From an uncultured delta proteobacterium (GTDB taxonomy: Bacteria > Desulfobacterota > Desulfomonilia > Desulfomonilales > Desulfomonilaceae): a DNA stretch of 64,000 nt. The notes beneath the pieces are model-generated. The model searched no databases, was not told the DNA's origin, and worked only from the letters and a program-made list of their open reading frames with translations. The translations under genes were made by a program, and so were the position numbers. The DNA lies in the NCBI GenBank assembly GCA_963789265.1, contig CAWBKB010000001.1, positions 1,088,001-1,152,000 of the forward strand, written 5' to 3'. The number at the start of each line of letters is the position of its first letter. Position 1 is the first letter of the stretch. This document shows, one piece after another, positions 1 to 64,000 of this stretch.

Positions 1-2
1 TC

Positions 3-188
3 CCCACCGGCTGGACTCGCGCTATGACCGTCGAGTTCCTAAAGCCTACCCTGCTGAATGGCGAACTGACCCTTAGGGCCAAAGTCACAAAGAAGGGGCA
101 CACCAGCCGCACAGTCGCGTGCTCCCTTTACTCCAAAGGAGAAGAGTGCGTCCGTGCTGAGGTCACCATTGTGGTGAAAGGGGGGTGA
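3..188 (+). CDS. 3' end of a PaaI/hotdog-fold thioesterase-like protein (partial, runs off the window start)
   Basis: Frame 3 reads ...TRAMTVEFLKPTLLNGELTLRAKVTKKGHTSRTVACSLYSKGEECVRAEV*, a typical hotdog-fold C-terminal pattern. Confidence 0.6.
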   Translation, partial: PTGWTRAMTVEFLKPTLLNGELTLRAKVTKKGHTSRTVACSLYSKGEECVRAEVTIVVKGG

Positions 189-418
189 GATTGATCACGT
201 GCACCGTATGCAAACAAGGTGAAGCGCATCCCGGTCAGGTAACCGTAACGCTCCAACGAGGCGAAACAACCGTAATTATTAAAGGGGTCCCAGCCCAAGT
301 TTGCGAAAATTGTGGCGAGTACTACCTGGATGAAGCTATTACTGAGCGTGTCCTGTCAATGGCTGAGGACGCGGTTAGGAAGAATGTTGAGGTGGAGATC
401 CTCAGATTTGCCGCATAA
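185..418 (+). CDS. YgiT-type zinc finger protein (MqsA-family antitoxin-like)
   Basis: CTVC...IIKGVPAQVCENCGEYYLD motif, 77 aa. Confidence 0.85.
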   Translation: MRLITCTVCKQGEAHPGQVTVTLQRGETTVIIKGVPAQVCENCGEYYLDEAITERVLSMAEDAVRKNVEVEILRFAA

Positions 419-515
419 AGAACAAACCCTGAAACATCTGCACCGGCAATCCAGCCCAGCTTCGATGTCCGTTCCCCAAGCCGAAATTATTTTCCAATAA
501 TCGGTTGGTAAGAAC

Positions 516-1397
516 TCATCTAACACACTTGCTTTGAGTGCCCAATCGTCCATTCTTTTCGAGCAGCCTTTGAATGTTCCCGCCTAGAATGCCCTCCCGT
601 AAAGCTCCATCTACCTCAGCCTTGTCCAACTCCTTCAGGTATCGGGCCAGAGGTATAAGGGGGTAATCGCTGCCGAAGACGATCTTTTCGGGCCCCATGA
701 TTCGGCACGCGACTTCAAATATCCTGTGATCGTAAAGAAACGGGGAAGCGGCGGTGTCCAGGTACGTGCGTCTGAGGATGCTCGCGATTTCCGGCATCAA
801 CCCGTAGACAAATATCCCTCCTCCAAAATGTGAAAGGATGAAATCCACCTCCGGGTTGGCCTCTATAATGTGGAGCAGACCCCTAAAGTCGACGGGGATT
901 TTGCCGGGGTAAGAATGCCCGACAGGTTCATTGACGTGAATCATCACCGGTACATTCGCCTTTCGAGCTAATTCGAGACTCGGACTAAGGGCCTCGAAGT
1001 CCGCGCGGCTCCACCCACCGTGATACATGGCAAGCTCGCCTATTCCGGCAAATCCTCCGGCCAGGGCCCGTTTCGCCTCCAGGTATGCTCCTTCACCCCC
1101 CATGGGCGACAGAACGGCAAACGGAACGATCCTGTTGGGATAACGTTGATGAAATTCCCAGACTTCATCATTGTTTCGCCTCACAAGATCATGCTGTTCC
1201 CAGGGAAAGCCAAACACGATGGCTCGGCCGATACTCGAATCGTCCAGGTAGCGGAGGATGTCGGACTCCGAGACAACCTTGGCTTTCCCGGATGAATAGA
1301 TGGATCCGAACGCGAGATCGCTGCGGCAGAAAGGGACGCGATCCTGTTGAACTTTGCGGGGCAATAAATGAACATGAGAGTCTACGATCATTTTCAA
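516..1397 (-). CDS. Amidohydrolase family protein
   Basis: DSHVH, GIGEL, HVNEP, SHFGGG, FGSDYP motifs. Confidence 0.9.
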   Translation of the reverse strand: MKMIVDSHVHLLPRKVQQDRVPFCRSDLAFGSIYSSGKAKVVSESDILRYLDDSSIGRAIVFGFPWEQHDLVRRNNDEVWEFHQRYPNRIVPFAVLSPMGGEGAYLEAKRALAGGFAGIGELAMYHGGWSRADFEALSPSLELARKANVPVMIHVNEPVGHSYPGKIPVDFRGLLHIIEANPEVDFILSHFGGGIFVYGLMPEIASILRRTYLDTAASPFLYDHRIFEVACRIMGPEKIVFGSDYPLIPLARYLKELDKAEVDGALREGILGGNIQRLLEKNGRLGTQSKCVR

Positions 1398-1955
1398 AAG
1401 TCTCAGGCCGACTGAATTGAAGTCCCGGGCGAGCCGAGAAGCTCACGAAATCCCATCCTAAGGCGAGAAGCACGATTTCTCAAGAAGTTTTGGATGATTC
1501 CGCATTCTTGGTCGGGGAATGTGGAGAGCCTCGTGTAAGTACAAACGAAACCCGGCAACGCCGGGATAGTTTGCCGGGCCCTGTCGCCGGGGTTCATGGT
1601 TTGAGATATATTGGCTGGACTTTTAGGATCACATATCTTGATAGTTTCCGTCAAGAAAAAACCAGTGCACTCTTACCAACTACCATAGCTAGACAGCTAC
1701 AACGAAGCATGAAAATGTCAGTAGGACCGGCATGTTGCCGGTCGATAAAGGAAGTTTTCATAGGAACTCGATGGAACAAACGGCAAGACCAACCCCAGGT
1801 TGGCCCGTCCATCAAGGCACCATGCGCTTGACAACCGGTAGGGAGTAATTAATTATTCAAGAGCTAATTTATGCGGTTCCTAGGAGTAATTCAAAGCATG
1901 AAGATCGGTCGCGAGCAAATTTGGTACTGTCTGTCGATAGGGAGGAGGCTCGCGC

Positions 1956-3113
1956 ATGCCCGATAAGGATTTGTACGGGACTCTCGGTGTCAAGAAGGAC
2001 GCGACTACCGATGAGATCAAGAAAGCCTATCGAAAACTTGCCCGTAAATACCACCCGGATGTAAATCCTGGGAACAAAGACGCCGAGGACAAGTTCAAAG
2101 CAATTTCGGAGGCGAACGAAGTACTTTCGGACACCGAGAAGCGCAAGATTTATGACGAATTCGGCTACGATGGTCTGCGGGCCGGCTTCGATCCGGAGCA
2201 GGCGCGGCAGTATCGTCAGTGGCAACAGGCTGGAGGCTTCGCTCGGGGGGCAGGCGCTGGAGGTCCTTTCGGGGGCGGGCCGACCGGGCAGGAGTCTTTC
2301 AAGTATTCGGGATTTGAGGATGTTTTCAGTGATCTGTTCGGCGGGGCCGCTGGTCCGTCGGCTCGCCGGGGACCCGTGAAGGGACACGACATAGAGTCCG
2401 GCCTGGAAATTGATTTTCTCACTGCAATCAAAGGCGCCACCACCCGGATTACGCTCCAGAAACCCAAGGTGTGTGCAAATTGCGCAGGAACGGGATATGT
2501 ACCGGGCAAGGATTCTGTTTGCAAGACATGCAAGGGAACGGGCCAAACCAGGGTAGCACAGGGACCCTTCAATTTCAGTCAGACCTGTCCCGAATGTGGA
2601 GGAACCGGACGCACAGGTGAACGGTGTCCTCAATGTGGCGGAGCCGGAGCAGTTGCGAGTTCCGAAACCATTGACGTGAATATTCCGGCCGGCGTGAAAG
2701 ATGGCTCACGCATTCGGCTCGCAGGCAAGGGAGAGCCTGGTCGGGAAGGGGGGCCGCCCGGAGACCTGTATATAGTAACCCGTGTTCGGCCTCATCCTAT
2801 CTTCAAGCGCGATGGGGATTCCCTGCTCGTCGACGTACCGGTGACGGTAAGTGAAGCGATGAATGGGGCGGAACTGACGGTGCCCACTCCAAGTGGACCG
2901 GTACAGTTGAAGATTCCTCGCGGCACCAGATCCGGCCAGCGTTTGAGGCTCAAGGGAAAGGGGGTGCCCAGCCTTAAGACCAAGAAGCCCGGAGACATGT
3001 TTGTCACGGTTCGAGTTCAGGTCCCTTCGACGAACGATGCCGAGGCTTTGAAGGCTGCTGCAATGCTTGATCGGTTCTACCAGGAGGATATCCGAAGAGA
3101 TATTCGACTGTGA
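1956..3113 (+). CDS. dnaJ: Molecular chaperone DnaJ
   Basis: J-domain HPD, G/F-rich region, four CxxCxGxG repeats; RBS GGAGG. Confidence 0.93.
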
Positions 3114-3125
3114 TCGGAAGGGCTT

Positions 3126-3437
3126 ATGGCAACCGACTATTATTTTCGAAAACAAGTCATTGAAATCTTCGAGGTTGATGAGGACTTTCTGGACACTCTG
3201 GAAGCAGAAGACCTGATTCACTCCATTCGAATAGAATCTGTTGAAGAAAAGGTTTTTCTGCCGGACGAAGTTGAAAGGATTCGTATAATCAACAACCTTG
3301 TGAATGATCTGGAAGTAAATCTTCCCGGCGTTGAAGTGATTTTGGAAATGAGGGATAACCTGATCAGAATCCAACGACAATTCGATCAAATCCTCGAAAC
3401 CCTTGTCAGGGAATTGAAAACCAGGCTTCCCGGCTGA
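3126..3437 (+). CDS. cbpM: CbpM-like chaperone modulator (MerR-like HTH)
   Basis: RIRIINNLVNDLEVNLPGVEVIL motif; directly downstream of a dnaJ homologue. Confidence 0.8.
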   Translation: MATDYYFRKQVIEIFEVDEDFLDTLEAEDLIHSIRIESVEEKVFLPDEVERIRIINNLVNDLEVNLPGVEVILEMRDNLIRIQRQFDQILETLVRELKTRLPG

Positions 3438-3482
3438 TGACTCACTCTTGTCTTGTTTTAACGCCTACGAGGGAAGGGGAGG

Positions 3483-5138
3483 TTGCCCTTGCCGCAAATC
3501 TCACCGCGTCGTGCTAAGATCCTTATCGTTTGCTTTCTTGTCCTGATTGAGGCCGGCGCGCCATCCTTCTGTCGTGCAGATCAGAGCGCTGCCAACCTGC
3601 TGAAACAGGCTCGGGCGGAGTCAAGTCCCTCCAAACGAATACAGTTGCTGGATCGGGCCCTCAAAGATTCATCCATCAAGGGGGACCTGCTTGCTTCAAT
3701 ATACTTCGAACGAGCTATGGCATACAAAGCCACCAATGATTGCTTTCGAGCAATTGAGGACCTTGATTCCTCGCTGGCTTATTCGCGTCATAAGTCACCG
3801 ACAGCCCTTCTGGAAAAGGTGCATTGTTTAATACTTGTGGAACAACTGGACGAGGCTTCCCGCGTGTTGGAATCGGTCCTATTGAACGCCCCGGCGACAG
3901 ATCGAGCCTACGTGCTCAAAGGGATGATCTATGAGAAGGAGGGGTTTCTTTCCAAGGCCGAGGATGAGTACACCAGGGCGTTGGATCGCAACCCTCGATC
4001 GATCAGTGCGCTCGACATGCGGGCCAGGCTCCAGCTCAGAGAAGGCAAGCCCAGAAAGGCCCTTGAAGACATGAATGCTTTGAGCCGGCTGGCACCTAAA
4101 GACTCGGACGTTTTTATGACGCGGGCTCGGATTCACGCTAAGCTCAAGGACTATCCCGCGGCCCTTGCCGACTACGGTCGTGTCGAATCTCTTGCGCCGG
4201 GAGACGATCGAGTGATCAAGGAGAAAGTCCGGGTCTATTTTGAAGCCGATCAGCCCGGCAAGGCCCTCTCCGCGTTAACAGCTTACGGTGCCAAACATCC
4301 CACGGATGTCGAGGCCCTTGTGCTCGAAGCGCGGGCACATATCCTCCTCAAAGCCTACCGGAAGGCCGAACAACTGCTCAAGCAAGCCCTGGCAAAGAAG
4401 CCGCTTTATGCTCCGGCGCACTTGTACATGGGCGTGGTGCTGGTCCGTAATCGAGATCCCGACCATGCTCTGGAAAATTTCAACCGCGCTCTGGAGCTTG
4501 ATCCGACGCTGGTGGAAGCCTATAAAGAGAGGGCCCACACGTTCACCAAACTGGGCGACCCTGTGCGGGCCGCTGCCGACCTTACTTCTGCTGCGGCTCT
4601 TGACCCTGCTGACGGGGAAATTTTTGCTTTTCGCGGGTTGACGCTCATGAGAAGGATGCTTTACGATGCGGCCATATCGGACTTTACTCGAGCCCTGGAG
4701 TGTCTGCCAGCCGATCCGCGCATTATGTACGACAGGGCGGTAGCATATCTTCGCAAGGGCGAGCCGCAAACCGCACTGGCCGATCTTGATTCGTTGTTAC
4801 AGGAGAAACCGAACGCGGCTCGGGCTCTCAGCCTGAGAGGGATAATCTACCTCAATTCCGGGAATCCGGAAAAGGCTAGATCGGATTTCGACAAGGCTGT
4901 GTCCATCAGTCCCCGGGATTCGGAAGTGCGGAACAATCGTGGGTTTTTCGAGTTCAGGATGGGCGACCGGCGGGCGGCAATTGAAGACTTCAATCAGGCC
5001 CTCAAACTAGATCCTGCATACAACAGAGCACGGTACAACCTGGACTTGGCCCTCAACAAACAGGAGGCAGCGGCTGCGAGTGGGACGACCGTACCTCCGA
5101 CTCCTCATGATGCGCCGAAAGTGACTAATGGCAAATGA
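3483..5138 (+). CDS. Exported tetratricopeptide repeat protein
   Basis: N-terminal hydrophobic signal; many TPR units (A...F..AL.LDP). Confidence 0.88.
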   Translation: MPLPQISPRRAKILIVCFLVLIEAGAPSFCRADQSAANLLKQARAESSPSKRIQLLDRALKDSSIKGDLLASIYFERAMAYKATNDCFRAIEDLDSSLAYSRHKSPTALLEKVHCLILVEQLDEASRVLESVLLNAPATDRAYVLKGMIYEKEGFLSKAEDEYTRALDRNPRSISALDMRARLQLREGKPRKALEDMNALSRLAPKDSDVFMTRARIHAKLKDYPAALADYGRVESLAPGDDRVIKEKVRVYFEADQPGKALSALTAYGAKHPTDVEALVLEARAHILLKAYRKAEQLLKQALAKKPLYAPAHLYMGVVLVRNRDPDHALENFNRALELDPTLVEAYKERAHTFTKLGDPVRAAADLTSAAALDPADGEIFAFRGLTLMRRMLYDAAISDFTRALECLPADPRIMYDRAVAYLRKGEPQTALADLDSLLQEKPNAARALSLRGIIYLNSGNPEKARSDFDKAVSISPRDSEVRNNRGFFEFRMGDRRAAIEDFNQALKLDPAYNRARYNLDLALNKQEAAAASGTTVPPTPHDAPKVTNGK

Positions 5139-5923
5139 CAAGACCGCGTTATCAGGCAATTTTGGCAGACCTCGACGGCACTGTGAACAGAGGAGACTCT
5201 CTGATACCCGGCGTGGAAGCCGTTTACAAGGATCTTTCCGAAAGAGGTATTAAATGGCTGTTCCTGTCCAACAATGCGGGCTTGCTTGCCTCGGATTTGG
5301 CCCTAAGAATCGGCAGATTCGGGATTCCGGTTGCCGAAACTGAGGTGATTAATTCCGCGTCCGCGCTGATCTATGCTTTAAAACGGGAGGCCCCGGGAAA
5401 GCGGGTCATGGTAGTCGGGGGGCCGAGACTCATTCAAGGAATTGAAGCCGCGGGTGCGACGATTTCTGATGACTCCAGGAATGTAGATATCGTAGTGGCC
5501 TCAATAGACAAGAGCTTTACCTACGAAAAATTGAAGAATGCACACATTGCTCTTCAAAACGGCTCACTCCTGTGGGCCAGTAACCTTGATCCTACGTTTC
5601 CGGTTGCGGGCGGATTTCATCCGGGAGCAGGTAGCATAGTCGCTGCAATTTCCACCGCGGCCGGACACCCGCCCGATCGCGTATTCGGCAAACCTTCGCC
5701 GGACATGGCAGTCCTAGCGCTTGACACTTTGAATCTCCCCGCGTCGCTCTGCCTCGTAGTGGGAGATCGCATGACAACAGACATTCTTTTCGCAAAGAAC
5801 GCAGGAATGGCTTCAGCCTTGGTCCTTACCGGCGCCACTTCGCGCTCGGATCTGGCGAAGTATTCATACGCTCCGGACTATGTTCTTGAAAGCATCGCTG
5901 ACGTACCAGAACTTTTCGACTGA
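5135..5923 (+). CDS. HAD-IIA family hydrolase (NagD-like)
   Basis: DLDGT, LSNN, GKPS, VGDRMTTDI, LVLTG motifs. Confidence 0.92.
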   Translation: MTRPRYQAILADLDGTVNRGDSLIPGVEAVYKDLSERGIKWLFLSNNAGLLASDLALRIGRFGIPVAETEVINSASALIYALKREAPGKRVMVVGGPRLIQGIEAAGATISDDSRNVDIVVASIDKSFTYEKLKNAHIALQNGSLLWASNLDPTFPVAGGFHPGAGSIVAAISTAAGHPPDRVFGKPSPDMAVLALDTLNLPASLCLVVGDRMTTDILFAKNAGMASALVLTGATSRSDLAKYSYAPDYVLESIADVPELFD

Positions 5924-6011
5924 CTCGATTCCGGATGTTGACGGTCGCGGCCACCTCCGGATAGTATGATTGTCAGGAACCTACCTGCGAAGATATTCAT
6001 GAGGGATTGAT

Positions 6012-6263
6012 GTGAAAAGGTCGGTCAAACTCTACGCGCTCAGCACCTGTCCTCACTGCAAGTGCACCAAGAAATTCTTGCACGATTGCGGAGTGAAATT
6101 CGATTGTACGGACGTAGACAAGGCGCGTAAAGAGGATGTTGCGGCAGTCTTCGAAGAAGTGAAAAGACTTACCTCCATGTGCTCGTTTCCCACAATTGTG
6201 ATTGGAGATGAAGTGATCGTGGGGTTCAGGGAGGACAAAATCAGGGAGGCCCTCGGTTTGTGA
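6012..6263 (+). CDS. Glutaredoxin family protein
   Basis: CPHC, SFPTIVIG, GF motifs. Confidence 0.9.
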   Translation: MKRSVKLYALSTCPHCKCTKKFLHDCGVKFDCTDVDKARKEDVAAVFEEVKRLTSMCSFPTIVIGDEVIVGFREDKIREALGL

Positions 6264-6595
6264 TGGAAGTGGAACAACTCTATGAAATGTTGCGAAAAGT
6301 TCAGGAGCCTAAAGGCTATTTTTTCAATAAAGATAAGCAGAGTGTTTTTGAGCTTCTGGAAGGCCTTCTTATCAATAAAGAGCGTTACGGGTACATGTGT
6401 TGCCCATGCCGGCTGGCCGCGAACGACCGCGAGCACGATAAGGATATAATCTGTCCGTGCATATACCGGGAGCCTGACGTTCAAGAGTACGGAAGCTGTT
6501 ACTGCAATCTCTACGTTTCAAAAGCTTGGAACGAGCGAACAATTCCCCATGAATACGTACCTGAGCGACGGCCTCCCGAGAAGTTTGTCTTTTGA
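6260..6595 (+). CDS. Ferredoxin:thioredoxin reductase catalytic-subunit-like protein
   Basis: CPC, CPC and CYC motifs; overlaps the glutaredoxin stop. Confidence 0.88.
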   Translation: MMEVEQLYEMLRKVQEPKGYFFNKDKQSVFELLEGLLINKERYGYMCCPCRLAANDREHDKDIICPCIYREPDVQEYGSCYCNLYVSKAWNERTIPHEYVPERRPPEKFVF

Positions 6596-6665
6596 CTGTT
6601 GAGCGGCTTTCCGGACACGTAAATTTTCGATAAGAACTATGCACTTGGCGAATAATACGACTACT

Positions 6666-6757
6666 GTCATTGCGAGGGCGGATGCCCGTGGCAATCTTCC
6701 AACCTGCAAAAAAGATTGCTTTCCCGTGTGACGCGGGATTTCACTCCGCGCAATGAC
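6666..6757. repeat. Palindromic MITE/REP-like element (GTCATTGCG...CGCAATGAC type)
   Basis: Terminal IR GTCATTGCG/CGCAATGAC with internal GCAATC/GATTGC arms. Confidence 0.75.
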
Positions 6758-6869
6758 ATCAACCCGCCAAGCCGAAACTTTGGCAAGGGTACAATCCCTT
6801 ACTCGATTTCCTAAGTACGGTGTCTTATTTCGGGCAATGTTGACCGTTCTTGCCATCCTGTTCGACGCG

Positions 6870-6926
6870 GTCACCCCGGACTCCGATCCGGGGTCCAGTC
6901 TGGGTGCCCGCGTACGCGAGCATGAC
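6870..6926. repeat. Pair of GTCA-tagged hairpin repeats
   Basis: GTCACCCCGGA..TCCGGGGTCCAG followed by CTGGGTGCCCGCGTACGCGAGCATGAC; related to 7606-7632 and 9765-9794. Confidence 0.7.
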
Positions 6927-6948
6927 CGCAGGTAGGATGCCTGCCCCA

Positions 6949-7017
6949 GGTGCCACTGCTGGCTTGTCCAGCAGTGCCTGCTGGAAGAACACTGCTGGGC
7001 AAGCCAGCAGTGGCACC
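6949..7017. repeat. Inverted REP-like doublet
   Basis: GGTGCCACTGCTGGCTTGTCCAGCAGTG ... CACTGCTGGGCAAGCCAGCAGTGGCACC, near-perfect inverted pair. Confidence 0.8.
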
Positions 7018-7086
7018 CCTATACGCGACCTTATTTCCACAACGCAGTGCTCGGCAGAAGTGCCGGCAAAGGGTGCGGTCAAATCT

Positions 7087-7525
7087 TTAGCGTGCCAACA
7101 ACACCACGAATATCAGAAATGCGATAAAACTCAGCAAGCTCCTGACGGCATGCAATCGGTTCCATTTGGTAAGAAGACGCATGGTGGCCTCAGATTCCGT
7201 GTCAAGGTCCGGATGCAGCAATTGGTTGTTGATAGGCATGATCACGATCAAAGTGTACCGGAACCGCCAAACCGAGACAGATTCCGCCCACGAGCCACCA
7301 GGCGCCCGCACCCAACAACCAACCGGCCGCCGCGGTCACGAAACCGATGACCGCCAGAGGTGCCTGCATTCTTGCGGCCCTGTGGTAGCTAGGACCAAAC
7401 TCTGTGGCGGCGAGCTTTGTTCCGCACTGCATTCTAGCGGGGTGCTCCACAAAATTGATGTACACGGCTGCGCCGGCAAATATTCCTGATGCGACAGTGG
7501 CTATTATTTCGAGAACTTTTTCCAT
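7087..7525 (-). CDS. DUF1772/anthrone-oxygenase-like membrane protein, frameshifted near 7258
   Basis: FAGAAVYINFVEHPAR in one frame and IMPINNQL...WNRLHAVRS in another; removing one base joins them. Confidence 0.78.
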
Positions 7526-7605
7526 CGGTGTCCCCTCTCGTACCGAATCGCTTTCAAGCAAGTGAACCGTGTTTCTGATGGGTCAGCCACGCCAGGCTGC
7601 GTCCC

Positions 7606-7689
7606 GTCATGCCCGCGTACGCGGGCATGCAGTAGGACCGGCCTCCGTGCCGGTTGTTCGCGAGTCACCGGCGGGGACGCCGGCGCTAC
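7606..7689. repeat. GTCA-tagged hairpin plus GTAG-tagged REP doublet
   Basis: GTCATGCCCGCGTACGCGGGCATG then GTAGGACCGGC..GCCGGT ... ACCGGC..GCCGGCGCTAC; related half-sites near 1721 and 39740. Confidence 0.7.
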
Positions 7690-7711
7690 TCCGGATCGGG
7701 GTCTGCTACAA

Positions 7712-8443
7712 CTACTTTGCAACGCAGTATGTATTGAAACGCTCCCCGACTTTCTTCCAGTCTATGATCTTGGCAAAGTTATCTACGTATTCGGCTCGCC
7801 GGTTTTGATACTTCAAGTAATAAGCGTGTTCCCACACATCGCATACCATAAGCGGCATGGTACCCCAACTGGTGAGATTCTGGTGCTTTTCGGCCTGCAT
7901 CACTATCAGTTTCTTGCTGAAGGGTTCCCATGCGAGAATTCCCCAACCGGATGCTTCCACAGCCTTGGATGCCGCTGCAAATTGCTTCCAGAACGTTTCG
8001 AAGGAGCCGAAATCTTTCTTGATCGCATCCGCTACCGGGCCGGATGGAGTACCGCCGGCTTTAGGCCCAATCGTGCTGAAGTATATCCAGTGGAGCACAA
8101 CCCCGGAGCCGTTAAACGCCAGGTCGCGGCTCACTGCTTTGATCGCCTCAAAATTTCCGGACGTCCTGGCCTTTTCCAGCTTTTTAAGCGCTGAGTCGAG
8201 ACCCTCGATGTAAGCCGCGAAATGCTTGTTGTGATGTATTTTCACGGTTTCTTTGTCAATGACGGGCTCGAGGGCATCATCAGGGTAGGGGAGTGGAGGT
8301 AATTTGTGGATGAAGGGAGGCGCTCCGCCTTCCTTTGGATTCGCGGCCAGCGCTTCCGAACTCAGGAATTGCGACAGGACCCCAACCGTGGCCGCAGCTC
8401 CCACCCCTTTCATGATCTCGCGTCTGCTCAATTCATTTTCCAT
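7712..8443 (-). CDS. Fe/Mn superoxide dismutase with Tat signal peptide
   Basis: LPPLPY, HHNKH, DVWEHAYY; N-terminal SRREIMK...ALA. Confidence 0.95.
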   Translation of the reverse strand: MENELSRREIMKGVGAAATVGVLSQFLSSEALAANPKEGGAPPFIHKLPPLPYPDDALEPVIDKETVKIHHNKHFAAYIEGLDSALKKLEKARTSGNFEAIKAVSRDLAFNGSGVVLHWIYFSTIGPKAGGTPSGPVADAIKKDFGSFETFWKQFAAASKAVEASGWGILAWEPFSKKLIVMQAEKHQNLTSWGTMPLMVCDVWEHAYYLKYQNRRAEYVDNFAKIIDWKKVGERFNTYCVAK

Positions 8444-8801
8444 TTCATCATTCCTTTCCTGTTAAGAAATTTCGGCAATCCAGTGTCCTTTTCCAAGCAA
8501 TAGGCCCCCTTGAGACACTGATCTTATTCATTTCAGGATATCCGCAGCAGAACCAATCCGTCAATAGAGGCCAAACTGCTTGGCTGCGGAACGCCTGCCG
8601 TCAATCGTCTTCGATTAGATCGGATATGCGATTTTCGTTGGTTTGGGCTCTCAATTACGAGGCGAGATTGACGGCTCGATGTTGTCCGCTCAGTGTGGTA
8701 ACATTATTTAATATAAGCGCAACACATTATAAAAGCATTTTCCCTTCAAATCCGATTCCCAGATGAAGCAAATAAGGTGACTGTTCACCGGGCGATCAGG
8801 A

Positions 8802-8986
8802 TTTACCGCAGAGTGCGCCGAGAACGCAGAGAAAAAGATAGCTTATTCGGGACCACGTGGATTCCCGGCGCGTACGGCCAAGCCGGAATCGCCCACACTG
8901 TAACAGACCGGAATTTGCGGTACTCAATCGGATAGAGGTGCAGCGAAAACAGAATTCTCCGCGGTCTCTGCGTTCTCCGCGGTGAA
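8802..8986. repeat. Element bounded by imperfect inverted repeats (ACCGCAGAG..GCAGAG type)
   Basis: Left TTACCGCAGAGTGCGCCGAGAACGCAGAGAA; right TTCTCCGCGGTCTCTGCGTTCTCCGCGGTGAA. Confidence 0.65.
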
Positions 8987-9010
8987 CTATTGCCACATAA
9001 GAAAACACGA

Positions 9011-9622
9011 ATGGAGTTTTTTATAACAACAGGAATTATTTTGGGTTTGTCTTCCGGGTTTGCGCCGGGGCCGCTTACAACCCTGGTTATTGCTCAATCT
9101 CTGCAACACGGAGCAAGAGAAGGAGTGAAAGTATCGCTGGCCCCGTTGCTTACCGATTTGCCTATTATTCTTTTGTCTGTGTTCGCTCTGACACGGATAC
9201 GACACTTTCACGCGATTTTGGGGTCCATCTCCATCGTTGGCGGCATCTTCTTGGTCTACCTGGCTTATTTGAGCTTCAAGACGAGCAACCTTGGCATGGA
9301 TATCAAGGCAACCGAAGCGCGATCCCTGGGAAAAGGGACAATTGCAAATTTCCTCAACCCTTCTCCGTACTTGTTTTGGATAACCATCGGGGCGCCAAGT
9401 GTGGTTGCGGCATGGACTGAAAGTTCCCTTGTTGCAGCCGGATTCCTTGTTGGCTTTTACACATGCCTGGTGGGGACAAAGATGTTCTTGGCCGTTGTCG
9501 CCGCTCATTCGAGGCGATTTCTCAGCGGACCGGCTTATGGCTATGTGATGCGGATTCTCGGAGTCTTGCTGTTGATTCTTGCGGTTGTCTTGCTGCGGGA
9601 TGGAATTCGGCTTTGGGGCTGA
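9011..9622 (+). CDS. LysE family translocator
   Basis: APGP motif, NFLNPSPYLFW, multiple TM segments. Confidence 0.9.
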   Translation: MEFFITTGIILGLSSGFAPGPLTTLVIAQSLQHGAREGVKVSLAPLLTDLPIILLSVFALTRIRHFHAILGSISIVGGIFLVYLAYLSFKTSNLGMDIKATEARSLGKGTIANFLNPSPYLFWITIGAPSVVAAWTESSLVAAGFLVGFYTCLVGTKMFLAVVAAHSRRFLSGPAYGYVMRILGVLLLILAVVLLRDGIRLWG

Positions 9623-9764
9623 TGCTGTCGGGCGGAGTCGTGACATTGCCAAGATTTCTTTTTAGCTCAGGTTGACCGCGGTTCGCCAGACATGACGCAA
9701 GGGCAGCTGTGACAGTGGGGTCTTCTCCGGCGTCGTTGAGTTAAGGGAAGTTCTGTCTCCGGGC

Positions 9765-10172
9765 ACCGTCACCCCGGCGAAGGCCGGGGTCCAGGATTGC
9801 AGTATGTCACGGGTTTGGACTTCGGCTCCAGCTCGAATCAAGAGAATAATAGTGAATAAACAGCCTGCTGTATACATCCTAGCAAGCAAAAGAAATGGGA
9901 CTCTGTACATCGGAGTGACTTCAGACCTAGTCAAGCGGGTATGGGAACATAAGAACAATCTGGCAGAAGGATTTACCAAACGTTACGGCGTCCATCAACT
10001 GGTTTGGTACTAGCTCCACGAGAGCATGGAATCTGCTATTAAGCGGGAGAAGAGAGTGAAGGAATGGAAGCGGGCATGGAAAGTGACATTGATCGAAAGC
10101 GTCAATCCGACCTGGCAGGATTTGTATAGCACAATCGTTTAACTGGACCCCGGCCTTCGCCGGGGTGACGGT
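9765..10172. mobile_element. GIY-YIG nuclease element bounded by perfect 30-bp inverted repeats
   Basis: ACCGTCACCCCGGCGAAGGCCGGGGTCCAG at 9765-9794 and its exact reverse complement at 10143-10172. Confidence 0.8.
9852..10142 (+). pseudogene. GIY-YIG nuclease family protein with in-frame TAG at 10011-10013
   Basis: VYILASKRNGTLYIGVTSDL...LVWY*LHESMESAIKREKRVKEWKRAWK...NPTWQDLY; the frame continues past the stop. Confidence 0.88.
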
Positions 10173-10237
10173 CTTATTAGGTTCCGCAGACGAACAAAAA
10201 TACGGGGTCAAAAAATAGTGGATCGCCCATTAAAAGA

Positions 10238-10353
10238 GCGGTCAGGTCTTGTTTGTTGCTTTTTCCTTTCGCCCTGCACAATCCTGCTCACTGTGGAGTG
10301 GCGGAGTCCACAAGTGCTGCGATCTTATGCTGCAAAATACAAGTCCTGACCCC
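10238..10353. repeat. MITE-like element, copy 1
   Basis: Ends GGTCAGGTCTTG / CAAGTCCTGACCCC; core nearly identical to 11384-11501. Confidence 0.8.
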
Positions 10354-10560
10354 ATGATATTGTATTTTCGCCCCTTCTTTGAAGTGCCTCTTATGTGAGT
10401 GGTCATTGAAGACATACTCCCCCAGACTAGTGCTTGGACCCTAATCTCTTCATGGTCTTAACTGATAAGAATACCATGCTATTACAATATATTTTTAATA
10501 ATGTTGAAACAAAAATCTCTGTCTAAAGTCTAAATTATTAGAACCAAGGAGGTTCAAAAT

Positions 10561-10767
10561 ATGTCCATTAGAAAAGAATTCGTGGACGACATCAAACATT
10601 GGGAGGGCTTCAGTTTTAGTATTCAAGATAGACCGTTCATGGAAGTTTGGCCGGATGATGACTTTTCAGACTGGGTATCAGCCCATGAAGATAGGGCCAG
10701 GAACATAATCTGCCACACGCCGGAGGTCAGAGCCACCCCGTACTGCGGCGTTGGCTACATCCAATAA
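10561..10767 (+). CDS. Hypothetical small protein
   Basis: ATG with strong AAGGAGG RBS after an AT-rich upstream region; no recognised motif. Confidence 0.55.
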   Translation: MSIRKEFVDDIKHWEGFSFSIQDRPFMEVWPDDDFSDWVSAHEDRARNIICHTPEVRATPYCGVGYIQ

Positions 10768-11007
10768 TTGTCTAACCGGGTGTTTTGGGGCAAACGCTAT
10801 CTGAGCAGGGTCTTTGCCCTTTATTTAAGTCAAATGAGATGGTCTATGGATTCTACTCAATTCCGTACAAGATGCTGCAGAAGCATCATGACAAAGCCCC
10901 AACAGCCAGTGCCTTTGCCGATCACAGTCAATGGCCTATTGTAAGAAAGGCCCTGCGGATTTCTCCGGGGGGACCCATTTACAATCCGATCTCGGCTGGA
11001 GCTCAAA

Positions 11008-11268
11008 ATGCCGATTTACGAATACCTGTGCGAGAAGTGCGGTAGGGAATTTGAGGAACGGCAGAAATTCTCAGACCCGGTAGTTGACAAATGCCCGACA
11101 TGCGGAGGCAAATCGCGTAGATTGATCTCCCAGTCTACGTTCGTGCTCAAGGGAACCGGATGGTACGTTACTGATTACGGAAGAAAAGACAGTAGTTCTT
11201 CTGGACAGACTCCGCCCAAGAAAGAATGTTCCTCGGAGACCAAGACCTCGAACTCGGATGCCGGATAG
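11008..11268 (+). CDS. FmdB family zinc ribbon protein
   Basis: MPIYEYLCEKCG...CPTCGG...LKGTGWYVTDY. Confidence 0.92.
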   Translation: MPIYEYLCEKCGREFEERQKFSDPVVDKCPTCGGKSRRLISQSTFVLKGTGWYVTDYGRKDSSSSGQTPPKKECSSETKTSNSDAG

Positions 11269-11383
11269 AGGTTAGGAACGAAAAGGTGGAATATGTCCCA
11301 GTGGACCGTCCGCTGCGGGCCGGATATCTGGGAGCTAACAAGTAAGCGCAGATAGCTCTGTCAGCGTAAGTCTTTTGCAACAA

Positions 11384-11501
11384 GGGGGCAGGTGTTTTTT
11401 CTTGACTTCCTTCCTTTCGCCCTGCACAATCCTGCTCACTGTGGAGTGGTGGAGCCCACAAGTGCTGCGATCTTATGCTGCAAAACAAAAGACCTAACCC
11501 C
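11384..11501. repeat. MITE-like element, copy 2 (direct orientation)
   Basis: Shares TTCCTTTCGCCCTGCACAATCCTGCTCACTGTGGAGTGG...CCACAAGTGCTGCGATCTTATGCTGCAAAA with copy 1. Confidence 0.8.
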
Positions 11502-11520
11502 AAGATTCATACGGTCATGT

Positions 11521-13971
11521 CTATTTCTTGAATTCTTTGACCTTCTCCAGCGCTTCGGGCTTGAGTTCCAGGGTATTTGCAGCGTGTTCTTTTATTGCCT
11601 TGTCACTGAACCACCAATAGACCTTGTCTCCCGACATGTACGGCTTGATCTGATCTGTCTGATGGGGATTGAACGTCCTGCCGCAGACACCGCCCGGCAG
11701 TACCGCGAGAACCTTGTCGGGGTCACCGAGATCGGCCACCATTCGTAGAGAGGCTGAAAGGATGACGTCAAAAGGCCTGTCGTAGTCATACCAGGCGCAA
11801 TAAAGTGTTTCTCTGGAACCGCCCATTGGATCCCTCTCGCCGCCCACCAACGACTTGCCGAAACCGGTACGTCTGATCGGGTTCACAAATTCTATTTGAT
11901 GAACTTTGCCCCATGCCCATCCCTTGCGGTCATGACCAAACGAAGAGCCGAGCTCCTTGACAGCCGACAAGGCCGCTTCGTGGAAAAGATCGTTCATGGT
12001 CTCGGTTTTGTCTTTAGTGTTCACCTTGTCGAACCAAGGCGAAGACCCGGCCAACACCATTTTTTGGAGCCTCTCTTGCCAGAAATAGCCATCCTCTAGC
12101 ATGGCGTCAGTTAACTTAGGCCCCAGTTCGTCCTCAAAAACCAGACGAAAGAAATCGCGATAGATGAGCTGGAACAGTGTTGGCGCGATCTGACCAGGGT
12201 CGTCCCGATGATCCCACTTGGCCAGTATTTCTCCTATTTCCTTGGTATCAGGATGAGAGATGAGAGCGGCCGCCATGATAGGAGCAATTTTTTCAGCCAT
12301 GACATTCGTGGGATCCCGCTGGAATTGCCATTGCTCATCCACCGACTTGAGCCCCGGGGTCTCCAGCAGTTGCTTCAGCCTACGGTATCGGTACGAGGCT
12401 GCAAAATGCGACGAATAGTAGTAGGGATACTTGGAACCGACGGTCTTTTGATTGCACGTGCCCAACCATCCTCGGGGAGGATTCGCAGCATTCGGCATTT
12501 GATCGAACGGAATCCAGCCGATCCAGTTGTCGGTAGAGTCTTTAACCGTGTAAGGAACCGTAGAGTCGCCCTGGGACCGGATCGGCAGCTTGCCCGACAC
12601 CTGCCATCCTATATTGCCGCCTACGTCAGCAAACACGCAATTCAGAACGATGAAGTTCAAATGCCGTATGGCCTCCCTAACGTCCATTGCGGACTTGGCT
12701 TTCAGCATATCTACGAACCCTATTCTAGGTTCCATGGTTTCAGCGGCTGCCCACCGCAATGTGATCACTTTATCGGATTTGAGACCGGGCAAGACACCCG
12801 AAACCACAGGACCCCGGCGAGTAAACTTGATGTCCAGTGGTTCTTCCCTGTACCCGGTGGCGGCGTTGCTGTCTTTGATCCTGAGGGTCTCCCTAACGGT
12901 TTTGAACGGCAGAGATTTCGAACCTTCTTTGTATTGGGAAGCGTCATTGGGATCTACGGTTTCCACGTAGAGATCCTGGCAATCGCCATAATTATTGGTA
13001 ACGCCCATTGCCCAACGGTCGGTCCGGCCGATCACCATTCCTGGAATTCCGGGTATCATGGCTCCCACGGCCCTCAGTTGGGGCGTAATGATTCCAATAG
13101 GATACCACACACCCGGCAAGATCCTGGCATCGAGATGCGGATCGTTGGCCACTATGGGTTTGCCGTCCGGCGAAAGTCCGGGGGAGACGGCCCAGTTGTT
13201 ACTGCCGAAGCCACGGCCAAGCGGTCCCAAGTAATGTTGCAGTGAGCAGTCCGCGGCAAAATGGAGAGGCTCGCCTGCGGTGCGGGTTGAGAACTTAGGT
13301 GCAGTGGGGTTACTGCCAGGGTCATCCGGATTTATGTTAAGTGGAAACAGTTGAGCGGCTCGTTTTGTGCCCAGCTTGTCCACCAACATCTGTGCCATGA
13401 TTTCCGTACGGAGGTTGGCCGAGGTGGTCCAGCCCATATAGTAAACTATAGCAAGACTATCCGCGACCTTCCACGTCTCGGGTTTTATACCGGCCAATTT
13501 GAATTCGATAGGGTGCTCGTTCCCGCGCCTGGTTATGAACGCATTGACTCCATCAAGGTATTTCTGGATGAAGAGTCTCGTAGTATCATCAAGGATCTTG
13601 GCATGTTTCTTGGCATTGCGATGAATGCCGATTGTCCTCATACGTACGTCCAGGGACTTGCCGGCATCACCGACCAACTCGGAAATGCGCCCTTCCGCCA
13701 GAAGCCGCGTAAGCTGCATCTGGAATAGCCTGTCCTGAGCCGTGACAAATCCCTGAGCCATCATTGCATCCGGGAGGGTCTGCGCATAAACGTACGCCAT
13801 TCCCTTCTCATCGCGCATCACAGTGACAGGCTTACTCAAACCAGGCAGGATGATCGTTCCTTCCTTTTGAAACTGGTTGAGCCGCGGCAACCCAAACAGA
13901 ATAACCCCAGCCGCTACAATGCATACCGCAACAACGACCCCGAATATCGCGCGACCCACTCTTCGTTTCAT
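11521..13971 (-). CDS. Penicillin acylase family (Ntn hydrolase) protein
   Basis: AQDRLFQM, GSNNWAV, ANDPHL motifs; N-terminal anchor. Confidence 0.95.
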   Translation of the reverse strand: MKRRVGRAIFGVVVAVCIVAAGVILFGLPRLNQFQKEGTIILPGLSKPVTVMRDEKGMAYVYAQTLPDAMMAQGFVTAQDRLFQMQLTRLLAEGRISELVGDAGKSLDVRMRTIGIHRNAKKHAKILDDTTRLFIQKYLDGVNAFITRRGNEHPIEFKLAGIKPETWKVADSLAIVYYMGWTTSANLRTEIMAQMLVDKLGTKRAAQLFPLNINPDDPGSNPTAPKFSTRTAGEPLHFAADCSLQHYLGPLGRGFGSNNWAVSPGLSPDGKPIVANDPHLDARILPGVWYPIGIITPQLRAVGAMIPGIPGMVIGRTDRWAMGVTNNYGDCQDLYVETVDPNDASQYKEGSKSLPFKTVRETLRIKDSNAATGYREEPLDIKFTRRGPVVSGVLPGLKSDKVITLRWAAAETMEPRIGFVDMLKAKSAMDVREAIRHLNFIVLNCVFADVGGNIGWQVSGKLPIRSQGDSTVPYTVKDSTDNWIGWIPFDQMPNAANPPRGWLGTCNQKTVGSKYPYYYSSHFAASYRYRRLKQLLETPGLKSVDEQWQFQRDPTNVMAEKIAPIMAAALISHPDTKEIGEILAKWDHRDDPGQIAPTLFQLIYRDFFRLVFEDELGPKLTDAMLEDGYFWQERLQKMVLAGSSPWFDKVNTKDKTETMNDLFHEAALSAVKELGSSFGHDRKGWAWGKVHQIEFVNPIRRTGFGKSLVGGERDPMGGSRETLYCAWYDYDRPFDVILSASLRMVADLGDPDKVLAVLPGGVCGRTFNPHQTDQIKPYMSGDKVYWWFSDKAIKEHAANTLELKPEALEKVKEFKK

Positions 13972-14139
13972 GTTTGCCCCTCTCGCTGTTTCAAACTGTC
14001 AATGACCGGGTACGACTATCTGAGCATGTTCAAGAAATTGTGGGCCGGCGTTTTCTCCAGTGCTTCGGACGCAAATTCAGCGCTCCCCATTTGTAGAAAG
14101 CGTGTCCCACACTTCTCGAAGCCCCGGATGACTCTCATC

Positions 14140-14400
14140 TCACGCTGCCGGGAAACGACCCGACATGAGATTGTAGAGCCAGGCAAAGATAGCTCCACCA
14201 ATCAAGCCATCAAAGAACCCATAAATCAGTCCGATGATGCTGCCAATAGGACTAACGTGGTAGCCGATGTAGATGAGTCCAAGCAAGGTTCGGGCTCCAG
14301 AGGCCCCGTACAGCACGATCAGCCACCACGTGAGGACGAAGACACTCACTGCCCAGAAGATCCCACACGTCAGTGCGAATGCTTTCACATTCAGTTTCAT
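14140..14400 (-). CDS. Small membrane protein of a family often labelled bacteriophage holin
   Basis: MKLNVKAFAL..GI.W ... GSIIGLIYGFFDG..GAIFAWLYN; no phage context here. Confidence 0.7.
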   Translation of the reverse strand: MKLNVKAFALTCGIFWAVSVFVLTWWLIVLYGASGARTLLGLIYIGYHVSPIGSIIGLIYGFFDGLIGGAIFAWLYNLMSGRFPAA

Positions 14401-14809
14401 GATCCACCCCCGTTGCTTCCTGGTTCAGCGTTTCACCTGTTGTGATGAACTGACGGGAATTGTGCGGCGGCCTTTCCTCCTATACCCCATCTTCTAAGGC
14501 CAGTGTCCGCCACAGTCTCAATGAAAAGGCATCTTTGTTCGCGTTTGAGAGAATACTCCACGGCGCGTCCCCCGGTCAATTACAATCTCGCCTGTGCAGC
14601 AATGCAGAATGAAGTTGTAATTGGAGGAGGTGGGGTTCATCGGCTGGAAGGATTATTTTCGCATCTATGCTTGGAGTGAGCTAGAGCGACGAGCCGATGC
14701 GTTTACACTTTCCGCCTCTTGCCGCACGGATTCCCCGGCAAAATCCTTGACAAGAACCCGACAAACCTGGAGCGTATCACAATAAGAATCCAAAATATTT
14801 TTCTCCCGG

Positions 14810-16675
14810 GTGATTCAAATGAATAGCTGGCAAGACAAATATGCCGCTAAACTTATCTCAGCGGCGGAGGCAGCCCAGAAGATCAGGAATGGAGACAGAA
14901 TATATCTCGGCAGCCTATGCTCAGAACCCAAGACGATAATTCGCGCCCTGGAAGCATCCTCGGTTCAGGACGTAGAAATCGTGCAATTCATCGCGGGCTC
15001 CGAAGCATCTCGATTGGCCGCAGGTGGATGGGAGAGGTTCAGGATCAAGACCTTCTTCGTGGGAGGCGGAACAACCGATTCCGGGGCGATGCCCGAGTAC
15101 AACTATGTTCCGCTGTATCACTCTCAGATTCCATTCTTCTTCCGGAACCGTCGTATTCCAATCGATGTTGCCATAATCCAGGTGGCCGAGCCGGACCGTT
15201 TCGGCAGGTTCAGTCTCGGTATTTCGGTGGACTTCTCCATTGCCGCAGTTGAAGCCGCTCGCCTGGTCATCGCTCAGGTCAATCCATTGATGCCACGCAC
15301 CCACGGAGATACGTTTATTCAGCTAGACCAAATAGATCATTTGGTGGATGCTGCAGAGCCGCTGGGAGAGTTGCCGGAAGAACCGCTCGGAGAACGAGAA
15401 AAGACCATCAGCGCTTATTGTAGTGAACTTATCGAGGACGGTTCTGTTGTGCAGTTCGGCTTCGCGGGGATTTCCAGGGGCCTCATGGATTTTCTCAAGG
15501 ATCGCCGACACCTGGGCCTTCACACCGAAATATTCAGCGATCCGCTCATTGACCTTGTTGAATCCGGAGTCTTGGACAATAGCACGAAGAAACTGTTTCG
15601 GGGGAAATCCCTGGCAACCTCGTGCATGGGAACTCGGCGCCTGTACGATTTCGTCCACGACAATCCGGTAGTGGAATTCTATCCATCCGATACTCTTCTG
15701 GATCCCGGCTTGATAGCCTCCCACGATCGTATGGTGGCAGTTAACGTGGCTATGCAGGTAGACCTCAGAGGCCAAATTCGGCAAGGCAACCCGGCGTGGA
15801 CAGCCGTTGAGGGATCCGGAGGAGAGAGTGACTTCATGAGGGGGGCAAATCTGTCCAAAGGTGGCCGGTCAATCATTTGCATGCGATCCACGTCGTCCAG
15901 GAGCGGCAAGTCCAATATAGTGCCTACGTTTGGTCCCAAAGCTTCGGTCATGATGAATCGAGGGGATGCCAACTACATAATTACCGAGTATGGCATCGCA
16001 TACCTGGGCGGCAGGTCCATCCGTGAGAGGGCCATGGCGTTAATCGAGATCTCGCATCCGGATCACCGTGAAGGTTTGCTGAAGTCCGCCCGCGAAATGG
16101 GGTACGTCTACCCGAATCAGGTCTATTACAGAATTTGCTCACCTGAATTGCGGCGTCGTGTCCGCACTCAGCGAGTTTTCAAGGGCGGCATCAAGGGTAA
16201 TGTGAGAGTAATCAAGTCCACAGATGAATCCATGCTGCGGGACCTTTTCTACAACCTTTCCGAAGAATCGGTATATTTCCGTTACTTCACTCCCCGTCGA
16301 AGTATGCCGCATAAGAATCTCGAGCAATATGTAAATGTCACGGAGGAAGACGGGCTTTCGCTGGTTGTCACTATTGGTCCTAGAGAAGACCGCAAGATTG
16401 TTGCAGAAGCACGCTACATGATCAATCCGGGCGACCCGTACCCTGAGGCGGCGTTCATGGTTCATGAAGACTACCGGGGCCGCGGGATAGCAAGTGTGTT
16501 ACTCCACTACCTGATAGACGTCGCCAAGGAACGTGGCATCGGTGGATTTAGGGCTGAGGTTTTGATGTCCAATAGATCGATGATGAAGGTCTTCGAGAGA
16601 CTACCATACGTGCTTCACAAAAGGCTCGAAGAAAACATGCTGCATCTGCACTTCCAGTTCGATCAATTGAAATGA
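14810..16675 (+). CDS. Acetyl-CoA hydrolase/transferase fused to a C-terminal GNAT domain
   Basis: LGLHTE, GSGGESDFMRGA, ITEYGIA; C-terminal EAAFMVHEDYRGRGIA. Confidence 0.92.
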   Translation: MIQMNSWQDKYAAKLISAAEAAQKIRNGDRIYLGSLCSEPKTIIRALEASSVQDVEIVQFIAGSEASRLAAGGWERFRIKTFFVGGGTTDSGAMPEYNYVPLYHSQIPFFFRNRRIPIDVAIIQVAEPDRFGRFSLGISVDFSIAAVEAARLVIAQVNPLMPRTHGDTFIQLDQIDHLVDAAEPLGELPEEPLGEREKTISAYCSELIEDGSVVQFGFAGISRGLMDFLKDRRHLGLHTEIFSDPLIDLVESGVLDNSTKKLFRGKSLATSCMGTRRLYDFVHDNPVVEFYPSDTLLDPGLIASHDRMVAVNVAMQVDLRGQIRQGNPAWTAVEGSGGESDFMRGANLSKGGRSIICMRSTSSRSGKSNIVPTFGPKASVMMNRGDANYIITEYGIAYLGGRSIRERAMALIEISHPDHREGLLKSAREMGYVYPNQVYYRICSPELRRRVRTQRVFKGGIKGNVRVIKSTDESMLRDLFYNLSEESVYFRYFTPRRSMPHKNLEQYVNVTEEDGLSLVVTIGPREDRKIVAEARYMINPGDPYPEAAFMVHEDYRGRGIASVLLHYLIDVAKERGIGGFRAEVLMSNRSMMKVFERLPYVLHKRLEENMLHLHFQFDQLK

Positions 16676-17098
16676 TCTTTGGATGGCATTAGTCCGACAG
16701 GTGGAAAAATAAGATATATATCACATGCTTTCGATGTGTTATGGTAAGGGCCTTTTCTGCCCACAATTTCCGGACTTGTCAATTTCGGGCATGAGCTTCT
16801 TTGAAACTTTGTTGGCCATATAGGCCGAGGGTGGGCTGTTTAGTTCGTGCGTGCCGTCATCGAAGAAGCAGGTAAAAGCCAACACGGAAAGGAAAGAGAG
16901 CAAATCCAAGGTGGGCCCCATATAGTAGGTGCCCTCGTTATTGTGACCGCCTTCTGAGCCTTTACTTCAAGCCGTCATCTTTTTTCCAGGTTTCTTGAAC
17001 TGCGACCTAACCGTTTAACCCCCAGCCTGTGTTCCGCCCAGTCCCGGCTTGAACATTGCCGCATAGCAGTATATTCTTGGCCTGAAGGAGATGCCCCA

Positions 17099-18136
17099 AT
17101 GCCCATCACATTTGAAGCGCTCTACGATACGATGACCCGGATCCGAGCGGGAAAAAGAGAGGAAGTCCCCTTTGAGATCCGTACGGATCCCTTGACCGGC
17201 ACGACGGGACGCGTCTTCAACTTCCCCTATCAGCCCCCTAAAAGCCCCAATGCCGAAGACACTTTCAAGCGATCTGAAGGGATATTCTGTCCCTTCTGCT
17301 CGGAAAATATCGAAGACTCCACCCCTCGGTTCCCTGAGGAATTGATTCAGGAAGGAAAGATTCGCAAAGGAAGCGCGACCTTGGTTCCCAACATCCTTCC
17401 TCTGGATCGCTACGTGGGTGTAGCCGTTTTCTCTCCCCAACACTTCGTACGGATGGAAGAGCTGAAACCCGAAATGATGAGGGACGCATTTCTTGCCGTT
17501 CAGGAGTTCATCCGGAGGGTCTCCGGGGTTGACCCCAGGGTAGACTGCTTCTCCGTCAATTGGAACTACATGCCGCCGGCAGGTTCAAGCCTGGTCCACC
17601 CCCACCTTCAGGTCCTCTGCGGGGAGCGTCCTACGAACCACATGCGGCGACAGCTTGAAGGCGCAAACAGGTATTACCGTGAAAATGGCAGAGAGTTCTG
17701 GGACGACTTCATTCGCGAGGAGAAAGAAAGGGCGTCCCGCTACCTCGGAGAGATAGGCCCGACCTTCTGGACCGTAGGCTATGTTCCCATGAGTCACATA
17801 CCGGACGTCTGGTGCATCTTGCCCGAACAGAAATCCCTGGTTGGAGTGGGAGAGGAAGCGCTGAACTCCTTCTTGGTAGGCCTTTCGACCGTACTGACCT
17901 ATTACCGCACCCTGAACCTCTTCAGCTTTAACGTATCGATCTTTTCATTCAGGTTCGAAGAGCACTTTCGAGTCAACGGCCGAATCCTTCCCCGTTTCGC
18001 CCTGAGAGAAATAGGAAACAGCGATTACACCTTTCTTCAGGCCGTACATAAGGAGAATGCCAGCCTCTACGCGCCTGAGTCGGTCTGCCGGCAGATAAGA
18101 GAACAAGACTTCGGGACTCCCATCCCAACATCCTGA
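17099..18136 (+). CDS. Galactose-1-phosphate uridylyltransferase-like protein
   Basis: EIRTDPLTG, CPFC, NYMPPAGSSLVHPHLQ. Confidence 0.85.
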   Translation: MPITFEALYDTMTRIRAGKREEVPFEIRTDPLTGTTGRVFNFPYQPPKSPNAEDTFKRSEGIFCPFCSENIEDSTPRFPEELIQEGKIRKGSATLVPNILPLDRYVGVAVFSPQHFVRMEELKPEMMRDAFLAVQEFIRRVSGVDPRVDCFSVNWNYMPPAGSSLVHPHLQVLCGERPTNHMRRQLEGANRYYRENGREFWDDFIREEKERASRYLGEIGPTFWTVGYVPMSHIPDVWCILPEQKSLVGVGEEALNSFLVGLSTVLTYYRTLNLFSFNVSIFSFRFEEHFRVNGRILPRFALREIGNSDYTFLQAVHKENASLYAPESVCRQIREQDFGTPIPTS

Positions 18137-18441
18137 TCGATTGCCGTGAACCGCGCGTTCAAGCGGGATGCTCCCTACTTGCTGGTTTACTAATCCTCCA
18201 CATTGGGGCAGACATGGGCGTAGAAGATCCGTTTCACACGTGAAGAGCGAGCCGGCAGTAGCAAAAAGCTGTGCGTATCGGGTAGAGGGCCGGCCGAGGT
18301 CAACTTAGGGGTCCATTACCAGACGGACAGAGCTGAAAAGCGTGAATGGCCAGAGCAACAATCAGCCGCAGCCGGGGAAGTATTGAAGATCATTACTTCA
18401 TCAGACACATGCCCGTGATGATTGAACAGATTGAAGACCTG

Positions 18442-18540
18442 TTAGCCAAGAATACTCTCAAGGATACCGGATTCGGCCAAGATAACCATGGCTATCAACA
18501 TGATAGCCAACATGAAGGTCTCGGCAAGGATTCCCTTCAT
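18442..18540 (-). CDS. 32-aa hydrophobic microprotein, paralogue 1
   Basis: MKGILAETFMLAIMLIAMVILAESGILESILG*; RBS GAGGAGG; same-length paralogue at 44886-44984. Confidence 0.72.
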   Translation of the reverse strand: MKGILAETFMLAIMLIAMVILAESGILESILG

Positions 18541-18944
18541 GGCAAACCTCCTCGCGCCCAATTGATTCATTCTTTTTAAATAGTTGGACTGGAGATTTTG
18601 TAATCCGTTAAAAAATGAAGAGTGGTCACAACGTGAATGCTGCCGGCCTTACCAGGCACAATCAAAATGAAGAGTCAGTATCCATGGCTTTGATATATTT
18701 GCGGTACAGACGCACGGAGGAGAGTAACTACTCAAAGTTGAAGGCCGCAGTGAAGGTCTTAGTACTGTAGAACAGCGCCATCTGGCTCTTTACAAGGAAG
18801 CCGCCGTTTTCTTGCCGAAAGACCGATCAATGCCTTATGCTTGGAGATACCGGGGGATGAGCGGCATATTAGTCGCCAGGGATATGGGCAAGAAATCCGT
18901 GAGTTCCGGGCACACCGTGCTTAACCGCGCTCTTCCTTCTTCTT

Positions 18945-19072
18945 TGGTCCCAACTTTTTTTCTTCGGACTAACCGCCCAATCAGCATTTTTTCAAGAAGG
19001 CCGATGATCTTGCCGGTGTCAGAAGAAGAAGAAGAAGAAGAAGAAGAAGAAGGCCTGCTGCCGCAGATTGCC
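18945..19072 (-). repeat. Degenerate inter-cargo repeat, copy 1 (contains (GAA)10)
   Basis: CAGCATTTTTTCAAGAAGGCCGATGA..CCGGTGTCA..GAAGGCCTGCTGCCGCAGATTGCC. Confidence 0.75.
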
Positions 19073-19112
19073 TTTTTGAACAGGAATGAGCGGCCGATTC
19101 GGCCCCCGTTGG

Positions 19113-19697
19113 TCAGTGCATCCTGCGTGAGGGCCGTGATTTGATGGCAACCCTCCATTCTCCGGTTCTGACTTTTCTTTGAATTTCTCGAATGACTCGA
19201 TCGGCTATGTGCTGCGGTTCCATGTTTAGCGATTGCAAGGATGTGTTACATCTGTCACAGTGGAAAACGGTCTGATATTCAGAATATTCAGGCATATAAC
19301 CAGTAACTTCTAACTCACAAGTTGGGCAAAAAGGAATCAGACCCAATATTTCGTTCCCTTCCCAGTGCCAACGCCAGTTGATCCCAAGGAACTCATCTGA
19401 AGTATAAGCATGCCAGTTGAAAAACGAAAGCCATAGCGTTCTCAGGATCACAACAACAAAAAGCAGGAAGGATAAGGCTCCAATGAGGATTATCCAGTTT
19501 GGGATTAAGGAACTCTCTAAGGCATAGTGTATAAGAGACCAGAAGTAGCTCTCGACCGAAGGCCATACCCCGAGACTATTACCTATGAGCCAAACGGCTA
19601 GCCCGATGATGGCACTGGCAATCACTTTGCTCCAGACAGGATCAGCCCAAATCGTCTTCAGTTTTTCCGTCCAGGTCACCGATTCGCTCCCTCTCAT
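19113..19697 (-). CDS. Hypothetical membrane protein with C-terminal zinc-ribbon-like motif
   Basis: Two N-terminal hydrophobic segments, then CPTC and CDRC. Confidence 0.75.
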   Translation of the reverse strand: MRGSESVTWTEKLKTIWADPVWSKVIASAIIGLAVWLIGNSLGVWPSVESYFWSLIHYALESSLIPNWIILIGALSFLLFVVVILRTLWLSFFNWHAYTSDEFLGINWRWHWEGNEILGLIPFCPTCELEVTGYMPEYSEYQTVFHCDRCNTSLQSLNMEPQHIADRVIREIQRKVRTGEWRVAIKSRPSRRMH

Positions 19698-19744
19698 CTA
19701 CGCCAGTCGAGCGGACATCATACAGCTTAACCTCCCATTCGTTT

Positions 19745-19852
19745 TATCTTTCCGCGGCTTCTTCGTCCCGTGCACCCGGGCCCAGCATATGCTCAAAGTG
19801 GCCGGTGAACTCTCCGGTGTCAAGCTAAAGAAGTCTGCTGCTGCCGATTGCC
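19745..19852 (-). repeat. Degenerate inter-cargo repeat, copy 2
   Basis: CCCAGCATATGCTCAAAGTGGCCGGTGAA..CCGGTGTCAAG..GAAGTCTGCTGCTGCCGATTGCC. Confidence 0.75.
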
Positions 19853-19987
19853 GATCTGGTGGATGTGCTGATGGTAGTAGCTGGCAGTAACCAGTTGAGC
19901 AACCGGTCCTATATTCCCTCTGGCACATTAAGGGACTTCTCGGCGACAATTATAAGTAGTGTGCCCAGAACTCGCCCGCCCGACTGG

Positions 19988-20506
19988 TTATGGTGTTTCT
20001 ACAGTTTTTCCAGGTCTCGGTGGGGGTGGTGCAGGCATGTCAGGTGAACCCTCGGGCACCTCTGCGATCACGGCGGTTATCTCTGCCCCATCTTTGATAT
20101 TGAGATACTCGGCCAACGGGTCACGTGAGACCAGCTCCAAGATTCGCGCGTTTCTGTGTCCACCGCGGTATATCCAAGCCAATACAGACTTATTGTTTAT
20201 CTCGATCACCTTCGAACAAGGTGAAAGATGATTACCGTCCTCGTATCTATTCACGGCTCGTCCGCGCTCCTGCGCCATGCATCGATACTTACTCTCATTC
20301 GGAGGTGAATATAGTGAGTCGTCAGCCAAGACCATATTGAAAGTACCCGGAATGCACTCACGGATTTGCGGAAATTCCTCTTCGTGATCTGCGCACACTT
20401 GTTCCCAGTGCGTAGAGGCGTGACGGCTCCCATGCTGGCAATATGTTCCATTCACTATCACCTGTCGCCCCATTTGTACCTCCGACCTCTCATTTGCGAA
20501 CACCAC
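19988..20506 (-). CDS. Hypothetical protein, weakly CTP-dependent riboflavin kinase (DUF120)-like
   Basis: PGTFNM and LELVSRDPLAEYLNIKDGAEI resemble family motifs; start may be the later ATG (MGRQ). Confidence 0.5.
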   Translation of the reverse strand: MVFANERSEVQMGRQVIVNGTYCQHGSRHASTHWEQVCADHEEEFPQIRECIPGTFNMVLADDSLYSPPNESKYRCMAQERGRAVNRYEDGNHLSPCSKVIEINNKSVLAWIYRGGHRNARILELVSRDPLAEYLNIKDGAEITAVIAEVPEGSPDMPAPPPPRPGKTVETP

Positions 20507-20527
20507 CGTTGATTGTTCCCGCTGCCC

Positions 20528-20637
20528 TTACTTTTTCCCCGGCTTCTTTCGTCGGCGCACTCGGCCCACCATTTCTTCAACGTAGCCGCTAAACTATTCC
20601 GTGTCGGGTATAGGAAGGTCTGCTGCCACCGATTGCC
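20528..20637 (-). repeat. Degenerate inter-cargo repeat, copy 3
   Basis: CCCACCATTTCTTCAACGTAGCCGCTAAA..CCGTGTC..GAAGGTCTGCTGCCACCGATTGCC. Confidence 0.7.
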
Positions 20638-20835
20638 TCTTTGGAGTGACGTGATGGGGGCAGCCAGCGCTGACTACCCGAGAAATCTACCCCATGTAAT
20701 ACTCTTTGCCAGTGCCGGACTTCCGAACCAATAATTAACAGAGGTACACCCAGGAATTACCAGCGTATTAACCTTTTTGCTGTTTGAGTGTGACCTAGTG
20801 GTCTCGTATCATGGCAGTTTCTCATTATGGATGAG

Positions 20836-21588
20836 TCACACAGCGGGTGCGGATGATCCTTGCCCGGATGCCGCCTGCCCAACCTGTGGTAGTTCGTCCC
20901 AGGTTCGCCCTTCGAGCAACCGACCGGCCTTCTTCTTGTTGGTGCCGCCCCACTGCTTGAAGAAGAACGGCACATAGGCCCGGCGACATTGGTCCCTAAG
21001 ATCTGTGACCCACTCCGCTTTCATTGACCGCGCCTTTGGGCCGGACTCGCCGCCGACGATCACCCAATCAATTCCGTCGAGGTCGATGTTTGGCAGTGGA
21101 CCGAGAAGGGGCTCCAGCGAAAGAAACTTTAGGTGAGCTTTCGTCGCGCGGAGTTCATCGATTCGCGCGCGGTAACAGTCCATCTCAACGCTTACACCCA
21201 TCCAGATGTTCGGGGTCCACGTGAGCTTGGAATCGAGCTCGGCCAACCTGTTTGAACGCTTCGTGAGCACTTGGAAACGGTGCCAGTGCGCCCGGCGCAT
21301 GACTTCGAAGACCTTCTTCACGTAGGAGAGGGGCACGTCCTCGTGGAACAAGTCACTCATCGAGTTGACGAACACGGCCTGCGGTTTCTTCCACCTCAGC
21401 GGCAGTTCGAGCATGTGGAGTTGCAGAGTGACGTCGAAACCGTTGACGTAGTTGGCCTGGCCCATTGCCTGGAGCCTTTCAGTCATGCGTTCGGCATAGC
21501 AGTGCGTGCAGCCGGTGCTCACCTTGGAGCAACCAGTGACAGGATTCCAGGTGGATTCAGTCCACTCAATTGACGACTTCTTCGCCAT
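20836..21588 (-). CDS. DUF5131 / phage Gp37/Gp68 family three-Cys-motif (radical SAM-like) protein
   Basis: IEWT..TWNPVTGCSKVSTGCTHCYA, NSMSDLFH, LSLEPLL, GGESG, FFKQWG. Confidence 0.93.
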   Translation of the reverse strand: MAKKSSIEWTESTWNPVTGCSKVSTGCTHCYAERMTERLQAMGQANYVNGFDVTLQLHMLELPLRWKKPQAVFVNSMSDLFHEDVPLSYVKKVFEVMRRAHWHRFQVLTKRSNRLAELDSKLTWTPNIWMGVSVEMDCYRARIDELRATKAHLKFLSLEPLLGPLPNIDLDGIDWVIVGGESGPKARSMKAEWVTDLRDQCRRAYVPFFFKQWGGTNKKKAGRLLEGRTWDELPQVGQAASGQGSSAPAV

Positions 21589-21646
21589 GCGTATTGATTG
21601 CCCCTATCGTCCTTTATCGGTCTTGCATTCGCTTACGAACCATCAA

Positions 21647-22746
21647 CTACTTGTCAAGAAAGCGCAATATCGCATAGTCAGGGTACGTGTTGGACCGACG
21701 CTTCCTCCCGTCAGCTTTCAGTGTTTCCACAGCAATCCGGCCACAAGCCTCGTCCTGCTTAAGTGCGGCTGTCATATGCTTCTTCAAAAACGCTGTCTTG
21801 TCTTCGACGAACCTGCGCACCTCCAAGCAGGTGATAACTCCTTTTGCTCTGAATTGATCCCGAAGTTGGTCGATGAGCGTCGATGTGGTGTCGACATCGA
21901 ACAGGTACTCGCTGGTTAGGATTCGTGGCATCAGAGAATCTGAACTCGCCGTTTGGGTCGATTCGCCACATTGCCTCCTTCATCTTGAGATGCCCAAGTT
22001 CATGGTTGGTGGCGAAGAACAGATAGTATTGCGTGCGGTCTTGCCGATCGCGCATCTCGAAGTACCGCACGTACTCGGCCACACGTTCGAGATTTGACTG
22101 GTAAAGCTCCCTGAGCTGAACCACCCGGTTGCCGACACCCTTAGCGATGCAAATCGCTTCGACGGTTCCAAACGCCTCGACAATGTGCTGCACCACCTTG
22201 TCCTCTGGATGCTCGAGGAACCGGTTGATCGCGTCGACCATGAACGTAATGAAGACCTCGCAACGCTTGTATTTCAGCAGCCGTTCGATCAAGGAGAATG
22301 GGATACCTGAAAATCCGAAGGGATCGATGAACGCGAACGTTGGAGCGAGGGTGCCGCTACCCTCTTTGATGCAGTCCATCATCACCGCGAACTTCTCGTG
22401 GAACCGGCCGGTCTCCGGTATCACTTTGAAGTGAGCTGGGGTGTCCAAGTTTTCGAGCTCCTGCTTGAGATGCTCGATGCGGTCTTGCCGCTCATCGATG
22501 AACCAGAAGACAACTTCGTGCTGTATTGTCTTGCGATGGTTGAGTGCCACATTGAGAGCGATCAAGGGCGAACCGGCCTCACCCCCCGCGTAACGCCCAG
22601 GCCCACAGAATCCGTCGATGTAGACGATGCGGCTATGCCAAGTACTCGAATATTGGGAACCACGCCGCAAGGTACCGGCCCAGGATTTCATGCTTGGCTC
22701 TCGTGTGCGGGTCCATTACCCACAAGGTGTCTTTGGGCGTGACCAT
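21647..22746 (-). CDS. tcmP: Three-Cys-motif partner protein TcmP, two frameshifts (~22650, ~21905)
   Basis: HTRAKHEIL.RYL..W, YIDGFCGPG, FIDPFG, YYLFFAT, MKEAMW spread over three frames; adjacent to DUF5131. Confidence 0.85.
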
Positions 22747-23207
22747 ACCTTTCCCTATTCCCCCTTCTCCCGGCGCGAGAGCGATCCCCCCTTTGCTTTG
22801 GCTGTTGAGACTCTTCGCTGTAACTGGCTAACTATACGTGTGTCCAGTGCGCGGTCCAAGTACTTGAAAGCACTTCTTTCTCGATCTTGAGGTAATAGCC
22901 AGCCTCCAACGCACTGCGCAGATAGTCCCATAATTCCCGAACCACGGTGTCGATGTTTCTTCTCTTCTCAGATGAACTCATTCGCGGGAGAGGACCCGAC
23001 CATGCACACCGGTCACTCCGATGGCTCCTCAGACCCAAGTTGGTGGCGTCGCGGTTGCTGACAGGCAGCCACTGAGCACAACAGCCCCTATCATGTGGAA
23101 GGAATGGATTCTTCGGACCTTTTCTGAGGCTACGTCCCCGCATGCTCAAAGTCAATCATGAATTTGTCCTTGTCCCGGATAAACCATACCTCAGATGTTC
23201 CATTGGT

Positions 23208-23315
23208 CTTATTTGCCCCTGACTTTTTTCTTTAGAGCACCCGCCCCAGCATTTTCTCAAAGTGGCCGATGAATGCGTCGGTGTCAAGCGGAAGAAGAAG
23301 GTCTGCTGCCGCCGA
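23208..23315 (-). repeat. Degenerate inter-cargo repeat, copy 4
   Basis: CCCAGCATTTTCTCAAAGTGGCCGATGAA..TCGGTGTCAAG..GAAGGTCTGCTGCCGCCGA. Confidence 0.75.
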
Positions 23316-23383
23316 AACTGAGAGGAGTGAAGTGTCACCAGCGACCCATATGAGTCGAGGGCAAACTTGACCTCTTCTTCCGG

Positions 23384-24971
23384 CTAGCCCAAGGGGTGCC
23401 ATCCACTCCACCCGACGCCTGTAACCTGCCAAGTGTGGCGGCGTAATCCGTCGCGCCATTGGCTAAAGACTTCTAGCCGACCATCGGCATTGCGAGATAC
23501 TTCGAACGTATTCATGTCGCCTTCCAAATTCTCCCAGGAACCCCATCCGCTCTGGGTGTGCCATATGTGGCGTAGGCTGCCATCCCCCCATTTGGCAAAA
23601 ACCTCAAGCCGACCGTCAAGGTTTTGTGCCACGCGAATGAAATCTACCGACCCTCCGAGTGTATGCCAGTCGCTCCATCCCGTTACGGTCCTGCTATCCT
23701 GCCATATGTGCCTCACGGCTTTGTCGTTTCCACACCCAAAAACTTCTAACAGGCCGTCGCGGTTTAGCAGGACTTCAACAGATTCAATAGCGCCACCTAA
23801 GCTGGCCCACTCACTCCAACCGCCTGGACAATTGGGATCTTGCCATATGTGCCAGAGGGCGCCGGCCTCGTCTCTCGCAAACACCTCCAACCGACCGTCA
23901 GCATTCAGTTTGGCTTTGAAATCTCCCAGGCTTGGGACTGACAGGCTCTCTCCTTTGCCGGAATCTGTGTTCTCAGGCGACTTGCACATGCGTCGTTTCC
24001 TCGTTCCGAGCGAAAGAGTTTTCTTGCCATCGGATATTACATTTTCCGCTTTACCGAACTCGCGGCGTTGGTCAAAGTATGATCTGAGCTGCAATGTGAC
24101 TTCATCAGAATCGATGTCACAGGATATTATGGTGTAACCATTAATGTAATCTCGGGATTGATACAAGCACCCGCAGTGACTCATGACTGCTGAAGCAGCC
24201 ATATGCTCCACACGTTCCGACTCCGGGTCATGGTTATGCCCGAAAAGGAGCACGTCAAACTCGCTGAAAGCACGCCGCTTCGTACCTGCCATGTTCCATA
24301 GGTGATAGCCAGGGGAAGGAATGATGCATGACGCCTATTAGCAGGTCACAGTCTTTCACAGCCTGTAAGGCCGAATCAATCTGGCGCTCTCCTATGCTAA
24401 GGTTTCCGTAGTCAGCGTTCCCGGGTCTTCCGGTGGCTCGCCAGCAGGAGTTGAGGGAGCATAGACCCACTGCGGCACCATCAATGTCGATGGTGTAAGA
24501 GCGGTACAGTGGGTTTTTTGCACTCAGCCCCCTCGAAGGATGAGAGTCAATGAAGCGGTTGAATTGGTCCAATCTGTGCAGGTAATAGGGTTTGGTCGGG
24601 AAAGAATCGATAATGCGATTAATGTCATGGAAGTTTTTGCAACCTTCTCGCACCCCCGCGTCCAGGGTCTCGTCGACTTGGTCTCTGTCTATGTCATGAT
24701 TGCCGGGAGCTAAGAAAAATAGGCCCGGTTCCAGCCCCAGCACCTTCACCACGGGGGGCACGAGCAGATTATAGGCGACTTCAAAATCGTCGGCTACGTT
24801 GCCTGCTTGAACAAGGTCACCGGAAAAGACAACAAAACTGGGGTGGATGCCTTCCTCTGTTTCGAGCTTCGCCAAGTCAGCAATTAACGCGTCAATGACC
24901 GTCCGGACGTTTGTATCCCACGTCTTGCCATAGTGGAGGTCCGATAGATGAACAAAAGATATTTTCTCCAC
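23384..24971 (-). CDS. Metallophosphoesterase fused to four PLL-lectin-like beta-propeller repeats, frameshifted near 24285
   Basis: HLSDLH, SGD, PGNHD, MHH in one ORF; GHNH plus four N.DG.LEVF...HIW...GW..W repeats in the overlapping ORF. Confidence 0.8.
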
Positions 24972-25306
24972 GTGCTCAACCCTCCCTCCTCAGCGGTGGT
25001 CGGAATGCGTCGCCCGATCACAAGAGGCATTTAACGTTCTTGAATCGCGAAGATGAAGTCCAACCGCGGTCGTCGAGGGTTGTCCCAGGCCGCTTCCATC
25101 CGCAAGACTGGCGATACTCGTAGACCCCGGGAGAGCAAGCCCTTCCAAACGTCCCTACTGTCTCCCTTACCCGTCCAACTGCACATGGGACATTGACCTG
25201 AGACGGCACCTTCTTCGGAACCGGAATATGAGCGAAAGATTTAATACCCCGCAGCACGTCCACTCACCTTTGGGGCCCTTTGGGGGCACTGGATCCCGCC
25301 CTCAAC

Positions 25307-25342
25307 AAAAACAGGGGAGCCGAGACTTCTCAACTCCCCTGT
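25307..25342 (-). terminator. Rho-independent terminator downstream of the tRNA-Glu fragment
   Basis: Minus strand ACAGGGGAG...CTCCCCTGT followed by TTTT. Confidence 0.6.
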
Positions 25343-25359
25343 GATATTAGTGTCTTATC

Positions 25360-25398
25360 TGGCGTCCCCAAGGGGATTTGAACCCCTGTCGCCGGCTT
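25360..25398 (-). other. tRNA-Glu 3'-end fragment (att-like scar 1)
   Basis: Minus strand GCCGGCGACAGGGGTTCAAATCCCCTTGGGGACGCCA: T-arm, acceptor strand and CCA; no 5' half. Glu identity inferred from the acceptor end. Confidence 0.75.
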
Positions 25399-25405
25399 CT
25401 GATTT

Positions 25406-25630
25406 TCAAAGCAGCGCATTGAACTGGTCCACAGTAAGCCCGACATCGTGAATTATGGCTCTTAGCGTTCCTTTGGCCACCTCGTTGTGGTCCGGAACCA
25501 CGATCCTTCGGTATGGGTAGCTCGACTGTCTCAGGACAATGTGGCTCCCTCGTTGATGATCCTTCTCATAGCCGAGTTTCCTTAGCGCCCGCACAACCTC
25601 GCGGCCGGACAGTTGGGGCAGCCGTGTCAA
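25406..25630 (-). CDS. hicA: HicA family toxin
   Basis: LRKLGY..HQRGSHIVL, VPDH, GTLRAI. Confidence 0.92.
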   Translation of the reverse strand: MTRLPQLSGREVVRALRKLGYEKDHQRGSHIVLRQSSYPYRRIVVPDHNEVAKGTLRAIIHDVGLTVDQFNALL

Positions 25631-25839
25631 ATGGCTACCTCGACAAGTTCTTCGGCTATAGGAGGCGGAATAGGCTCGTCATGTGCGGCAAGACTTTCAA
25701 GATAAGCGGCTATGGCTTCCTTGGCGTTTTCGATGGCCTCCTGCCGAGTGCGCCCTTGAGAGATACACCCTGGCAGTGACGGCACTCGTACCACGAAGAC
25801 CCCATCTTCATCCTGTTCAATTAAGATTCGGTATTTCAT
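25627..25839 (-). CDS. hicB: HicB family antitoxin (short, no DNA-binding domain)
   Basis: VPSLPGCISQGRT..EA..N..EAI; overlaps the hicA start. Confidence 0.92.
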   Translation of the reverse strand: MKYRILIEQDEDGVFVVRVPSLPGCISQGRTRQEAIENAKEAIAAYLESLAAHDEPIPPPIAEELVEVAI

Positions 25840-25967
25840 TTTCTGCCTCGTCAATCCAGGCAAGTGCGGTAAACCGGTAAGTCGTGGAAGAAATGCGTTA
25901 GAAAAAAGAGGAATCAGGACTAAGAAGCCCAGATTTTCCGGTCTCTTCGCTCTTTAATGTGTTGTTG

Positions 25968-26000
25968 TGGCGTCCCCAAGGGGGCTTGAACCCCTGTCGC
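25968..26000 (-). other. tRNA-Glu 3'-end fragment (att-like scar 2)
   Basis: Minus strand GCGACAGGGGTTCAAGCCCCCTTGGGGACGCCA; direct repeat of scar 1 with two mismatches. Confidence 0.72.
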
Positions 26001-26319
26001 GAGAGCGAGAGAAATATCCCATAGTTTCCAAGGGTTGCGCTAATCGCCTTTCCTGATGAGAATTTCACAACTTCCCGATTCATGCCATGAAACTTTTTAG
26101 CACTATTTTTCCTTTTTTCAGAAGATTTTTTCCAAGAAAGGCTCCCACGGACTGGTACCTTGCCCTCCCTTCTCGAATCGTGACCGCGAACGTCATTTTT
26201 TCTCAAATCGACGGAGCTTACTCAGATATCTCTTAAGGCTGCCCGCATCATCTTAGAGTCGTCCGCAAGCCCATGGTCTCAGGGCTTCCAGCTCTCTCGC
26301 CACAGCCCCATCCGCTTGC

Positions 26320-27466
26320 CTAAATTCCTATTTCCCGTGCCACTACTACACGCATGATGTCGGGAGTTCCTCCTCCGATGAGGGGAAAATAGGAGTCGCG
26401 AAGATATCGTTCAACCGGGTATTCCGTCATGAGACCGTATCCGCCGAAGATGGACAGCGCCATTGAGCAGATCTTGTTGGCGGCCTCGCAGACGATGATC
26501 TTAGTTAGTGCAGCCTCTTTTGAGACTTTTTCGCCTCGATCTGCTTTGCGAGCGGCATAATACAGGTACAGCTCGGCACTCTCCAACATAGCCAGCATGT
26601 CCGCGAGTCGGAACCGCACTGCCTGAAACTTGCTGATAGGCATCCCAAACTGCTCTCGTTCTTTGGCATATTTGAGCGCCGCCTCGTATGCCGCCTTTGC
26701 CAATCCCAGGGAAGTTGCTCCAGTCATGATCCGGTCCGCTTCGAGGTGTGGTATCACCGCGAGGAGGCCGGTATTTTCTTTGCCGAGCAAATGGTCTTTA
26801 GGAACCACGAGGTCCTCAAAAACAAGTTCCGCTGTATCTGAACAATGGGTGGTAAACTTGCTCAGCCTCTTACCCACGCGAAACCCTTTCATGGCGGTAT
26901 CGACCAGGAAAACCGAGATACCCTTCATTCCTTTTTCCTGGTCCGTCTTGGCGACAACAGCGACGAAATCCGCTATCGTGCCGTTGGAAGTAAAAATTTT
27001 AGTACCATTGAGGACGTACGAGTCGCCATCACGTACGGCTCGGGTGCGAATTGCCGCAGCGTCGGAACCTGCCCCGGGCTCGGTTAAAGCAAATGCTCCG
27101 ATCTTTTCACCACGCAGCGCAGGAACCAGGTAGTTTTGCTTCAGATTGTCGGACCCAAAGTGATAAATGGACAGAAGAGGAACTGACGTCGCCATTGCAA
27201 CCGTTGCAGAAAATCCAGCCGATACTTTGGCTAACTCTTCCACCAGAATGCAGTGATAAGTGTTCGGCTGGTCCACGCCTGCTCCGCCGTACTCCTCAGG
27301 GAACTTCACTCCAAGAAAACCCAGTTCTCCCATTTCTCGGATGAGATGGCGCGGCGGTTCCCCTGTTTCTGTCCAGCTCTTCAGCAATCGGAGCAAGCCG
27401 TTCCTGTACGAACCGGGCGACGTGCCGGCGAAATTCTTCAGCTTCCCATGATAAACCGAGATCCAT
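26320..27466 (-). CDS. Acyl-CoA dehydrogenase (frameshift near 27370)
   Basis: FALTEPGAGSD, NGTKIFTSNG, REQFG, FGGYG; a plausible N-terminus MDLGLSWEAEEFRRHVARF lies in the adjacent frame. Confidence 0.9.
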
Positions 27467-27552
27467 TTCACATCCCCTTCTTCTCTACCTATTGGCAGCG
27501 TCCAGACAGGAACCTTGTGGCTTTGCTTCTGAAATATATGACCGGCATCGAC

Positions 27553-27834
27553 TCAACCTCCGCCCATGGTGATGAAGGATATTCCCAAGATGTCCCCTTC
27601 ATTTAGCCCGGCGGCCAGCTTTCCCGGAAGAAAGTTCGAATCCACACCATTGACTGTTACTGCAATGTCAGGGTAGATCTCTTCCAGCTCAGCGTTGACG
27701 AGCTTCACTTGCATGACTGACTCAATGGCTGCCAGGCCGGACATAAGGTTTGGATTCTCGTCCTCGAGGAGTATGCTGTCGGTCTTCAATTTAGTTCCGG
27801 TAAAGTTGGATTTGACCGAAATTTTTATCATCAC
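27553..27834 (-). CDS. MoaD/ThiS-like sulfur carrier (ubiquitin-like fold)
   Basis: VTVNG, LNEGD, C-terminal GGG; coupled to a MoeB-like gene. Confidence 0.8.
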   Translation of the reverse strand: MMIKISVKSNFTGTKLKTDSILLEDENPNLMSGLAAIESVMQVKLVNAELEEIYPDIAVTVNGVDSNFLPGKLAAGLNEGDILGISFITMGGG

Positions 27835-28625
27835 GCCGAACCTCCCCATTGATCTGAAGTTGAATCGATTTCCCGGCACACGGTGCAATCCGCTTTTTGA
27901 TTTACTTTGCGATAAGAGAAGTTCATCGATTCTCCGTTAAAGAGGATCAATCTTCCAACAAGTGACGGCTCGGCTCCCGTGAGTATGTTGAGAGCCTCCA
28001 TCGCCTGGATGCAGCCGATGACACCCGGGGTGGGGCCCAGCACAGGAAAAGGGCTTTCGGATGGGGTCAAATCGTGGGCTTCGTAAATGCATTGAAGGCA
28101 CGGTCCCTTTCCCGGGGCTACCACGGAGGCTATGCCTCTAACGCCCAGGACTCCGCCATGCACGAGAAGCTTACCTTGTCTGCAGCATTCCCGGTTTGCT
28201 GCAAGTCGTGTCGGAAAGTTGTCCAAGGCATCGATCACGATATCAGCCTCGCCTACATATTCGCGGAAGCTATCCCGGGCTATTGCTTCGTTCACTCCGA
28301 CCGTTTCAACTTCGGGATTTACATTTCGTAAGAGCTGTTCTGCAACAACAGCTTTAGGTTTGCCTAGATCTTCGGTTGCGTAAAGCAATTGCCGATTGAG
28401 GTTGGGAAGATCGACCCGGCCATGATCGATTATCGTCAGCCGTCCAATGCCTGCTCGCACAAGGTACTGCGAGCATACACTTCCAAGGCCGCCCGCTCCC
28501 AGCAGGAGAACACGGGAACGCCTCAACCGTTGTTGGCCTTCCAGGCCGAAGCCCGGAAGGATCATCTGTCTTGCATACCGCTGCCAACGGGTCACCTCGT
28601 CAGGATTGTCGGATTCCACGGCCAT
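27831..28625 (-). CDS. HesA/MoeB/ThiF family adenylyltransferase
   Basis: RYARQ, GAGGLG, NLNRQ, DNFPTR, CLQC, CTVC. Confidence 0.93.
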   Translation of the reverse strand: MAVESDNPDEVTRWQRYARQMILPGFGLEGQQRLRRSRVLLLGAGGLGSVCSQYLVRAGIGRLTIIDHGRVDLPNLNRQLLYATEDLGKPKAVVAEQLLRNVNPEVETVGVNEAIARDSFREYVGEADIVIDALDNFPTRLAANRECCRQGKLLVHGGVLGVRGIASVVAPGKGPCLQCIYEAHDLTPSESPFPVLGPTPGVIGCIQAMEALNILTGAEPSLVGRLILFNGESMNFSYRKVNQKADCTVCREIDSTSDQWGGSA

Positions 28626-28700
28626 TGCTTGCCCTGAATTGTCTGATTCAGACAGAGGTGAACTCCCTGGTTGAAGGAATTAATGACCAGTTAAATTTCA

Positions 28701-30986
28701 TTATCTCTTCATTCCCTTTTGCTCCTGTAAGGCCCAGTAGATTTTCTCAGGGGTTGCCGGGAGAGTCTTGAACCAAATTCCTGTGGCGTCCTTGAGAGCG
28801 CTCACGATTGCGCTCGGAGTGCTCACAATGCAGCCTTCGCTGGCCTCTTTGGCGCCGTAGGGCCCGTCAGGATCTTCGGTAATAATGTCTATCACTTCTA
28901 TGTTCGGGACATCTGTCGAGAGAGGCATCTTGTAATTGGTAAGGCTCGCGTTTCGTGTTCTTCCCCCGTCCATGATGAATCCTTCATAGAGTGTCTGGCC
29001 CAGCCCCTGTACCGCTCCTCCCTGATTTTGGGCATGAACGTTGAGGGGATTCAAGGGGCGGCCGCAGTCATGCGCAATGATGGTGTTCTCGCAACGGGCA
29101 ACTCCGGTCTCAAGGTCAACCCTAACTTCAGCCAACTGGGCGGTGAAGCTGTACGACGTGCCCGGGTTGCCAAGCCCTTTGTCCCAGTCGTACCGTTCGA
29201 TGCCGTATTGCGAGTATCCCCTTCCCAGAATAACTGCCCCGGACCCTGAGTAGCAGGCTATTTTGGCGAGTTTCCCGAAGGGCATTGACAACTCGGGACG
29301 ACCTTTCACGAATACCTTTCCTTCTCGGAACTCGATATCATCGGGCTGGGTTTTCCATTCCCTTGCTGCAAATTGAGCAAGTTGGTTTTTGACATCTTGC
29401 GCAGCTCTCTGGGCCGCCATTCCGGCGAGTATGGTCACGCGACTTCCGTAGCTACCCGGGTCACAGGGGGTTACTGCCGTATCTACCCTCTTGATATTCA
29501 CGTCCTCCATCCGGACGCCCAACTCTTCGGCCACGATCTGAACGAGCACCGTGTCAGATCCCTGGCCGCAGTCCGTCGCTCCCGTCAGGTAGTTTACCGT
29601 TCCGTCCTCACAAAGCCTGACAATAGCCGCGCAGGATTGATGACCCAATTGTCTGGCCCCTCCAAGGTACGAAGCCGCTGAAAGACCCACTCCTCTGCCG
29701 GCTTTGGCTCCGTTGCCTCGGCGTTTCCAGATTTCTGTTTTCTTCAGCGTCTCCAAGCCCTCTGTGAGGCCGCAACTTTTTACGGTAATCTCGTTGACGG
29801 TTTCATAGGGGGCTTTAATGGCATTCTTCAGACGAACATCAATCGGATCGATGCCGAGTTCTTCGGCGAGCATGTCCATTTGGATCTCCGCGGCAAAACG
29901 GGTGTGGGTTGCGCCGTGTCCCCGCATAGCCGCGCTGACAGGATGGTTTGTAAAGATTCGGTATGCATCGTACCTGAAATTGGGCAGCTTGTACGGGAGT
30001 GTTGTCATTGCGCCGCTCAAGTAGAGCGTCAGCGGGCCGATGGCAGTGTATGCTCCGCCCTCCGCTATCGCTTTTTGCTGAAGCGCGAGCAGAGTGCCGT
30101 CCTTCTTCATGCCCATCTTGCTGTGGATAATGAAGTTGTGTCTGCGACGAGCCGTCTTGAGCACTTCCTCCATACTGTAAACGAATTTCACCGGTCTGCC
30201 GGTCCATTTGGAAAAGAGAACCGAGCAGAAATCACCGGCCACGGAGTCATTCTTGGTGCCGCCGAAGCCCGCGCCGACGAACGGCTGAATAATTCGTATC
30301 TTATTCAGGGGTAGGCCAAAACAGGCTGCCATGTGGCGATAAACAAAATAAGGGCTCTGTTTTGCACCCCAAAGCGTAATCCCGCTGGAGTCGTACATGG
30401 CAACGGCCGCCGGAGGTTCGAGATATCCCGTAAGAACTCTCCCTGTTTCAAAACGGTCCTCACGCACCATGTGCGAGTCGGCGAATGCCTTTTCCACGTC
30501 ACCGAAGTCCATGTGGAATTCCCAGCTCCGGTTATTTTGCACGTAATCGTGCACGGCCGGAGCACCCGGTTTCATGGCCTCTTCGGGATCGAATACTCCG
30601 GGAAGTTCCTCATAATCCACGTGGATGAGCCCCGCGGCTTCTTCGGCGGTTTCTTCATCCACTGCCGCGACCGCGGCCACAGCTTCTCCCAGGTAACGAG
30701 CTTTGCCCACAGCCAAGGGAGGTTCGTCTCGGGTCTGAGGCATGAAACCCCAAGTCCATCCGTGAAAATCTTTTCCAGTACAAACTGCTTTCACACCCGA
30801 ATGACTTTCTGCGCGACTTGTATCAATTTTGAGGATTTTAGCGTGGGGATGCGGGCTGCGCAAAATCTTGCACCAGAGCATCCCGGGAAAAGAAAAGTCA
30901 GCGGCGTATTTTCCGCCGCCGGTGACTTTATCAAGGGCGTCTACCCGGGGAATCGGTTTTCCTATTATTGAACATTCTTGCATCAC
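28701..30986 (-). CDS. Xanthine-oxidase family molybdopterin subunit (4-hydroxybenzoyl-CoA reductase alpha-like)
   Basis: AMRGHG, GQGSDT, GSYGSRVT, GAKEASEG. Confidence 0.9.
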   Translation of the reverse strand: MMQECSIIGKPIPRVDALDKVTGGGKYAADFSFPGMLWCKILRSPHPHAKILKIDTSRAESHSGVKAVCTGKDFHGWTWGFMPQTRDEPPLAVGKARYLGEAVAAVAAVDEETAEEAAGLIHVDYEELPGVFDPEEAMKPGAPAVHDYVQNNRSWEFHMDFGDVEKAFADSHMVREDRFETGRVLTGYLEPPAAVAMYDSSGITLWGAKQSPYFVYRHMAACFGLPLNKIRIIQPFVGAGFGGTKNDSVAGDFCSVLFSKWTGRPVKFVYSMEEVLKTARRRHNFIIHSKMGMKKDGTLLALQQKAIAEGGAYTAIGPLTLYLSGAMTTLPYKLPNFRYDAYRIFTNHPVSAAMRGHGATHTRFAAEIQMDMLAEELGIDPIDVRLKNAIKAPYETVNEITVKSCGLTEGLETLKKTEIWKRRGNGAKAGRGVGLSAASYLGGARQLGHQSCAAIVRLCEDGTVNYLTGATDCGQGSDTVLVQIVAEELGVRMEDVNIKRVDTAVTPCDPGSYGSRVTILAGMAAQRAAQDVKNQLAQFAAREWKTQPDDIEFREGKVFVKGRPELSMPFGKLAKIACYSGSGAVILGRGYSQYGIERYDWDKGLGNPGTSYSFTAQLAEVRVDLETGVARCENTIIAHDCGRPLNPLNVHAQNQGGAVQGLGQTLYEGFIMDGGRTRNASLTNYKMPLSTDVPNIEVIDIITEDPDGPYGAKEASEGCIVSTPSAIVSALKDATGIWFKTLPATPEKIYWALQEQKGMKR

Positions 30987-31462
30987 GATTCCCCTCCTTC
31001 ACTGATCATCTCGGCGGCAGCTTCTATGGATTCGATAATTTTCGTATAACCGGTGCATCGGCAGAAGTTGCCGGCTATGCCCTCGCGTATGTCTTCTTCA
31101 GTCGGGTGCGGGTATTTCTTCAGTAAGTATGTGCCCGAGACAATCATACCAGGCGTGCAGAAGCCGCACTGGGCTCCTCCGTGCTTCACGAATGCCTCTT
31201 GAATCGGATGCAATTTTTCTTTTGTCCCGACCCCCTCGACGGTCACAATGGATTTTCCGTGCGCCTCGGCTGCCAAAACGAGGCAACTATTCACTGTGAC
31301 ACCATCCATTATGACAGTGCACGCTCCGCACTCGCCCATTCCGCACCCTTCTTTGGTACCTGTAAGATGTAATCTCTCCCGAATCATCTCGAGGAGCGTT
31401 TCCGACGGAGCAACCTCAATGCTCTCCAGCTTTCCGTTCACGGTACACTCGATTTGTTTCAT
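30983..31462 (-). CDS. (2Fe-2S)-binding subunit
   Basis: GCGMGECGACTV, QCGFCTPG, CRCTGY. Confidence 0.95.
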   Translation of the reverse strand: MKQIECTVNGKLESIEVAPSETLLEMIRERLHLTGTKEGCGMGECGACTVIMDGVTVNSCLVLAAEAHGKSIVTVEGVGTKEKLHPIQEAFVKHGGAQCGFCTPGMIVSGTYLLKKYPHPTEEDIREGIAGNFCRCTGYTKIIESIEAAAEMISEGGES

Positions 31463-31482
31463 GAGAAGTCCTCCTTCGGTCG

Positions 31483-32409
31483 TCAGTCTATTTCCATCGG
31501 TTTCCCCGAGAGACATCGTCTAATCGCTCTGGCCGTCAAGACAAGCACCATGGCCCTGCGATATGCAGCCGACCCTCTGATCGAGTCCCTCGGCCAACAC
31601 TCTTGGGCTGCACTTACTGCTGCGGCATCGATGTTGTCACTAGTCAACGGTCTGCTCCGGAACGTCGACTCAGCAGTAAATGCTCGAAGAGGCGTCCGTC
31701 CCACTGCCCCGAGTCCTATTCGAATGTCGGTGCATTTTTCGCCGGTTGCTTTGACAAAGGCAGCCACACCTACAACGGCCAGATCCAACCTGCTTCTAGG
31801 TGATAATTTTATGTAGCAACTTCGAGCCCCGGCGCTTGACTGGGGAACTAAGATTTCCGTGACGATCTCGCCATAGGAAAGAGCGGTTTGGAGGGGACCG
31901 GTAAAGAAATCCTTCAGAGGAATGGTTCGCTCCCCCGAAGCAGAGGCGCAGCGGACTGTAGCATCCAGCGCAAGGAGGGCCGGCGCAGTATCGGCTGAAG
32001 GAGCTGCATTGCAAATGTTCCCTGCGACCGTAGCCCGATGCTGGATTTGAGTGGCTCCGATCTTGCCGGCTGCGATGGCAAGGGCCGGATATCGTTCCCT
32101 GACCAGGCACGAGCGAGCTACCGCATGAACGTTGGCGAGTGCGCCTATTGCCAGCCCGGCATTTTCGTCGTAACGGATATAATCCAGTTCCCGGATGCCC
32201 TTGAGATCTACAAGACATGTAGGAATCTTGCCCTGTCGCCGCTTGAGCTTGGGCAGCACGTCTGTACCGCCGGCAAACACCTTATAATCGATCCCGCCCT
32301 CCATAAGCTCCCAGGCTTCCGAGAGGCTCTTGGGAGAAACGTAGTCGAATTTGGGAAGCCTCCGATAGAATACTGTCATGGTATCCTCCACGTAATCTGC
32401 ATGTACCAC
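31483..32409 (-). CDS. FAD-binding subunit (CoxM/XdhB-like)
   Basis: AGGTD, ATVAGNICNAAPSAD; start may be the later ATG (MTVFYRR). Confidence 0.92.
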   Translation of the reverse strand: MVHADYVEDTMTVFYRRLPKFDYVSPKSLSEAWELMEGGIDYKVFAGGTDVLPKLKRRQGKIPTCLVDLKGIRELDYIRYDENAGLAIGALANVHAVARSCLVRERYPALAIAAGKIGATQIQHRATVAGNICNAAPSADTAPALLALDATVRCASASGERTIPLKDFFTGPLQTALSYGEIVTEILVPQSSAGARSCYIKLSPRSRLDLAVVGVAAFVKATGEKCTDIRIGLGAVGRTPLRAFTAESTFRSRPLTSDNIDAAAVSAAQECWPRDSIRGSAAYRRAMVLVLTARAIRRCLSGKPMEID

Positions 32410-32564
32410 GCATTGGCATCCGGGAATTCGCGCCGTTGCCGGATTTCGCCCGGTTCGTTCCGATAAAACCGCCGCCGTAGGCGAGGCGAAGAATGGGCTG
32501 ACTTGAACAAACGATTGATCCGGGTCACATTTAGTCTCTCCCGTCGCTGCGGCCGTGGATCAAC

Positions 32565-32602
32565 TGGAGATACTATATAGACACGTCTGTATAGTATCTC
32601 CA
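32565..32602. promoter_or_regulatory. Palindromic operator candidate upstream of the Mo-enzyme operon
   Basis: TGGAGATACTATATAGAC-AC-GTCTGTATAGTATCTCCA, one mismatch. Confidence 0.65.
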
Positions 32603-32679
32603 AATAGAAATCTTTCGCTTCCACGTATGTGCCTTGTCTTCCAACCCTCTGCCCTAGACTCAGTCCGGTTTCCCCACTC

Positions 32680-33369
32680 TCAGTCTTCGCCCACTGCCTG
32701 ATTGTTGACGTGTCGTTTTTCCCGTTTCGCGATGCCGTTACTTGCCCGGCTGCCAAAAACATGGGAGCGCCAGGAAATTCCGGGTTTCAAAATCCCTGAG
32801 AAGAACACCTCTTCTATCGTGTCGACCAAGTCGTCGATTCCCTCCGGTTTGGAGTGATCGAACCAAGTGTATGGCCACATGACCATCCCGATAAGGGTGA
32901 ATGCGACAAATAACTCTGGAAGTTCCTTGGCCTTGCCTTTCTCTTGGAGTTCACGAATCGTTTCGCGTATCGATTTCAGAGCATCCGCCCAGTGCTCACG
33001 CACCCATTCCAAGTGCTCCGGCGCAAGGTACGGAGTTTCATTTATTAGTGCTTTCGTGTCGGGATACAGGCATACGGCGCGGGCGTACTCTCGAACAAAG
33101 AAATCTAATCTTACGAGCGGATCGTCTATTTCTTTCATCCCGGCTACGATGGGCTGAATGCGGCTCTCTATTCTATCTTTGTGAACAGAGAACAGAATAT
33201 CTTCCTTGTCTCGGAAGTACCAGTACAAGGTTGGTCTTGATATGCCTAAACCTTCGCATATATCAGTCGTTGACATCCCATGGTAGCCCTTGCTCAGGAA
33301 CAATTCCATGGCTTTGTCCTGGATTTCCCGCCTGCTTGTTCTGAACGGGAGCTCTTCTTTTTCTCTCAA
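32680..33369 (-). CDS. TetR/AcrR family regulator
   Basis: AMELFLSKGYHGMS...GISRPTLYWYFRDKE. Confidence 0.93.
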   Translation of the reverse strand: MREKEELPFRTSRREIQDKAMELFLSKGYHGMSTTDICEGLGISRPTLYWYFRDKEDILFSVHKDRIESRIQPIVAGMKEIDDPLVRLDFFVREYARAVCLYPDTKALINETPYLAPEHLEWVREHWADALKSIRETIRELQEKGKAKELPELFVAFTLIGMVMWPYTWFDHSKPEGIDDLVDTIEEVFFSGILKPGISWRSHVFGSRASNGIAKREKRHVNNQAVGED

Positions 33370-33443
33370 GTTTCATAATTCCTGTTTCGGTTCAACCGAC
33401 CTTTCAGAGCATTTCTCAGAGCGACAACTCCTTGATTTGTGGG

Positions 33444-33486
33444 CTATACATACCTGTATGTATAGGAACCTCATCTTATTTGTCAA
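33444..33486 (-). promoter_or_regulatory. tetR promoter candidate with overlapping palindromic operator
   Basis: Minus-strand TTGACA at 33481-33486; perfect palindrome CTATACATAC-CT-GTATGTATAG at 33444-33465 over the -10 region. Confidence 0.65.
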
Positions 33487-33530
33487 GTTTTTTTCACGAA
33501 AGTCTCCGGAGAACTTCGAAGGAGGTGTGC

Positions 33531-34457
33531 TCACATTCCGATGGATGCCCTGACGCCATGGCCGGCAATTATATGCTGGAGTCTTGCGAGCTGCTCTCCA
33601 CTTGGGGCCCCGCTGCGGCTTGGGTTGTAAAGACGACCCATCTGGTCGCATTTTATCTTGCCTCCCTCATGATAGGGGAGCAAAGAGATCTTTTCGGCCT
33701 TCACTGCATTCGCGAGACGTGAAACTTCCTCCACATGCTCCGTGGAATCGTTGAAACCGAGGATCAAGGGGATACGGACCCACACTTTCGTGCATTGGGA
33801 AGCACTTTGTAGATTTTGGAGGATGAGCCGATTTCCCACACCGGTTGCCTTCCTGTGCTCGGAGGAATCTAGATGCTTCACGTCAAATAGAGCGAGATCG
33901 ACAAATTCGAGGACTTCCCGCATGGTCGCCCATTGAGCATAACCGGTTGTGTCCAACGCGGTATGGAGTCCGTGCTGCTTACACAATTTGAGCAGATGAC
34001 TAACGAATCGCGCCTGAGCAAGAGGTTCGCCTCCCGACACGGTGACTCCCCCACTCGAGTTCCTGTAAAACGCCTCGTCTCTGAGCACCTCGGTCAGGAC
34101 CTCTTCCGGCTCGACGTACCTGCCGCAGACGGTGAGTGAATCGTACATGCACGCCGCAACACATTCGAAACACCGGTCGCATTTTTCCCAGACGATTCTT
34201 CTGGCATGTTCATCCAGAGTGATGGCTCCGCGTGGGCAGGCATGTACGCACTTGCCGCACCTCGTGCACGTGGTAGTCCTAGCCATCAGCGTGGGAAAGG
34301 GTTCCTGAGATTCGGGATTCGAGCACCAGTCACATCTCAAAGGACAGCCCTTCATGAAAACGGTGGTCCTGATCCCCGGCCCGTCATGAATGCTGAATCT
34401 CTGGATATTGAAGATCAGGCCTTGGTTTCCGTGACGGTTTGGTGAGGTTGTCATCAA
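33531..34457 (-). CDS. Glycyl-radical enzyme activating protein
   Basis: HDGPGIRTTVFMKGCPLRCDWCSNPES; ferredoxin-type insert with two CxxCxxCxxxC motifs; SGGEP. Confidence 0.95.
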   Translation of the reverse strand: MMTTSPNRHGNQGLIFNIQRFSIHDGPGIRTTVFMKGCPLRCDWCSNPESQEPFPTLMARTTTCTRCGKCVHACPRGAITLDEHARRIVWEKCDRCFECVAACMYDSLTVCGRYVEPEEVLTEVLRDEAFYRNSSGGVTVSGGEPLAQARFVSHLLKLCKQHGLHTALDTTGYAQWATMREVLEFVDLALFDVKHLDSSEHRKATGVGNRLILQNLQSASQCTKVWVRIPLILGFNDSTEHVEEVSRLANAVKAEKISLLPYHEGGKIKCDQMGRLYNPSRSGAPSGEQLARLQHIIAGHGVRASIGM

Positions 34458-35125
34458 CTGCTTTTTCCTCTGCCGAGTTTCTGTTCCACCCTCGCTGTAC
34501 CGGCTATGAAGATCTCGGCGAGCGTACGCGCCAACCGGTTCATGTGAGCAACAACTTCCGCCTCACTTCGGCCCGGATATTTCCGGAAGCTGATCAAGAT
34601 TCCATTCAGCGCCGAGAAAAAGAGATGAGAGAGTAATCTGACGTTGCCTTTCACGTGCATGTTCTTAAAGACCGTGTCAAAAACATCGAGAAGTTCGCGC
34701 TCCACAGCGTTCAGTTTTTCCACGGCTACAGGATTTACCTGTGCGTGCAGCATGAAATGGGCCATCATCCTGAAATATACGTCGTGCTCCGTCAGGTACT
34801 GGATGAATGCCTCGGCGGCCCTCTCCAGGTAGTGCTCTTCACTGTCCTGGATGGATGCCTTAAACTCATTCAGCATGTTCCTGGTGCCTCTCAAAGATGC
34901 TTCCACGAACAAAGACTCCTGATCCTTGAAGTAGGTGTAGATGGAGGCAGGTGAGATGTTGGCTTCTTGAGCGATGTCTCTCATACTAACCTTGTTGAAG
35001 GGTTTAGCCGCGAATACTCGTTCAGCCGCCTCGATTATGATATTCCTGCGAGCTTCTCTTTCTTTTTCTTTGAGCAGCGCGAATCCATTTCGTCGTTTCA
35101 TCAAGTTCCTCTCATAATTTGTCAT
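34454..35125 (-). CDS. TetR/AcrR family regulator
   Basis: AAERVF...SMRDIAQEANISPASIYTYF. Confidence 0.92.
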   Translation of the reverse strand: MTNYERNLMKRRNGFALLKEKEREARRNIIIEAAERVFAAKPFNKVSMRDIAQEANISPASIYTYFKDQESLFVEASLRGTRNMLNEFKASIQDSEEHYLERAAEAFIQYLTEHDVYFRMMAHFMLHAQVNPVAVEKLNAVERELLDVFDTVFKNMHVKGNVRLLSHLFFSALNGILISFRKYPGRSEAEVVAHMNRLARTLAEIFIAGTARVEQKLGRGKSS

Positions 35126-35290
35126 TTACGGCTCCGGAAGCGTGAGCATATCCTAATTTCCCTGTGGTGGCGGGTTTTTGAGTGCAAGAACGTGGACGCC
35201 GATTCGACGCGCATCGGACTCTCTCGCTCTCGGGTTCAGATTGATTTGCGCCACATTTACACTTCATTATAAGGCATGAGCAACGATGGG

Positions 35291-35370
35291 ATAGTACACC
35301 GAGCAGTCGTTGGGGTCAACAGCAATGGTTGACTTAACGAACATTATACCTTATGGTAAACATCGTTTAC
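35291..35370. promoter_or_regulatory. Back-to-back sigma70-like promoters with a palindrome
   Basis: Minus TTGACC-17-TACTAT (35319-35291); plus TTGACT-17-TATGGT (35329-35357); GTAAAC-ATC-GTTTAC at 35356-35370. Confidence 0.6.
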
Positions 35371-35402
35371 TAGAGTGACGCACGTTATGGAGGATATATC
35401 TT

Positions 35403-37799
35403 ATGCAAAATCCAAAAGATATAAAAAACAGGCTTGTCATCAAAGCCGTCCGCAACGTGCGGCGAGGATATCAAGGAGATGAGGTTGAAAGAGGCATGTA
35501 CCGCCCCGACATCAAGCTTGATCTCCAACGATCTCGGCTCCTCACAGAGTCCTACAAAGAAAGCGACGGGATGCCGATGGTCATGAGACGGGCAAAGGCC
35601 CTGGAAAACATCCTTACCAAAATGGATCTCTACATCCAAGACTGGGAACGAATCGTGGGCAGCAGCGCCTCCTCGCCCCAAGGTCTCTACTTCGGCATAG
35701 ACATGAACTGGCGGTCCGTGAGCAGGATCGTTAAAGGCCAGGAGGGCCAAACCCTGTTAGACGATGCTGGTAGAGCCGAGCTTGCAGGGCTCGTTGAATA
35801 CTGGAAAGGCAAGTCGATGAGTGACCGTCAGCAGGAGGTATTTACCGGAGATATTCTGAAATATTGGACCTACGACGGCACTTTCTTGTGGACTCATTGG
35901 TCGGAACTGGGAATCCCGAATTACGAAAAGATTTTTAGGGTAGGAATGGGCGGCATCATCGATCAGGCCGCGACACGACTCCTGGAGATTGATAGAGAAG
36001 TGCCCCCGGATTACGTCGAGCAAAAGGAATTCCTTCAGGCCGTTATCATCGCTTTGAAAGCGGTCATTAAATTCGCCCATAGATACGCGAAGATAGCCCG
36101 CGAAATGGCAGCAAAGGCGGCCGATGAAGAATCAAGGGCGCGCCTGGAAGCAATAGCTGCGACGTGTGAGCGGGTCCCGGAACGTCCTCCCGGATCTCTG
36201 GTCGAGGCGCTACAATCATTCTTCTTCATCCATGTGGCGCGATACATCGAATATTCGACCCTGGGGATCGGGGTCCGTTTTGACAAGTTGTTCGGCCCTT
36301 ACTACGAACGGGATCTGCGCGAAGGCAGGATGACCAGGAACGAGGCGCTGGAACTGCTGCAACTACTGTGGGTGAAGTTCCACGAATTGGGGCTCGTGTA
36401 TTCGCCGTTGCTGTCGGGAATATACGGAGGAGTGGAGTCCCTTCAGGCCATCACTCTGGGAGGCGTGGACAAAGACGGAAAGGATGTCACCAATGAGATG
36501 ACATACCTGGTCCTGGAGACGGCCAAGACCATGAGAACGCTCGAGCCGAGCATTGCCCTTCGTTATCATGCCAACTCACCTCAAGAATTGCTGTCTCAGG
36601 CCACGGATGTGATCCGGCTGGGCATCGGCTATCCGTCATTGTTCAATGATAAAGCTTTGATTCCCACACTGCTCAAGTGGGGTGTCCCTCACGAGGAAGC
36701 CAGGGATTACGCGGTGACGGGATGCGTGTACATTGAAATACCGGGCAAGAATATTTGTCGCCGGGCACTGGGAGCCTTGATTTTGCCGAAATGCTTGTGG
36801 TGGGCGTTGCGTCAAGGCAAGAAGCCGAAAACGGGCGTTCAGTGGGGCGCTGCCACGCCCGATCCCCGTACGTTTCAATCCGGCACGGAACTCCTCGACG
36901 CTTACCTGGATCAGGTGCGTTTCTTCTTTGGGAAACAGAGCCGGATTGAGAATACTTGTCGATCCCTCTATGCAAAGTACCTCCCGAGGCCCTTCTATTC
37001 TGCGGTGCTCGATGGCTGCATCGAGCGAGGCAATGACTGCCGGCAGTGGGCGTATCCCTCGATGGTGCACGACTTTTGCGTCATAATTGGCGCCACCAAC
37101 GTAGTCGATTCGATTGCCGCGATTCAAAAAGTCTTGTTCGAAGATAAAAGAGCATCCATGGACGAGCTTCTGGCCGCGTTGGATGCCAATTGGGTCGGAT
37201 ATGAAGATCTGCGGCAGATGATGATCCGAGCGCCCAAATTCGGCAACGACGACGATCTAGTGGATACGATCGCTGTTAAGGTTCACCACGGGACTTCGGA
37301 AGTCCTGGCGGAATTCACGGATCGCTTTGGCTATCCCTGCAGAGGAGACGGCAGCGGGGTGTCCGCGACATACGGTTGCGCGTTTGACACTCCTGCCACG
37401 CCCGACGGCCGAAGGGACGGAGAACCCTTCGCGGACGCAACACTTTCCCCGAGTCAGGGAAGGGACGTTCGGGGTCCGACCGCGGTTCTGAAATCCGCGG
37501 CCAAGATAGACACTACCAAGACCTACAACCATTTGTTGAATCAAAAGTTCTTGCCCCAAATGCTCGATGGAGAGCTGAAAGACGTGTTCATCAGCTATCT
37601 TAGGACGTGGGGCGATCTTGGTATCAGTCACATTCAGTTTAACGTGCTGGACAAAGAGACACTCTTGAACGCTCAACAAGAGCCGGAGAAGTATCCTGAT
37701 CTCATTGTAAGAGTGGCGGGTTACAGCGCCTACTTTGTCGATTTGAGCAAGGGCTTGCAAGATTCGATCATCGCTCGAACCGAGCAATCCTTTCATTAG
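35403..37799 (+). CDS. Glycyl radical enzyme of unknown specificity
   Basis: C-terminal LIVRVAGYSAYF glycyl loop, single-Cys loop TGCVY, ATPDGR; 798 aa; activase adjacent. Confidence 0.95.
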   Translation: MQNPKDIKNRLVIKAVRNVRRGYQGDEVERGMYRPDIKLDLQRSRLLTESYKESDGMPMVMRRAKALENILTKMDLYIQDWERIVGSSASSPQGLYFGIDMNWRSVSRIVKGQEGQTLLDDAGRAELAGLVEYWKGKSMSDRQQEVFTGDILKYWTYDGTFLWTHWSELGIPNYEKIFRVGMGGIIDQAATRLLEIDREVPPDYVEQKEFLQAVIIALKAVIKFAHRYAKIAREMAAKAADEESRARLEAIAATCERVPERPPGSLVEALQSFFFIHVARYIEYSTLGIGVRFDKLFGPYYERDLREGRMTRNEALELLQLLWVKFHELGLVYSPLLSGIYGGVESLQAITLGGVDKDGKDVTNEMTYLVLETAKTMRTLEPSIALRYHANSPQELLSQATDVIRLGIGYPSLFNDKALIPTLLKWGVPHEEARDYAVTGCVYIEIPGKNICRRALGALILPKCLWWALRQGKKPKTGVQWGAATPDPRTFQSGTELLDAYLDQVRFFFGKQSRIENTCRSLYAKYLPRPFYSAVLDGCIERGNDCRQWAYPSMVHDFCVIIGATNVVDSIAAIQKVLFEDKRASMDELLAALDANWVGYEDLRQMMIRAPKFGNDDDLVDTIAVKVHHGTSEVLAEFTDRFGYPCRGDGSGVSATYGCAFDTPATPDGRRDGEPFADATLSPSQGRDVRGPTAVLKSAAKIDTTKTYNHLLNQKFLPQMLDGELKDVFISYLRTWGDLGISHIQFNVLDKETLLNAQQEPEKYPDLIVRVAGYSAYFVDLSKGLQDSIIARTEQSFH

Positions 37800-37998
37800 A
37801 CTGCCGGGCGGTGCAGGTTTCCGTGTTCCCTGGGCGGACGCGAATGAGAATACTCTTCAGCCAGGCTAAGCAAGGAAGGTGAGCGGGAACCATTTTGGGG
37901 GACGGGCGGTCCCCTAGCCAAGACTCTCATGCAAACAAGGCTTGCGATCCTTTTGACGTTCGGCTTCAAACCGACCAAACGACGTGGGAGGTATGCAC

Positions 37999-39651
37999 AT
38001 GGCAGAGAGTATCGACAAGAAAAGTTCGTATCTCAGATTTGAACCGGGGTGGGGAGCGGAGCCTTTGCCACCGATTCCGGAGGTCCCGTTTTATGAGCCG
38101 ATCAAGCAAACCGCTTATCGCTATCCCTTGAAGACCGCACTGATTTCCTTTGAAAGAAGCGTCACGTACAGTGAGTTGATGGAGTTGTCCGATCGATTTG
38201 CAGCAGCTCTCGTTGATCTAGGGGTGAGGAAAGGCGATCGGGTTGGAGTGGTGTTACCCAACACCGCTCAGCACGTCATTGCCTTTCAAGGCATAATCAA
38301 GGCTGGAGCAGTCTCGGTCCCGTGCAATGTGATGCTCAAAGGGCATGAGCTTGCGTACTTGTTCAATGATGCAGGAATCGAAGTGGTCGTGTGCCTGGAT
38401 CTCCTGTGCCCCCTCGTTGGCGCTATAAAGGGGCAGACGAACGTCAAACGCATCATCTCGGTCCATGTTCTGGACATGTCGGAACCAGGGGCATGGGTTC
38501 CGCCCATGCTAAGAGCGCAAAAAAAAGAAATACCCGGGACCCTGGATTTCCAGGTCCTGCTCGACACGTATACACCAGAAGTTCCGGCTGTTTCCATCGA
38601 TCCAAGGAAGGATCTCGCCCTGATCATATACACTGCAGGAACCATGGGGAGCCCCAAAGGAGTAATGCAAACCCATTACCACATGGTCTACACCTGTCTG
38701 AACCATGCTCATGTCCTCGGCCTCGATTACAACGACTCCAATTTGCAGCTTTTGCCCATGTTTCACATTGGGGGATATTACTTGTTTCTTCATCCCCTCC
38801 TTTACAAGGGCGGAAGAGTGGTCATGATGCCAATGTTCGATTCCAGCGAGCTGCTGAAGCTGATTGACAAGCATAAGTTGAACCTGCTTGTCGGCCCGCC
38901 AACTCTCTATGTTGCCCTGTTGAATCATCCGGACATATCTCGTTACGACCTTTCGCATTTCAAATCGAGCATCGCGGCCGCGGCGCCGGTTCCCACGATC
39001 CTGCAACAGCGCTGGCGCGAAGTTACGGGTATCGACCTGAACAAAGGGTGGGGCATGACGGAAACTAACGGAGGTGCCATCGTCTCGTTGCCCAACAAGA
39101 GCAGTCTCGATTCTATCGGGGTGCCCATGTGCGGCGAAGTCAAGATCGTCAAACCGGAAACCGATGACATCCTGCCCATCGGTGAAGTGGGTGAAATAAT
39201 GTGCCGAAGCCCACAGGTGGCCGGCGGTTACTGGAACAAACCTGAGGAGACCCGGGTCGCGTTTGAGCTCGATGGGTGGTTGCACACGGGGGACGCCGGC
39301 TATATCGGCGATGACGGGTTCGTGTACTTCGTGGAGCGCATCAAGGACCTGATCATCGCTTCAGGGTACAACATCGCCCCAAGCTATGTGGAATCGGAGA
39401 TTATGAAGCACCCGGCAGTGAGCGAGGTTGCGGTGATCGGGGTACCGGACGAATATCGAGGCGAAACGGTCAAGGCTTGCGTTGTTCTCAAAGATGAATT
39501 CAAGGGCAGGATCGCGGAGGACGACATCTTAGAGTTTTGCAGAGTCCACATGGCAGCCTTCAAACGCCCGCGCATAGTGCAGTTGGTGGATGACTTGCCC
39601 AAGAATACCATCGGCAAGATACTGCGCCGCGAACTGAGAGACAAATCGTAG
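37999..39651 (+). CDS. AMP-forming acyl-CoA ligase
   Basis: YTAGTMGSPKG, GWGMTE, HTGDAG, GKILRREL; RBS GGAGG. Confidence 0.93.
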   Translation: MAESIDKKSSYLRFEPGWGAEPLPPIPEVPFYEPIKQTAYRYPLKTALISFERSVTYSELMELSDRFAAALVDLGVRKGDRVGVVLPNTAQHVIAFQGIIKAGAVSVPCNVMLKGHELAYLFNDAGIEVVVCLDLLCPLVGAIKGQTNVKRIISVHVLDMSEPGAWVPPMLRAQKKEIPGTLDFQVLLDTYTPEVPAVSIDPRKDLALIIYTAGTMGSPKGVMQTHYHMVYTCLNHAHVLGLDYNDSNLQLLPMFHIGGYYLFLHPLLYKGGRVVMMPMFDSSELLKLIDKHKLNLLVGPPTLYVALLNHPDISRYDLSHFKSSIAAAAPVPTILQQRWREVTGIDLNKGWGMTETNGGAIVSLPNKSSLDSIGVPMCGEVKIVKPETDDILPIGEVGEIMCRSPQVAGGYWNKPEETRVAFELDGWLHTGDAGYIGDDGFVYFVERIKDLIIASGYNIAPSYVESEIMKHPAVSEVAVIGVPDEYRGETVKACVVLKDEFKGRIAEDDILEFCRVHMAAFKRPRIVQLVDDLPKNTIGKILRRELRDKS

Positions 39652-39802
39652 CTTCTAGTTCATTTTCAACTAAGTGCAGCGTTTCATAAATACGGTGCCA
39701 CTTGCACAGACACCCACGACCCCGCGTCCCGCGGGGAGGCCGGTCCTACCGGAAGAGGGCTCCGGCTACAGGCATTATGTATGGAATAATACGTGACCGG
39801 AC

Positions 39803-40165
39803 TTATGAAAGAGAGTGACTAAGTGATTCTCGGACAAGTTGCGAGTCAAATTTCGAGCTGAGATAGCCGGCCCCAGTGCGGATCGCAGCGATGATGTGGC
39901 TTTTTAATTCATTGGTGCGATTCAACACACACAGTGCCGCTACTGCGCAGAGTTCCCGCTCTCGTTGGGTCAACACATCACGCGCATAGAGATTGCCGAA
40001 CACGTGATTGATGAAATCCGACGGTATGTCAAAGTACCCGAATAGCTCATGGAGCAATTGAGTTCTTGTGCCCCCCACCAGTTTCTTGGACACGTCCGTA
40101 GGGTCGTCACCCGGACGGATGTCCGAAGCAATTGCCGCTTTCGTCTGGTCGTCTGGCATTACCAT
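39803..40165 (-). pseudogene. Carboxymuconolactone decarboxylase family protein, apparently C-terminally truncated
   Basis: FGNLYARDVLTQRERELCAVAAL...ELKSHIIAAIRTGA, after which the family pattern is lost. Confidence 0.6.
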
Positions 40166-40228
40166 AACTGTCTCCTCTACACGCAGTCAGGATTCTTTGT
40201 TAACTTTGTTCACCGGCATATCGAGATT

Positions 40229-41188
40229 TCATACCGGATCAAAAGCCTGTATCTTCTCCAAGTGCTCAAGCATCTTGAGATACCTTTTGTCTCGTTTGAT
40301 AAGGATTTCTTCCTCGGTGCGACCTCCATAGTCGTAAATACCTTTGGACGTCTTTGCGCCGAGTTGGCCTTGTTTCACTTTTTCTTCCACCAGAGGGCTG
40401 ATTCGATCATGGCTCCTCATGATGTCGGCCACGAGGTCGAGGCCCGTGAAATCCACCGATTGCACCACCCCTACGATGGGAAGTCTAATCCCGAGGCTGG
40501 CTTTGACGGCGAAATCGATCTCTTCAGGTGTCGCCCACTCGTTCTCCAACATCTCCCATACGGCTTTTCCGATGCTCCTTTGAATTCGGTTGACAATGAA
40601 GGATGGAACGAATTTTTTCAGCATCAGGGGCTTTTTTCCGATCCTCTTCATCAGTTCTGTAGTGAATGTGACGACCCTTGCATCGGTGTTCGGTCCGGGC
40701 ACCACCTCCACCAAAGGGATTATATGTGGCGGCGCGAACCAGTGGGCGACAATAAGGCGGTCCGGCGATTTTACCCGGGCGATCTCGAAGATATTCAATG
40801 ACGAGGTATTGCTGGCCAGAACAGTATCTTGAGGGCAGATTTCGTCGAGTTGTCTAAACACCTCCCGCTTGATATCAGGCACCTCGCTCACGGCCTCCAG
40901 GACAAAATCCGCTTTTCGTGCCGAGGCAGTCAGATCGGTTGATGTACGTATACGGGCCGTAATCTCCGGTATATCGTTTTCATGCACCCGTCCGAACTCG
41001 GCCAGGGTATGTAAATTAGTCCTTATGAGGGTCGTGGCACGCGTAAGCGCGCGTTCGTTCAGATCTACAAGATCCACTTCAATACCGGCCTGAGCAAAGA
41101 CCTGAGCGATGGAATGCCCCATCACCCCAGCCCCGACTACCAGGACAGTCCCGACATTACCAGCTTCCATGACAGCCGCTCCTCCCAT
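40229..41188 (-). CDS. 3-hydroxyacyl-CoA dehydrogenase family protein
   Basis: GAGVMG, SNTSS, HWFAPP, FIVNRIQ. Confidence 0.92.
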   Translation of the reverse strand: MGGAAVMEAGNVGTVLVVGAGVMGHSIAQVFAQAGIEVDLVDLNERALTRATTLIRTNLHTLAEFGRVHENDIPEITARIRTSTDLTASARKADFVLEAVSEVPDIKREVFRQLDEICPQDTVLASNTSSLNIFEIARVKSPDRLIVAHWFAPPHIIPLVEVVPGPNTDARVVTFTTELMKRIGKKPLMLKKFVPSFIVNRIQRSIGKAVWEMLENEWATPEEIDFAVKASLGIRLPIVGVVQSVDFTGLDLVADIMRSHDRISPLVEEKVKQGQLGAKTSKGIYDYGGRTEEEILIKRDKRYLKMLEHLEKIQAFDPV

Positions 41189-41369
41189 TGATATTTCTCC
41201 TATTATGTTTTACCCGACCTTTTGCCGCGTCCGAGTGGATTGCACCCCATTTTGGGGTAAATCGCATCAACGGCTTCTGAGATCCGGCGCAGAGAACCTT
41301 GAGAAAGAAGCACCTCCCGCATCGTGCAAGCCGGAAGGTGCTGAATTCATGGACTCTAATGAAAGTCGG

Positions 41370-42239
41370 TTATTTTTTGTAGCTGTACCAGCCCTCGCCC
41401 GTCTTCTGGCCGAGTTTACCTTCAGTAACCTTTTTCACAATGCTGGGAGTCGGAAGGTCCGCCCTGTCGCCGGTTTCATAGAAGTGGCTCATCCCGATGT
41501 CATAGCTCAGGTCGATACCCGTCAGATCCATGAGGCGGAACGGGCCCATGGGATGGCCGGCGCCGTAGACGCAAGCTTTGTCTATATCCTCATAAGAGGC
41601 CACGCCCATTTCGAGCATCCACATGGCTTCTTTCGAAATAGCCGCGACAATTCGGTTCAGGACGAAACCGTCCACTTCTTTCTTGATCAGGATGGGCACT
41701 TTGTCGATCTTCAGACAAAAGTCCATCATGCATTGCGCGGTTTCATCTGAGACATGGGGACCTTGGACCACTTCGACGAGCTTCATGACCAGCGCGGGGT
41801 TGAAGAAATGGAGATTGCAGACCTGGGAAGGACGATTGGTAACATCGACGATACGGGAACTTACAATGAAAGAACTGTTCGTGGCCAGAATGGCTTTCGG
41901 TGGAGTGAACTTATCCAGATCGGCAAAGACTTTCCGCTTCAGATCGATTCTTTCCAGGACCGCCTCTATAACCAGGTCGGCATCCTTGACGGCTTCTTTC
42001 AGATCGCCCGTAAACGAAATAAGACTGCGGGCCCTTTTCGCGGCATCTTCCGTCAGCTTCCCCTTTTGAACGCGCCCCGGCAGATAGGTATCGCAAAATT
42101 TCTCCGCTTTTTCGAGCACTTCCGGAACCACGTCGGTGCTGACCGTTTTTAAGCCGTGAAGGGCACACTGCAGCGCGATCTGGTGCCCCATGTTCCCGGC
42201 CCCCACAACAGATACGTTCTTCACTTCATCTATCTTCAT
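41370..42239 (-). CDS. 3-hydroxyacyl(butyryl)-CoA dehydrogenase
   Basis: GAGNMG, TNSS, HFFNPA, HPMGPF. Confidence 0.93.
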   Translation of the reverse strand: MKIDEVKNVSVVGAGNMGHQIALQCALHGLKTVSTDVVPEVLEKAEKFCDTYLPGRVQKGKLTEDAAKRARSLISFTGDLKEAVKDADLVIEAVLERIDLKRKVFADLDKFTPPKAILATNSSFIVSSRIVDVTNRPSQVCNLHFFNPALVMKLVEVVQGPHVSDETAQCMMDFCLKIDKVPILIKKEVDGFVLNRIVAAISKEAMWMLEMGVASYEDIDKACVYGAGHPMGPFRLMDLTGIDLSYDIGMSHFYETGDRADLPTPSIVKKVTEGKLGQKTGEGWYSYKK

Positions 42240-42614
42240 GTTTCACTCTCCTCCCACTTTTCTTTTGGATCTCTGTTTATTGATTCCACCGCTACATAAG
42301 GTCAACGATTTTTTCATGAGACGGCGGCAAAAAGAAACGGAATGTTCAATTTGACAAACCCGCTATATGAATCGAAAGGAGATTGCTAATGAGAGTCAAG
42401 ACGCATCCAAGTGTTAAAAAAAGTGCCTGAATTTGTGCAACATGAATTGCCAGCGGATGAGTTGCAGGGTATAGCCCAGGCACCTGCACTTGTGGCTCCC
42501 GCAATTTGGGTAAATGTCCGCAAGATGAAGTTCAGCCACTAACTTTGGATGCGGATCCAATTAGCCGACGCTTTGGGCGAAAACAGTTAATTTGGCAGGA
42601 TAATGAAGTAATTC

Positions 42615-42661
42615 TGGAGCCGGGGATGGGAGTCGAACCCACGACCTGCTGATTACGAATC
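42615..42661 (-). other. attR-like 47-bp duplicate of the tRNA-Thr 3' end
   Basis: Identical to 51934-51980. Confidence 0.9.
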
Positions 42662-42810
42662 CCGCTATTGTGAGATTTAACAAAACATATTCAGGTACTT
42701 CCCTCTGGACTCCCGTTGCTACCTTCCAGGACAAATCAGGACGATACAGAACCCAATGGCACAAAATTGGCACACCCCGCTCCAGGGCAAAGAGCGCAAC
42801 ATACTTGTTC

Positions 42811-43699
42811 TTAGCCGACCATTTCGCGGATGACTTCTTTCACGGAGAGGATATCCGTCACGAGCCCTGCAATCTGGCCTGCAGGAAGAATACCCAGATC
42901 CACATTCCCCTTGAGCCAGGAATCCTCCATTGTTGGACCGCCGAAGCCCGACATCGCTTCAGTCTCTCCACTTTGAATTCTTTCCGTGAAAGCTGTCTTC
43001 AGCGCCCGAACCTGGAAACGTCCCAAGTTGATGAGTAGGGTCCCCAAGTCCCCTGCTTCAACTATAAGCTTCTTGTAATTGTCGTGCGCGATGCATTCCT
43101 TTGTGGCGATGAACCTCGTTCCCACTTGCACCCCTTCAGCTCCAAGGGCCATGGCTGCCCTGTACGCCCTAGAGTCCGCTATGCCTCCCGCAGCGATTAC
43201 CGGAACCTTGACCTTGTCCACAACCGCTGGAACAAGAACCATTGTTGATGGTCCTCCAAAGCCCTGTACACCACCTGATTCACTCCCTTCTGCCACTATG
43301 GCATCCGCTCCCAGTGCTTCCGCCTTGGAGGCAGAATCGGCGGTCGGTACAACGACCAGAGCTTTGATCCCATGCTCTCGGAGAAACGGAATGATTTGCT
43401 TTGGAGATCCTCCGGATACAGTCACCGCGCTGAATGCCTTCCTCAGCCATCACCGCACCAAATTCCAATACCTTGGGGTTCATGGCAAAGAGGTTTGCAC
43501 CAAAGGGTTTGTTGGTAAGCGCCTTGGTGGATCGCACCTGATCACGTACAGCTTCCGCGTCAGTCGCGAAAGCCGTTGCGAGGAGTCCGTAGCCGCCTGC
43601 CTCGGAAACCGCAGCCACGAGCTCTGGATTGCAAATCACTCCCATGGCGCCCTGAATGACTGGATACTTCACGCCTAATAGTTCAGACACACGCGACAT
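42811..43699 (-). CDS. Nitronate monooxygenase/FabK-like flavoprotein (frameshift near 43430)
   Basis: YPVIQGAM, KPFGAN in one frame; EGSESGG, AAGGIAD, GVQVGTRF in the next. Confidence 0.88.
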
Positions 43700-43874
43700 T
43701 GCTCTTTGCCTCCATTTGAGCGCGGAAATGACGGATCGATCATGGATCAGATGACTGGGCTACAACAGGTACTTTGATGCCACAGATTAACTGTCGCCAA
43801 ATCTCACTTACCCGAGAAGCCATCAGGAGAGGTTTTTGCCGTGAAAAGGACCGACCTGCATCCCTCTGGGTTCC

Positions 43875-44441
43875 TCACATGAACTTATGAGCAAATTTCA
43901 CGGCCTCAGCCTTGATTTCCTGGCCCATGGCATCAGGTGTGGTCGTAAAGGGTATTACAAGGGTTCCAGGGACGCTGCATTTCGTGTACTCCATTAGCCT
44001 GTTGAACATCTTCATCACGAGGTCCGCGTTTTCTTCGATAGGACCCGCGCACGTTACCAGAAGCCCAGCCTTTTTTCCTTCAAGGAGGGACTTCCATTTA
44101 GGAGTACCGTAATCTGTAACAAGACAGAAACAACGGTCTATCAACGGCTTGATTTGCGAAGAGAAGCCCCAGCAAAAGAGTGGTGAAGCCAATAGAATGA
44201 CGTCAGAAGCTATTAGTCGCTCAAAGATTTCCTTCGCGTCATCCTCTTGAGGACAGCCCGGCTCGTCGGGAATGCCTTGACACGTGTAGCATTCTTGGCA
44301 GCCATTCACCTTTTTATCTATTATATTGATATGATCGACGAAGTGACCGTTCGCCCGCAGTTCTTCCTCCCCCCACCCTAGAACCTTTGCCGTGTTGCCC
44401 TTTTTCGGGCGCGGACTTCCCAACACGCTCACAATCCTCAT
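43875..44441 (-). CDS. Flavodoxin family / iron-sulfur flavoprotein
   Basis: GSPR..GNT, CQECYTC..CPQEDD, ASP, IDR. Confidence 0.9.
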   Translation of the reverse strand: MRIVSVLGSPRPKKGNTAKVLGWGEEELRANGHFVDHINIIDKKVNGCQECYTCQGIPDEPGCPQEDDAKEIFERLIASDVILLASPLFCWGFSSQIKPLIDRCFCLVTDYGTPKWKSLLEGKKAGLLVTCAGPIEENADLVMKMFNRLMEYTKCSVPGTLVIPFTTTPDAMGQEIKAEAVKFAHKFM

Positions 44442-44885
44442 TTTTGCCTCCTCCATCAACGAAACAGTGAATTTTAGGCCATTTTCTTAGAGTCAGATTG
44501 GTGGTCACGTCGTGCAGAATTTTCCCTTCGTGAAGATCGCGATTTATCTGTACCAAGAATTATGCACCGGTTTGGCCACTTCAATGTTTCTTCTGCCGGG
44601 AACCGGACGTAACATCCTTGCTTGGACATCGAAAAGGGTTCCCATTTCCTCGCCTGATCGTCAGAAGCAAAATTCTCACGATGGTGCCTAAAAGCTAATT
44701 TTATCTTCTGCTTGAGCATACCTCACCGTACGCCAAGCGGTCAATCTGTATATTACTCCTTGTGTCCGGTTCACGAAAATGGCTCCTGATTTGATTGTAC
44801 GAAGCCCGAGAATGTGTGCTGTCCTTTCAGCCAGAGCACTAAATATCAAGCACTTGACTCTGAAGGTTCAGAGAGATTGAAGCCT

Positions 44886-44984
44886 TTAGCGAAGAATGCC
44901 CTCCAGAATACTGGGTTCAACAAACAGAAGGATGACTATCAATATGATAGCGAACATGAAGATCTCGGAAACGATTCCGTTCAT
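44886..44984 (-). CDS. 32-aa hydrophobic microprotein, paralogue 2
   Basis: MNGIVSEIFMFAIILIVILLFVEPSILEGILR*; RBS GAAGAGG; upstream ~80 bp conserved with paralogue 1. Confidence 0.72.
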   Translation of the reverse strand: MNGIVSEIFMFAIILIVILLFVEPSILEGILR

Positions 44985-45548
44985 GGCAAACCTCTTCGCG
45001 TTCAATTGATTCATTCTTTTTAAGTACTTGGACTAGAAATTTTGTGATCCGTTAAAAAGATGACGAGTCGGGATGAGCTGGAAACGGTCGGATTCCGAGA
45101 TTTGAGATGTACTGGGCTTGGATATGAGTGAGGCAACAAGCAATCCTGGAAAAGGGGTCATACACTTGCCGAGAACTGCGGAATCAGGCTCCCGTTCGGG
45201 TTCAAACATTAGCCTTTTCGGCAACAAGCGGCCACATTTGCAAACAAATATTGAAATATGAAAAATCACCCATAGCAGCTTTCCCCTGCCTCTTTCAGAA
45301 AGTCGCTCAGAATTGATTCTGCGAAGCCTCAGTTTCGATTTGACCGCCCGCTGGATTCCGGGTATCGTCTGCCTTCGTTGCAATGCATTCAGGAAATCCA
45401 GATCATCGCCACCCTGCTGGTGGAGTGGAATTTCTCTGCCTTGGGGGCCTCTCGGGAATGGCAGAACCGATCCTGCGGCCGGTCATTGGCCCAAGGCCGC
45501 AGAAATGGCAAGACCGCCGCATAATTCAGAATAAAATCGGAGGTTCTC

Positions 45549-45854
45549 ATGTTAACGATAGTTGCCTTCGCTCAAGCGAAACCCGGTAAAGAAAAGGATC
45601 TTGAAAAAGCTCTTCTGGAACTAGTTTCCCATACTAGGAAAGAAGCGGCCTGCATCAATTATGATCTCCATCGGCACCTCAACAAACCGGGTATGTTCGT
45701 GTTCTATGAAAATTGGATTGATAAAGCCGGCCTGGAGCAACACGGCAAATCACAACATATTGCGGATTTCAAAACAAAAGCGGGCGACCTGCTGGCAGAA
45801 CCGCTTAAAATCGAATTGTGCGAAATGGTGTCTCAGCAGGTCTCTAAGAAATGA
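45549..45854 (+). CDS. ABM-domain putative quinol monooxygenase
   Basis: AKPGKE, TRKEAACINYDLH, FYENW. Confidence 0.9.
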   Translation: MLTIVAFAQAKPGKEKDLEKALLELVSHTRKEAACINYDLHRHLNKPGMFVFYENWIDKAGLEQHGKSQHIADFKTKAGDLLAEPLKIELCEMVSQQVSKK

Positions 45855-46001
45855 GGAACGGAGTTTGACCTAGGACCCTTGGGAAAGGTATCCAGATCAA
45901 CAGCCTTTTGTGCTACCACCGGTGGCTTTCTTTGCACTTTCGCTGTTTCTTGCGTCACGGGATAGTGGAACATAACAAAAGAGAGAGCCGGACCAAGCCA
46001 A

Positions 46002-46196
46002 CTAATGCTTTCTTTCTGGGTTTGGGAAGCTGGAAGAACAGGGCGGGCTAATCGTGGCCGTGTGATCCGAAATTATGACAAGGGTTCTTGTCTTAAGGGA
46101 TCGTCTCATCCCACCTTGCGTGGAGCACTTGAATATCCTTGCAAGTTCCTCATCGCTTATCGTTTGGCCTGGCGAAAGGCCGTGTTCAAGTAGCAT
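46002..46196 (-). pseudogene. Truncated N-terminus of an SRA/HNH McrA-like endonuclease
   Basis: IFKCSTQGGMRRSLKTRTLVIISDHT followed by unrelated sequence; overlaps the Nudix gene. Confidence 0.55.
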
Positions 46197-46578
46197 GATG
46201 GGTCCTCCTCAATTTATGAACAAATGGTAAATCAGCGGGAACAAACTCGTAGTTCTCCAGTTCCTCAAATGAGACCCACCTGCTACTTTCGTGATCCGTT
46301 AATGACATTTCTCCGCCTGTCCAATCGACTACGTATGCAAGAAGCCTGATGGACCCATGCTTGTAATGATAAATGCTTTCACCAAAGAACTCCTGAACAG
46401 ACACCTCTATGCCAAACTCTTCTCTCATTTCACGCGCCAGGCACTCCTGGGGCGTCTCTCCATTTTCCAATTTCCCGCCTGGAAATTCCCACAAGTATTC
46501 AAGCTGCTTTCCGGCTTTCCGCTGGCCGATAAAGACCTTACGGTTCTGAATAAGGATGGCCGCGGTCACCGTCTGCAT
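46186..46578 (-). CDS. Nudix (MutT-like) pyrophosphohydrolase
   Basis: WEFPGGKLENGETPQECLAREMREEFG. Confidence 0.93.
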   Translation of the reverse strand: MQTVTAAILIQNRKVFIGQRKAGKQLEYLWEFPGGKLENGETPQECLAREMREEFGIEVSVQEFFGESIYHYKHGSIRLLAYVVDWTGGEMSLTDHESSRWVSFEELENYEFVPADLPFVHKLRRTHHAT

Positions 46579-46706
46579 GGCTTGTTACGTCCTATTTGCT
46601 TCAAATGGGTTTGGACTCTCGGGCACTCTTCTACTTAGGATGCAGCCCCTGGCCAAGACGGTGCAGCATGTTAGCCGGTTCTGTCCCAGCGTTTTGAAAC
46701 AGGGGA

Positions 46707-47817
46707 TCACATGAACTTGTCCCTGAAAGCCCGCTGTTTCTCCAACGTCCATCGGACACAAAAAGCTGGTTTCCCTTTCATCACGATCTTAGTACACGCA
46801 TTGCACGAGTCGCACTGCAAAATTTCTTTGTCCCGCCCATCCATCACCTTTTGAGGCCATTCGGGATCAGTCCAGAGCACTCTGGCAAGTCCGATGAGAT
46901 CTGCACACCCATCGGCAACTATCTGTTCTGCCAACTCTCCCGTTACAATGAGGCCAGCAGTTACGATAGGAATTTCCACTTCCTTCTTTATCGCAGCCGC
47001 CAACTCAACCATGTAGCCCGGCCTTGTCGATCTTTCGATGATTTCTGGTAGGATAAAGGACTCATACGTGCCACCCATAACAGAAAGGTATGCCACTCCA
47101 AGATCGGAGAGCGTGCGAGCGAAAACAGAGGATTCTTCCAACTTCAAGCCATCGGGCAGCCATTCATCAGCCAGGAAACGGTATCCCACGGGGAAATTAC
47201 CGACGGCTTTCTTGACCTTGGTCACAACCTCCAATGCAAATCTTTGCCGCTTCTCAAAGGTGCCACCATACTCATCTTGTCTTTTGTTCGTTCTTGGGGA
47301 GAGAAACTGTGCGAGCAGGTACCCAGTACCTCCGTGCAATTCTACCAGGTCGAACCCCGCCTTCTTCACTCGGACAGCGGCATCGACGTACTTATCTTGG
47401 ATTTCTCTAATTTCTGCAACGGTCAAAGCTCTCGCCATGCGACCAAACGTATTTACGGGAGAAGGTGCAACTGGCTCCGGGATGCCGGCAAACCGCCCTG
47501 CGTGATTGATCTGCAAACAAGCCTGCGCTCCTTGCTCTTTGATCGTATCAGCCAAAAGTCTAAGCCCGTCCAGATTGTCATCGGTATCGGACCGAATGGT
47601 CCGACTGGAGCCGCTGCCCAAGTTGAAATCGATGGTGGAATTTTCCACAACCACTAGCGCAACACCACTTTGGGCCATGAGTCTATAATGATCGAGGAGC
47701 AGTTCGGTGACTGTCCCGCCGTAGCCAGCATATCCTAGGGTAAAGAGGCGGCATTATCAGTCGGTTCTTGAATTTCAAGCCGCCGATTTCCAAGGATTCG
47801 AAAAGATGGGAATACAT
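46707..47817 (-). CDS. NADH:flavin oxidoreductase (Old Yellow Enzyme family), frameshift near 47740
   Basis: MYSHLFESLEIGGLKFKNRLIMPP in the upstream frame; QINHAGR, GYLLAQFLSPRTNKRQDEYGG. Confidence 0.9.
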
Positions 47818-47886
47818 GAGCTGTTCCTTTCGAAAGGGAAGCGTCTACTCACGATTTCTGGACTGCATTTTCGGTCACAGGATCAT

Positions 47887-48222
47887 TCACTCTCTCGGCT
47901 TTGGTTGCCTGTTTCTTTTGTCGCGAGCTTCATCCTTCCCGCTGATTACTAGAAAGTCCAGTGGCAACCTCTTCAGGACATCCTCCATGGTAACCTCCGG
48001 CAATTTCTCATTATATTGCATTTTGCCACTATCATACGTCTGGATGCTGATGCCCTTGCTCCCTTTTATGATTATTACTTTGTAAAGCCGGGTCTTATAA
48101 CCTTGAGGTATCGTAATGAAATACTCTGTCTTTGATCTGGACCACCTTGGCTTTATACCATGCGCCTTGGCCTCTTCCGCTCGCTTTAATATTGCCTCGA
48201 ACAGGTCCTTGATTGCCACCAC
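47887..48222 (-). CDS. Hypothetical protein
   Basis: 111-aa ORF with plausible composition, no recognised motif. Confidence 0.5.
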   Translation of the reverse strand: MVAIKDLFEAILKRAEEAKAHGIKPRWSRSKTEYFITIPQGYKTRLYKVIIIKGSKGISIQTYDSGKMQYNEKLPEVTMEDVLKRLPLDFLVISGKDEARDKRNRQPKPRE

Positions 48223-48962
48223 CGCTTTTCACCCCCGAATTTTAGTGGCCGGGTACAATGATGAAAAAGACTCCATTGCTTATAGTCTGACACCAGGGCT
48301 TGTATTTTAAACAGTGTGCCGCAGCACAAGTGGAAAAGCAATGGGAATCATCTCATCGAGATCATGGAAAGAGCGTCTTTTTTGGCCGCGAGGCAGCGCG
48401 GCCCACAACACTGTTTCATCCAAGGAACTGTGCCGGAGGCAATTATTGCCTTTCGTGATTCGCACTCCTATTAGGATGCCATACGAACGCGATCTGACTT
48501 GGAGGAGACAGATACGCTGGCTTGCATAACGGGTGGAAACGCACAAGCGTTTCATAGCGGTGTTCCTGATCTTATTCGCGACAAGGTTCGGCAGTTGCTT
48601 CCGTCCGATCTGTGGGTGGTTACGCATAACTTCATCGTTGAGCAGGGATTGGGACGATGTGTCAGACAAGCTCTTTCGCTAATTGGGCTGGATGTGAGAT
48701 GTAAGGTGACCTTAAGTAGTGCGCAGTGCCCTCAATTATTGTGGCAAATTACTACACCTCACGAAATTTACCTCAGCAGTATAATTCGCTCTAAGATCAA
48801 CTAATTACAACCTTTATCTCTGTCCGACTGTTGCATTTTACCTCACTCTAGCCATCGCCCCGAAATACCATACCCTGTAAATCAATCGTAAAATAAGCCA
48901 ATTAATTAATTTCTTCATCTTGGCACACTTAATGAATGTAAGGAGGGTAAAGAGGACGGCAG

Positions 48963-50039
48963 ATGGAATCCAAAGCAGACAGCTCCAATCCCAGATATAG
49001 ACAGGAGGTCATCATGGAAAACACAAGAACCGGCGGGCTATTCAAACCAGCCGTAAAAGATCAAAAGTGTATCCATACGCTCACAGGACTTGTGCCAGAT
49101 CATAAGATATGCACTAACGCTTACAACTGCGAGAGCTGTGAGTATGACCAAATGTTGCAAGATACTCCCAAGGGTATCACCGGATTTAACCTGTCTGGAA
49201 AAGAGTGCATCTATATGAAGGCGAGACTTGTGCCCACCAAGTATTGCGACAACGCATTTGACTGCACAACCTGCCTGTTTGACAAGGCGATGAGTCGCAA
49301 GAAGGCTAAAGAGTCTCCCGGCGTATCTTGGAGTTCTGCTGTTTCTAATAGGGCAATAGACCTCCGTTGTCGCCATGCCCTCACTGGCGGTATGGCAGCG
49401 ACTAAGATGTGCGCGAATGACTATGACTGTGCAAACTGCGCGTACGATCAGATGCTCGATGACATGATACAGACCGACCACACGATGTTTGGGCCGCCGC
49501 AGTATCTCAAGGCCCACGGCTATTCTGTCCCCAGGGATTATTACCTCCACAAGGGGCATGGGTGGGCTAGAGTTGAATATGGTGGGCGAGTTCGTATTGG
49601 TCTAGACGATTTTGGAAACCATCTTGTCGGCAAAATTGACAAGTTCCGTCTTCCATCCATCGGCACGAGGTTCAAACCAGAAGAAGAGTCTTTCATCCTC
49701 GAAAGAGAAGGCCATGAGGCTGGTGTAAAGGCTCCGGTGATGGGAGTTGTCACCGCTGTTAATCAGAGAATCTTGGAACACCCTGCCTGCACCGGTACGG
49801 ACCCATACTGCTCTGGCTGGGTGATGCTCGTCGATCCTCTGGAATTGAAATCTGATTTGAAAGATCTTGCGTTCGGGCTTGGAAGCGTCAGGTTCATAGA
49901 AACAGAGGCAGAGAGACTTCTTTCGATGATTTCCGACGATCCCAAAGCAGCCGCTGCCACAGGTGGCGAGCCCATCGCTGACGTGTACGGGGCATTTAAA
50001 GATGTGGGCTGGGATAGGTTGGTAAAGAGCTTTATTTAG
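48963..50039 (+). CDS. GcvH-like protein with three N-terminal Cys-rich repeats
   Basis: HGWARVE..RVRIGLDDFG, AP..G.V.AVN, DPY.SGW; three C..C..CxxC.[YF]D repeats. Confidence 0.85.
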   Translation: MESKADSSNPRYRQEVIMENTRTGGLFKPAVKDQKCIHTLTGLVPDHKICTNAYNCESCEYDQMLQDTPKGITGFNLSGKECIYMKARLVPTKYCDNAFDCTTCLFDKAMSRKKAKESPGVSWSSAVSNRAIDLRCRHALTGGMAATKMCANDYDCANCAYDQMLDDMIQTDHTMFGPPQYLKAHGYSVPRDYYLHKGHGWARVEYGGRVRIGLDDFGNHLVGKIDKFRLPSIGTRFKPEEESFILEREGHEAGVKAPVMGVVTAVNQRILEHPACTGTDPYCSGWVMLVDPLELKSDLKDLAFGLGSVRFIETEAERLLSMISDDPKAAAATGGEPIADVYGAFKDVGWDRLVKSFI

Positions 50040-50533
50040 GTCAAGCTATGAAATCTCGGCCGACCCCGAGGATAATGGCCGCTCAGAGTATAGGAGTTCC
50101 GAAGGGCAAACAGTGGTGCCCTGAATTCTCACCGATGCGACGATGTTTGCGGACGGAAATGGGCGCCACATGGCGCTCATTTTCAGTGGGGTAGGACGAG
50201 AGGAAGGACTGCCTTACTCATTAGAAACTGCTGTGCAATGCGTTGCCGGTGCTGCAACATGCTCTGAACTGCCGGGAATCCTCATATTCACGATTGGTGA
50301 GGTCATATACTCGGGAATCTTCCGTTTCTACTCTGCAGCAAAAGTGACTTGTTTTCGGTCAAGCAAAAAGGGACCAGGGGCGGCCAACTAAAGGGAGACC
50401 ACCTGGTTGAAGAAAAAGAAATCATTGTTTCTTCTTTCTGGGCATACTCTGTTTGAACTGGTAGCTCTCCCCGTTCATAGAGAGGATCTGAGCATGATGG
50501 GTCAGGCGATCAAGGAGTGCTCCTGTTAATTGT

Positions 50534-50830
50534 TCACTGCGGAACATCAGCTCCATTCACCGCCGCTTTTAACACCGGAGAGTATTTCCAGGTAAGAACT
50601 CGGCGGGCATCTAGCACCATCTCCTCGCCGGTCTTTGGATTTCTACCCCTCCGAGCGTGCTTAGACTTGACAGACCATTTCCCGAAGCTAGAGATCATAA
50701 CCTCTTCCCCGACGACAAGATTCGCTTTCACTATTGCGAGCAGCTTCTCTAAGATCTCCTCCGCTTCCCCTTTCATGAAACCGCAATCATCCGCTATTTT
50801 CTTTGCTATATGTGCCTTGGTAAGTGTCAT
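50534..50830 (-). CDS. ihfA: Integration host factor alpha-like subunit
   Basis: MTLTKA, ISSFGKW, GRNPKTGE. Confidence 0.85.
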   Translation of the reverse strand: MTLTKAHIAKKIADDCGFMKGEAEEILEKLLAIVKANLVVGEEVMISSFGKWSVKSKHARRGRNPKTGEEMVLDARRVLTWKYSPVLKAAVNGADVPQ

Positions 50831-51274
50831 GACAACCTCCCCAAATTGAAACTGAAATAGTAACGAATCAGCAGAATAGCAGAACCGCAAACTTAAAGGC
50901 AATGATATCAGGATATTCTTTAAGGAGGCTTGGCAATCATTGTGACAGAGGAGAAGCCTGTGACATGGTCGGAAGGAGTGTGCCTCCTGTCCTCACACGC
51001 TAGCCAACGGCTACCGAATGCATTCTCGCGTTCTCAGAACCCCATACACGAACGTTCCTAGTTTGGAACACCCTCAGATACCTATTGCCAGAAAATCGCG
51101 CATGATCGTTCTCAGGTGCCTTTTTGAACGAATCTCGTGGGCGGGCTGGTCGCGGATTGCAGACCAGAACCGAACCATGTGTCCAGGCCGGGTACCGCTG
51201 TGGCTCAGATCAACTCCTGTTTGCGGTTCTTGAGACCGGTCACCGTGTGATAGACTGCTTCCATAGTCCGCTCC

Positions 51275-51919
51275 GTGGAGGCTGCGCCGGTGAGTATCCC
51301 TGAAGATCCGATGGAAAGAAAGAAATGGATGTTGAGGCTCTGGCACGAGTACGGGGAGCACTTTGCCGTCTTCCATCCCGACGAGCAGCCCCTCCCGCCC
51401 CTTGAAGTCTGGCATGAGGATATGTACGCCCCTTACAAACCCGAACCTGACGAAAAAGGGAACCTCGATCCCCGTGTCATACGGCATCTGAGATGGTGGC
51501 CCGATACCAAGGAATTCCTGCGGCAGCGGGTCGGGCTTCAGGTCGGCCCCGATTACCTCTTCGACTGTCTTGCCGGAAAATACCAAGGCAGATTCTCCGA
51601 CGAAATTGATGAAAAGCAGGAAAAGCGGTGGTACGTCCGTGCTCTCCGAATGGGCTCCTTCATGTACTACGGCAAGGTCGGCGTCGGATTCAGTTGCAGG
51701 TCCCGGCGTTGTCTCCGCATCAAGTGCCCTCTTAATCTGCAAAGGAAGAAGAAGGACCAGAAAAGGCTCAACCGAGTGAATGTGTTCGAGCTGATGCAGA
51801 TCTTCTATGGCGAACAGAAGATGCCATTGAGTAAGGTGGTTGAGGAAATCTCTCAGCGGTTCGACATTCCCCTGCGTGCCTTTGGCCGCCCCCATTACGC
51901 CAGCCTGTCTTTAGGCTAA
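51275..51919 (+). CDS. Hypothetical protein with possible primase zinc-binding-like C-terminus
   Basis: FSC...C....C...NVFELMQIF...LSKVVEEISQRFDIPL; start uncertain. Confidence 0.5.
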   Translation: MEAAPVSIPEDPMERKKWMLRLWHEYGEHFAVFHPDEQPLPPLEVWHEDMYAPYKPEPDEKGNLDPRVIRHLRWWPDTKEFLRQRVGLQVGPDYLFDCLAGKYQGRFSDEIDEKQEKRWYVRALRMGSFMYYGKVGVGFSCRSRRCLRIKCPLNLQRKKKDQKRLNRVNVFELMQIFYGEQKMPLSKVVEEISQRFDIPLRAFGRPHYASLSLG

Positions 51920-51933
51920 CCTCTTGGTTTTAT

Positions 51934-52009
51934 TGGAGCCGGGGATGGGAGTCGAACCCACGACCTGCTGATTACGAATCAGCTGCTCTGGCCTCTGAGC
52001 TACCCCGGC
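51934..52009 (-). tRNA. tRNA-Thr (anticodon CGT)
   Basis: 76-nt cloverleaf GCCGGGG...GCTGA-TTCGTAA-TCAGC...GGTTCGACT...CCCCGGCTCCA. Confidence 0.97.
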
Positions 52010-52096
52010 CTTCTTGAATCATACAGAGAAGGATTCAAAAATAGAATAAACTTCGGCCGCGTGTCAATGTTTTGCTGCACCCGTCCTGAGATCCTG

Positions 52097-52927
52097 CTAC
52101 TCGACGAAGTTCAGAGGAACCGGGATGAAGGTCAGCACGAACAGCACGATAGCGACCCATCCGAGGAGACGGCCGGTGCGGTCCAGAGGCGTATAGGGGT
52201 CAAGCGGAGGAGGGTGTCGTAACCCCAGAAAGAATGCCAGAATACCGAATATAAGCCAACCAGGCCACAACAAAATCCCCAGAGGAATCAGACACGCGAA
52301 CACAGCAACGGAAATGATCTGCGCGCGCCGCGGCCCGAAAAGCGCATAGATAACGTGACCACCATCAAGTTGGCCGATGGGGAGCAGATTCATCGACGTG
52401 ACAAACAGGCCGAACCAGGCAGCTACTGCCGTGGGATGCAAAAGGATCGTGGCGCTGGAAGTAAACTTACCGAACCTGAGCCAGCATAACAGCTCCAAAA
52501 TGATCGAGGAACCGAATGTAAAACCTTTAGCTTGCCCCATCTGAGGCTGCACTTTCGAGAGGTACAGGCCCACAATCAGCAGAGGAATCGCTACAAGCGC
52601 CCCCGCGACGGGTCCGGATGCCCCTACTTCTACGAGAGCCTTCCGATCCGTTATCGGTGAACGTATCTTTATGAACGCGCCGAATGTGCCCAGAGGAGGT
52701 ATAGCCGGGATGAAGTACGGTGGCGTAACATCCAGGTGATGCCGACGGCCGGTCAGATAATGCCCGCTTTCGTGCACGAGAAGGATCGACATAAGCGGCA
52801 CGGAAAAGACCCAGCCGTGCAAAAAGAACGAGACCCATGAGTGGGGAGGTTCATTGGCATAGATGCCGCCCACAGCCGTGGTCGTCAGACAGGTAAGTAT
52901 GAAGAGCACAATGTTAATTATGGGCAA
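52097..52927 (-). CDS. Site-2 protease (M50) family protein
   Basis: HESGH, SGP, NLLPIGQLDGGH. Confidence 0.95.
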   Translation of the reverse strand: MPIINIVLFILTCLTTTAVGGIYANEPPHSWVSFFLHGWVFSVPLMSILLVHESGHYLTGRRHHLDVTPPYFIPAIPPLGTFGAFIKIRSPITDRKALVEVGASGPVAGALVAIPLLIVGLYLSKVQPQMGQAKGFTFGSSIILELLCWLRFGKFTSSATILLHPTAVAAWFGLFVTSMNLLPIGQLDGGHVIYALFGPRRAQIISVAVFACLIPLGILLWPGWLIFGILAFFLGLRHPPPLDPYTPLDRTGRLLGWVAIVLFVLTFIPVPLNFVE

Positions 52928-52977
52928 TTTATTGCGGATTGCGGGCTCCCTTCAAAATTGTGCGGCAGCTTCAAAAT

Positions 52978-54850
52978 TCACACTTGCTGGAGTTGCCCCA
53001 TTGTGCTGCGCAAGTGAATCGGTTCATTAAAGTGTGGGTCGGGCTGTGCCACGCGTAATACTTCTTCGGGCGTTGTGACTCCGTTGAGCATCTTTCGAAT
53101 GGCATTTTCCCATAATGTGCTGAACTTCTTTTTCCTAGCCATTTCTTTCATAGCGATTATGTCAGGAGAATCTATGATCAATTTGCTCATGTCATCATCA
53201 ACCGCTACCACCTCATAGATGCTCTCCCGTTTGAAATAGCCGGTGTCACGGCATTGATAGCACCCCCGCCCCCTCCTGAGCAAGACCTTCTCAGGCCCCT
53301 CGAAGTTGAATCCTCTTTTGTTCAATTCCTTCAACTCGATCGAATGGTCCTGAGCACAATAGGGACATATTTTGCGTATGAGCCGCTGAGCCATCAGGCC
53401 GACGACAGTGGAAGCCAAGAGGAAACTAGGGACTTTAAGGTCCAGCATTCGGTGCACCGCACTGAGGGCATCATTGGTATGAACCGTGGAAAAGACGAGG
53501 TGGCCGGTGAGCGCGGCTTGCACGGCCAGTTGGGCTGTCTCTTCGTCTCGGATCTCTCCTATCATTATGACGTCGGGGTCTTGCCGCATGACATGCCGCA
53601 TAAGGGGCCCAAAGGTCATTTTCTCCTCAGGATTGTGGAGCATACTGACCGCGGGGTTCACGCTAATCTGATTGAATCTCTCAAACACCATTTCCACGGG
53701 GTCTTCGATGGTGGTTATATTCCGATCGGCAGTGGCAAGGACCTTCATGGCAGAATAAAGACTAGTAGTCTTGCCGGAACCGGTCGGGCCTGTAACTAGA
53801 ACTATCCCGAACGGGCGGACTATTAGGCTCTGAAATGTGGTCAAATCCAGAGGAGTCAGGCCAAGCTCTTCGAGGTCCATGAAAAGTAGGTCCGGGTCCT
53901 GTATCCTGCATACGGTCTTTTCTCCAAACGCCGTCGGCACCGTGGAAACTCGGACCTCTATTTCGCGGTTACGCGTGCTCAGCTTTATTCGACCATCCTG
54001 GGGGCGCCTCTTTTCGGCTATGTCCAGCGCGGCCATCCCTTTGATGCCGCGAAGTGAAGGCCCCGTGTAGCGGAGCCGGAATCCAGTCGACATCGTGCAA
54101 TATTCCGTCTATACGCATCCTGATGACTGTCTTTGTCCGCTTGGGCTCGATATGAACATCACTGGCCCGTTGTGAAAGGGCCCGCCGAAACATCGCGTCC
54201 ACGGCGGTGCGGATGTTCTTATCGGTGTGCGAGATCTCTTCAAGACTTTTGATTTCAGCGAGCCGTTCGAGGTCGGAGAGATCCTTGAAATACTTGACAT
54301 GCTTCTCAGCCGCGGCCTTGATTGAGCCTCTAAAGCCGTGGAACTCCAGGAGGATCTTCATGATGTCCGATTTTGGGGACACCACAACCTCAAGCTCTTT
54401 TCCCGCGACACGGGATACGTCTTCGAGTACCTCTCTCAGAGAGGGGTCGTAGATGGCCACGCGCAGCTTGCCGTTGACTTCGTCCACAGGAACCAGCAGA
54501 AAACGGTCGGCAAATTTTTGCGGGAGAGTTCGGGTGACAAAATCCGGGTCCAGGTCCAGCGCTTCTAGCCTCATAAACGGATGGCCCAAGTGATCCGCCA
54601 GGACTTCGACAATAATCGGTTCCTCGACTTGGCCGTGAGGACCTGAAAGTTTCATGTCCGCGATAATTTCGATCGCAGTGGTCTGGTGGGCATGGGGGAC
54701 CGAGGCTCGTGCTTGCTTGGCAACATCCTGGGACAGACGATCCTTAATATAAAGTTCCGCCTCCTGAAGGCGCACCAAGCTGCTGTCATCCAAGAAGCCT
54801 TTGGAGTAGAGTATTTCGCCGATCTGGTTGATATCGTTATAGAGTTCCAC
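52978..54850 (-). CDS. GspE/PilB family ATPase (frameshift near 54045)
   Basis: ASDVHIEP, RMRIDG in one frame; PQDGR, GPTGSGKTT, RQDPD, HLVFSTVH, tetra-Cys in the next. Confidence 0.92.
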
Positions 54851-54997
54851 CAGCGTTCATAAGATCACGATTCTTGGATAGGGGCGCGAGTTTCAGCACT
54901 TGGGCGCGACGCGGCCCGTCTAGCGCCAAGCCTTACACTCCTTTGCCCCCTATCATAATCGTTGCGGAATACAGAATCAACAGTGCTGGAGAGAGTT

Positions 54998-55051
54998 GGT
55001 AAGCGTTTCCCGCAGTGTGGAATTTGTTCCAGTGAAAAAGAAACGCTTACC
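54998..55051. terminator. Stem-loop downstream of ihfB
   Basis: 12-bp IR GGTAAGCGTTTC / GAAACGCTTACC with a long loop; no clear U-tract. Confidence 0.35.
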
Positions 55052-55071
55052 GGAGAGTCATGGTTTCCTTA

Positions 55072-55353
55072 TTAATCACTCTCGTCGACCTTTTCCCTCA
55101 GTTCTTTCCCTGTCTTGAAGAAGGGGAGCCTCTTCTCGTACACGGCTATTTTGTCCCCTGTCTTGGGATTCCTTCCTGTATAGCCCCTGTATTCTTTCAC
55201 CATGAATGATCCAAAACCTCGAATCTCGATCCGGTCGCCGTCAATAAGCGCGGTAGACATGGTGTCGAAGACCAAATTGACAATTTCCTCGGACTTTCTC
55301 AGAGGAAGGTCCGCCTCTTTGGCCAGGGCCACAATAAGATCTGATTTATTCAT
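55072..55353 (-). CDS. ihfB: Integration host factor beta subunit
   Basis: MNKSDLI, RIEIRGFGSF, GRNPKTG, PFFKTGKELR. Confidence 0.9.
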   Translation of the reverse strand: MNKSDLIVALAKEADLPLRKSEEIVNLVFDTMSTALIDGDRIEIRGFGSFMVKEYRGYTGRNPKTGDKIAVYEKRLPFFKTGKELREKVDESD

Positions 55354-55376
55354 GGCAGATTCCTATACTCTGAGAT

Positions 55377-55661
55377 TCATTTGATCTTCTTTACCGCATC
55401 CTTCAATGCCTTAGACGCGCTGAAACGAGCGACTTTGGCAGCCGCTATCTTGATCTTCTGGCGCGTTTGCGGATTCACTCCGGTGCGGGCTTTCTTCTTA
55501 ATGACTTTGAAGGTACCCAAATCCGCTATCCGGATCTTTCCCTCTTTCTTCTTTAGGGAATCGTGGATCGCTCCAACAAGAGAGTTAAGTGCGGAGGCGG
55601 CAGCCTTCTTGGTAATAGCCGCTTCTTCAGCCATTTTCTGCACGAGTTCAGCTCTGGTCAT
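55377..55661 (-). CDS. hup: HU family DNA-binding protein
   Basis: MTRAELV, GTF, ARTGVNPQT, SKALKDAV. Confidence 0.9.
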   Translation of the reverse strand: MTRAELVQKMAEEAAITKKAAASALNSLVGAIHDSLKKKEGKIRIADLGTFKVIKKKARTGVNPQTRQKIKIAAAKVARFSASKALKDAVKKIK

Positions 55662-55999
55662 CACATTTCCTCCTGAAAAGTCAAAAGGTTCAAGATTCAC
55701 CAAACGATTGCACATTGTTATCTATACTAGAGTGAATTGTCAAGACAAATTCGTTTTGCCCTGAAAAATTCCTCGTGCAAGTACTGAGAATCACACACCC
55801 GACCAGGGTAAACACTCACTTACAGGCGGCAAAAGCTTCTCATTGCCAGTCTCGCTGGTCGCGAGATTGCATTCTTCGCGATGACCATCTTTGCCCGCGC
55901 ATAATTGAATGTTTACCGATTCGTGCCGATTCCCCTTGACAATGCCGGCAAGTCGGTTTAACCGGTTCGCACCGGGGTGAAAACTGGAGGTCCGGTCTT

Positions 56000-56266
56000 A
56001 TGAATGAGATGTTATTGCTGGAGCATTTGGAACAAATAGCGATGCGTTTGGGAGTCGAGCTTAGGTATGAAAACCTTGGAATAGGCGGCGTAAGAAGCGA
56101 TGGAGGGTACTGTAGGGTTTGCGGGAAGCCGATGATCCTGATCAACAGAAAGGATTCAAGACGGAAAAAGATCCTGATCCTGGCCAAATCTCTCCAAAGG
56201 CTCAATCTGGAAGGCATTTTTATCCCACCTGCTGTGCGAAAGATACTGGACAAGCAGAATAACTGA
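56000..56266 (+). CDS. Conserved hypothetical protein
   Basis: RBS GGAGG; LGVELRYE, GGYCRV, IFIPPAVR. Confidence 0.7.
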   Translation: MNEMLLLEHLEQIAMRLGVELRYENLGIGGVRSDGGYCRVCGKPMILINRKDSRRKKILILAKSLQRLNLEGIFIPPAVRKILDKQNN

Positions 56267-56318
56267 TTGGCGCGGATCGGCACCTCGGTCCGCCGTAACC
56301 GGTCAGTGGGGAAAGGAA

Positions 56319-56502
56319 CTGCCCCAGAGGCCGCGGAGATGACAGAGAAGAAACCGGGCCGAGACAATATAGGTCAAGGGATGTCGTGCCGACCGATACC
56401 GGTGAAGATCTGCCGTGTGACACGCTAAATGGGTTATGCCTCCAGCGGACGAAAAGTGAGAAAAGCAGATTTCTCTCCGTTCTCAGCGAACTCCGGGGTG
56501 AA
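56319..56502. repeat. Degenerate inverted-repeat element related to 8802-8986
   Basis: Left CCCCAGAGGCCGCGGAGATGACAGAGAA; right TTCTCTCCGTTCTCAGCGAACTCCGGGGTGAA. Confidence 0.5.
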
Positions 56503-56572
56503 TGATAAGCGTTTTTTGAACGTGAAATGATATCAATAACCATTTTCATCATAAGAATGATACTATCCTGCA

Positions 56573-58327
56573 TTGTGGAGCGGGATAGGTGGGACCTCCC
56601 GGTTGTTCTTCTGCGTCCGGGAGATGGGGAATCAAAGAGTGACAGATTTGGCGGAAACGCTTTCGCTATCATTCGACAAGAGGCTGGCCGCGGCTCCGAT
56701 TCTCGAAGAAAAGCGTTATCGGGCGGAGCGATTGCTCAACGCGCTTTTATGGAAATCTGCACTCGACAGCGGTTTTCCTCCTGTTATCTGTTTGGTGGGT
56801 GGGACCGGAACAGGCAAAAGCACTGTGTTCAATTCCCTGGCCGGATACAAGATCAGCGAAGTGGGGACGCGCAGACCTTCTACCTTGCAAGCAGTGATTC
56901 TAATTGGTCAGGCCTTCGCTGCTCAGCTCGGAACAGCCCCCTTTGTACGACGCTCAGGCGAGTCCTGCGCGATAGTCTTTCCTCACCAGCATCCTGAACT
57001 GATGGACCTTGTCCTGGTCGATACGCCCGACTTCGACAGCGTCGAGCTTTCCAACCGAGCTATTGCAGACGACTTCTTCACAATCAGCGATGTGTTGGTC
57101 TTCATCACTTCCCAGGAAAAATACGCCGATCTCACCGGTCAGGACATGCAGGCGCGGGCTCGCCAATGGGGCAAGAAAACGGTTTTCGTGATGAACAAGG
57201 TGGTTTCCGATACGGCGTACAATGATTTCAAAGGGCTGCTCCGTGGCACCGGACACGAGGCCTCCCCAATCCGGATAGAAAGGCTCGGTAAGTCACCGGA
57301 CCTCATTCCAGGACTGAGGGATCGCCTCGAATTTTCTGAACTGCTTGCCGGGGCGCGCGGGAAATCCGGGGCTACGATCCGAAATGAGGAACTTTGCAGG
57401 CTGCACGATCGCGCCCTGGGGAGCTTGGACGATTTGATAAATGCCATTGAATTTCAGGTCCAACGGATTGCAGCCGTCAATGGTGAAATCGGTCGTATCC
57501 TGGCCGAGGTCTCAAAGGGAATGGAAGCCCAATTGGATGCCATTGTTTCCGACGATGTGGAAGTCAAGATTCGGGACCGGCTTCAGCGACTCTTGCGAAA
57601 GTACGACATTCTCTTCCTGCCGCGGATGGTGGTGCGCAACGCGGTAAGGCATCTTTTCAACACCGTGGTAGAAATTTTCATCTCCGGCGGGATAGGTTCT
57701 GCGAAGACGGATGATGAGAAGGATATTCGAACCGAGGACTTCGAAGCCACCAAGGCTCTGGTCAGGCTCCAACCGCTGGAATGGGCGGTTTCCAAACTTA
57801 ACCTGGCAATTGCGGAGACCCTGTCTTCCAATCCTGCCTTCGAAGACCTGTGTCAGGTAGCGGCTACCGACGTACCCAGGTGGTCGGCTCAAGAGATCCG
57901 GTCCCGTTACGACGCGGCTTTTCCGGGAATGGAGCATTTGCTCGAGGCTGAGTTCAACCGATTCAGGGATGGACTTTCTCGAACCGACGAATTCAAACTC
58001 TACGGATCATATACACTGTGGGCTTTTTTCCTGATCACCGCTGAAATTGTCGTAGGAGGAGGTTTTACTTTGCTTGACGCGGTACTCAACACGGTGATAG
58101 TGCCTTTCATTCCAAAATGGTTGCTCAATCTGAAAGTCCTCGACGTGCTCCGAGAGATTGGCGAACGTGTGGATCGCGAGCACAGAAATACATTAAGAGG
58201 CATTCTTCAGAAACAGGCCGAACTCTATACAGAGCGATTTTCCAAGTTAATCCCAACAGAGGCGGTCTTGGAAAGATCCCGCTTACTGGAGGAAAACCTC
58301 GCCGCTCACGGCCGAGCGCCCATTTGA
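56573..58327 (+). CDS. P-loop GTPase (dynamin/Era-like) with C-terminal membrane hairpin
   Basis: GGTGTGKS, RPST, DTPDFDS, MNK; start uncertain. Confidence 0.85.
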   Translation: MWSGIGGTSRLFFCVREMGNQRVTDLAETLSLSFDKRLAAAPILEEKRYRAERLLNALLWKSALDSGFPPVICLVGGTGTGKSTVFNSLAGYKISEVGTRRPSTLQAVILIGQAFAAQLGTAPFVRRSGESCAIVFPHQHPELMDLVLVDTPDFDSVELSNRAIADDFFTISDVLVFITSQEKYADLTGQDMQARARQWGKKTVFVMNKVVSDTAYNDFKGLLRGTGHEASPIRIERLGKSPDLIPGLRDRLEFSELLAGARGKSGATIRNEELCRLHDRALGSLDDLINAIEFQVQRIAAVNGEIGRILAEVSKGMEAQLDAIVSDDVEVKIRDRLQRLLRKYDILFLPRMVVRNAVRHLFNTVVEIFISGGIGSAKTDDEKDIRTEDFEATKALVRLQPLEWAVSKLNLAIAETLSSNPAFEDLCQVAATDVPRWSAQEIRSRYDAAFPGMEHLLEAEFNRFRDGLSRTDEFKLYGSYTLWAFFLITAEIVVGGGFTLLDAVLNTVIVPFIPKWLLNLKVLDVLREIGERVDREHRNTLRGILQKQAELYTERFSKLIPTEAVLERSRLLEENLAAHGRAPI

Positions 58328-58397
58328 AGCGGTGGAAGACTGCACGGGAGCTGGGATTTATACCATTTCGCTTTCGAACAAGTGACACGTCTTTCCA

Positions 58398-58466
58398 GTG
58401 GGACAGACATCCTGCCTGTCGTCAAGCCCGCGGACGCGGCTGTAGGGGCGAATGGCATTCGCCCTG
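58398..58466. repeat. GTGG/GTAG-tagged REP-like hairpins
   Basis: GTGGGACAGACATCCTGCCTGTC and GTAGGGGCGAATGGCATTCGCCCT. Confidence 0.6.
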
Positions 58467-58823
58467 GGCGGTCCCGCGTTCCGCGCGGGGTGCCTCACCA
58501 TGTCTTGTCCACGATGGTTACTTGTTTGATAGCGCATTAGTATTTGTCGGACAGAGGGAGACGCCGAGCGTCTCGCCTGCGAGCGGCCATTCAACGGCAA
58601 CAAAAAAGGAACGCCTTGAGCAAACCGGTGTCTTAAGGTCCGTTACGGGGACCGATCCCAAAAATTGATCCCCTCAATTTTCCGGCATGCTGAGACGGCT
58701 TCTGCTGACTCGGCAGTTGTAGCCGACCATAGCGGGTCTCGTCTTCTTTGAAAGGGTTGGATTTTTGTTGTCGATTGTCAGTGCAATGCGCACTTATTAA
58801 GTAAAGAGTCACAGGAGAGAGTA

Positions 58824-61493
58824 ATGGCGCCTTTTTGCAGCCTCACTTCCATCGTCGGCTGGATGTTGGCCACGGTGTTGTTTTGGATGGTTCCCATGAA
58901 TGCAAATGCAATGGAGGAAAAGTTGAAGCATTTTACACTATCAAACGGCTTGAACGTTTTCATCAAGGAGGATCATGCCCGTAAAGTGGCGGCCATACAG
59001 CTTTGGGTCATGGTTGGAAGCGCTGCCGAGGAACCTTCGGAATTGGGCATCAGCCACCTCATTGAGCACATGGCCTTCAAGGGGACAGAACGGCGAGGGG
59101 TTGGACAAATCGCTTCTGAAGTTGAGGCCCTTGGAGGAGAAATTAATGCTTATACCAGTTGGGATGAGACTGTTTTTCACATCACCGTGCCGTCGAGTGC
59201 AACTTCACAGGGCCTCGACATTCTGACCGATGCTGTAATGAGGCCCGTTATTGATCCCAAAGAACTCGCTAAGGAAAAACAAGTCGTCCTCGAGGAAATT
59301 CTGGAAGGGGACGAGCGGCCTGAAAGAGTGGCATCAAAGCAGCTCTTCATGACGGCATACAAGAGCAGTCCGTATCGCTTTCCCGTCATAGGATACAAGG
59401 AGCAAGTTGAAAAGTATGGCCGGAAGGAGATACTCGATTTTCGCAAGAAATGGTACGTCCCTGACAACATGTTCCTGCTCATTGTAGGAGATGTGGACAG
59501 CGCCAAGCTACGTGGTGAAATCGAGCATTACATGGGCGATTTCAAACCCAAAGGTTTTTTCAGGTCTCCCAGAGCGGTTGAACCGCCCCAAAAAGAAATC
59601 AGAAGCTCTCTCATCAGAGATCGCAATGCCAGGGAGACCCGCCTAAATATCGCATTTCACATACAGTCCATGAAAGGACCGGACGTCAACGCCCTGGATC
59701 TTGCCGCAGATGTCCTCGGATCTAGAGAGAGTTCCCGTCTTGTGAGGATTCTCAAGAAGGAGAAAGCCCTGGTTCATTCCATTTCCGCGTACTCTATCAC
59801 ACCCAAGGAACCCGGCATTATGGCGATCTCCGCGACCCTTGACGCCAAAAACCTGGAAGCAGCTACGCAAGAAATAATGAAGGAACTGGCTCGGCTGGCA
59901 AAGGAGCCGCCTTCCGCGAAAGAACTGGAGCGTGCGCAAATTCATATTGAATCTCAGCACCTGTATGCGAGAGAAACGGTCCAGGGAATGGCTCGGAGCA
60001 TCGGTAGTTTTCAAGCCGACATAGGCGATGCCGGTTATGAAGCAAAGTATCTCAGCCTCAATAACGCGGTGACCCCGAAACAGGTGTCTGAGGTAGTCGG
60101 TCGGTACCTTGTGCCCCCAAATGTCACCGTTTCAATTCTGATACCTGGCGGTGACCGCCAAGATTTTCAAATTCAGAAGTTGACGGAGATCGTAAACTCT
60201 TTCAAACCAAAGGTAAAAGCCGCCGCGCAAGCAGTATCCACGTCACAGGTTGTTACGCGGACACTGCCGAACGGGATTCATGTGGTCCTGCTCCCCGATG
60301 ATTCCAATCCGGTTGTTTCGTTCAGGATAGCGTGTCTCGGCGGAAAGCGTTTTGAGAACAAACAAAACCAGGGCATCATGAACTTCATAGCGCAGATGTT
60401 GAACAAAGGAACAAGTAAGCTGAGCGAAGTAGAGATATCTCGGAAGGTCGAGGATATGGGCGGCCGTCTCAACGGGTTCTCCGGATATGATTCATTCGGC
60501 CTTTATGGTAATTTTTTCAGCCGTTATATGGATTCGGGCCTTCAGCTTCTGGCGGAGCTATACACAGAGCCGATGTTTCCGCAGGACAAACTGGAGAGGG
60601 AGCGAAACCTAATCTTAAACCGGATTAAGACGGAGCCGGACAGACCGGTACCTTACGCGATCAGAGTCTTGAATGGTAATCTATTCCACAATCACCCCTA
60701 TGGATTTGATCTAGAGGGGACACTTGCCACGGTATCGGGATTCACAGCGGCCGACCTCAAGGAGGCTTACGAGCGCTTCGCTGTTCCGTCCAACACGGTC
60801 ATCACCGGCACCGGTGACATGGACCCGCAAAAGGTCATGGATCGAATAAACGAACTTTTCGGAAAGATTCCGGCAAAGGCTCTGGACCGTCCGGAGATCC
60901 CGCCTGAGGAGCCTTTGAACAAGGCCAGAGAAAATATCGTCCGCATTCCCAGGGCCAAGGCACATCTGGTGATCGGCTTCAGGGGAACCACTCTGGTCGA
61001 CCAAGATCGCTATGCCCTCGATGTGCTGAGCAACATCTTGGCAGGGCAGGGGGGGCGCCTGTTCCTACAACTCAGAGACAAGCAGTCATTGGCGTACACC
61101 GTGACGTCGTTTGATCGACCCGGTATAGATCCCGGCGTGTTTGCTTTTTATATGGCGTGCGACGTATCTAAAGCCGACCGCGCTCTTAAGGGATTGTATC
61201 GGCAGATCGAACTCATACAGAAGGCGCCTGTTAGCAACGAGGAACTTCACCGAGGGATCACCAACCTGATCGGCAATCATCAGATATCCTTGCAGAGTTC
61301 ATGGTCGCGAGCCGAAAATATCGCCTTGAACACGCTTTATGGTTTGGGATATGATTATGAAAGTAAATACATCAAAAAGATATCGGAAGTGAGCGCGGCT
61401 GATGTGCTCGGAGTGGCAAAGAAATATCTTAATTTAAAGAATTGCGCGACCGTAAAAATTCTTCCCCCGGAAAGTGAAAAGAAGGGAGAATAG
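58824..61493 (+). CDS. M16 family (pitrilysin-like) zinc peptidase
   Basis: HLIEH inverted zinc motif, NAYTS, duplicated halves, signal peptide. Confidence 0.95.
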   Translation: MAPFCSLTSIVGWMLATVLFWMVPMNANAMEEKLKHFTLSNGLNVFIKEDHARKVAAIQLWVMVGSAAEEPSELGISHLIEHMAFKGTERRGVGQIASEVEALGGEINAYTSWDETVFHITVPSSATSQGLDILTDAVMRPVIDPKELAKEKQVVLEEILEGDERPERVASKQLFMTAYKSSPYRFPVIGYKEQVEKYGRKEILDFRKKWYVPDNMFLLIVGDVDSAKLRGEIEHYMGDFKPKGFFRSPRAVEPPQKEIRSSLIRDRNARETRLNIAFHIQSMKGPDVNALDLAADVLGSRESSRLVRILKKEKALVHSISAYSITPKEPGIMAISATLDAKNLEAATQEIMKELARLAKEPPSAKELERAQIHIESQHLYARETVQGMARSIGSFQADIGDAGYEAKYLSLNNAVTPKQVSEVVGRYLVPPNVTVSILIPGGDRQDFQIQKLTEIVNSFKPKVKAAAQAVSTSQVVTRTLPNGIHVVLLPDDSNPVVSFRIACLGGKRFENKQNQGIMNFIAQMLNKGTSKLSEVEISRKVEDMGGRLNGFSGYDSFGLYGNFFSRYMDSGLQLLAELYTEPMFPQDKLERERNLILNRIKTEPDRPVPYAIRVLNGNLFHNHPYGFDLEGTLATVSGFTAADLKEAYERFAVPSNTVITGTGDMDPQKVMDRINELFGKIPAKALDRPEIPPEEPLNKARENIVRIPRAKAHLVIGFRGTTLVDQDRYALDVLSNILAGQGGRLFLQLRDKQSLAYTVTSFDRPGIDPGVFAFYMACDVSKADRALKGLYRQIELIQKAPVSNEELHRGITNLIGNHQISLQSSWSRAENIALNTLYGLGYDYESKYIKKISEVSAADVLGVAKKYLNLKNCATVKILPPESEKKGE

Positions 61494-61556
61494 GCTGAAA
61501 GAAAGCTTTGTTTACGCTAACTTCCTAGAACTTCAGATGCTAAGGGGGGGGCGGCA

Positions 61557-63239
61557 TTGAGTGGAGTATCCGGTTCAATCCGTGGTCTTAAGGCCTCCCA
61601 GAGGACCAGGGTGGAGCGATTGGCCCTCAGGAGGATTCCTGTCGGCCGGGTGGTTACACAGGAGATGGCGCGCCACCTGGCAGGGATTTCCCGTGAGATT
61701 AGCCGTCAGATCGGTATTCTTGTAGATCGCAAGGGGAACGTGCGACGCGTGGTAGTTGGAGATGCTCGCTCCGTCATGATCCCTAAACTGGACGGATGGC
61801 GGGTAGGCGCCGGGCGGCTACGTGGTCTCAGGCTCATTCACACCCATCTCAAGGATGAGCCGCTCAGCCAGGAAGATTTGACCGACCTTGCTCTGCTTCG
61901 CCTCGATTTGGTGGCGTCTATTGGAGTAGACAGTCAAGGCTTGCCGACCGTGGTTCGCATGGCCCATCTTTTGCCGGACAATCCGCGAGGCGAAGTTTGG
62001 CAGCTACTTGAACCGGTTCCACCGTCTTTGCTTACCTTGGACTTCGGCGCCTTTATCAAATCTCTGGAAGATGAAATATCGAGGTCTGTCAGCGCTCGTT
62101 CTGTGGCGGCTGCCGAGCGGGCCTATCTGGTCGGAAGAACTACGGGTAATGAATGGGAGATCGAAGAATCTTTGGATGAGCTTAAGGAACTTGCTCGATC
62201 TTCCGGAGTTGATGTAGTGGGGACGGCCATCCAACGTCGCGACACTGCTCATCCCCGTTTTGTAGTCGGGAAGGGAAAACTCAAGGAGATAGTGATTGAT
62301 GCGCTACAAAAGGGCGCGAGCCTTATGGTCTTCGATACGGAACTCAGTCCCGCGCAGGTAAAGGCGATCGGAGAATTCACCGAATTGAAGGTTATTGATC
62401 GCTCGCAACTGATCCTGGACATTTTTGCGCAGAGGGCCAAGTCTCGTGAAGGGAAAATACAGGTAGAGCTTGCCCAGTTGAAATATGCCCTTCCCAGGCT
62501 TGCAGAGAAGGATGACTCGCTTTCGCGTTTGACCGGCGGAATCGGAGGTCGCGGTCCTGGAGAAACTAAGTTGGAAATTGACCGTAGACGGATTCACAGC
62601 CGAATCGGATTTTTGGAGAAACAGATTCAGCAGCTCGGAAAGCGCCGTTCCCTTAGAAGGGAACTTCGGAACAGAAGGGGCGTACCGGTAATCTCCATCG
62701 TGGGTTATACCAACGCCGGGAAATCGACCCTTTTGAACAACCTGACGAAATCGGACATTCTTGTGGAAGATAAGCTCTTTGCGACCTTGGATCCAACCAG
62801 TCGGCGGCTGAGATTTCCTCGAGAAACCGAAGTAATCGTAACCGATACCGTGGGCTTCTTGCAGGATCTTCCCGAGACGCTTGTGACTGCCTTCTCCGCG
62901 ACCCTCGATGAGCTTGCCGATGCGGACCTTCTTCTCCACGTCATAGATTGTTCCAATCATGCCTTTGAAATGCAGTTGGCCGCGGTAGAGAGACTGCTGG
63001 AACAGCTTAACCTTGGCGGGGTCCCAATGATTAGGGTCTTTAATAAGCAGGACCTTGTCGATCCGGTAACTTTGGGCAATATTTGCGCCGGTTATGACGG
63101 AATCGGAATTTCTGCCATTAACACTAAGACATTTCCACCACTTATAAAACGGATGGAAGACGAAATACTGAGAAAGCTGTCTATGTCGAGGAATATGACA
63201 GTCGATCGTCGTTTGGCCCCCCAACCCGGCCTTTCCTGA
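61557..63239 (+). CDS. hflX: GTPase HflX (long form)
   Basis: GPGETKLEIDRR, GYTNAGKST, LFATLDPT, DTVGF. Confidence 0.96.
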   Translation: MSGVSGSIRGLKASQRTRVERLALRRIPVGRVVTQEMARHLAGISREISRQIGILVDRKGNVRRVVVGDARSVMIPKLDGWRVGAGRLRGLRLIHTHLKDEPLSQEDLTDLALLRLDLVASIGVDSQGLPTVVRMAHLLPDNPRGEVWQLLEPVPPSLLTLDFGAFIKSLEDEISRSVSARSVAAAERAYLVGRTTGNEWEIEESLDELKELARSSGVDVVGTAIQRRDTAHPRFVVGKGKLKEIVIDALQKGASLMVFDTELSPAQVKAIGEFTELKVIDRSQLILDIFAQRAKSREGKIQVELAQLKYALPRLAEKDDSLSRLTGGIGGRGPGETKLEIDRRRIHSRIGFLEKQIQQLGKRRSLRRELRNRRGVPVISIVGYTNAGKSTLLNNLTKSDILVEDKLFATLDPTSRRLRFPRETEVIVTDTVGFLQDLPETLVTAFSATLDELADADLLLHVIDCSNHAFEMQLAAVERLLEQLNLGGVPMIRVFNKQDLVDPVTLGNICAGYDGIGISAINTKTFPPLIKRMEDEILRKLSMSRNMTVDRRLAPQPGLS

Positions 63240-63329
63240 TGGCACTTTTCGAGGGGAAGAGGATCGGATCGAAAAGATTTCTTCTCCGAGCTTTTTTCGA
63301 CATTGCGGATATGTCAGATAGGAGTGACC

Positions 63330-63755
63330 GTGCAGAATCCGACCCTTCTTCAGAGGACGCATGGTGAATACGACGAGCGTTTTTTGGAATTCATAAAGCT
63401 CCTCGCGGCCATCGAAAGAAACCACGGGCTTTTCCCGAAAGATTGCCGAACGTGTGGACGAAAGTTCGTCAGCTTCTCGGAATACTTTTGGGCCACTACC
63501 TGTAAAGGTCACGGTTTGGAAGATTGCAGCGACGTCATGCTAAGACCGTTCACGATGATTTATCGCCACTGTCCATGCGGGAACACCCTTGTTGTGACTT
63601 TGACCCGGGAAACCTTCCCCATGTTGGACAATTTGTGGGCCATGTTACAACGCGTAGCCGCAGAAAGACAGGAACCGCTTCAGACGGTGGTTTCTCAGTT
63701 TGTGGAAAAGTGTTCGGACTATATTCTGGCACGAAACAAGCCATGTCCAGTGTGA
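63330..63755 (+). CDS. Hypothetical Cys-rich protein
   Basis: FPKDCRTCG ... RHCPCGNTL; start uncertain. Confidence 0.65.
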   Translation: MQNPTLLQRTHGEYDERFLEFIKLLAAIERNHGLFPKDCRTCGRKFVSFSEYFWATTCKGHGLEDCSDVMLRPFTMIYRHCPCGNTLVVTLTRETFPMLDNLWAMLQRVAAERQEPLQTVVSQFVEKCSDYILARNKPCPV

Positions 63756-63773
63756 CGTCGGCAACTCAGCAGG

Positions 63774-64000
63774 ATGAATCGAGCAGTCAGCAACATACTT
63801 TTTGATCTGGGGAATGTGCTTATCCCGGTTCACTTGGAAACAGCTTTCCGGAAATTGCTTCCGCACCTGCCGCCTGATCGTGCCAAGCTCATGAAAGAAG
63901 ATAGGGAAGCTTTTATTGATTTGTTGCGTGAACCTGCTACAGCCCTGGAAAAAGGAGCAACGGATGCCGAGCAGTTCTACAGAACTTCTGCCGATCTGCT
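63774..64000 (+). CDS. HAD family phosphatase (partial, runs off the window end)
   Basis: MNRAVSNILFDLGNVLI, open to the end of the window. Confidence 0.8.
   Translation, partial: MNRAVSNILFDLGNVLIPVHLETAFRKLLPHLPPDRAKLMKEDREAFIDLLREPATALEKGATDAEQFYRTSADL

Follow-up and report, generated by a model that had tools for sequence, protein, structure and literature searches.

A string of unrelated genes on the minus strand, divided into modules by related repeats in one orientation, is found within the 64,000-nucleotide stretch of delta proteobacterial DNA analysed here ("the window"). Such a layout raises the question of whether the repeats are the joints of a gene-capture system, as proposed in a preliminary description, or mobile elements inserted among the genes. 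The one-direction layout with unrelated cargo is confirmed and is also found in relatives; an intact transposase, an integron integrase, and an attC site are indeed all absent from the window.

Extent and structure of the repeats

The four direct repeats had been correctly located and oriented: repeat finding (families D2-D5), a MAFFT alignment (A1, mean column identity 68%) in which the copies align significantly, and significant profile matches all recover them. Their true length is, however, about 170-250 bp instead of the ~110 bp first assigned. A profile made from full-length elements of other genomes only (G069 and G072) matches all four, both in a 16-kb stretch (E-values listed below for this profile) and in the whole 6.06-Mb genome (E = 7.4e-9, 1.3e-7, 1.6e-5, and 1.5e-3), and the repeats therefore exceed chance.

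18901..19095, minus strand: copy 1, mini-TIRtron (A1 nhmmer profile, E = 2.9e-37; full-length profile positions 904-1014, E = 4e-6)
19722..19973, minus strand: copy 2, mini-TIRtron (full-length profile positions 264-412, E = 3.4e-10; A1 profile, E = 3.9e-38)
20508..20758, minus strand: copy 3, mini-TIRtron (full-length profile positions 265-410, E = 2.3e-11; A1 profile, E = 1e-38)
23004..23173, minus strand: non-coding segment just behind copy 4 (blastn between array loci; no profile match)
23174..23345, minus strand: copy 4, mini-TIRtron (A1 profile, E = 8.3e-41; full-length profile positions 893-1010, E = 4.1e-8)

Right-end remnants are present in all four copies, the pairwise identities of which now amount to 57-69%. 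Copy 1 is devoid of a left end and comprises a short head remnant, a (GAA)n run at the deletion junction (about 19022-19055), the gene tail, and the right inverted repeat. Copies 2 and 3, the only ones with a left inverted repeat, continue with a 5' leader, the gene head, the gene tail (frameshifted in copy 2, with an in-frame TAG in copy 3), and a degenerate right end. Copy 4 has a truncated head without left end, a tail open until a TAA, and the right inverted repeat. The copies start 15-78 bp past the stop of the upstream minus-strand gene (18, 15, 78, and 39 bp for copies 1 to 4, the stop ahead of copy 3 being that of the DUF5131 gene), and copies 2 and 3 finish 2-25 bp before the next ORF (about 25 bp for copy 2). 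This placement is as first described, with tighter spacing.

A "weak fifth copy" suspected at 23110-23175 is not supported, as unfiltered nhmmer yields no match there at E <= 1000. These positions form part of a ~300-bp segment (23004-23310, including the tail of copy 4) duplicated at C1:2412145-2412445, with 82.8% identity over 308 bp. There, and also in genomes G001 and G004, the part trailing copy 4 lies ahead of a choloylglycine-hydrolase-family gene.

Derivation from a TIRtron

Alignment of 54 copies (4 from the window, 5 from elsewhere in the same genome, and 45 from relatives) lengthens the repeat: its 5' part translates to ..GYPHHITQRGNRRQQTFF and its 3' part, in a different frame, to ..DEFIGHLEK.LGRVLRRKKPGPK. 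The peptide GSRP..DT..FIGHFEKMLGRV..KKPG, initially given for the minus strand of the repeat, applies to copies 1 and 4 and is broken by the in-frame stop of copy 3 and the frameshifts of copy 2.

A search of 5.8 billion sequences with the head peptide retrieves ~220-aa proteins (E = 7.5e-7, 85-88% identity over 26 residues). PF01797 is found in 41 of the 43 proteins matched, and their N- and C-termini correspond to the head and tail of the repeat. The parent gene encodes a RAYT-like PF01797 protein of 222 aa, with an HVH (HUH) motif and a tyrosine within ..RYVELNP... Full-length parents end in ...RTGRPLGSDEFIGHLEKTIGRRLRRKRPGPK, and since they occur in sister genera, with C-termini matching the repeat tail, the likeness to the C-terminus of RAYT-type Y1 transposases noted in the preliminary description was correct. 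These full-length genes (65-97% identity to P0007) are harbored by other genera of the family (G069, G072, G013, G059, G049, and G047); the seven searched genomes of this genus contain fragments only and no full-length element. Against full-length genes, the repeat profile aligns as two segments, model positions 2-57 and 62-163, with 485 bp between them. Full-length copies possess common 27-bp inverted ends, and fresh copies in G069 stop exactly at these inverted repeats, with no passenger DNA. Elsewhere in this genome, better preserved TIR-bounded mini-elements display different internal deletions.

Each window repeat derives by internal deletion from a ~0.75-kb TIRtron, which is composed of a ~220-aa RAYT-like Y1/HUH gene and 27-bp inverted repeats. 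What remains is the left inverted repeat (in copies 2 and 3 only), the first 26 or so codons, the last 30 or so codons in a different frame, and the right inverted repeat; about 485 bp are gone. The repeated unit is a whole non-autonomous MITE-like element, running from left inverted repeat through head and tail to right inverted repeat, and not the transposase 3' tail for which it had been taken.

Genes between the repeats

19113..19697, minus strand: 194-aa cargo ORF, membrane protein with a Cys-rich zinc-ribbon-like region (ORF list)
19988..20506, minus strand: 172-aa cargo ORF, weakly DUF120/CTP-dependent riboflavin-kinase-like (PF01982, E = 9e-4)
20836..21588, minus strand: DUF5131 protein, 250 aa, TcmP partner (Pfam PF07505, E = 4.7e-101)
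21647..22746, minus strand: TcmP, three-Cys-motif partner protein, PDC-M30A-like (NCBIfam TIGR04474, E = 3.9e-54; PADLOC PDC-M30A, E = 2.3e-40)
23384..24971, minus strand: calcineurin-like phosphoesterase fused to beta-propeller lectin-like repeats (Pfam PF00149; PADLOC PDC-S60, E = 3.6e-37)

The 194-aa ORF has only a sub-threshold Pfam match (DUF5795, E = 0.008) and none in NCBIfam or PADLOC. The PF01982 match of the 172-aa ORF scores 19.6 bits, under the cut-off of 25; its real start is more likely an ATG slightly downstream of the listed GTG, since the latter sits inside the right end of copy 3. The DUF5131 protein matches the PADLOC candidate defence components PDC-M41B (E = 7.9e-123) and PDC-M30B (E = 2e-117). 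TcmP is split over three frames in the window, probably through assembly errors, because X1 short-read contigs are one base shorter at 21904 and at 22648. The phosphoesterase-lectin, with a PDC-S60/DS8-like N-terminus (NCBIfam DS8 and beta_propeller_lectin both under cut-off), appears as two overlapping ORFs and is probably a single gene, since X1 and X2 contigs are one base shorter at 24285. This cargo (PDC-S60-like phosphoesterase-lectin, PDC-M30-like TcmP and DUF5131, DUF120-like ORF, and zinc-ribbon membrane ORF) was probably not brought in by the repeats.

Distribution, direction, and divergence

The genome harbors nine copies, four within 4.4 kb and two within 1.75 kb. Dispersal over the genome in random orientation, like an ordinary MITE, had been named in the preliminary description as pointing against capture. 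Copies do occur elsewhere in the genome, as in a MITE family, and the checks named there gave mixed results. The clustering of the copies is nevertheless far tighter than random MITE scatter, as seven copy pairs lie within 5 kb versus about 0.06 expected by simple arithmetic. Within loci, 56 of 57 elements across the genus agree in direction, a stronger agreement than that with neighbouring ORFs (37/49 upstream, 36/48 downstream). The elements occupy entire intergenic gaps between mostly co-directional single ORFs. The replication-strand rule of IS608-type elements predicts a direction flip at the GC-skew turn; none is seen at the weak turn near 2.0 Mb of contig C1. In another genus, a 13-kb array (G057) comprises seven elements from two different TIRtron families, all in one direction, an arrangement more in keeping with strand-specific insertion than with homologous recombination.

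Identity between orthologous elements is 72.7-87.0%, versus 89.1-95.9% for adjoining genes: the elements evolve neutrally. The copy tree is star-like, and only 3 of the 54 copies have their closest relative within their own array, so that local tandem duplication is disfavored. Neither a target site nor a target duplication could be defined for the elements.

Alternative explanations

The capture idea may be amended such that a TIRYT integrates a circular single-stranded element together with a neighbour gene where a resident element ends, the mini-TIRtron being the recombination joint of an integron-like platform that is now fossil in this genus. This is unlikely, although it would account for the common direction within loci and the filled intergenic gaps, and although comparisons between species also favor it. 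As anticipated in the preliminary description, homology breakpoints concentrate near the repeats: 34 of 104 between-species block ends lie within 100 bp of elements, versus 9.8 expected under a null uniform over the locus. One 6.6-kb block terminates 5 bp from an inverted repeat. The cargo that elements separate between orthologous anchors differs between G002 and G006 (L023 vs L025); a DUF3786 gene is enclosed by elements in G004, has an element on a single side in G006, and has none beside it in G002; and a 6.6-kb catabolic block lies between elements in G000 and at another, element-free site in G001. Breakpoints are, however, expected anyway in fast-evolving intergenic DNA, which is mostly occupied by elements. 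The neutral decay of orthologous copies and the passenger-free G069 elements also argue against a capture joint, as do the absence of such a recombinase from the searched genomes of the genus, of excision joints from the contigs examined, and of any conserved RNA or ssDNA structure from the copies. Neither terminal duplication nor self-end targeting is observed (3 of 40 ends vs 2.6% expected by chance), and the choloylglycine-hydrolase genes adjoining elements in two genera exhibit no DNA-level homology.

Less likely still, once-identical mini-elements would have been substrates for host homologous recombination and shuffled genes without a dedicated enzyme, via Campbell-type integration and excision of circles or via exchange following DNA uptake. 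Any conservative recombination that integrates a circle produces direct repeats around unique DNA, breakpoints concentrate near elements, and blastn between array loci reveals modules common to different arrays. Yet copies do not resemble each other more within an array than outside it, neither conversion nor recent exchange has left a trace, the G057 array mixes non-homologous families, and the identity among window copies is too low for recombination at present.

A cis-regulatory leader or small RNA common to the downstream genes is highly improbable. The ends of copies 2 and 3 just ahead of the next ORF and promoter-like hexamers read by eye in the parent's left end would suit it, but no Rfam match reaches the gathering score (two matches up to E = 1 fall outside the repeats), the window copies contain no promoter-like site on the minus strand, the fold signal is absent, and orthologues diverge neutrally. 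An integron remnant (CALIN), with the repeats as attC sites of an integrase-less array, has the expected geometry of short one-direction ORFs each followed by a repeat, with toxin-antitoxin and defence-type cargo, but can be practically dismissed: imperfect hairpins are lacking (single-strand z-scores on both strands of 0 to +1.7, except -2.3 for copy 1 because of its GAA run; +1.4 and +0.8 for whole elements), the best TIGR02249 (integron-integrase) match of the genome reaches 82 bits versus a cut-off of 265, and the repeat is demonstrably transposase-gene DNA.

Relation to known systems

The kind of element is already known from TIRtrons and their TIRYTs (Di Nocera, De Gregorio & Rocco 2013, PMC3733652; also Quentin et al. 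2018, PMC6006769) and from MITEs, a general class arising from insertion sequences by internal deletion (PMC3733652, Background). As in TIRtrons, long terminal inverted repeats enclose the parent, a RAYT-like PF01797 gene, and the repeat core fits the published GGGGWSAS motif (PMC3733652): it reads GGGGACAC in many of this genome's copies, GGGTACAC being a variant. TIR copies are moderately abundant and often in pairs or clusters, as for some genomes in PMC3733652. In contrast, the window copies, short of about 485 bp of the gene, have no capacity to code for the enzyme, the parent lacks the DnaA_C/HTH extension given for most TIRYTs (PMC6006769), and same-direction arrays interleaved with single cargo genes are absent from the accessible descriptions in PMC3733652 and PMC6006769.

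With MITEs, the elements share a size of about 170-280 bp, inverted ends, non-coding content, many gene-adjoining copies, a star-like tree, and a common deletion junction. They differ in their parent, a Y1/HUH element and not a DDE insertion sequence, in the lack of target duplication, and in their strong clustering and co-orientation. REPIN-RAYT systems were reportedly described by Bertels & Rainey in 2011. As in these systems (Bertels et al. 2017, PMC5581495), short non-autonomous repeats are tied to a RAYT-type Y1 enzyme that is itself flanked by the same repeat, inverted. Here, however, the ends are not GTAG-tagged palindromes, P0007 scores 72 bits against NF047646 (the NCBIfam RAYT equivalog, cut-off 80), the repeat includes gene remnants, and the driver, present in multiple copies in sister genera, is missing from the searched genomes of this genus, whereas the RAYT outlined there is single and vertically kept. 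Integron arrays and CALINs likewise form one-direction strings of small unrelated ORFs, often of defence or toxin-antitoxin type, each followed by a related repeat, and vary in content between species. The array studied here differs in having no attC fold, no IntI, and no sign of site-specific exchange, its repeat being a dead transposon. IS200/IS605 elements end in subterminal hairpins without inverted repeats, and their miniature derivatives are termed PATEs. The Y1 HUH family, the polar single-strand chemistry expected, and the existence of non-autonomous derivatives are common to both, the 27-bp inverted ends being the difference.

Probable history of the array

The repeats are probably decayed non-autonomous TIRtron derivatives, inserted in an accessory island, that were amplified and then left driverless; the array is most likely an old burst of strand-specific insertions into this island. 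A single ancestral TIRtron would have dropped about 485 bp from mid-gene, and a full-length TIRYT in an ancestor of the genus may then have amplified the resulting mini-element in trans, as suggested by the star-like copies and their common deletion junction. Because Y1 enzymes act on a single DNA strand when cutting and joining, their insertions should be polar; repeated insertions between the genes of a permissive accessory island could have generated the same-direction array. The driver gene would later have been lost from the searched genomes of the genus, leaving the copies to drift neutrally. The transposition mechanism of TIRYTs is drawn by analogy only, since no biochemistry was found in the literature for any of them.

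Tight clustering, direction agreement within loci, the absence of a flip at the GC-skew turn, breakpoint enrichment, the end of the 6.6-kb block, and the lack of a target site or duplication count against this history.

Overall, the preliminary interpretation is partly supported: the locus is better read as mobile DNA of an already known type, laid out with unusual order, than as a new gene-capture system.

Structure of the repeats

To judge from its sequence, the repeat unit of the window is a decayed mini-TIRtron, that is, an internally deleted derivative of a TIRtron, in which a RAYT-like Y1/HUH transposase gene (TIRYT, PF01797) is framed by terminal inverted repeats (TIRs). It is a fresh example of an already described element type. 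Its four copies correspond to the repeat families D2-D5 of a repeat search of the window:

18901-19095, minus strand, copy 1
19722-19973, minus strand, copy 2
20508-20758, minus strand, copy 3
23174-23345, minus strand, copy 4

Aligned on the minus strand, the four copies show a mean column identity of 68%. The profile built from them recovers these same copies (E 8e-41 to 3e-37) and detects five additional ones (E 1.9e-16 to 3.4e-4) across the 6.06 Mb of the genome; each of the nine lies on the minus strand of its contig. An independent profile, built solely from full-length elements of other genomes, matches all four window copies (E 2.3e-11 to 4e-6), and the repeats are therefore real. Together with an alignment of 54 copies (4 of the window, 5 at other places of its genome, and 45 of relatives), this bears out the four same-orientation repeats of the preliminary description and extends them, since conservation reaches far past ~110 bp. 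The fifth copy suspected at 23110-23175 is not retained: it has no profile match, and when compared locally with copies 1 and 2 it scores barely higher than shuffled sequences.

The window copies are 172-252 bp long. Tail and right-end remnants are found in all four with the full-length profile, while the left end and the leader are present in copies 2 and 3 (profile positions 264-412, starting at 264-265). Copies 1 and 4 are truncated on their 5' side and miss the left end. Approximately 26 first and 30 last codons of the transposase gene are left, interrupted by stops and frameshifts. Copy 1 carries at its deletion junction a (GAA)n microsatellite of ~11 units (19022-19055). This run yields a poly-Ser/poly-Glu stretch in spurious ORFs, and the contigs of X1, a public sequencing run, seem to break there. 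Stops part the repeat from the cargo ORFs, with which it is not in frame, and no toxin domain was seen in the cargo, at odds with the proposed analogy to orphan polymorphic-toxin modules, where a conserved gene fragment is joined in frame to a variable toxin end and an immunity gene comes next.

The parent transposon and its deletion

In the 54-copy alignment, the 5' part of the repeat reads ..GYPHHITQRGNRRQQTFF in one frame, and the 3' part, two bases out of frame, ..DEFIGHLEK.LGRVLRRKKPGPK. The head of one well-preserved copy (40 aa), searched against 5.8 billion sequences, retrieves 43 proteins, 41 of which possess the PF01797 (Y1_Tnp) domain; the top match has an E-value of 7.5e-7, and identity is 85-88% over the first 26 residues. 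Another query, P0001, from a copy whose head and tail share a reading frame, returned 162 candidates, none at E <= 10. The parent proteins of ~220 residues start with MGQVARVVVPGYPHHITQRGNRRQQTFFC and end with RTGRPLGSDEFIGHLEKTIGRRLRRKRPGPK..., and thus carry the head and the tail of the repeat as their termini, which places a single protein family behind both halves. The likeness to the C-terminus of RAYT proteins, noted in the preliminary description, is confirmed by these PF01797 proteins, which end in the repeat tail.

When the repeat profile is set against full-length genes from other genera (genomes G069 and G072), its match is split: positions 2-57 fall at the gene start and 62-163 at the gene end, separated by 485 bp. 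Six full-length copies aligned with their flanks have nothing in common beyond a ~0.75-kb block, bounded on both sides by 27-bp inverted repeats with the core ..TTCCGGGTACACCATAC.. (copies of G069 and G072). The two-piece match, the ends of the parent, and the end remnants in the copies together indicate an internally deleted, non-autonomous element comprising head, tail, and inverted ends. The earlier view of the unit as a transposase 3' tail is refuted.

Distribution of the full-length element

The 222-residue parent TIRYT (P0007), used as a query, has matches in 35 of the 61 genomes from this taxonomic family. Full-length open frames occur in other genera (G069 (97%), G072, G013, G059, G049, and G047). 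In the seven genus genomes searched (completeness 76-98%), only fragments are found and no full-length gene; the best match in the genome holding the window covers the N-terminal 73 codons, on contig C7. Relatives of P0007, 61-68% identical, appear in records labelled as many phyla, 448 of 534 candidate stretches being confirmed in one-genome-per-species contigs. The Y1 genes of the window's own genome were considered as parents and rejected: none of its seven PF01797 places ends in the repeat tail.

In the same genome the 23-nt end motif is matched 58 times (<= 5 mismatches), yet no full-length gene was found there. It also harbors younger TIR-bounded mini-elements of 166-236 bp, with near-perfect ends and differing internal deletions or content, one of which retains ~34 head and ~12 tail codons. 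They include:

C1:417910-418145, younger mini-element
C1:1832955-1833120, younger mini-element
C7:316185-316410, younger mini-element
C7:323010-323210, younger mini-element
C4:34930-35160, younger mini-element

Two nearly identical intact Y1 genes of 372-377 aa are located at C4:127739-128854 and C1:91572-92702. They display a DnaA_C-like C-terminal part, are 30% identical to P0007, and have no adjoining TIR motif of the kind studied here.

Comparison with known element classes

Di Nocera et al. (2013; PMC3733652) describe RAYT-like genes with long flanking inverted repeats in place of REPs, TIR families that are "moderately abundant" and frequently form dimers or clusters, and a GGGGWSAS motif common to many, but not all, TIRtron TIRs. 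That motif fits GGGGACAC, which many of the TIR copies in this genome carry; GGGTACAC is a variant of it. According to Quentin et al. (2018; PMC6006769), most TIRYTs belong to a subclass with a C-terminal HTH, which the 222-aa parent does not possess.

P0007 and the other parents combine PF01797, an HVH (HUH) motif, the tyrosine motif ..RYVELNP.., and long inverted ends. The window copies, reduced to terminal codons, cannot count as TIRYT-encoding; they are derivatives of the TIRtron family rather than members, because the transposase gene is mostly gone. With MITEs they share a size below ~300 bp, inverted ends, a non-coding nature, multiple copies, and a recognisable autonomous parent. No common flanking duplication is seen at six full-length copies or 40 TIR ends. 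By analogy with what is established for IS200/IS605, Y1 elements are not expected to produce a target-site duplication.

Other classes fit less well. P0007 scores 72 bits on the NCBIfam RAYT equivalog NF047646 (cut-off 80), and the ends are neither GTAG-tagged nor self-complementary, unlike the palindromic REPs of REPIN/RAYT systems. IS200/IS605 elements have subterminal hairpins, no terminal inverted repeats, and a TnpA of ~130-150 aa, whereas the ends here are inverted over 27 bp and the protein has 222 aa. Integron cassette arrays and CALINs rely on the imperfect hairpins of attC sites and on IntI, neither of which is found; the best integrase match in the genome reaches 82 bits on TIGR02249 against a cut-off of 265. 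An attC or hairpin reading was rejected: single-stranded DNA folds of the ~140-nt cores (both strands) and of whole copies 2 and 3 give no signal, with z-scores not below those of shuffles except for a GAA artefact in copy 1. A search of Rfam over 17000-27000 (E <= 1) gives two sub-threshold matches only, both outside the repeats, and a promoter and terminator scan finds none on the minus strand within the elements, counts being at shuffle level.

Arrays in related genomes

The element is present in 5 of 6 other genus genomes and 10 of 24 family genomes, always within short open frames, and in none of 16 genomes of a second family. Fourteen of the 15 fetched loci of relatives hold copies, 45 in total, with a single direction per locus. 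When both profiles are merged, the count is 57 elements at 19 loci, which belong to the genus and to one other genus; 56 of the elements point the same way as the rest of their locus, and the same-orientation geometry noted in the window recurs in relatives. Among flanking ORFs (>= 100 aa), 37 of 49 on the upstream side and 36 of 48 on the downstream side run in the direction of the element. The element often fills the whole intergenic gap, from 6 bp between stop and left end and from 2 bp between right end and start.

The cargo genes are accessory ones. The window has a phosphoesterase-lectin (PDC-S60-like), a TcmP/DUF5131 pair (PDC-M30-like), and two ORFs without family assignment; among those of relatives are choloylglycine-hydrolase-family, glyoxalase, TrmO, PIN, Fic, BrnT, DUF6602, methyltransferase, and hydrolase genes. 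No integrase is found in the arrays, with the first 105 of 210 ORFs covered by the Pfam scan of relatives. Direction is unchanged at a weak GC-skew turn at ~2.0 Mb of contig C1, in a 9-contig draft with weak skew, and one cluster (112-134 kb) is directed opposite to the others in the replication-strand check of this draft. The openly accessible literature searched gives no account of one-direction TIRtron arrays with interleaved cargo.

In a 13-kb array of another genus (G057), a different TIRtron family is represented by three copies (92-97% identical) and the family studied by four left ends, all co-directed:

G057:C5:392000-410000 (L055), one direction, three full-length or nearly full-length second-family genes, four left ends, unassigned cargo ORFs, and a terminal Phd/PIN pair

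Since this locus mixes two families in one direction, strand-specific insertion at a permissive locus is favoured over homology-driven exchange. At another locus (L026, G006:C20, oriented 14866-16000), a 1.1-kb insertion with inverted ends of its own (..GGTTGCAAAACC / GGTTTTGCAACC..) splits the tail of a mini-TIRtron; it carries a 268-aa ORF on the other strand and is thus an unrelated element, inserted in nested fashion.

Gene capture or old insertions

The repeats had been proposed as joints of gene capture in a cassette-like array, a reading that is now judged improbable. Just as doubtful is its amended form, in which TIRYT would excise element-plus-gene as ssDNA circles and re-insert them one-directionally beside resident elements; TIRtron ends would then act as joints in a further cassette platform that does not depend on integrons. 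In favour of capture is an enrichment of breakpoints near elements: of 104 ends of homology blocks (>= 400 bp) between array loci, 34 are no more than 100 bp away from an element against 9.8 expected, a value attained in 0 of 2000 simulations, although the uniform null disregards that intergenic DNA diverges fastest. Between orthologous anchors, two relatives (G002 and G006) differ in element-separated genes. A catabolic block of 6.6 kb lies between elements in the window's genome, where homology ends 5 bp from a TIR, and at another, element-free site in a relative (G001):

C1:409235-416761 (L138 5235-12761), phosphotriesterase, OYE-type oxidoreductase, acyl-CoA ligase, and TetR genes between TIR elements

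In G001 this block is part of a ~13.5-kb insert at a site matching window ~50505-50577. Its right flank there is 97.8% identical to window 47213-50505, the usual value between these genomes being ~89-93%.

The elements themselves tell against capture. Orthologous elements are 72.7-87.0% identical, below the 89.1-95.9% of adjacent genes, which is neutral decay. The copy tree is star-like, only 3 of 54 copies have their nearest neighbour in their own locus, and the window copies are 57-69% identical among themselves; the tree and the low within-locus kinship argue for one old burst, and against copies duplicating locally or still being exchanged. Full-length copies that are fresh have no passengers, and no fold, IntI, or target or terminal duplication is found; targeting of the element's own ends or terminal duplication is seen at 3 of 40 ends, with 2.6% expected by chance. 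Co-transfer of the choloylglycine-hydrolase genes of two genera is unsupported, as they share no DNA homology.

The island and the sequencing-run contigs

In the comparison with five genus genomes, window 18218-26310 (~8.1 kb) has no counterpart beside its conserved flanks. These are the GalT-like gene, which ends the conservation at ~18217, and the side of the acyl-CoA dehydrogenase, where it resumes at 26311. This stretch, with its array, defence-type genes, and hicAB, is a species-specific island. The two flanks are never on one contig in the five genomes, and no empty or alternative array site is readable there.

Public runs were examined as Logan contigs, which cannot show rare forms. The stretch is covered by short contigs in X1, probably the source sample. 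In X2, from another study, the phosphoesterase-lectin gene is nearly unchanged, and a GalT-like contig departs from the window at 18217. Parts of 18335-23105 are left uncovered by contigs of the runs X2-X4, which carries no weight. No run contig joins any two repeats, rare forms being undetectable in contigs. The window differs from X1 contigs by one base at 21904, 22648, 24285 (also in X2), 23075, and 27366. The first three, where X1 has one base less, are the exact frame-change points of TcmP and the phosphoesterase-lectin gene; the assembly is therefore probably in error at these frameshifts and the cargo probably intact, and the frameshifts do not count as a sign of decay.

The HicA/HicB pair (25406-25863) is bracketed by 33-nt direct repeats, 94% identical (25360-25392 and 25968-26000). 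They read as a tRNA 3' end (T-arm and CCA), with no whole tRNA detected there by ARAGORN or Rfam. A hicAB-less form seems to exist in the X1 sample, as one X1 contig joins 25396 to 26106 and omits 709 bp.

Biological significance

An odd-looking "cassette array" is accounted for here by dead copies of a mobile element that has received little study, and for the TIRtron family a non-autonomous derivative is now documented, its deletion junction defined. Annotation benefits too, since small ORFs that are spurious and mistaken "transposase fragment" calls otherwise arise from such stretches. What is left over is that TIRtron-type elements, even of two families per locus, accumulate one-directionally between accessory and defence genes, where species differ. 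If TIRYT is able to move neighbouring genes, this would be a new gene-capture route; should that improbable reading be true, the one-direction defence and accessory arrays of Desulfomonilaceae-like Desulfobacterota would have been built in this way; the array of the window would be a fossil, and live ones would be those of sister genera in which TIRYT is intact, such as those of G069 and G057. If TIRYT is unable to do so, the arrays would be a mere marker of permissive islands and of Y1 insertion polarity.
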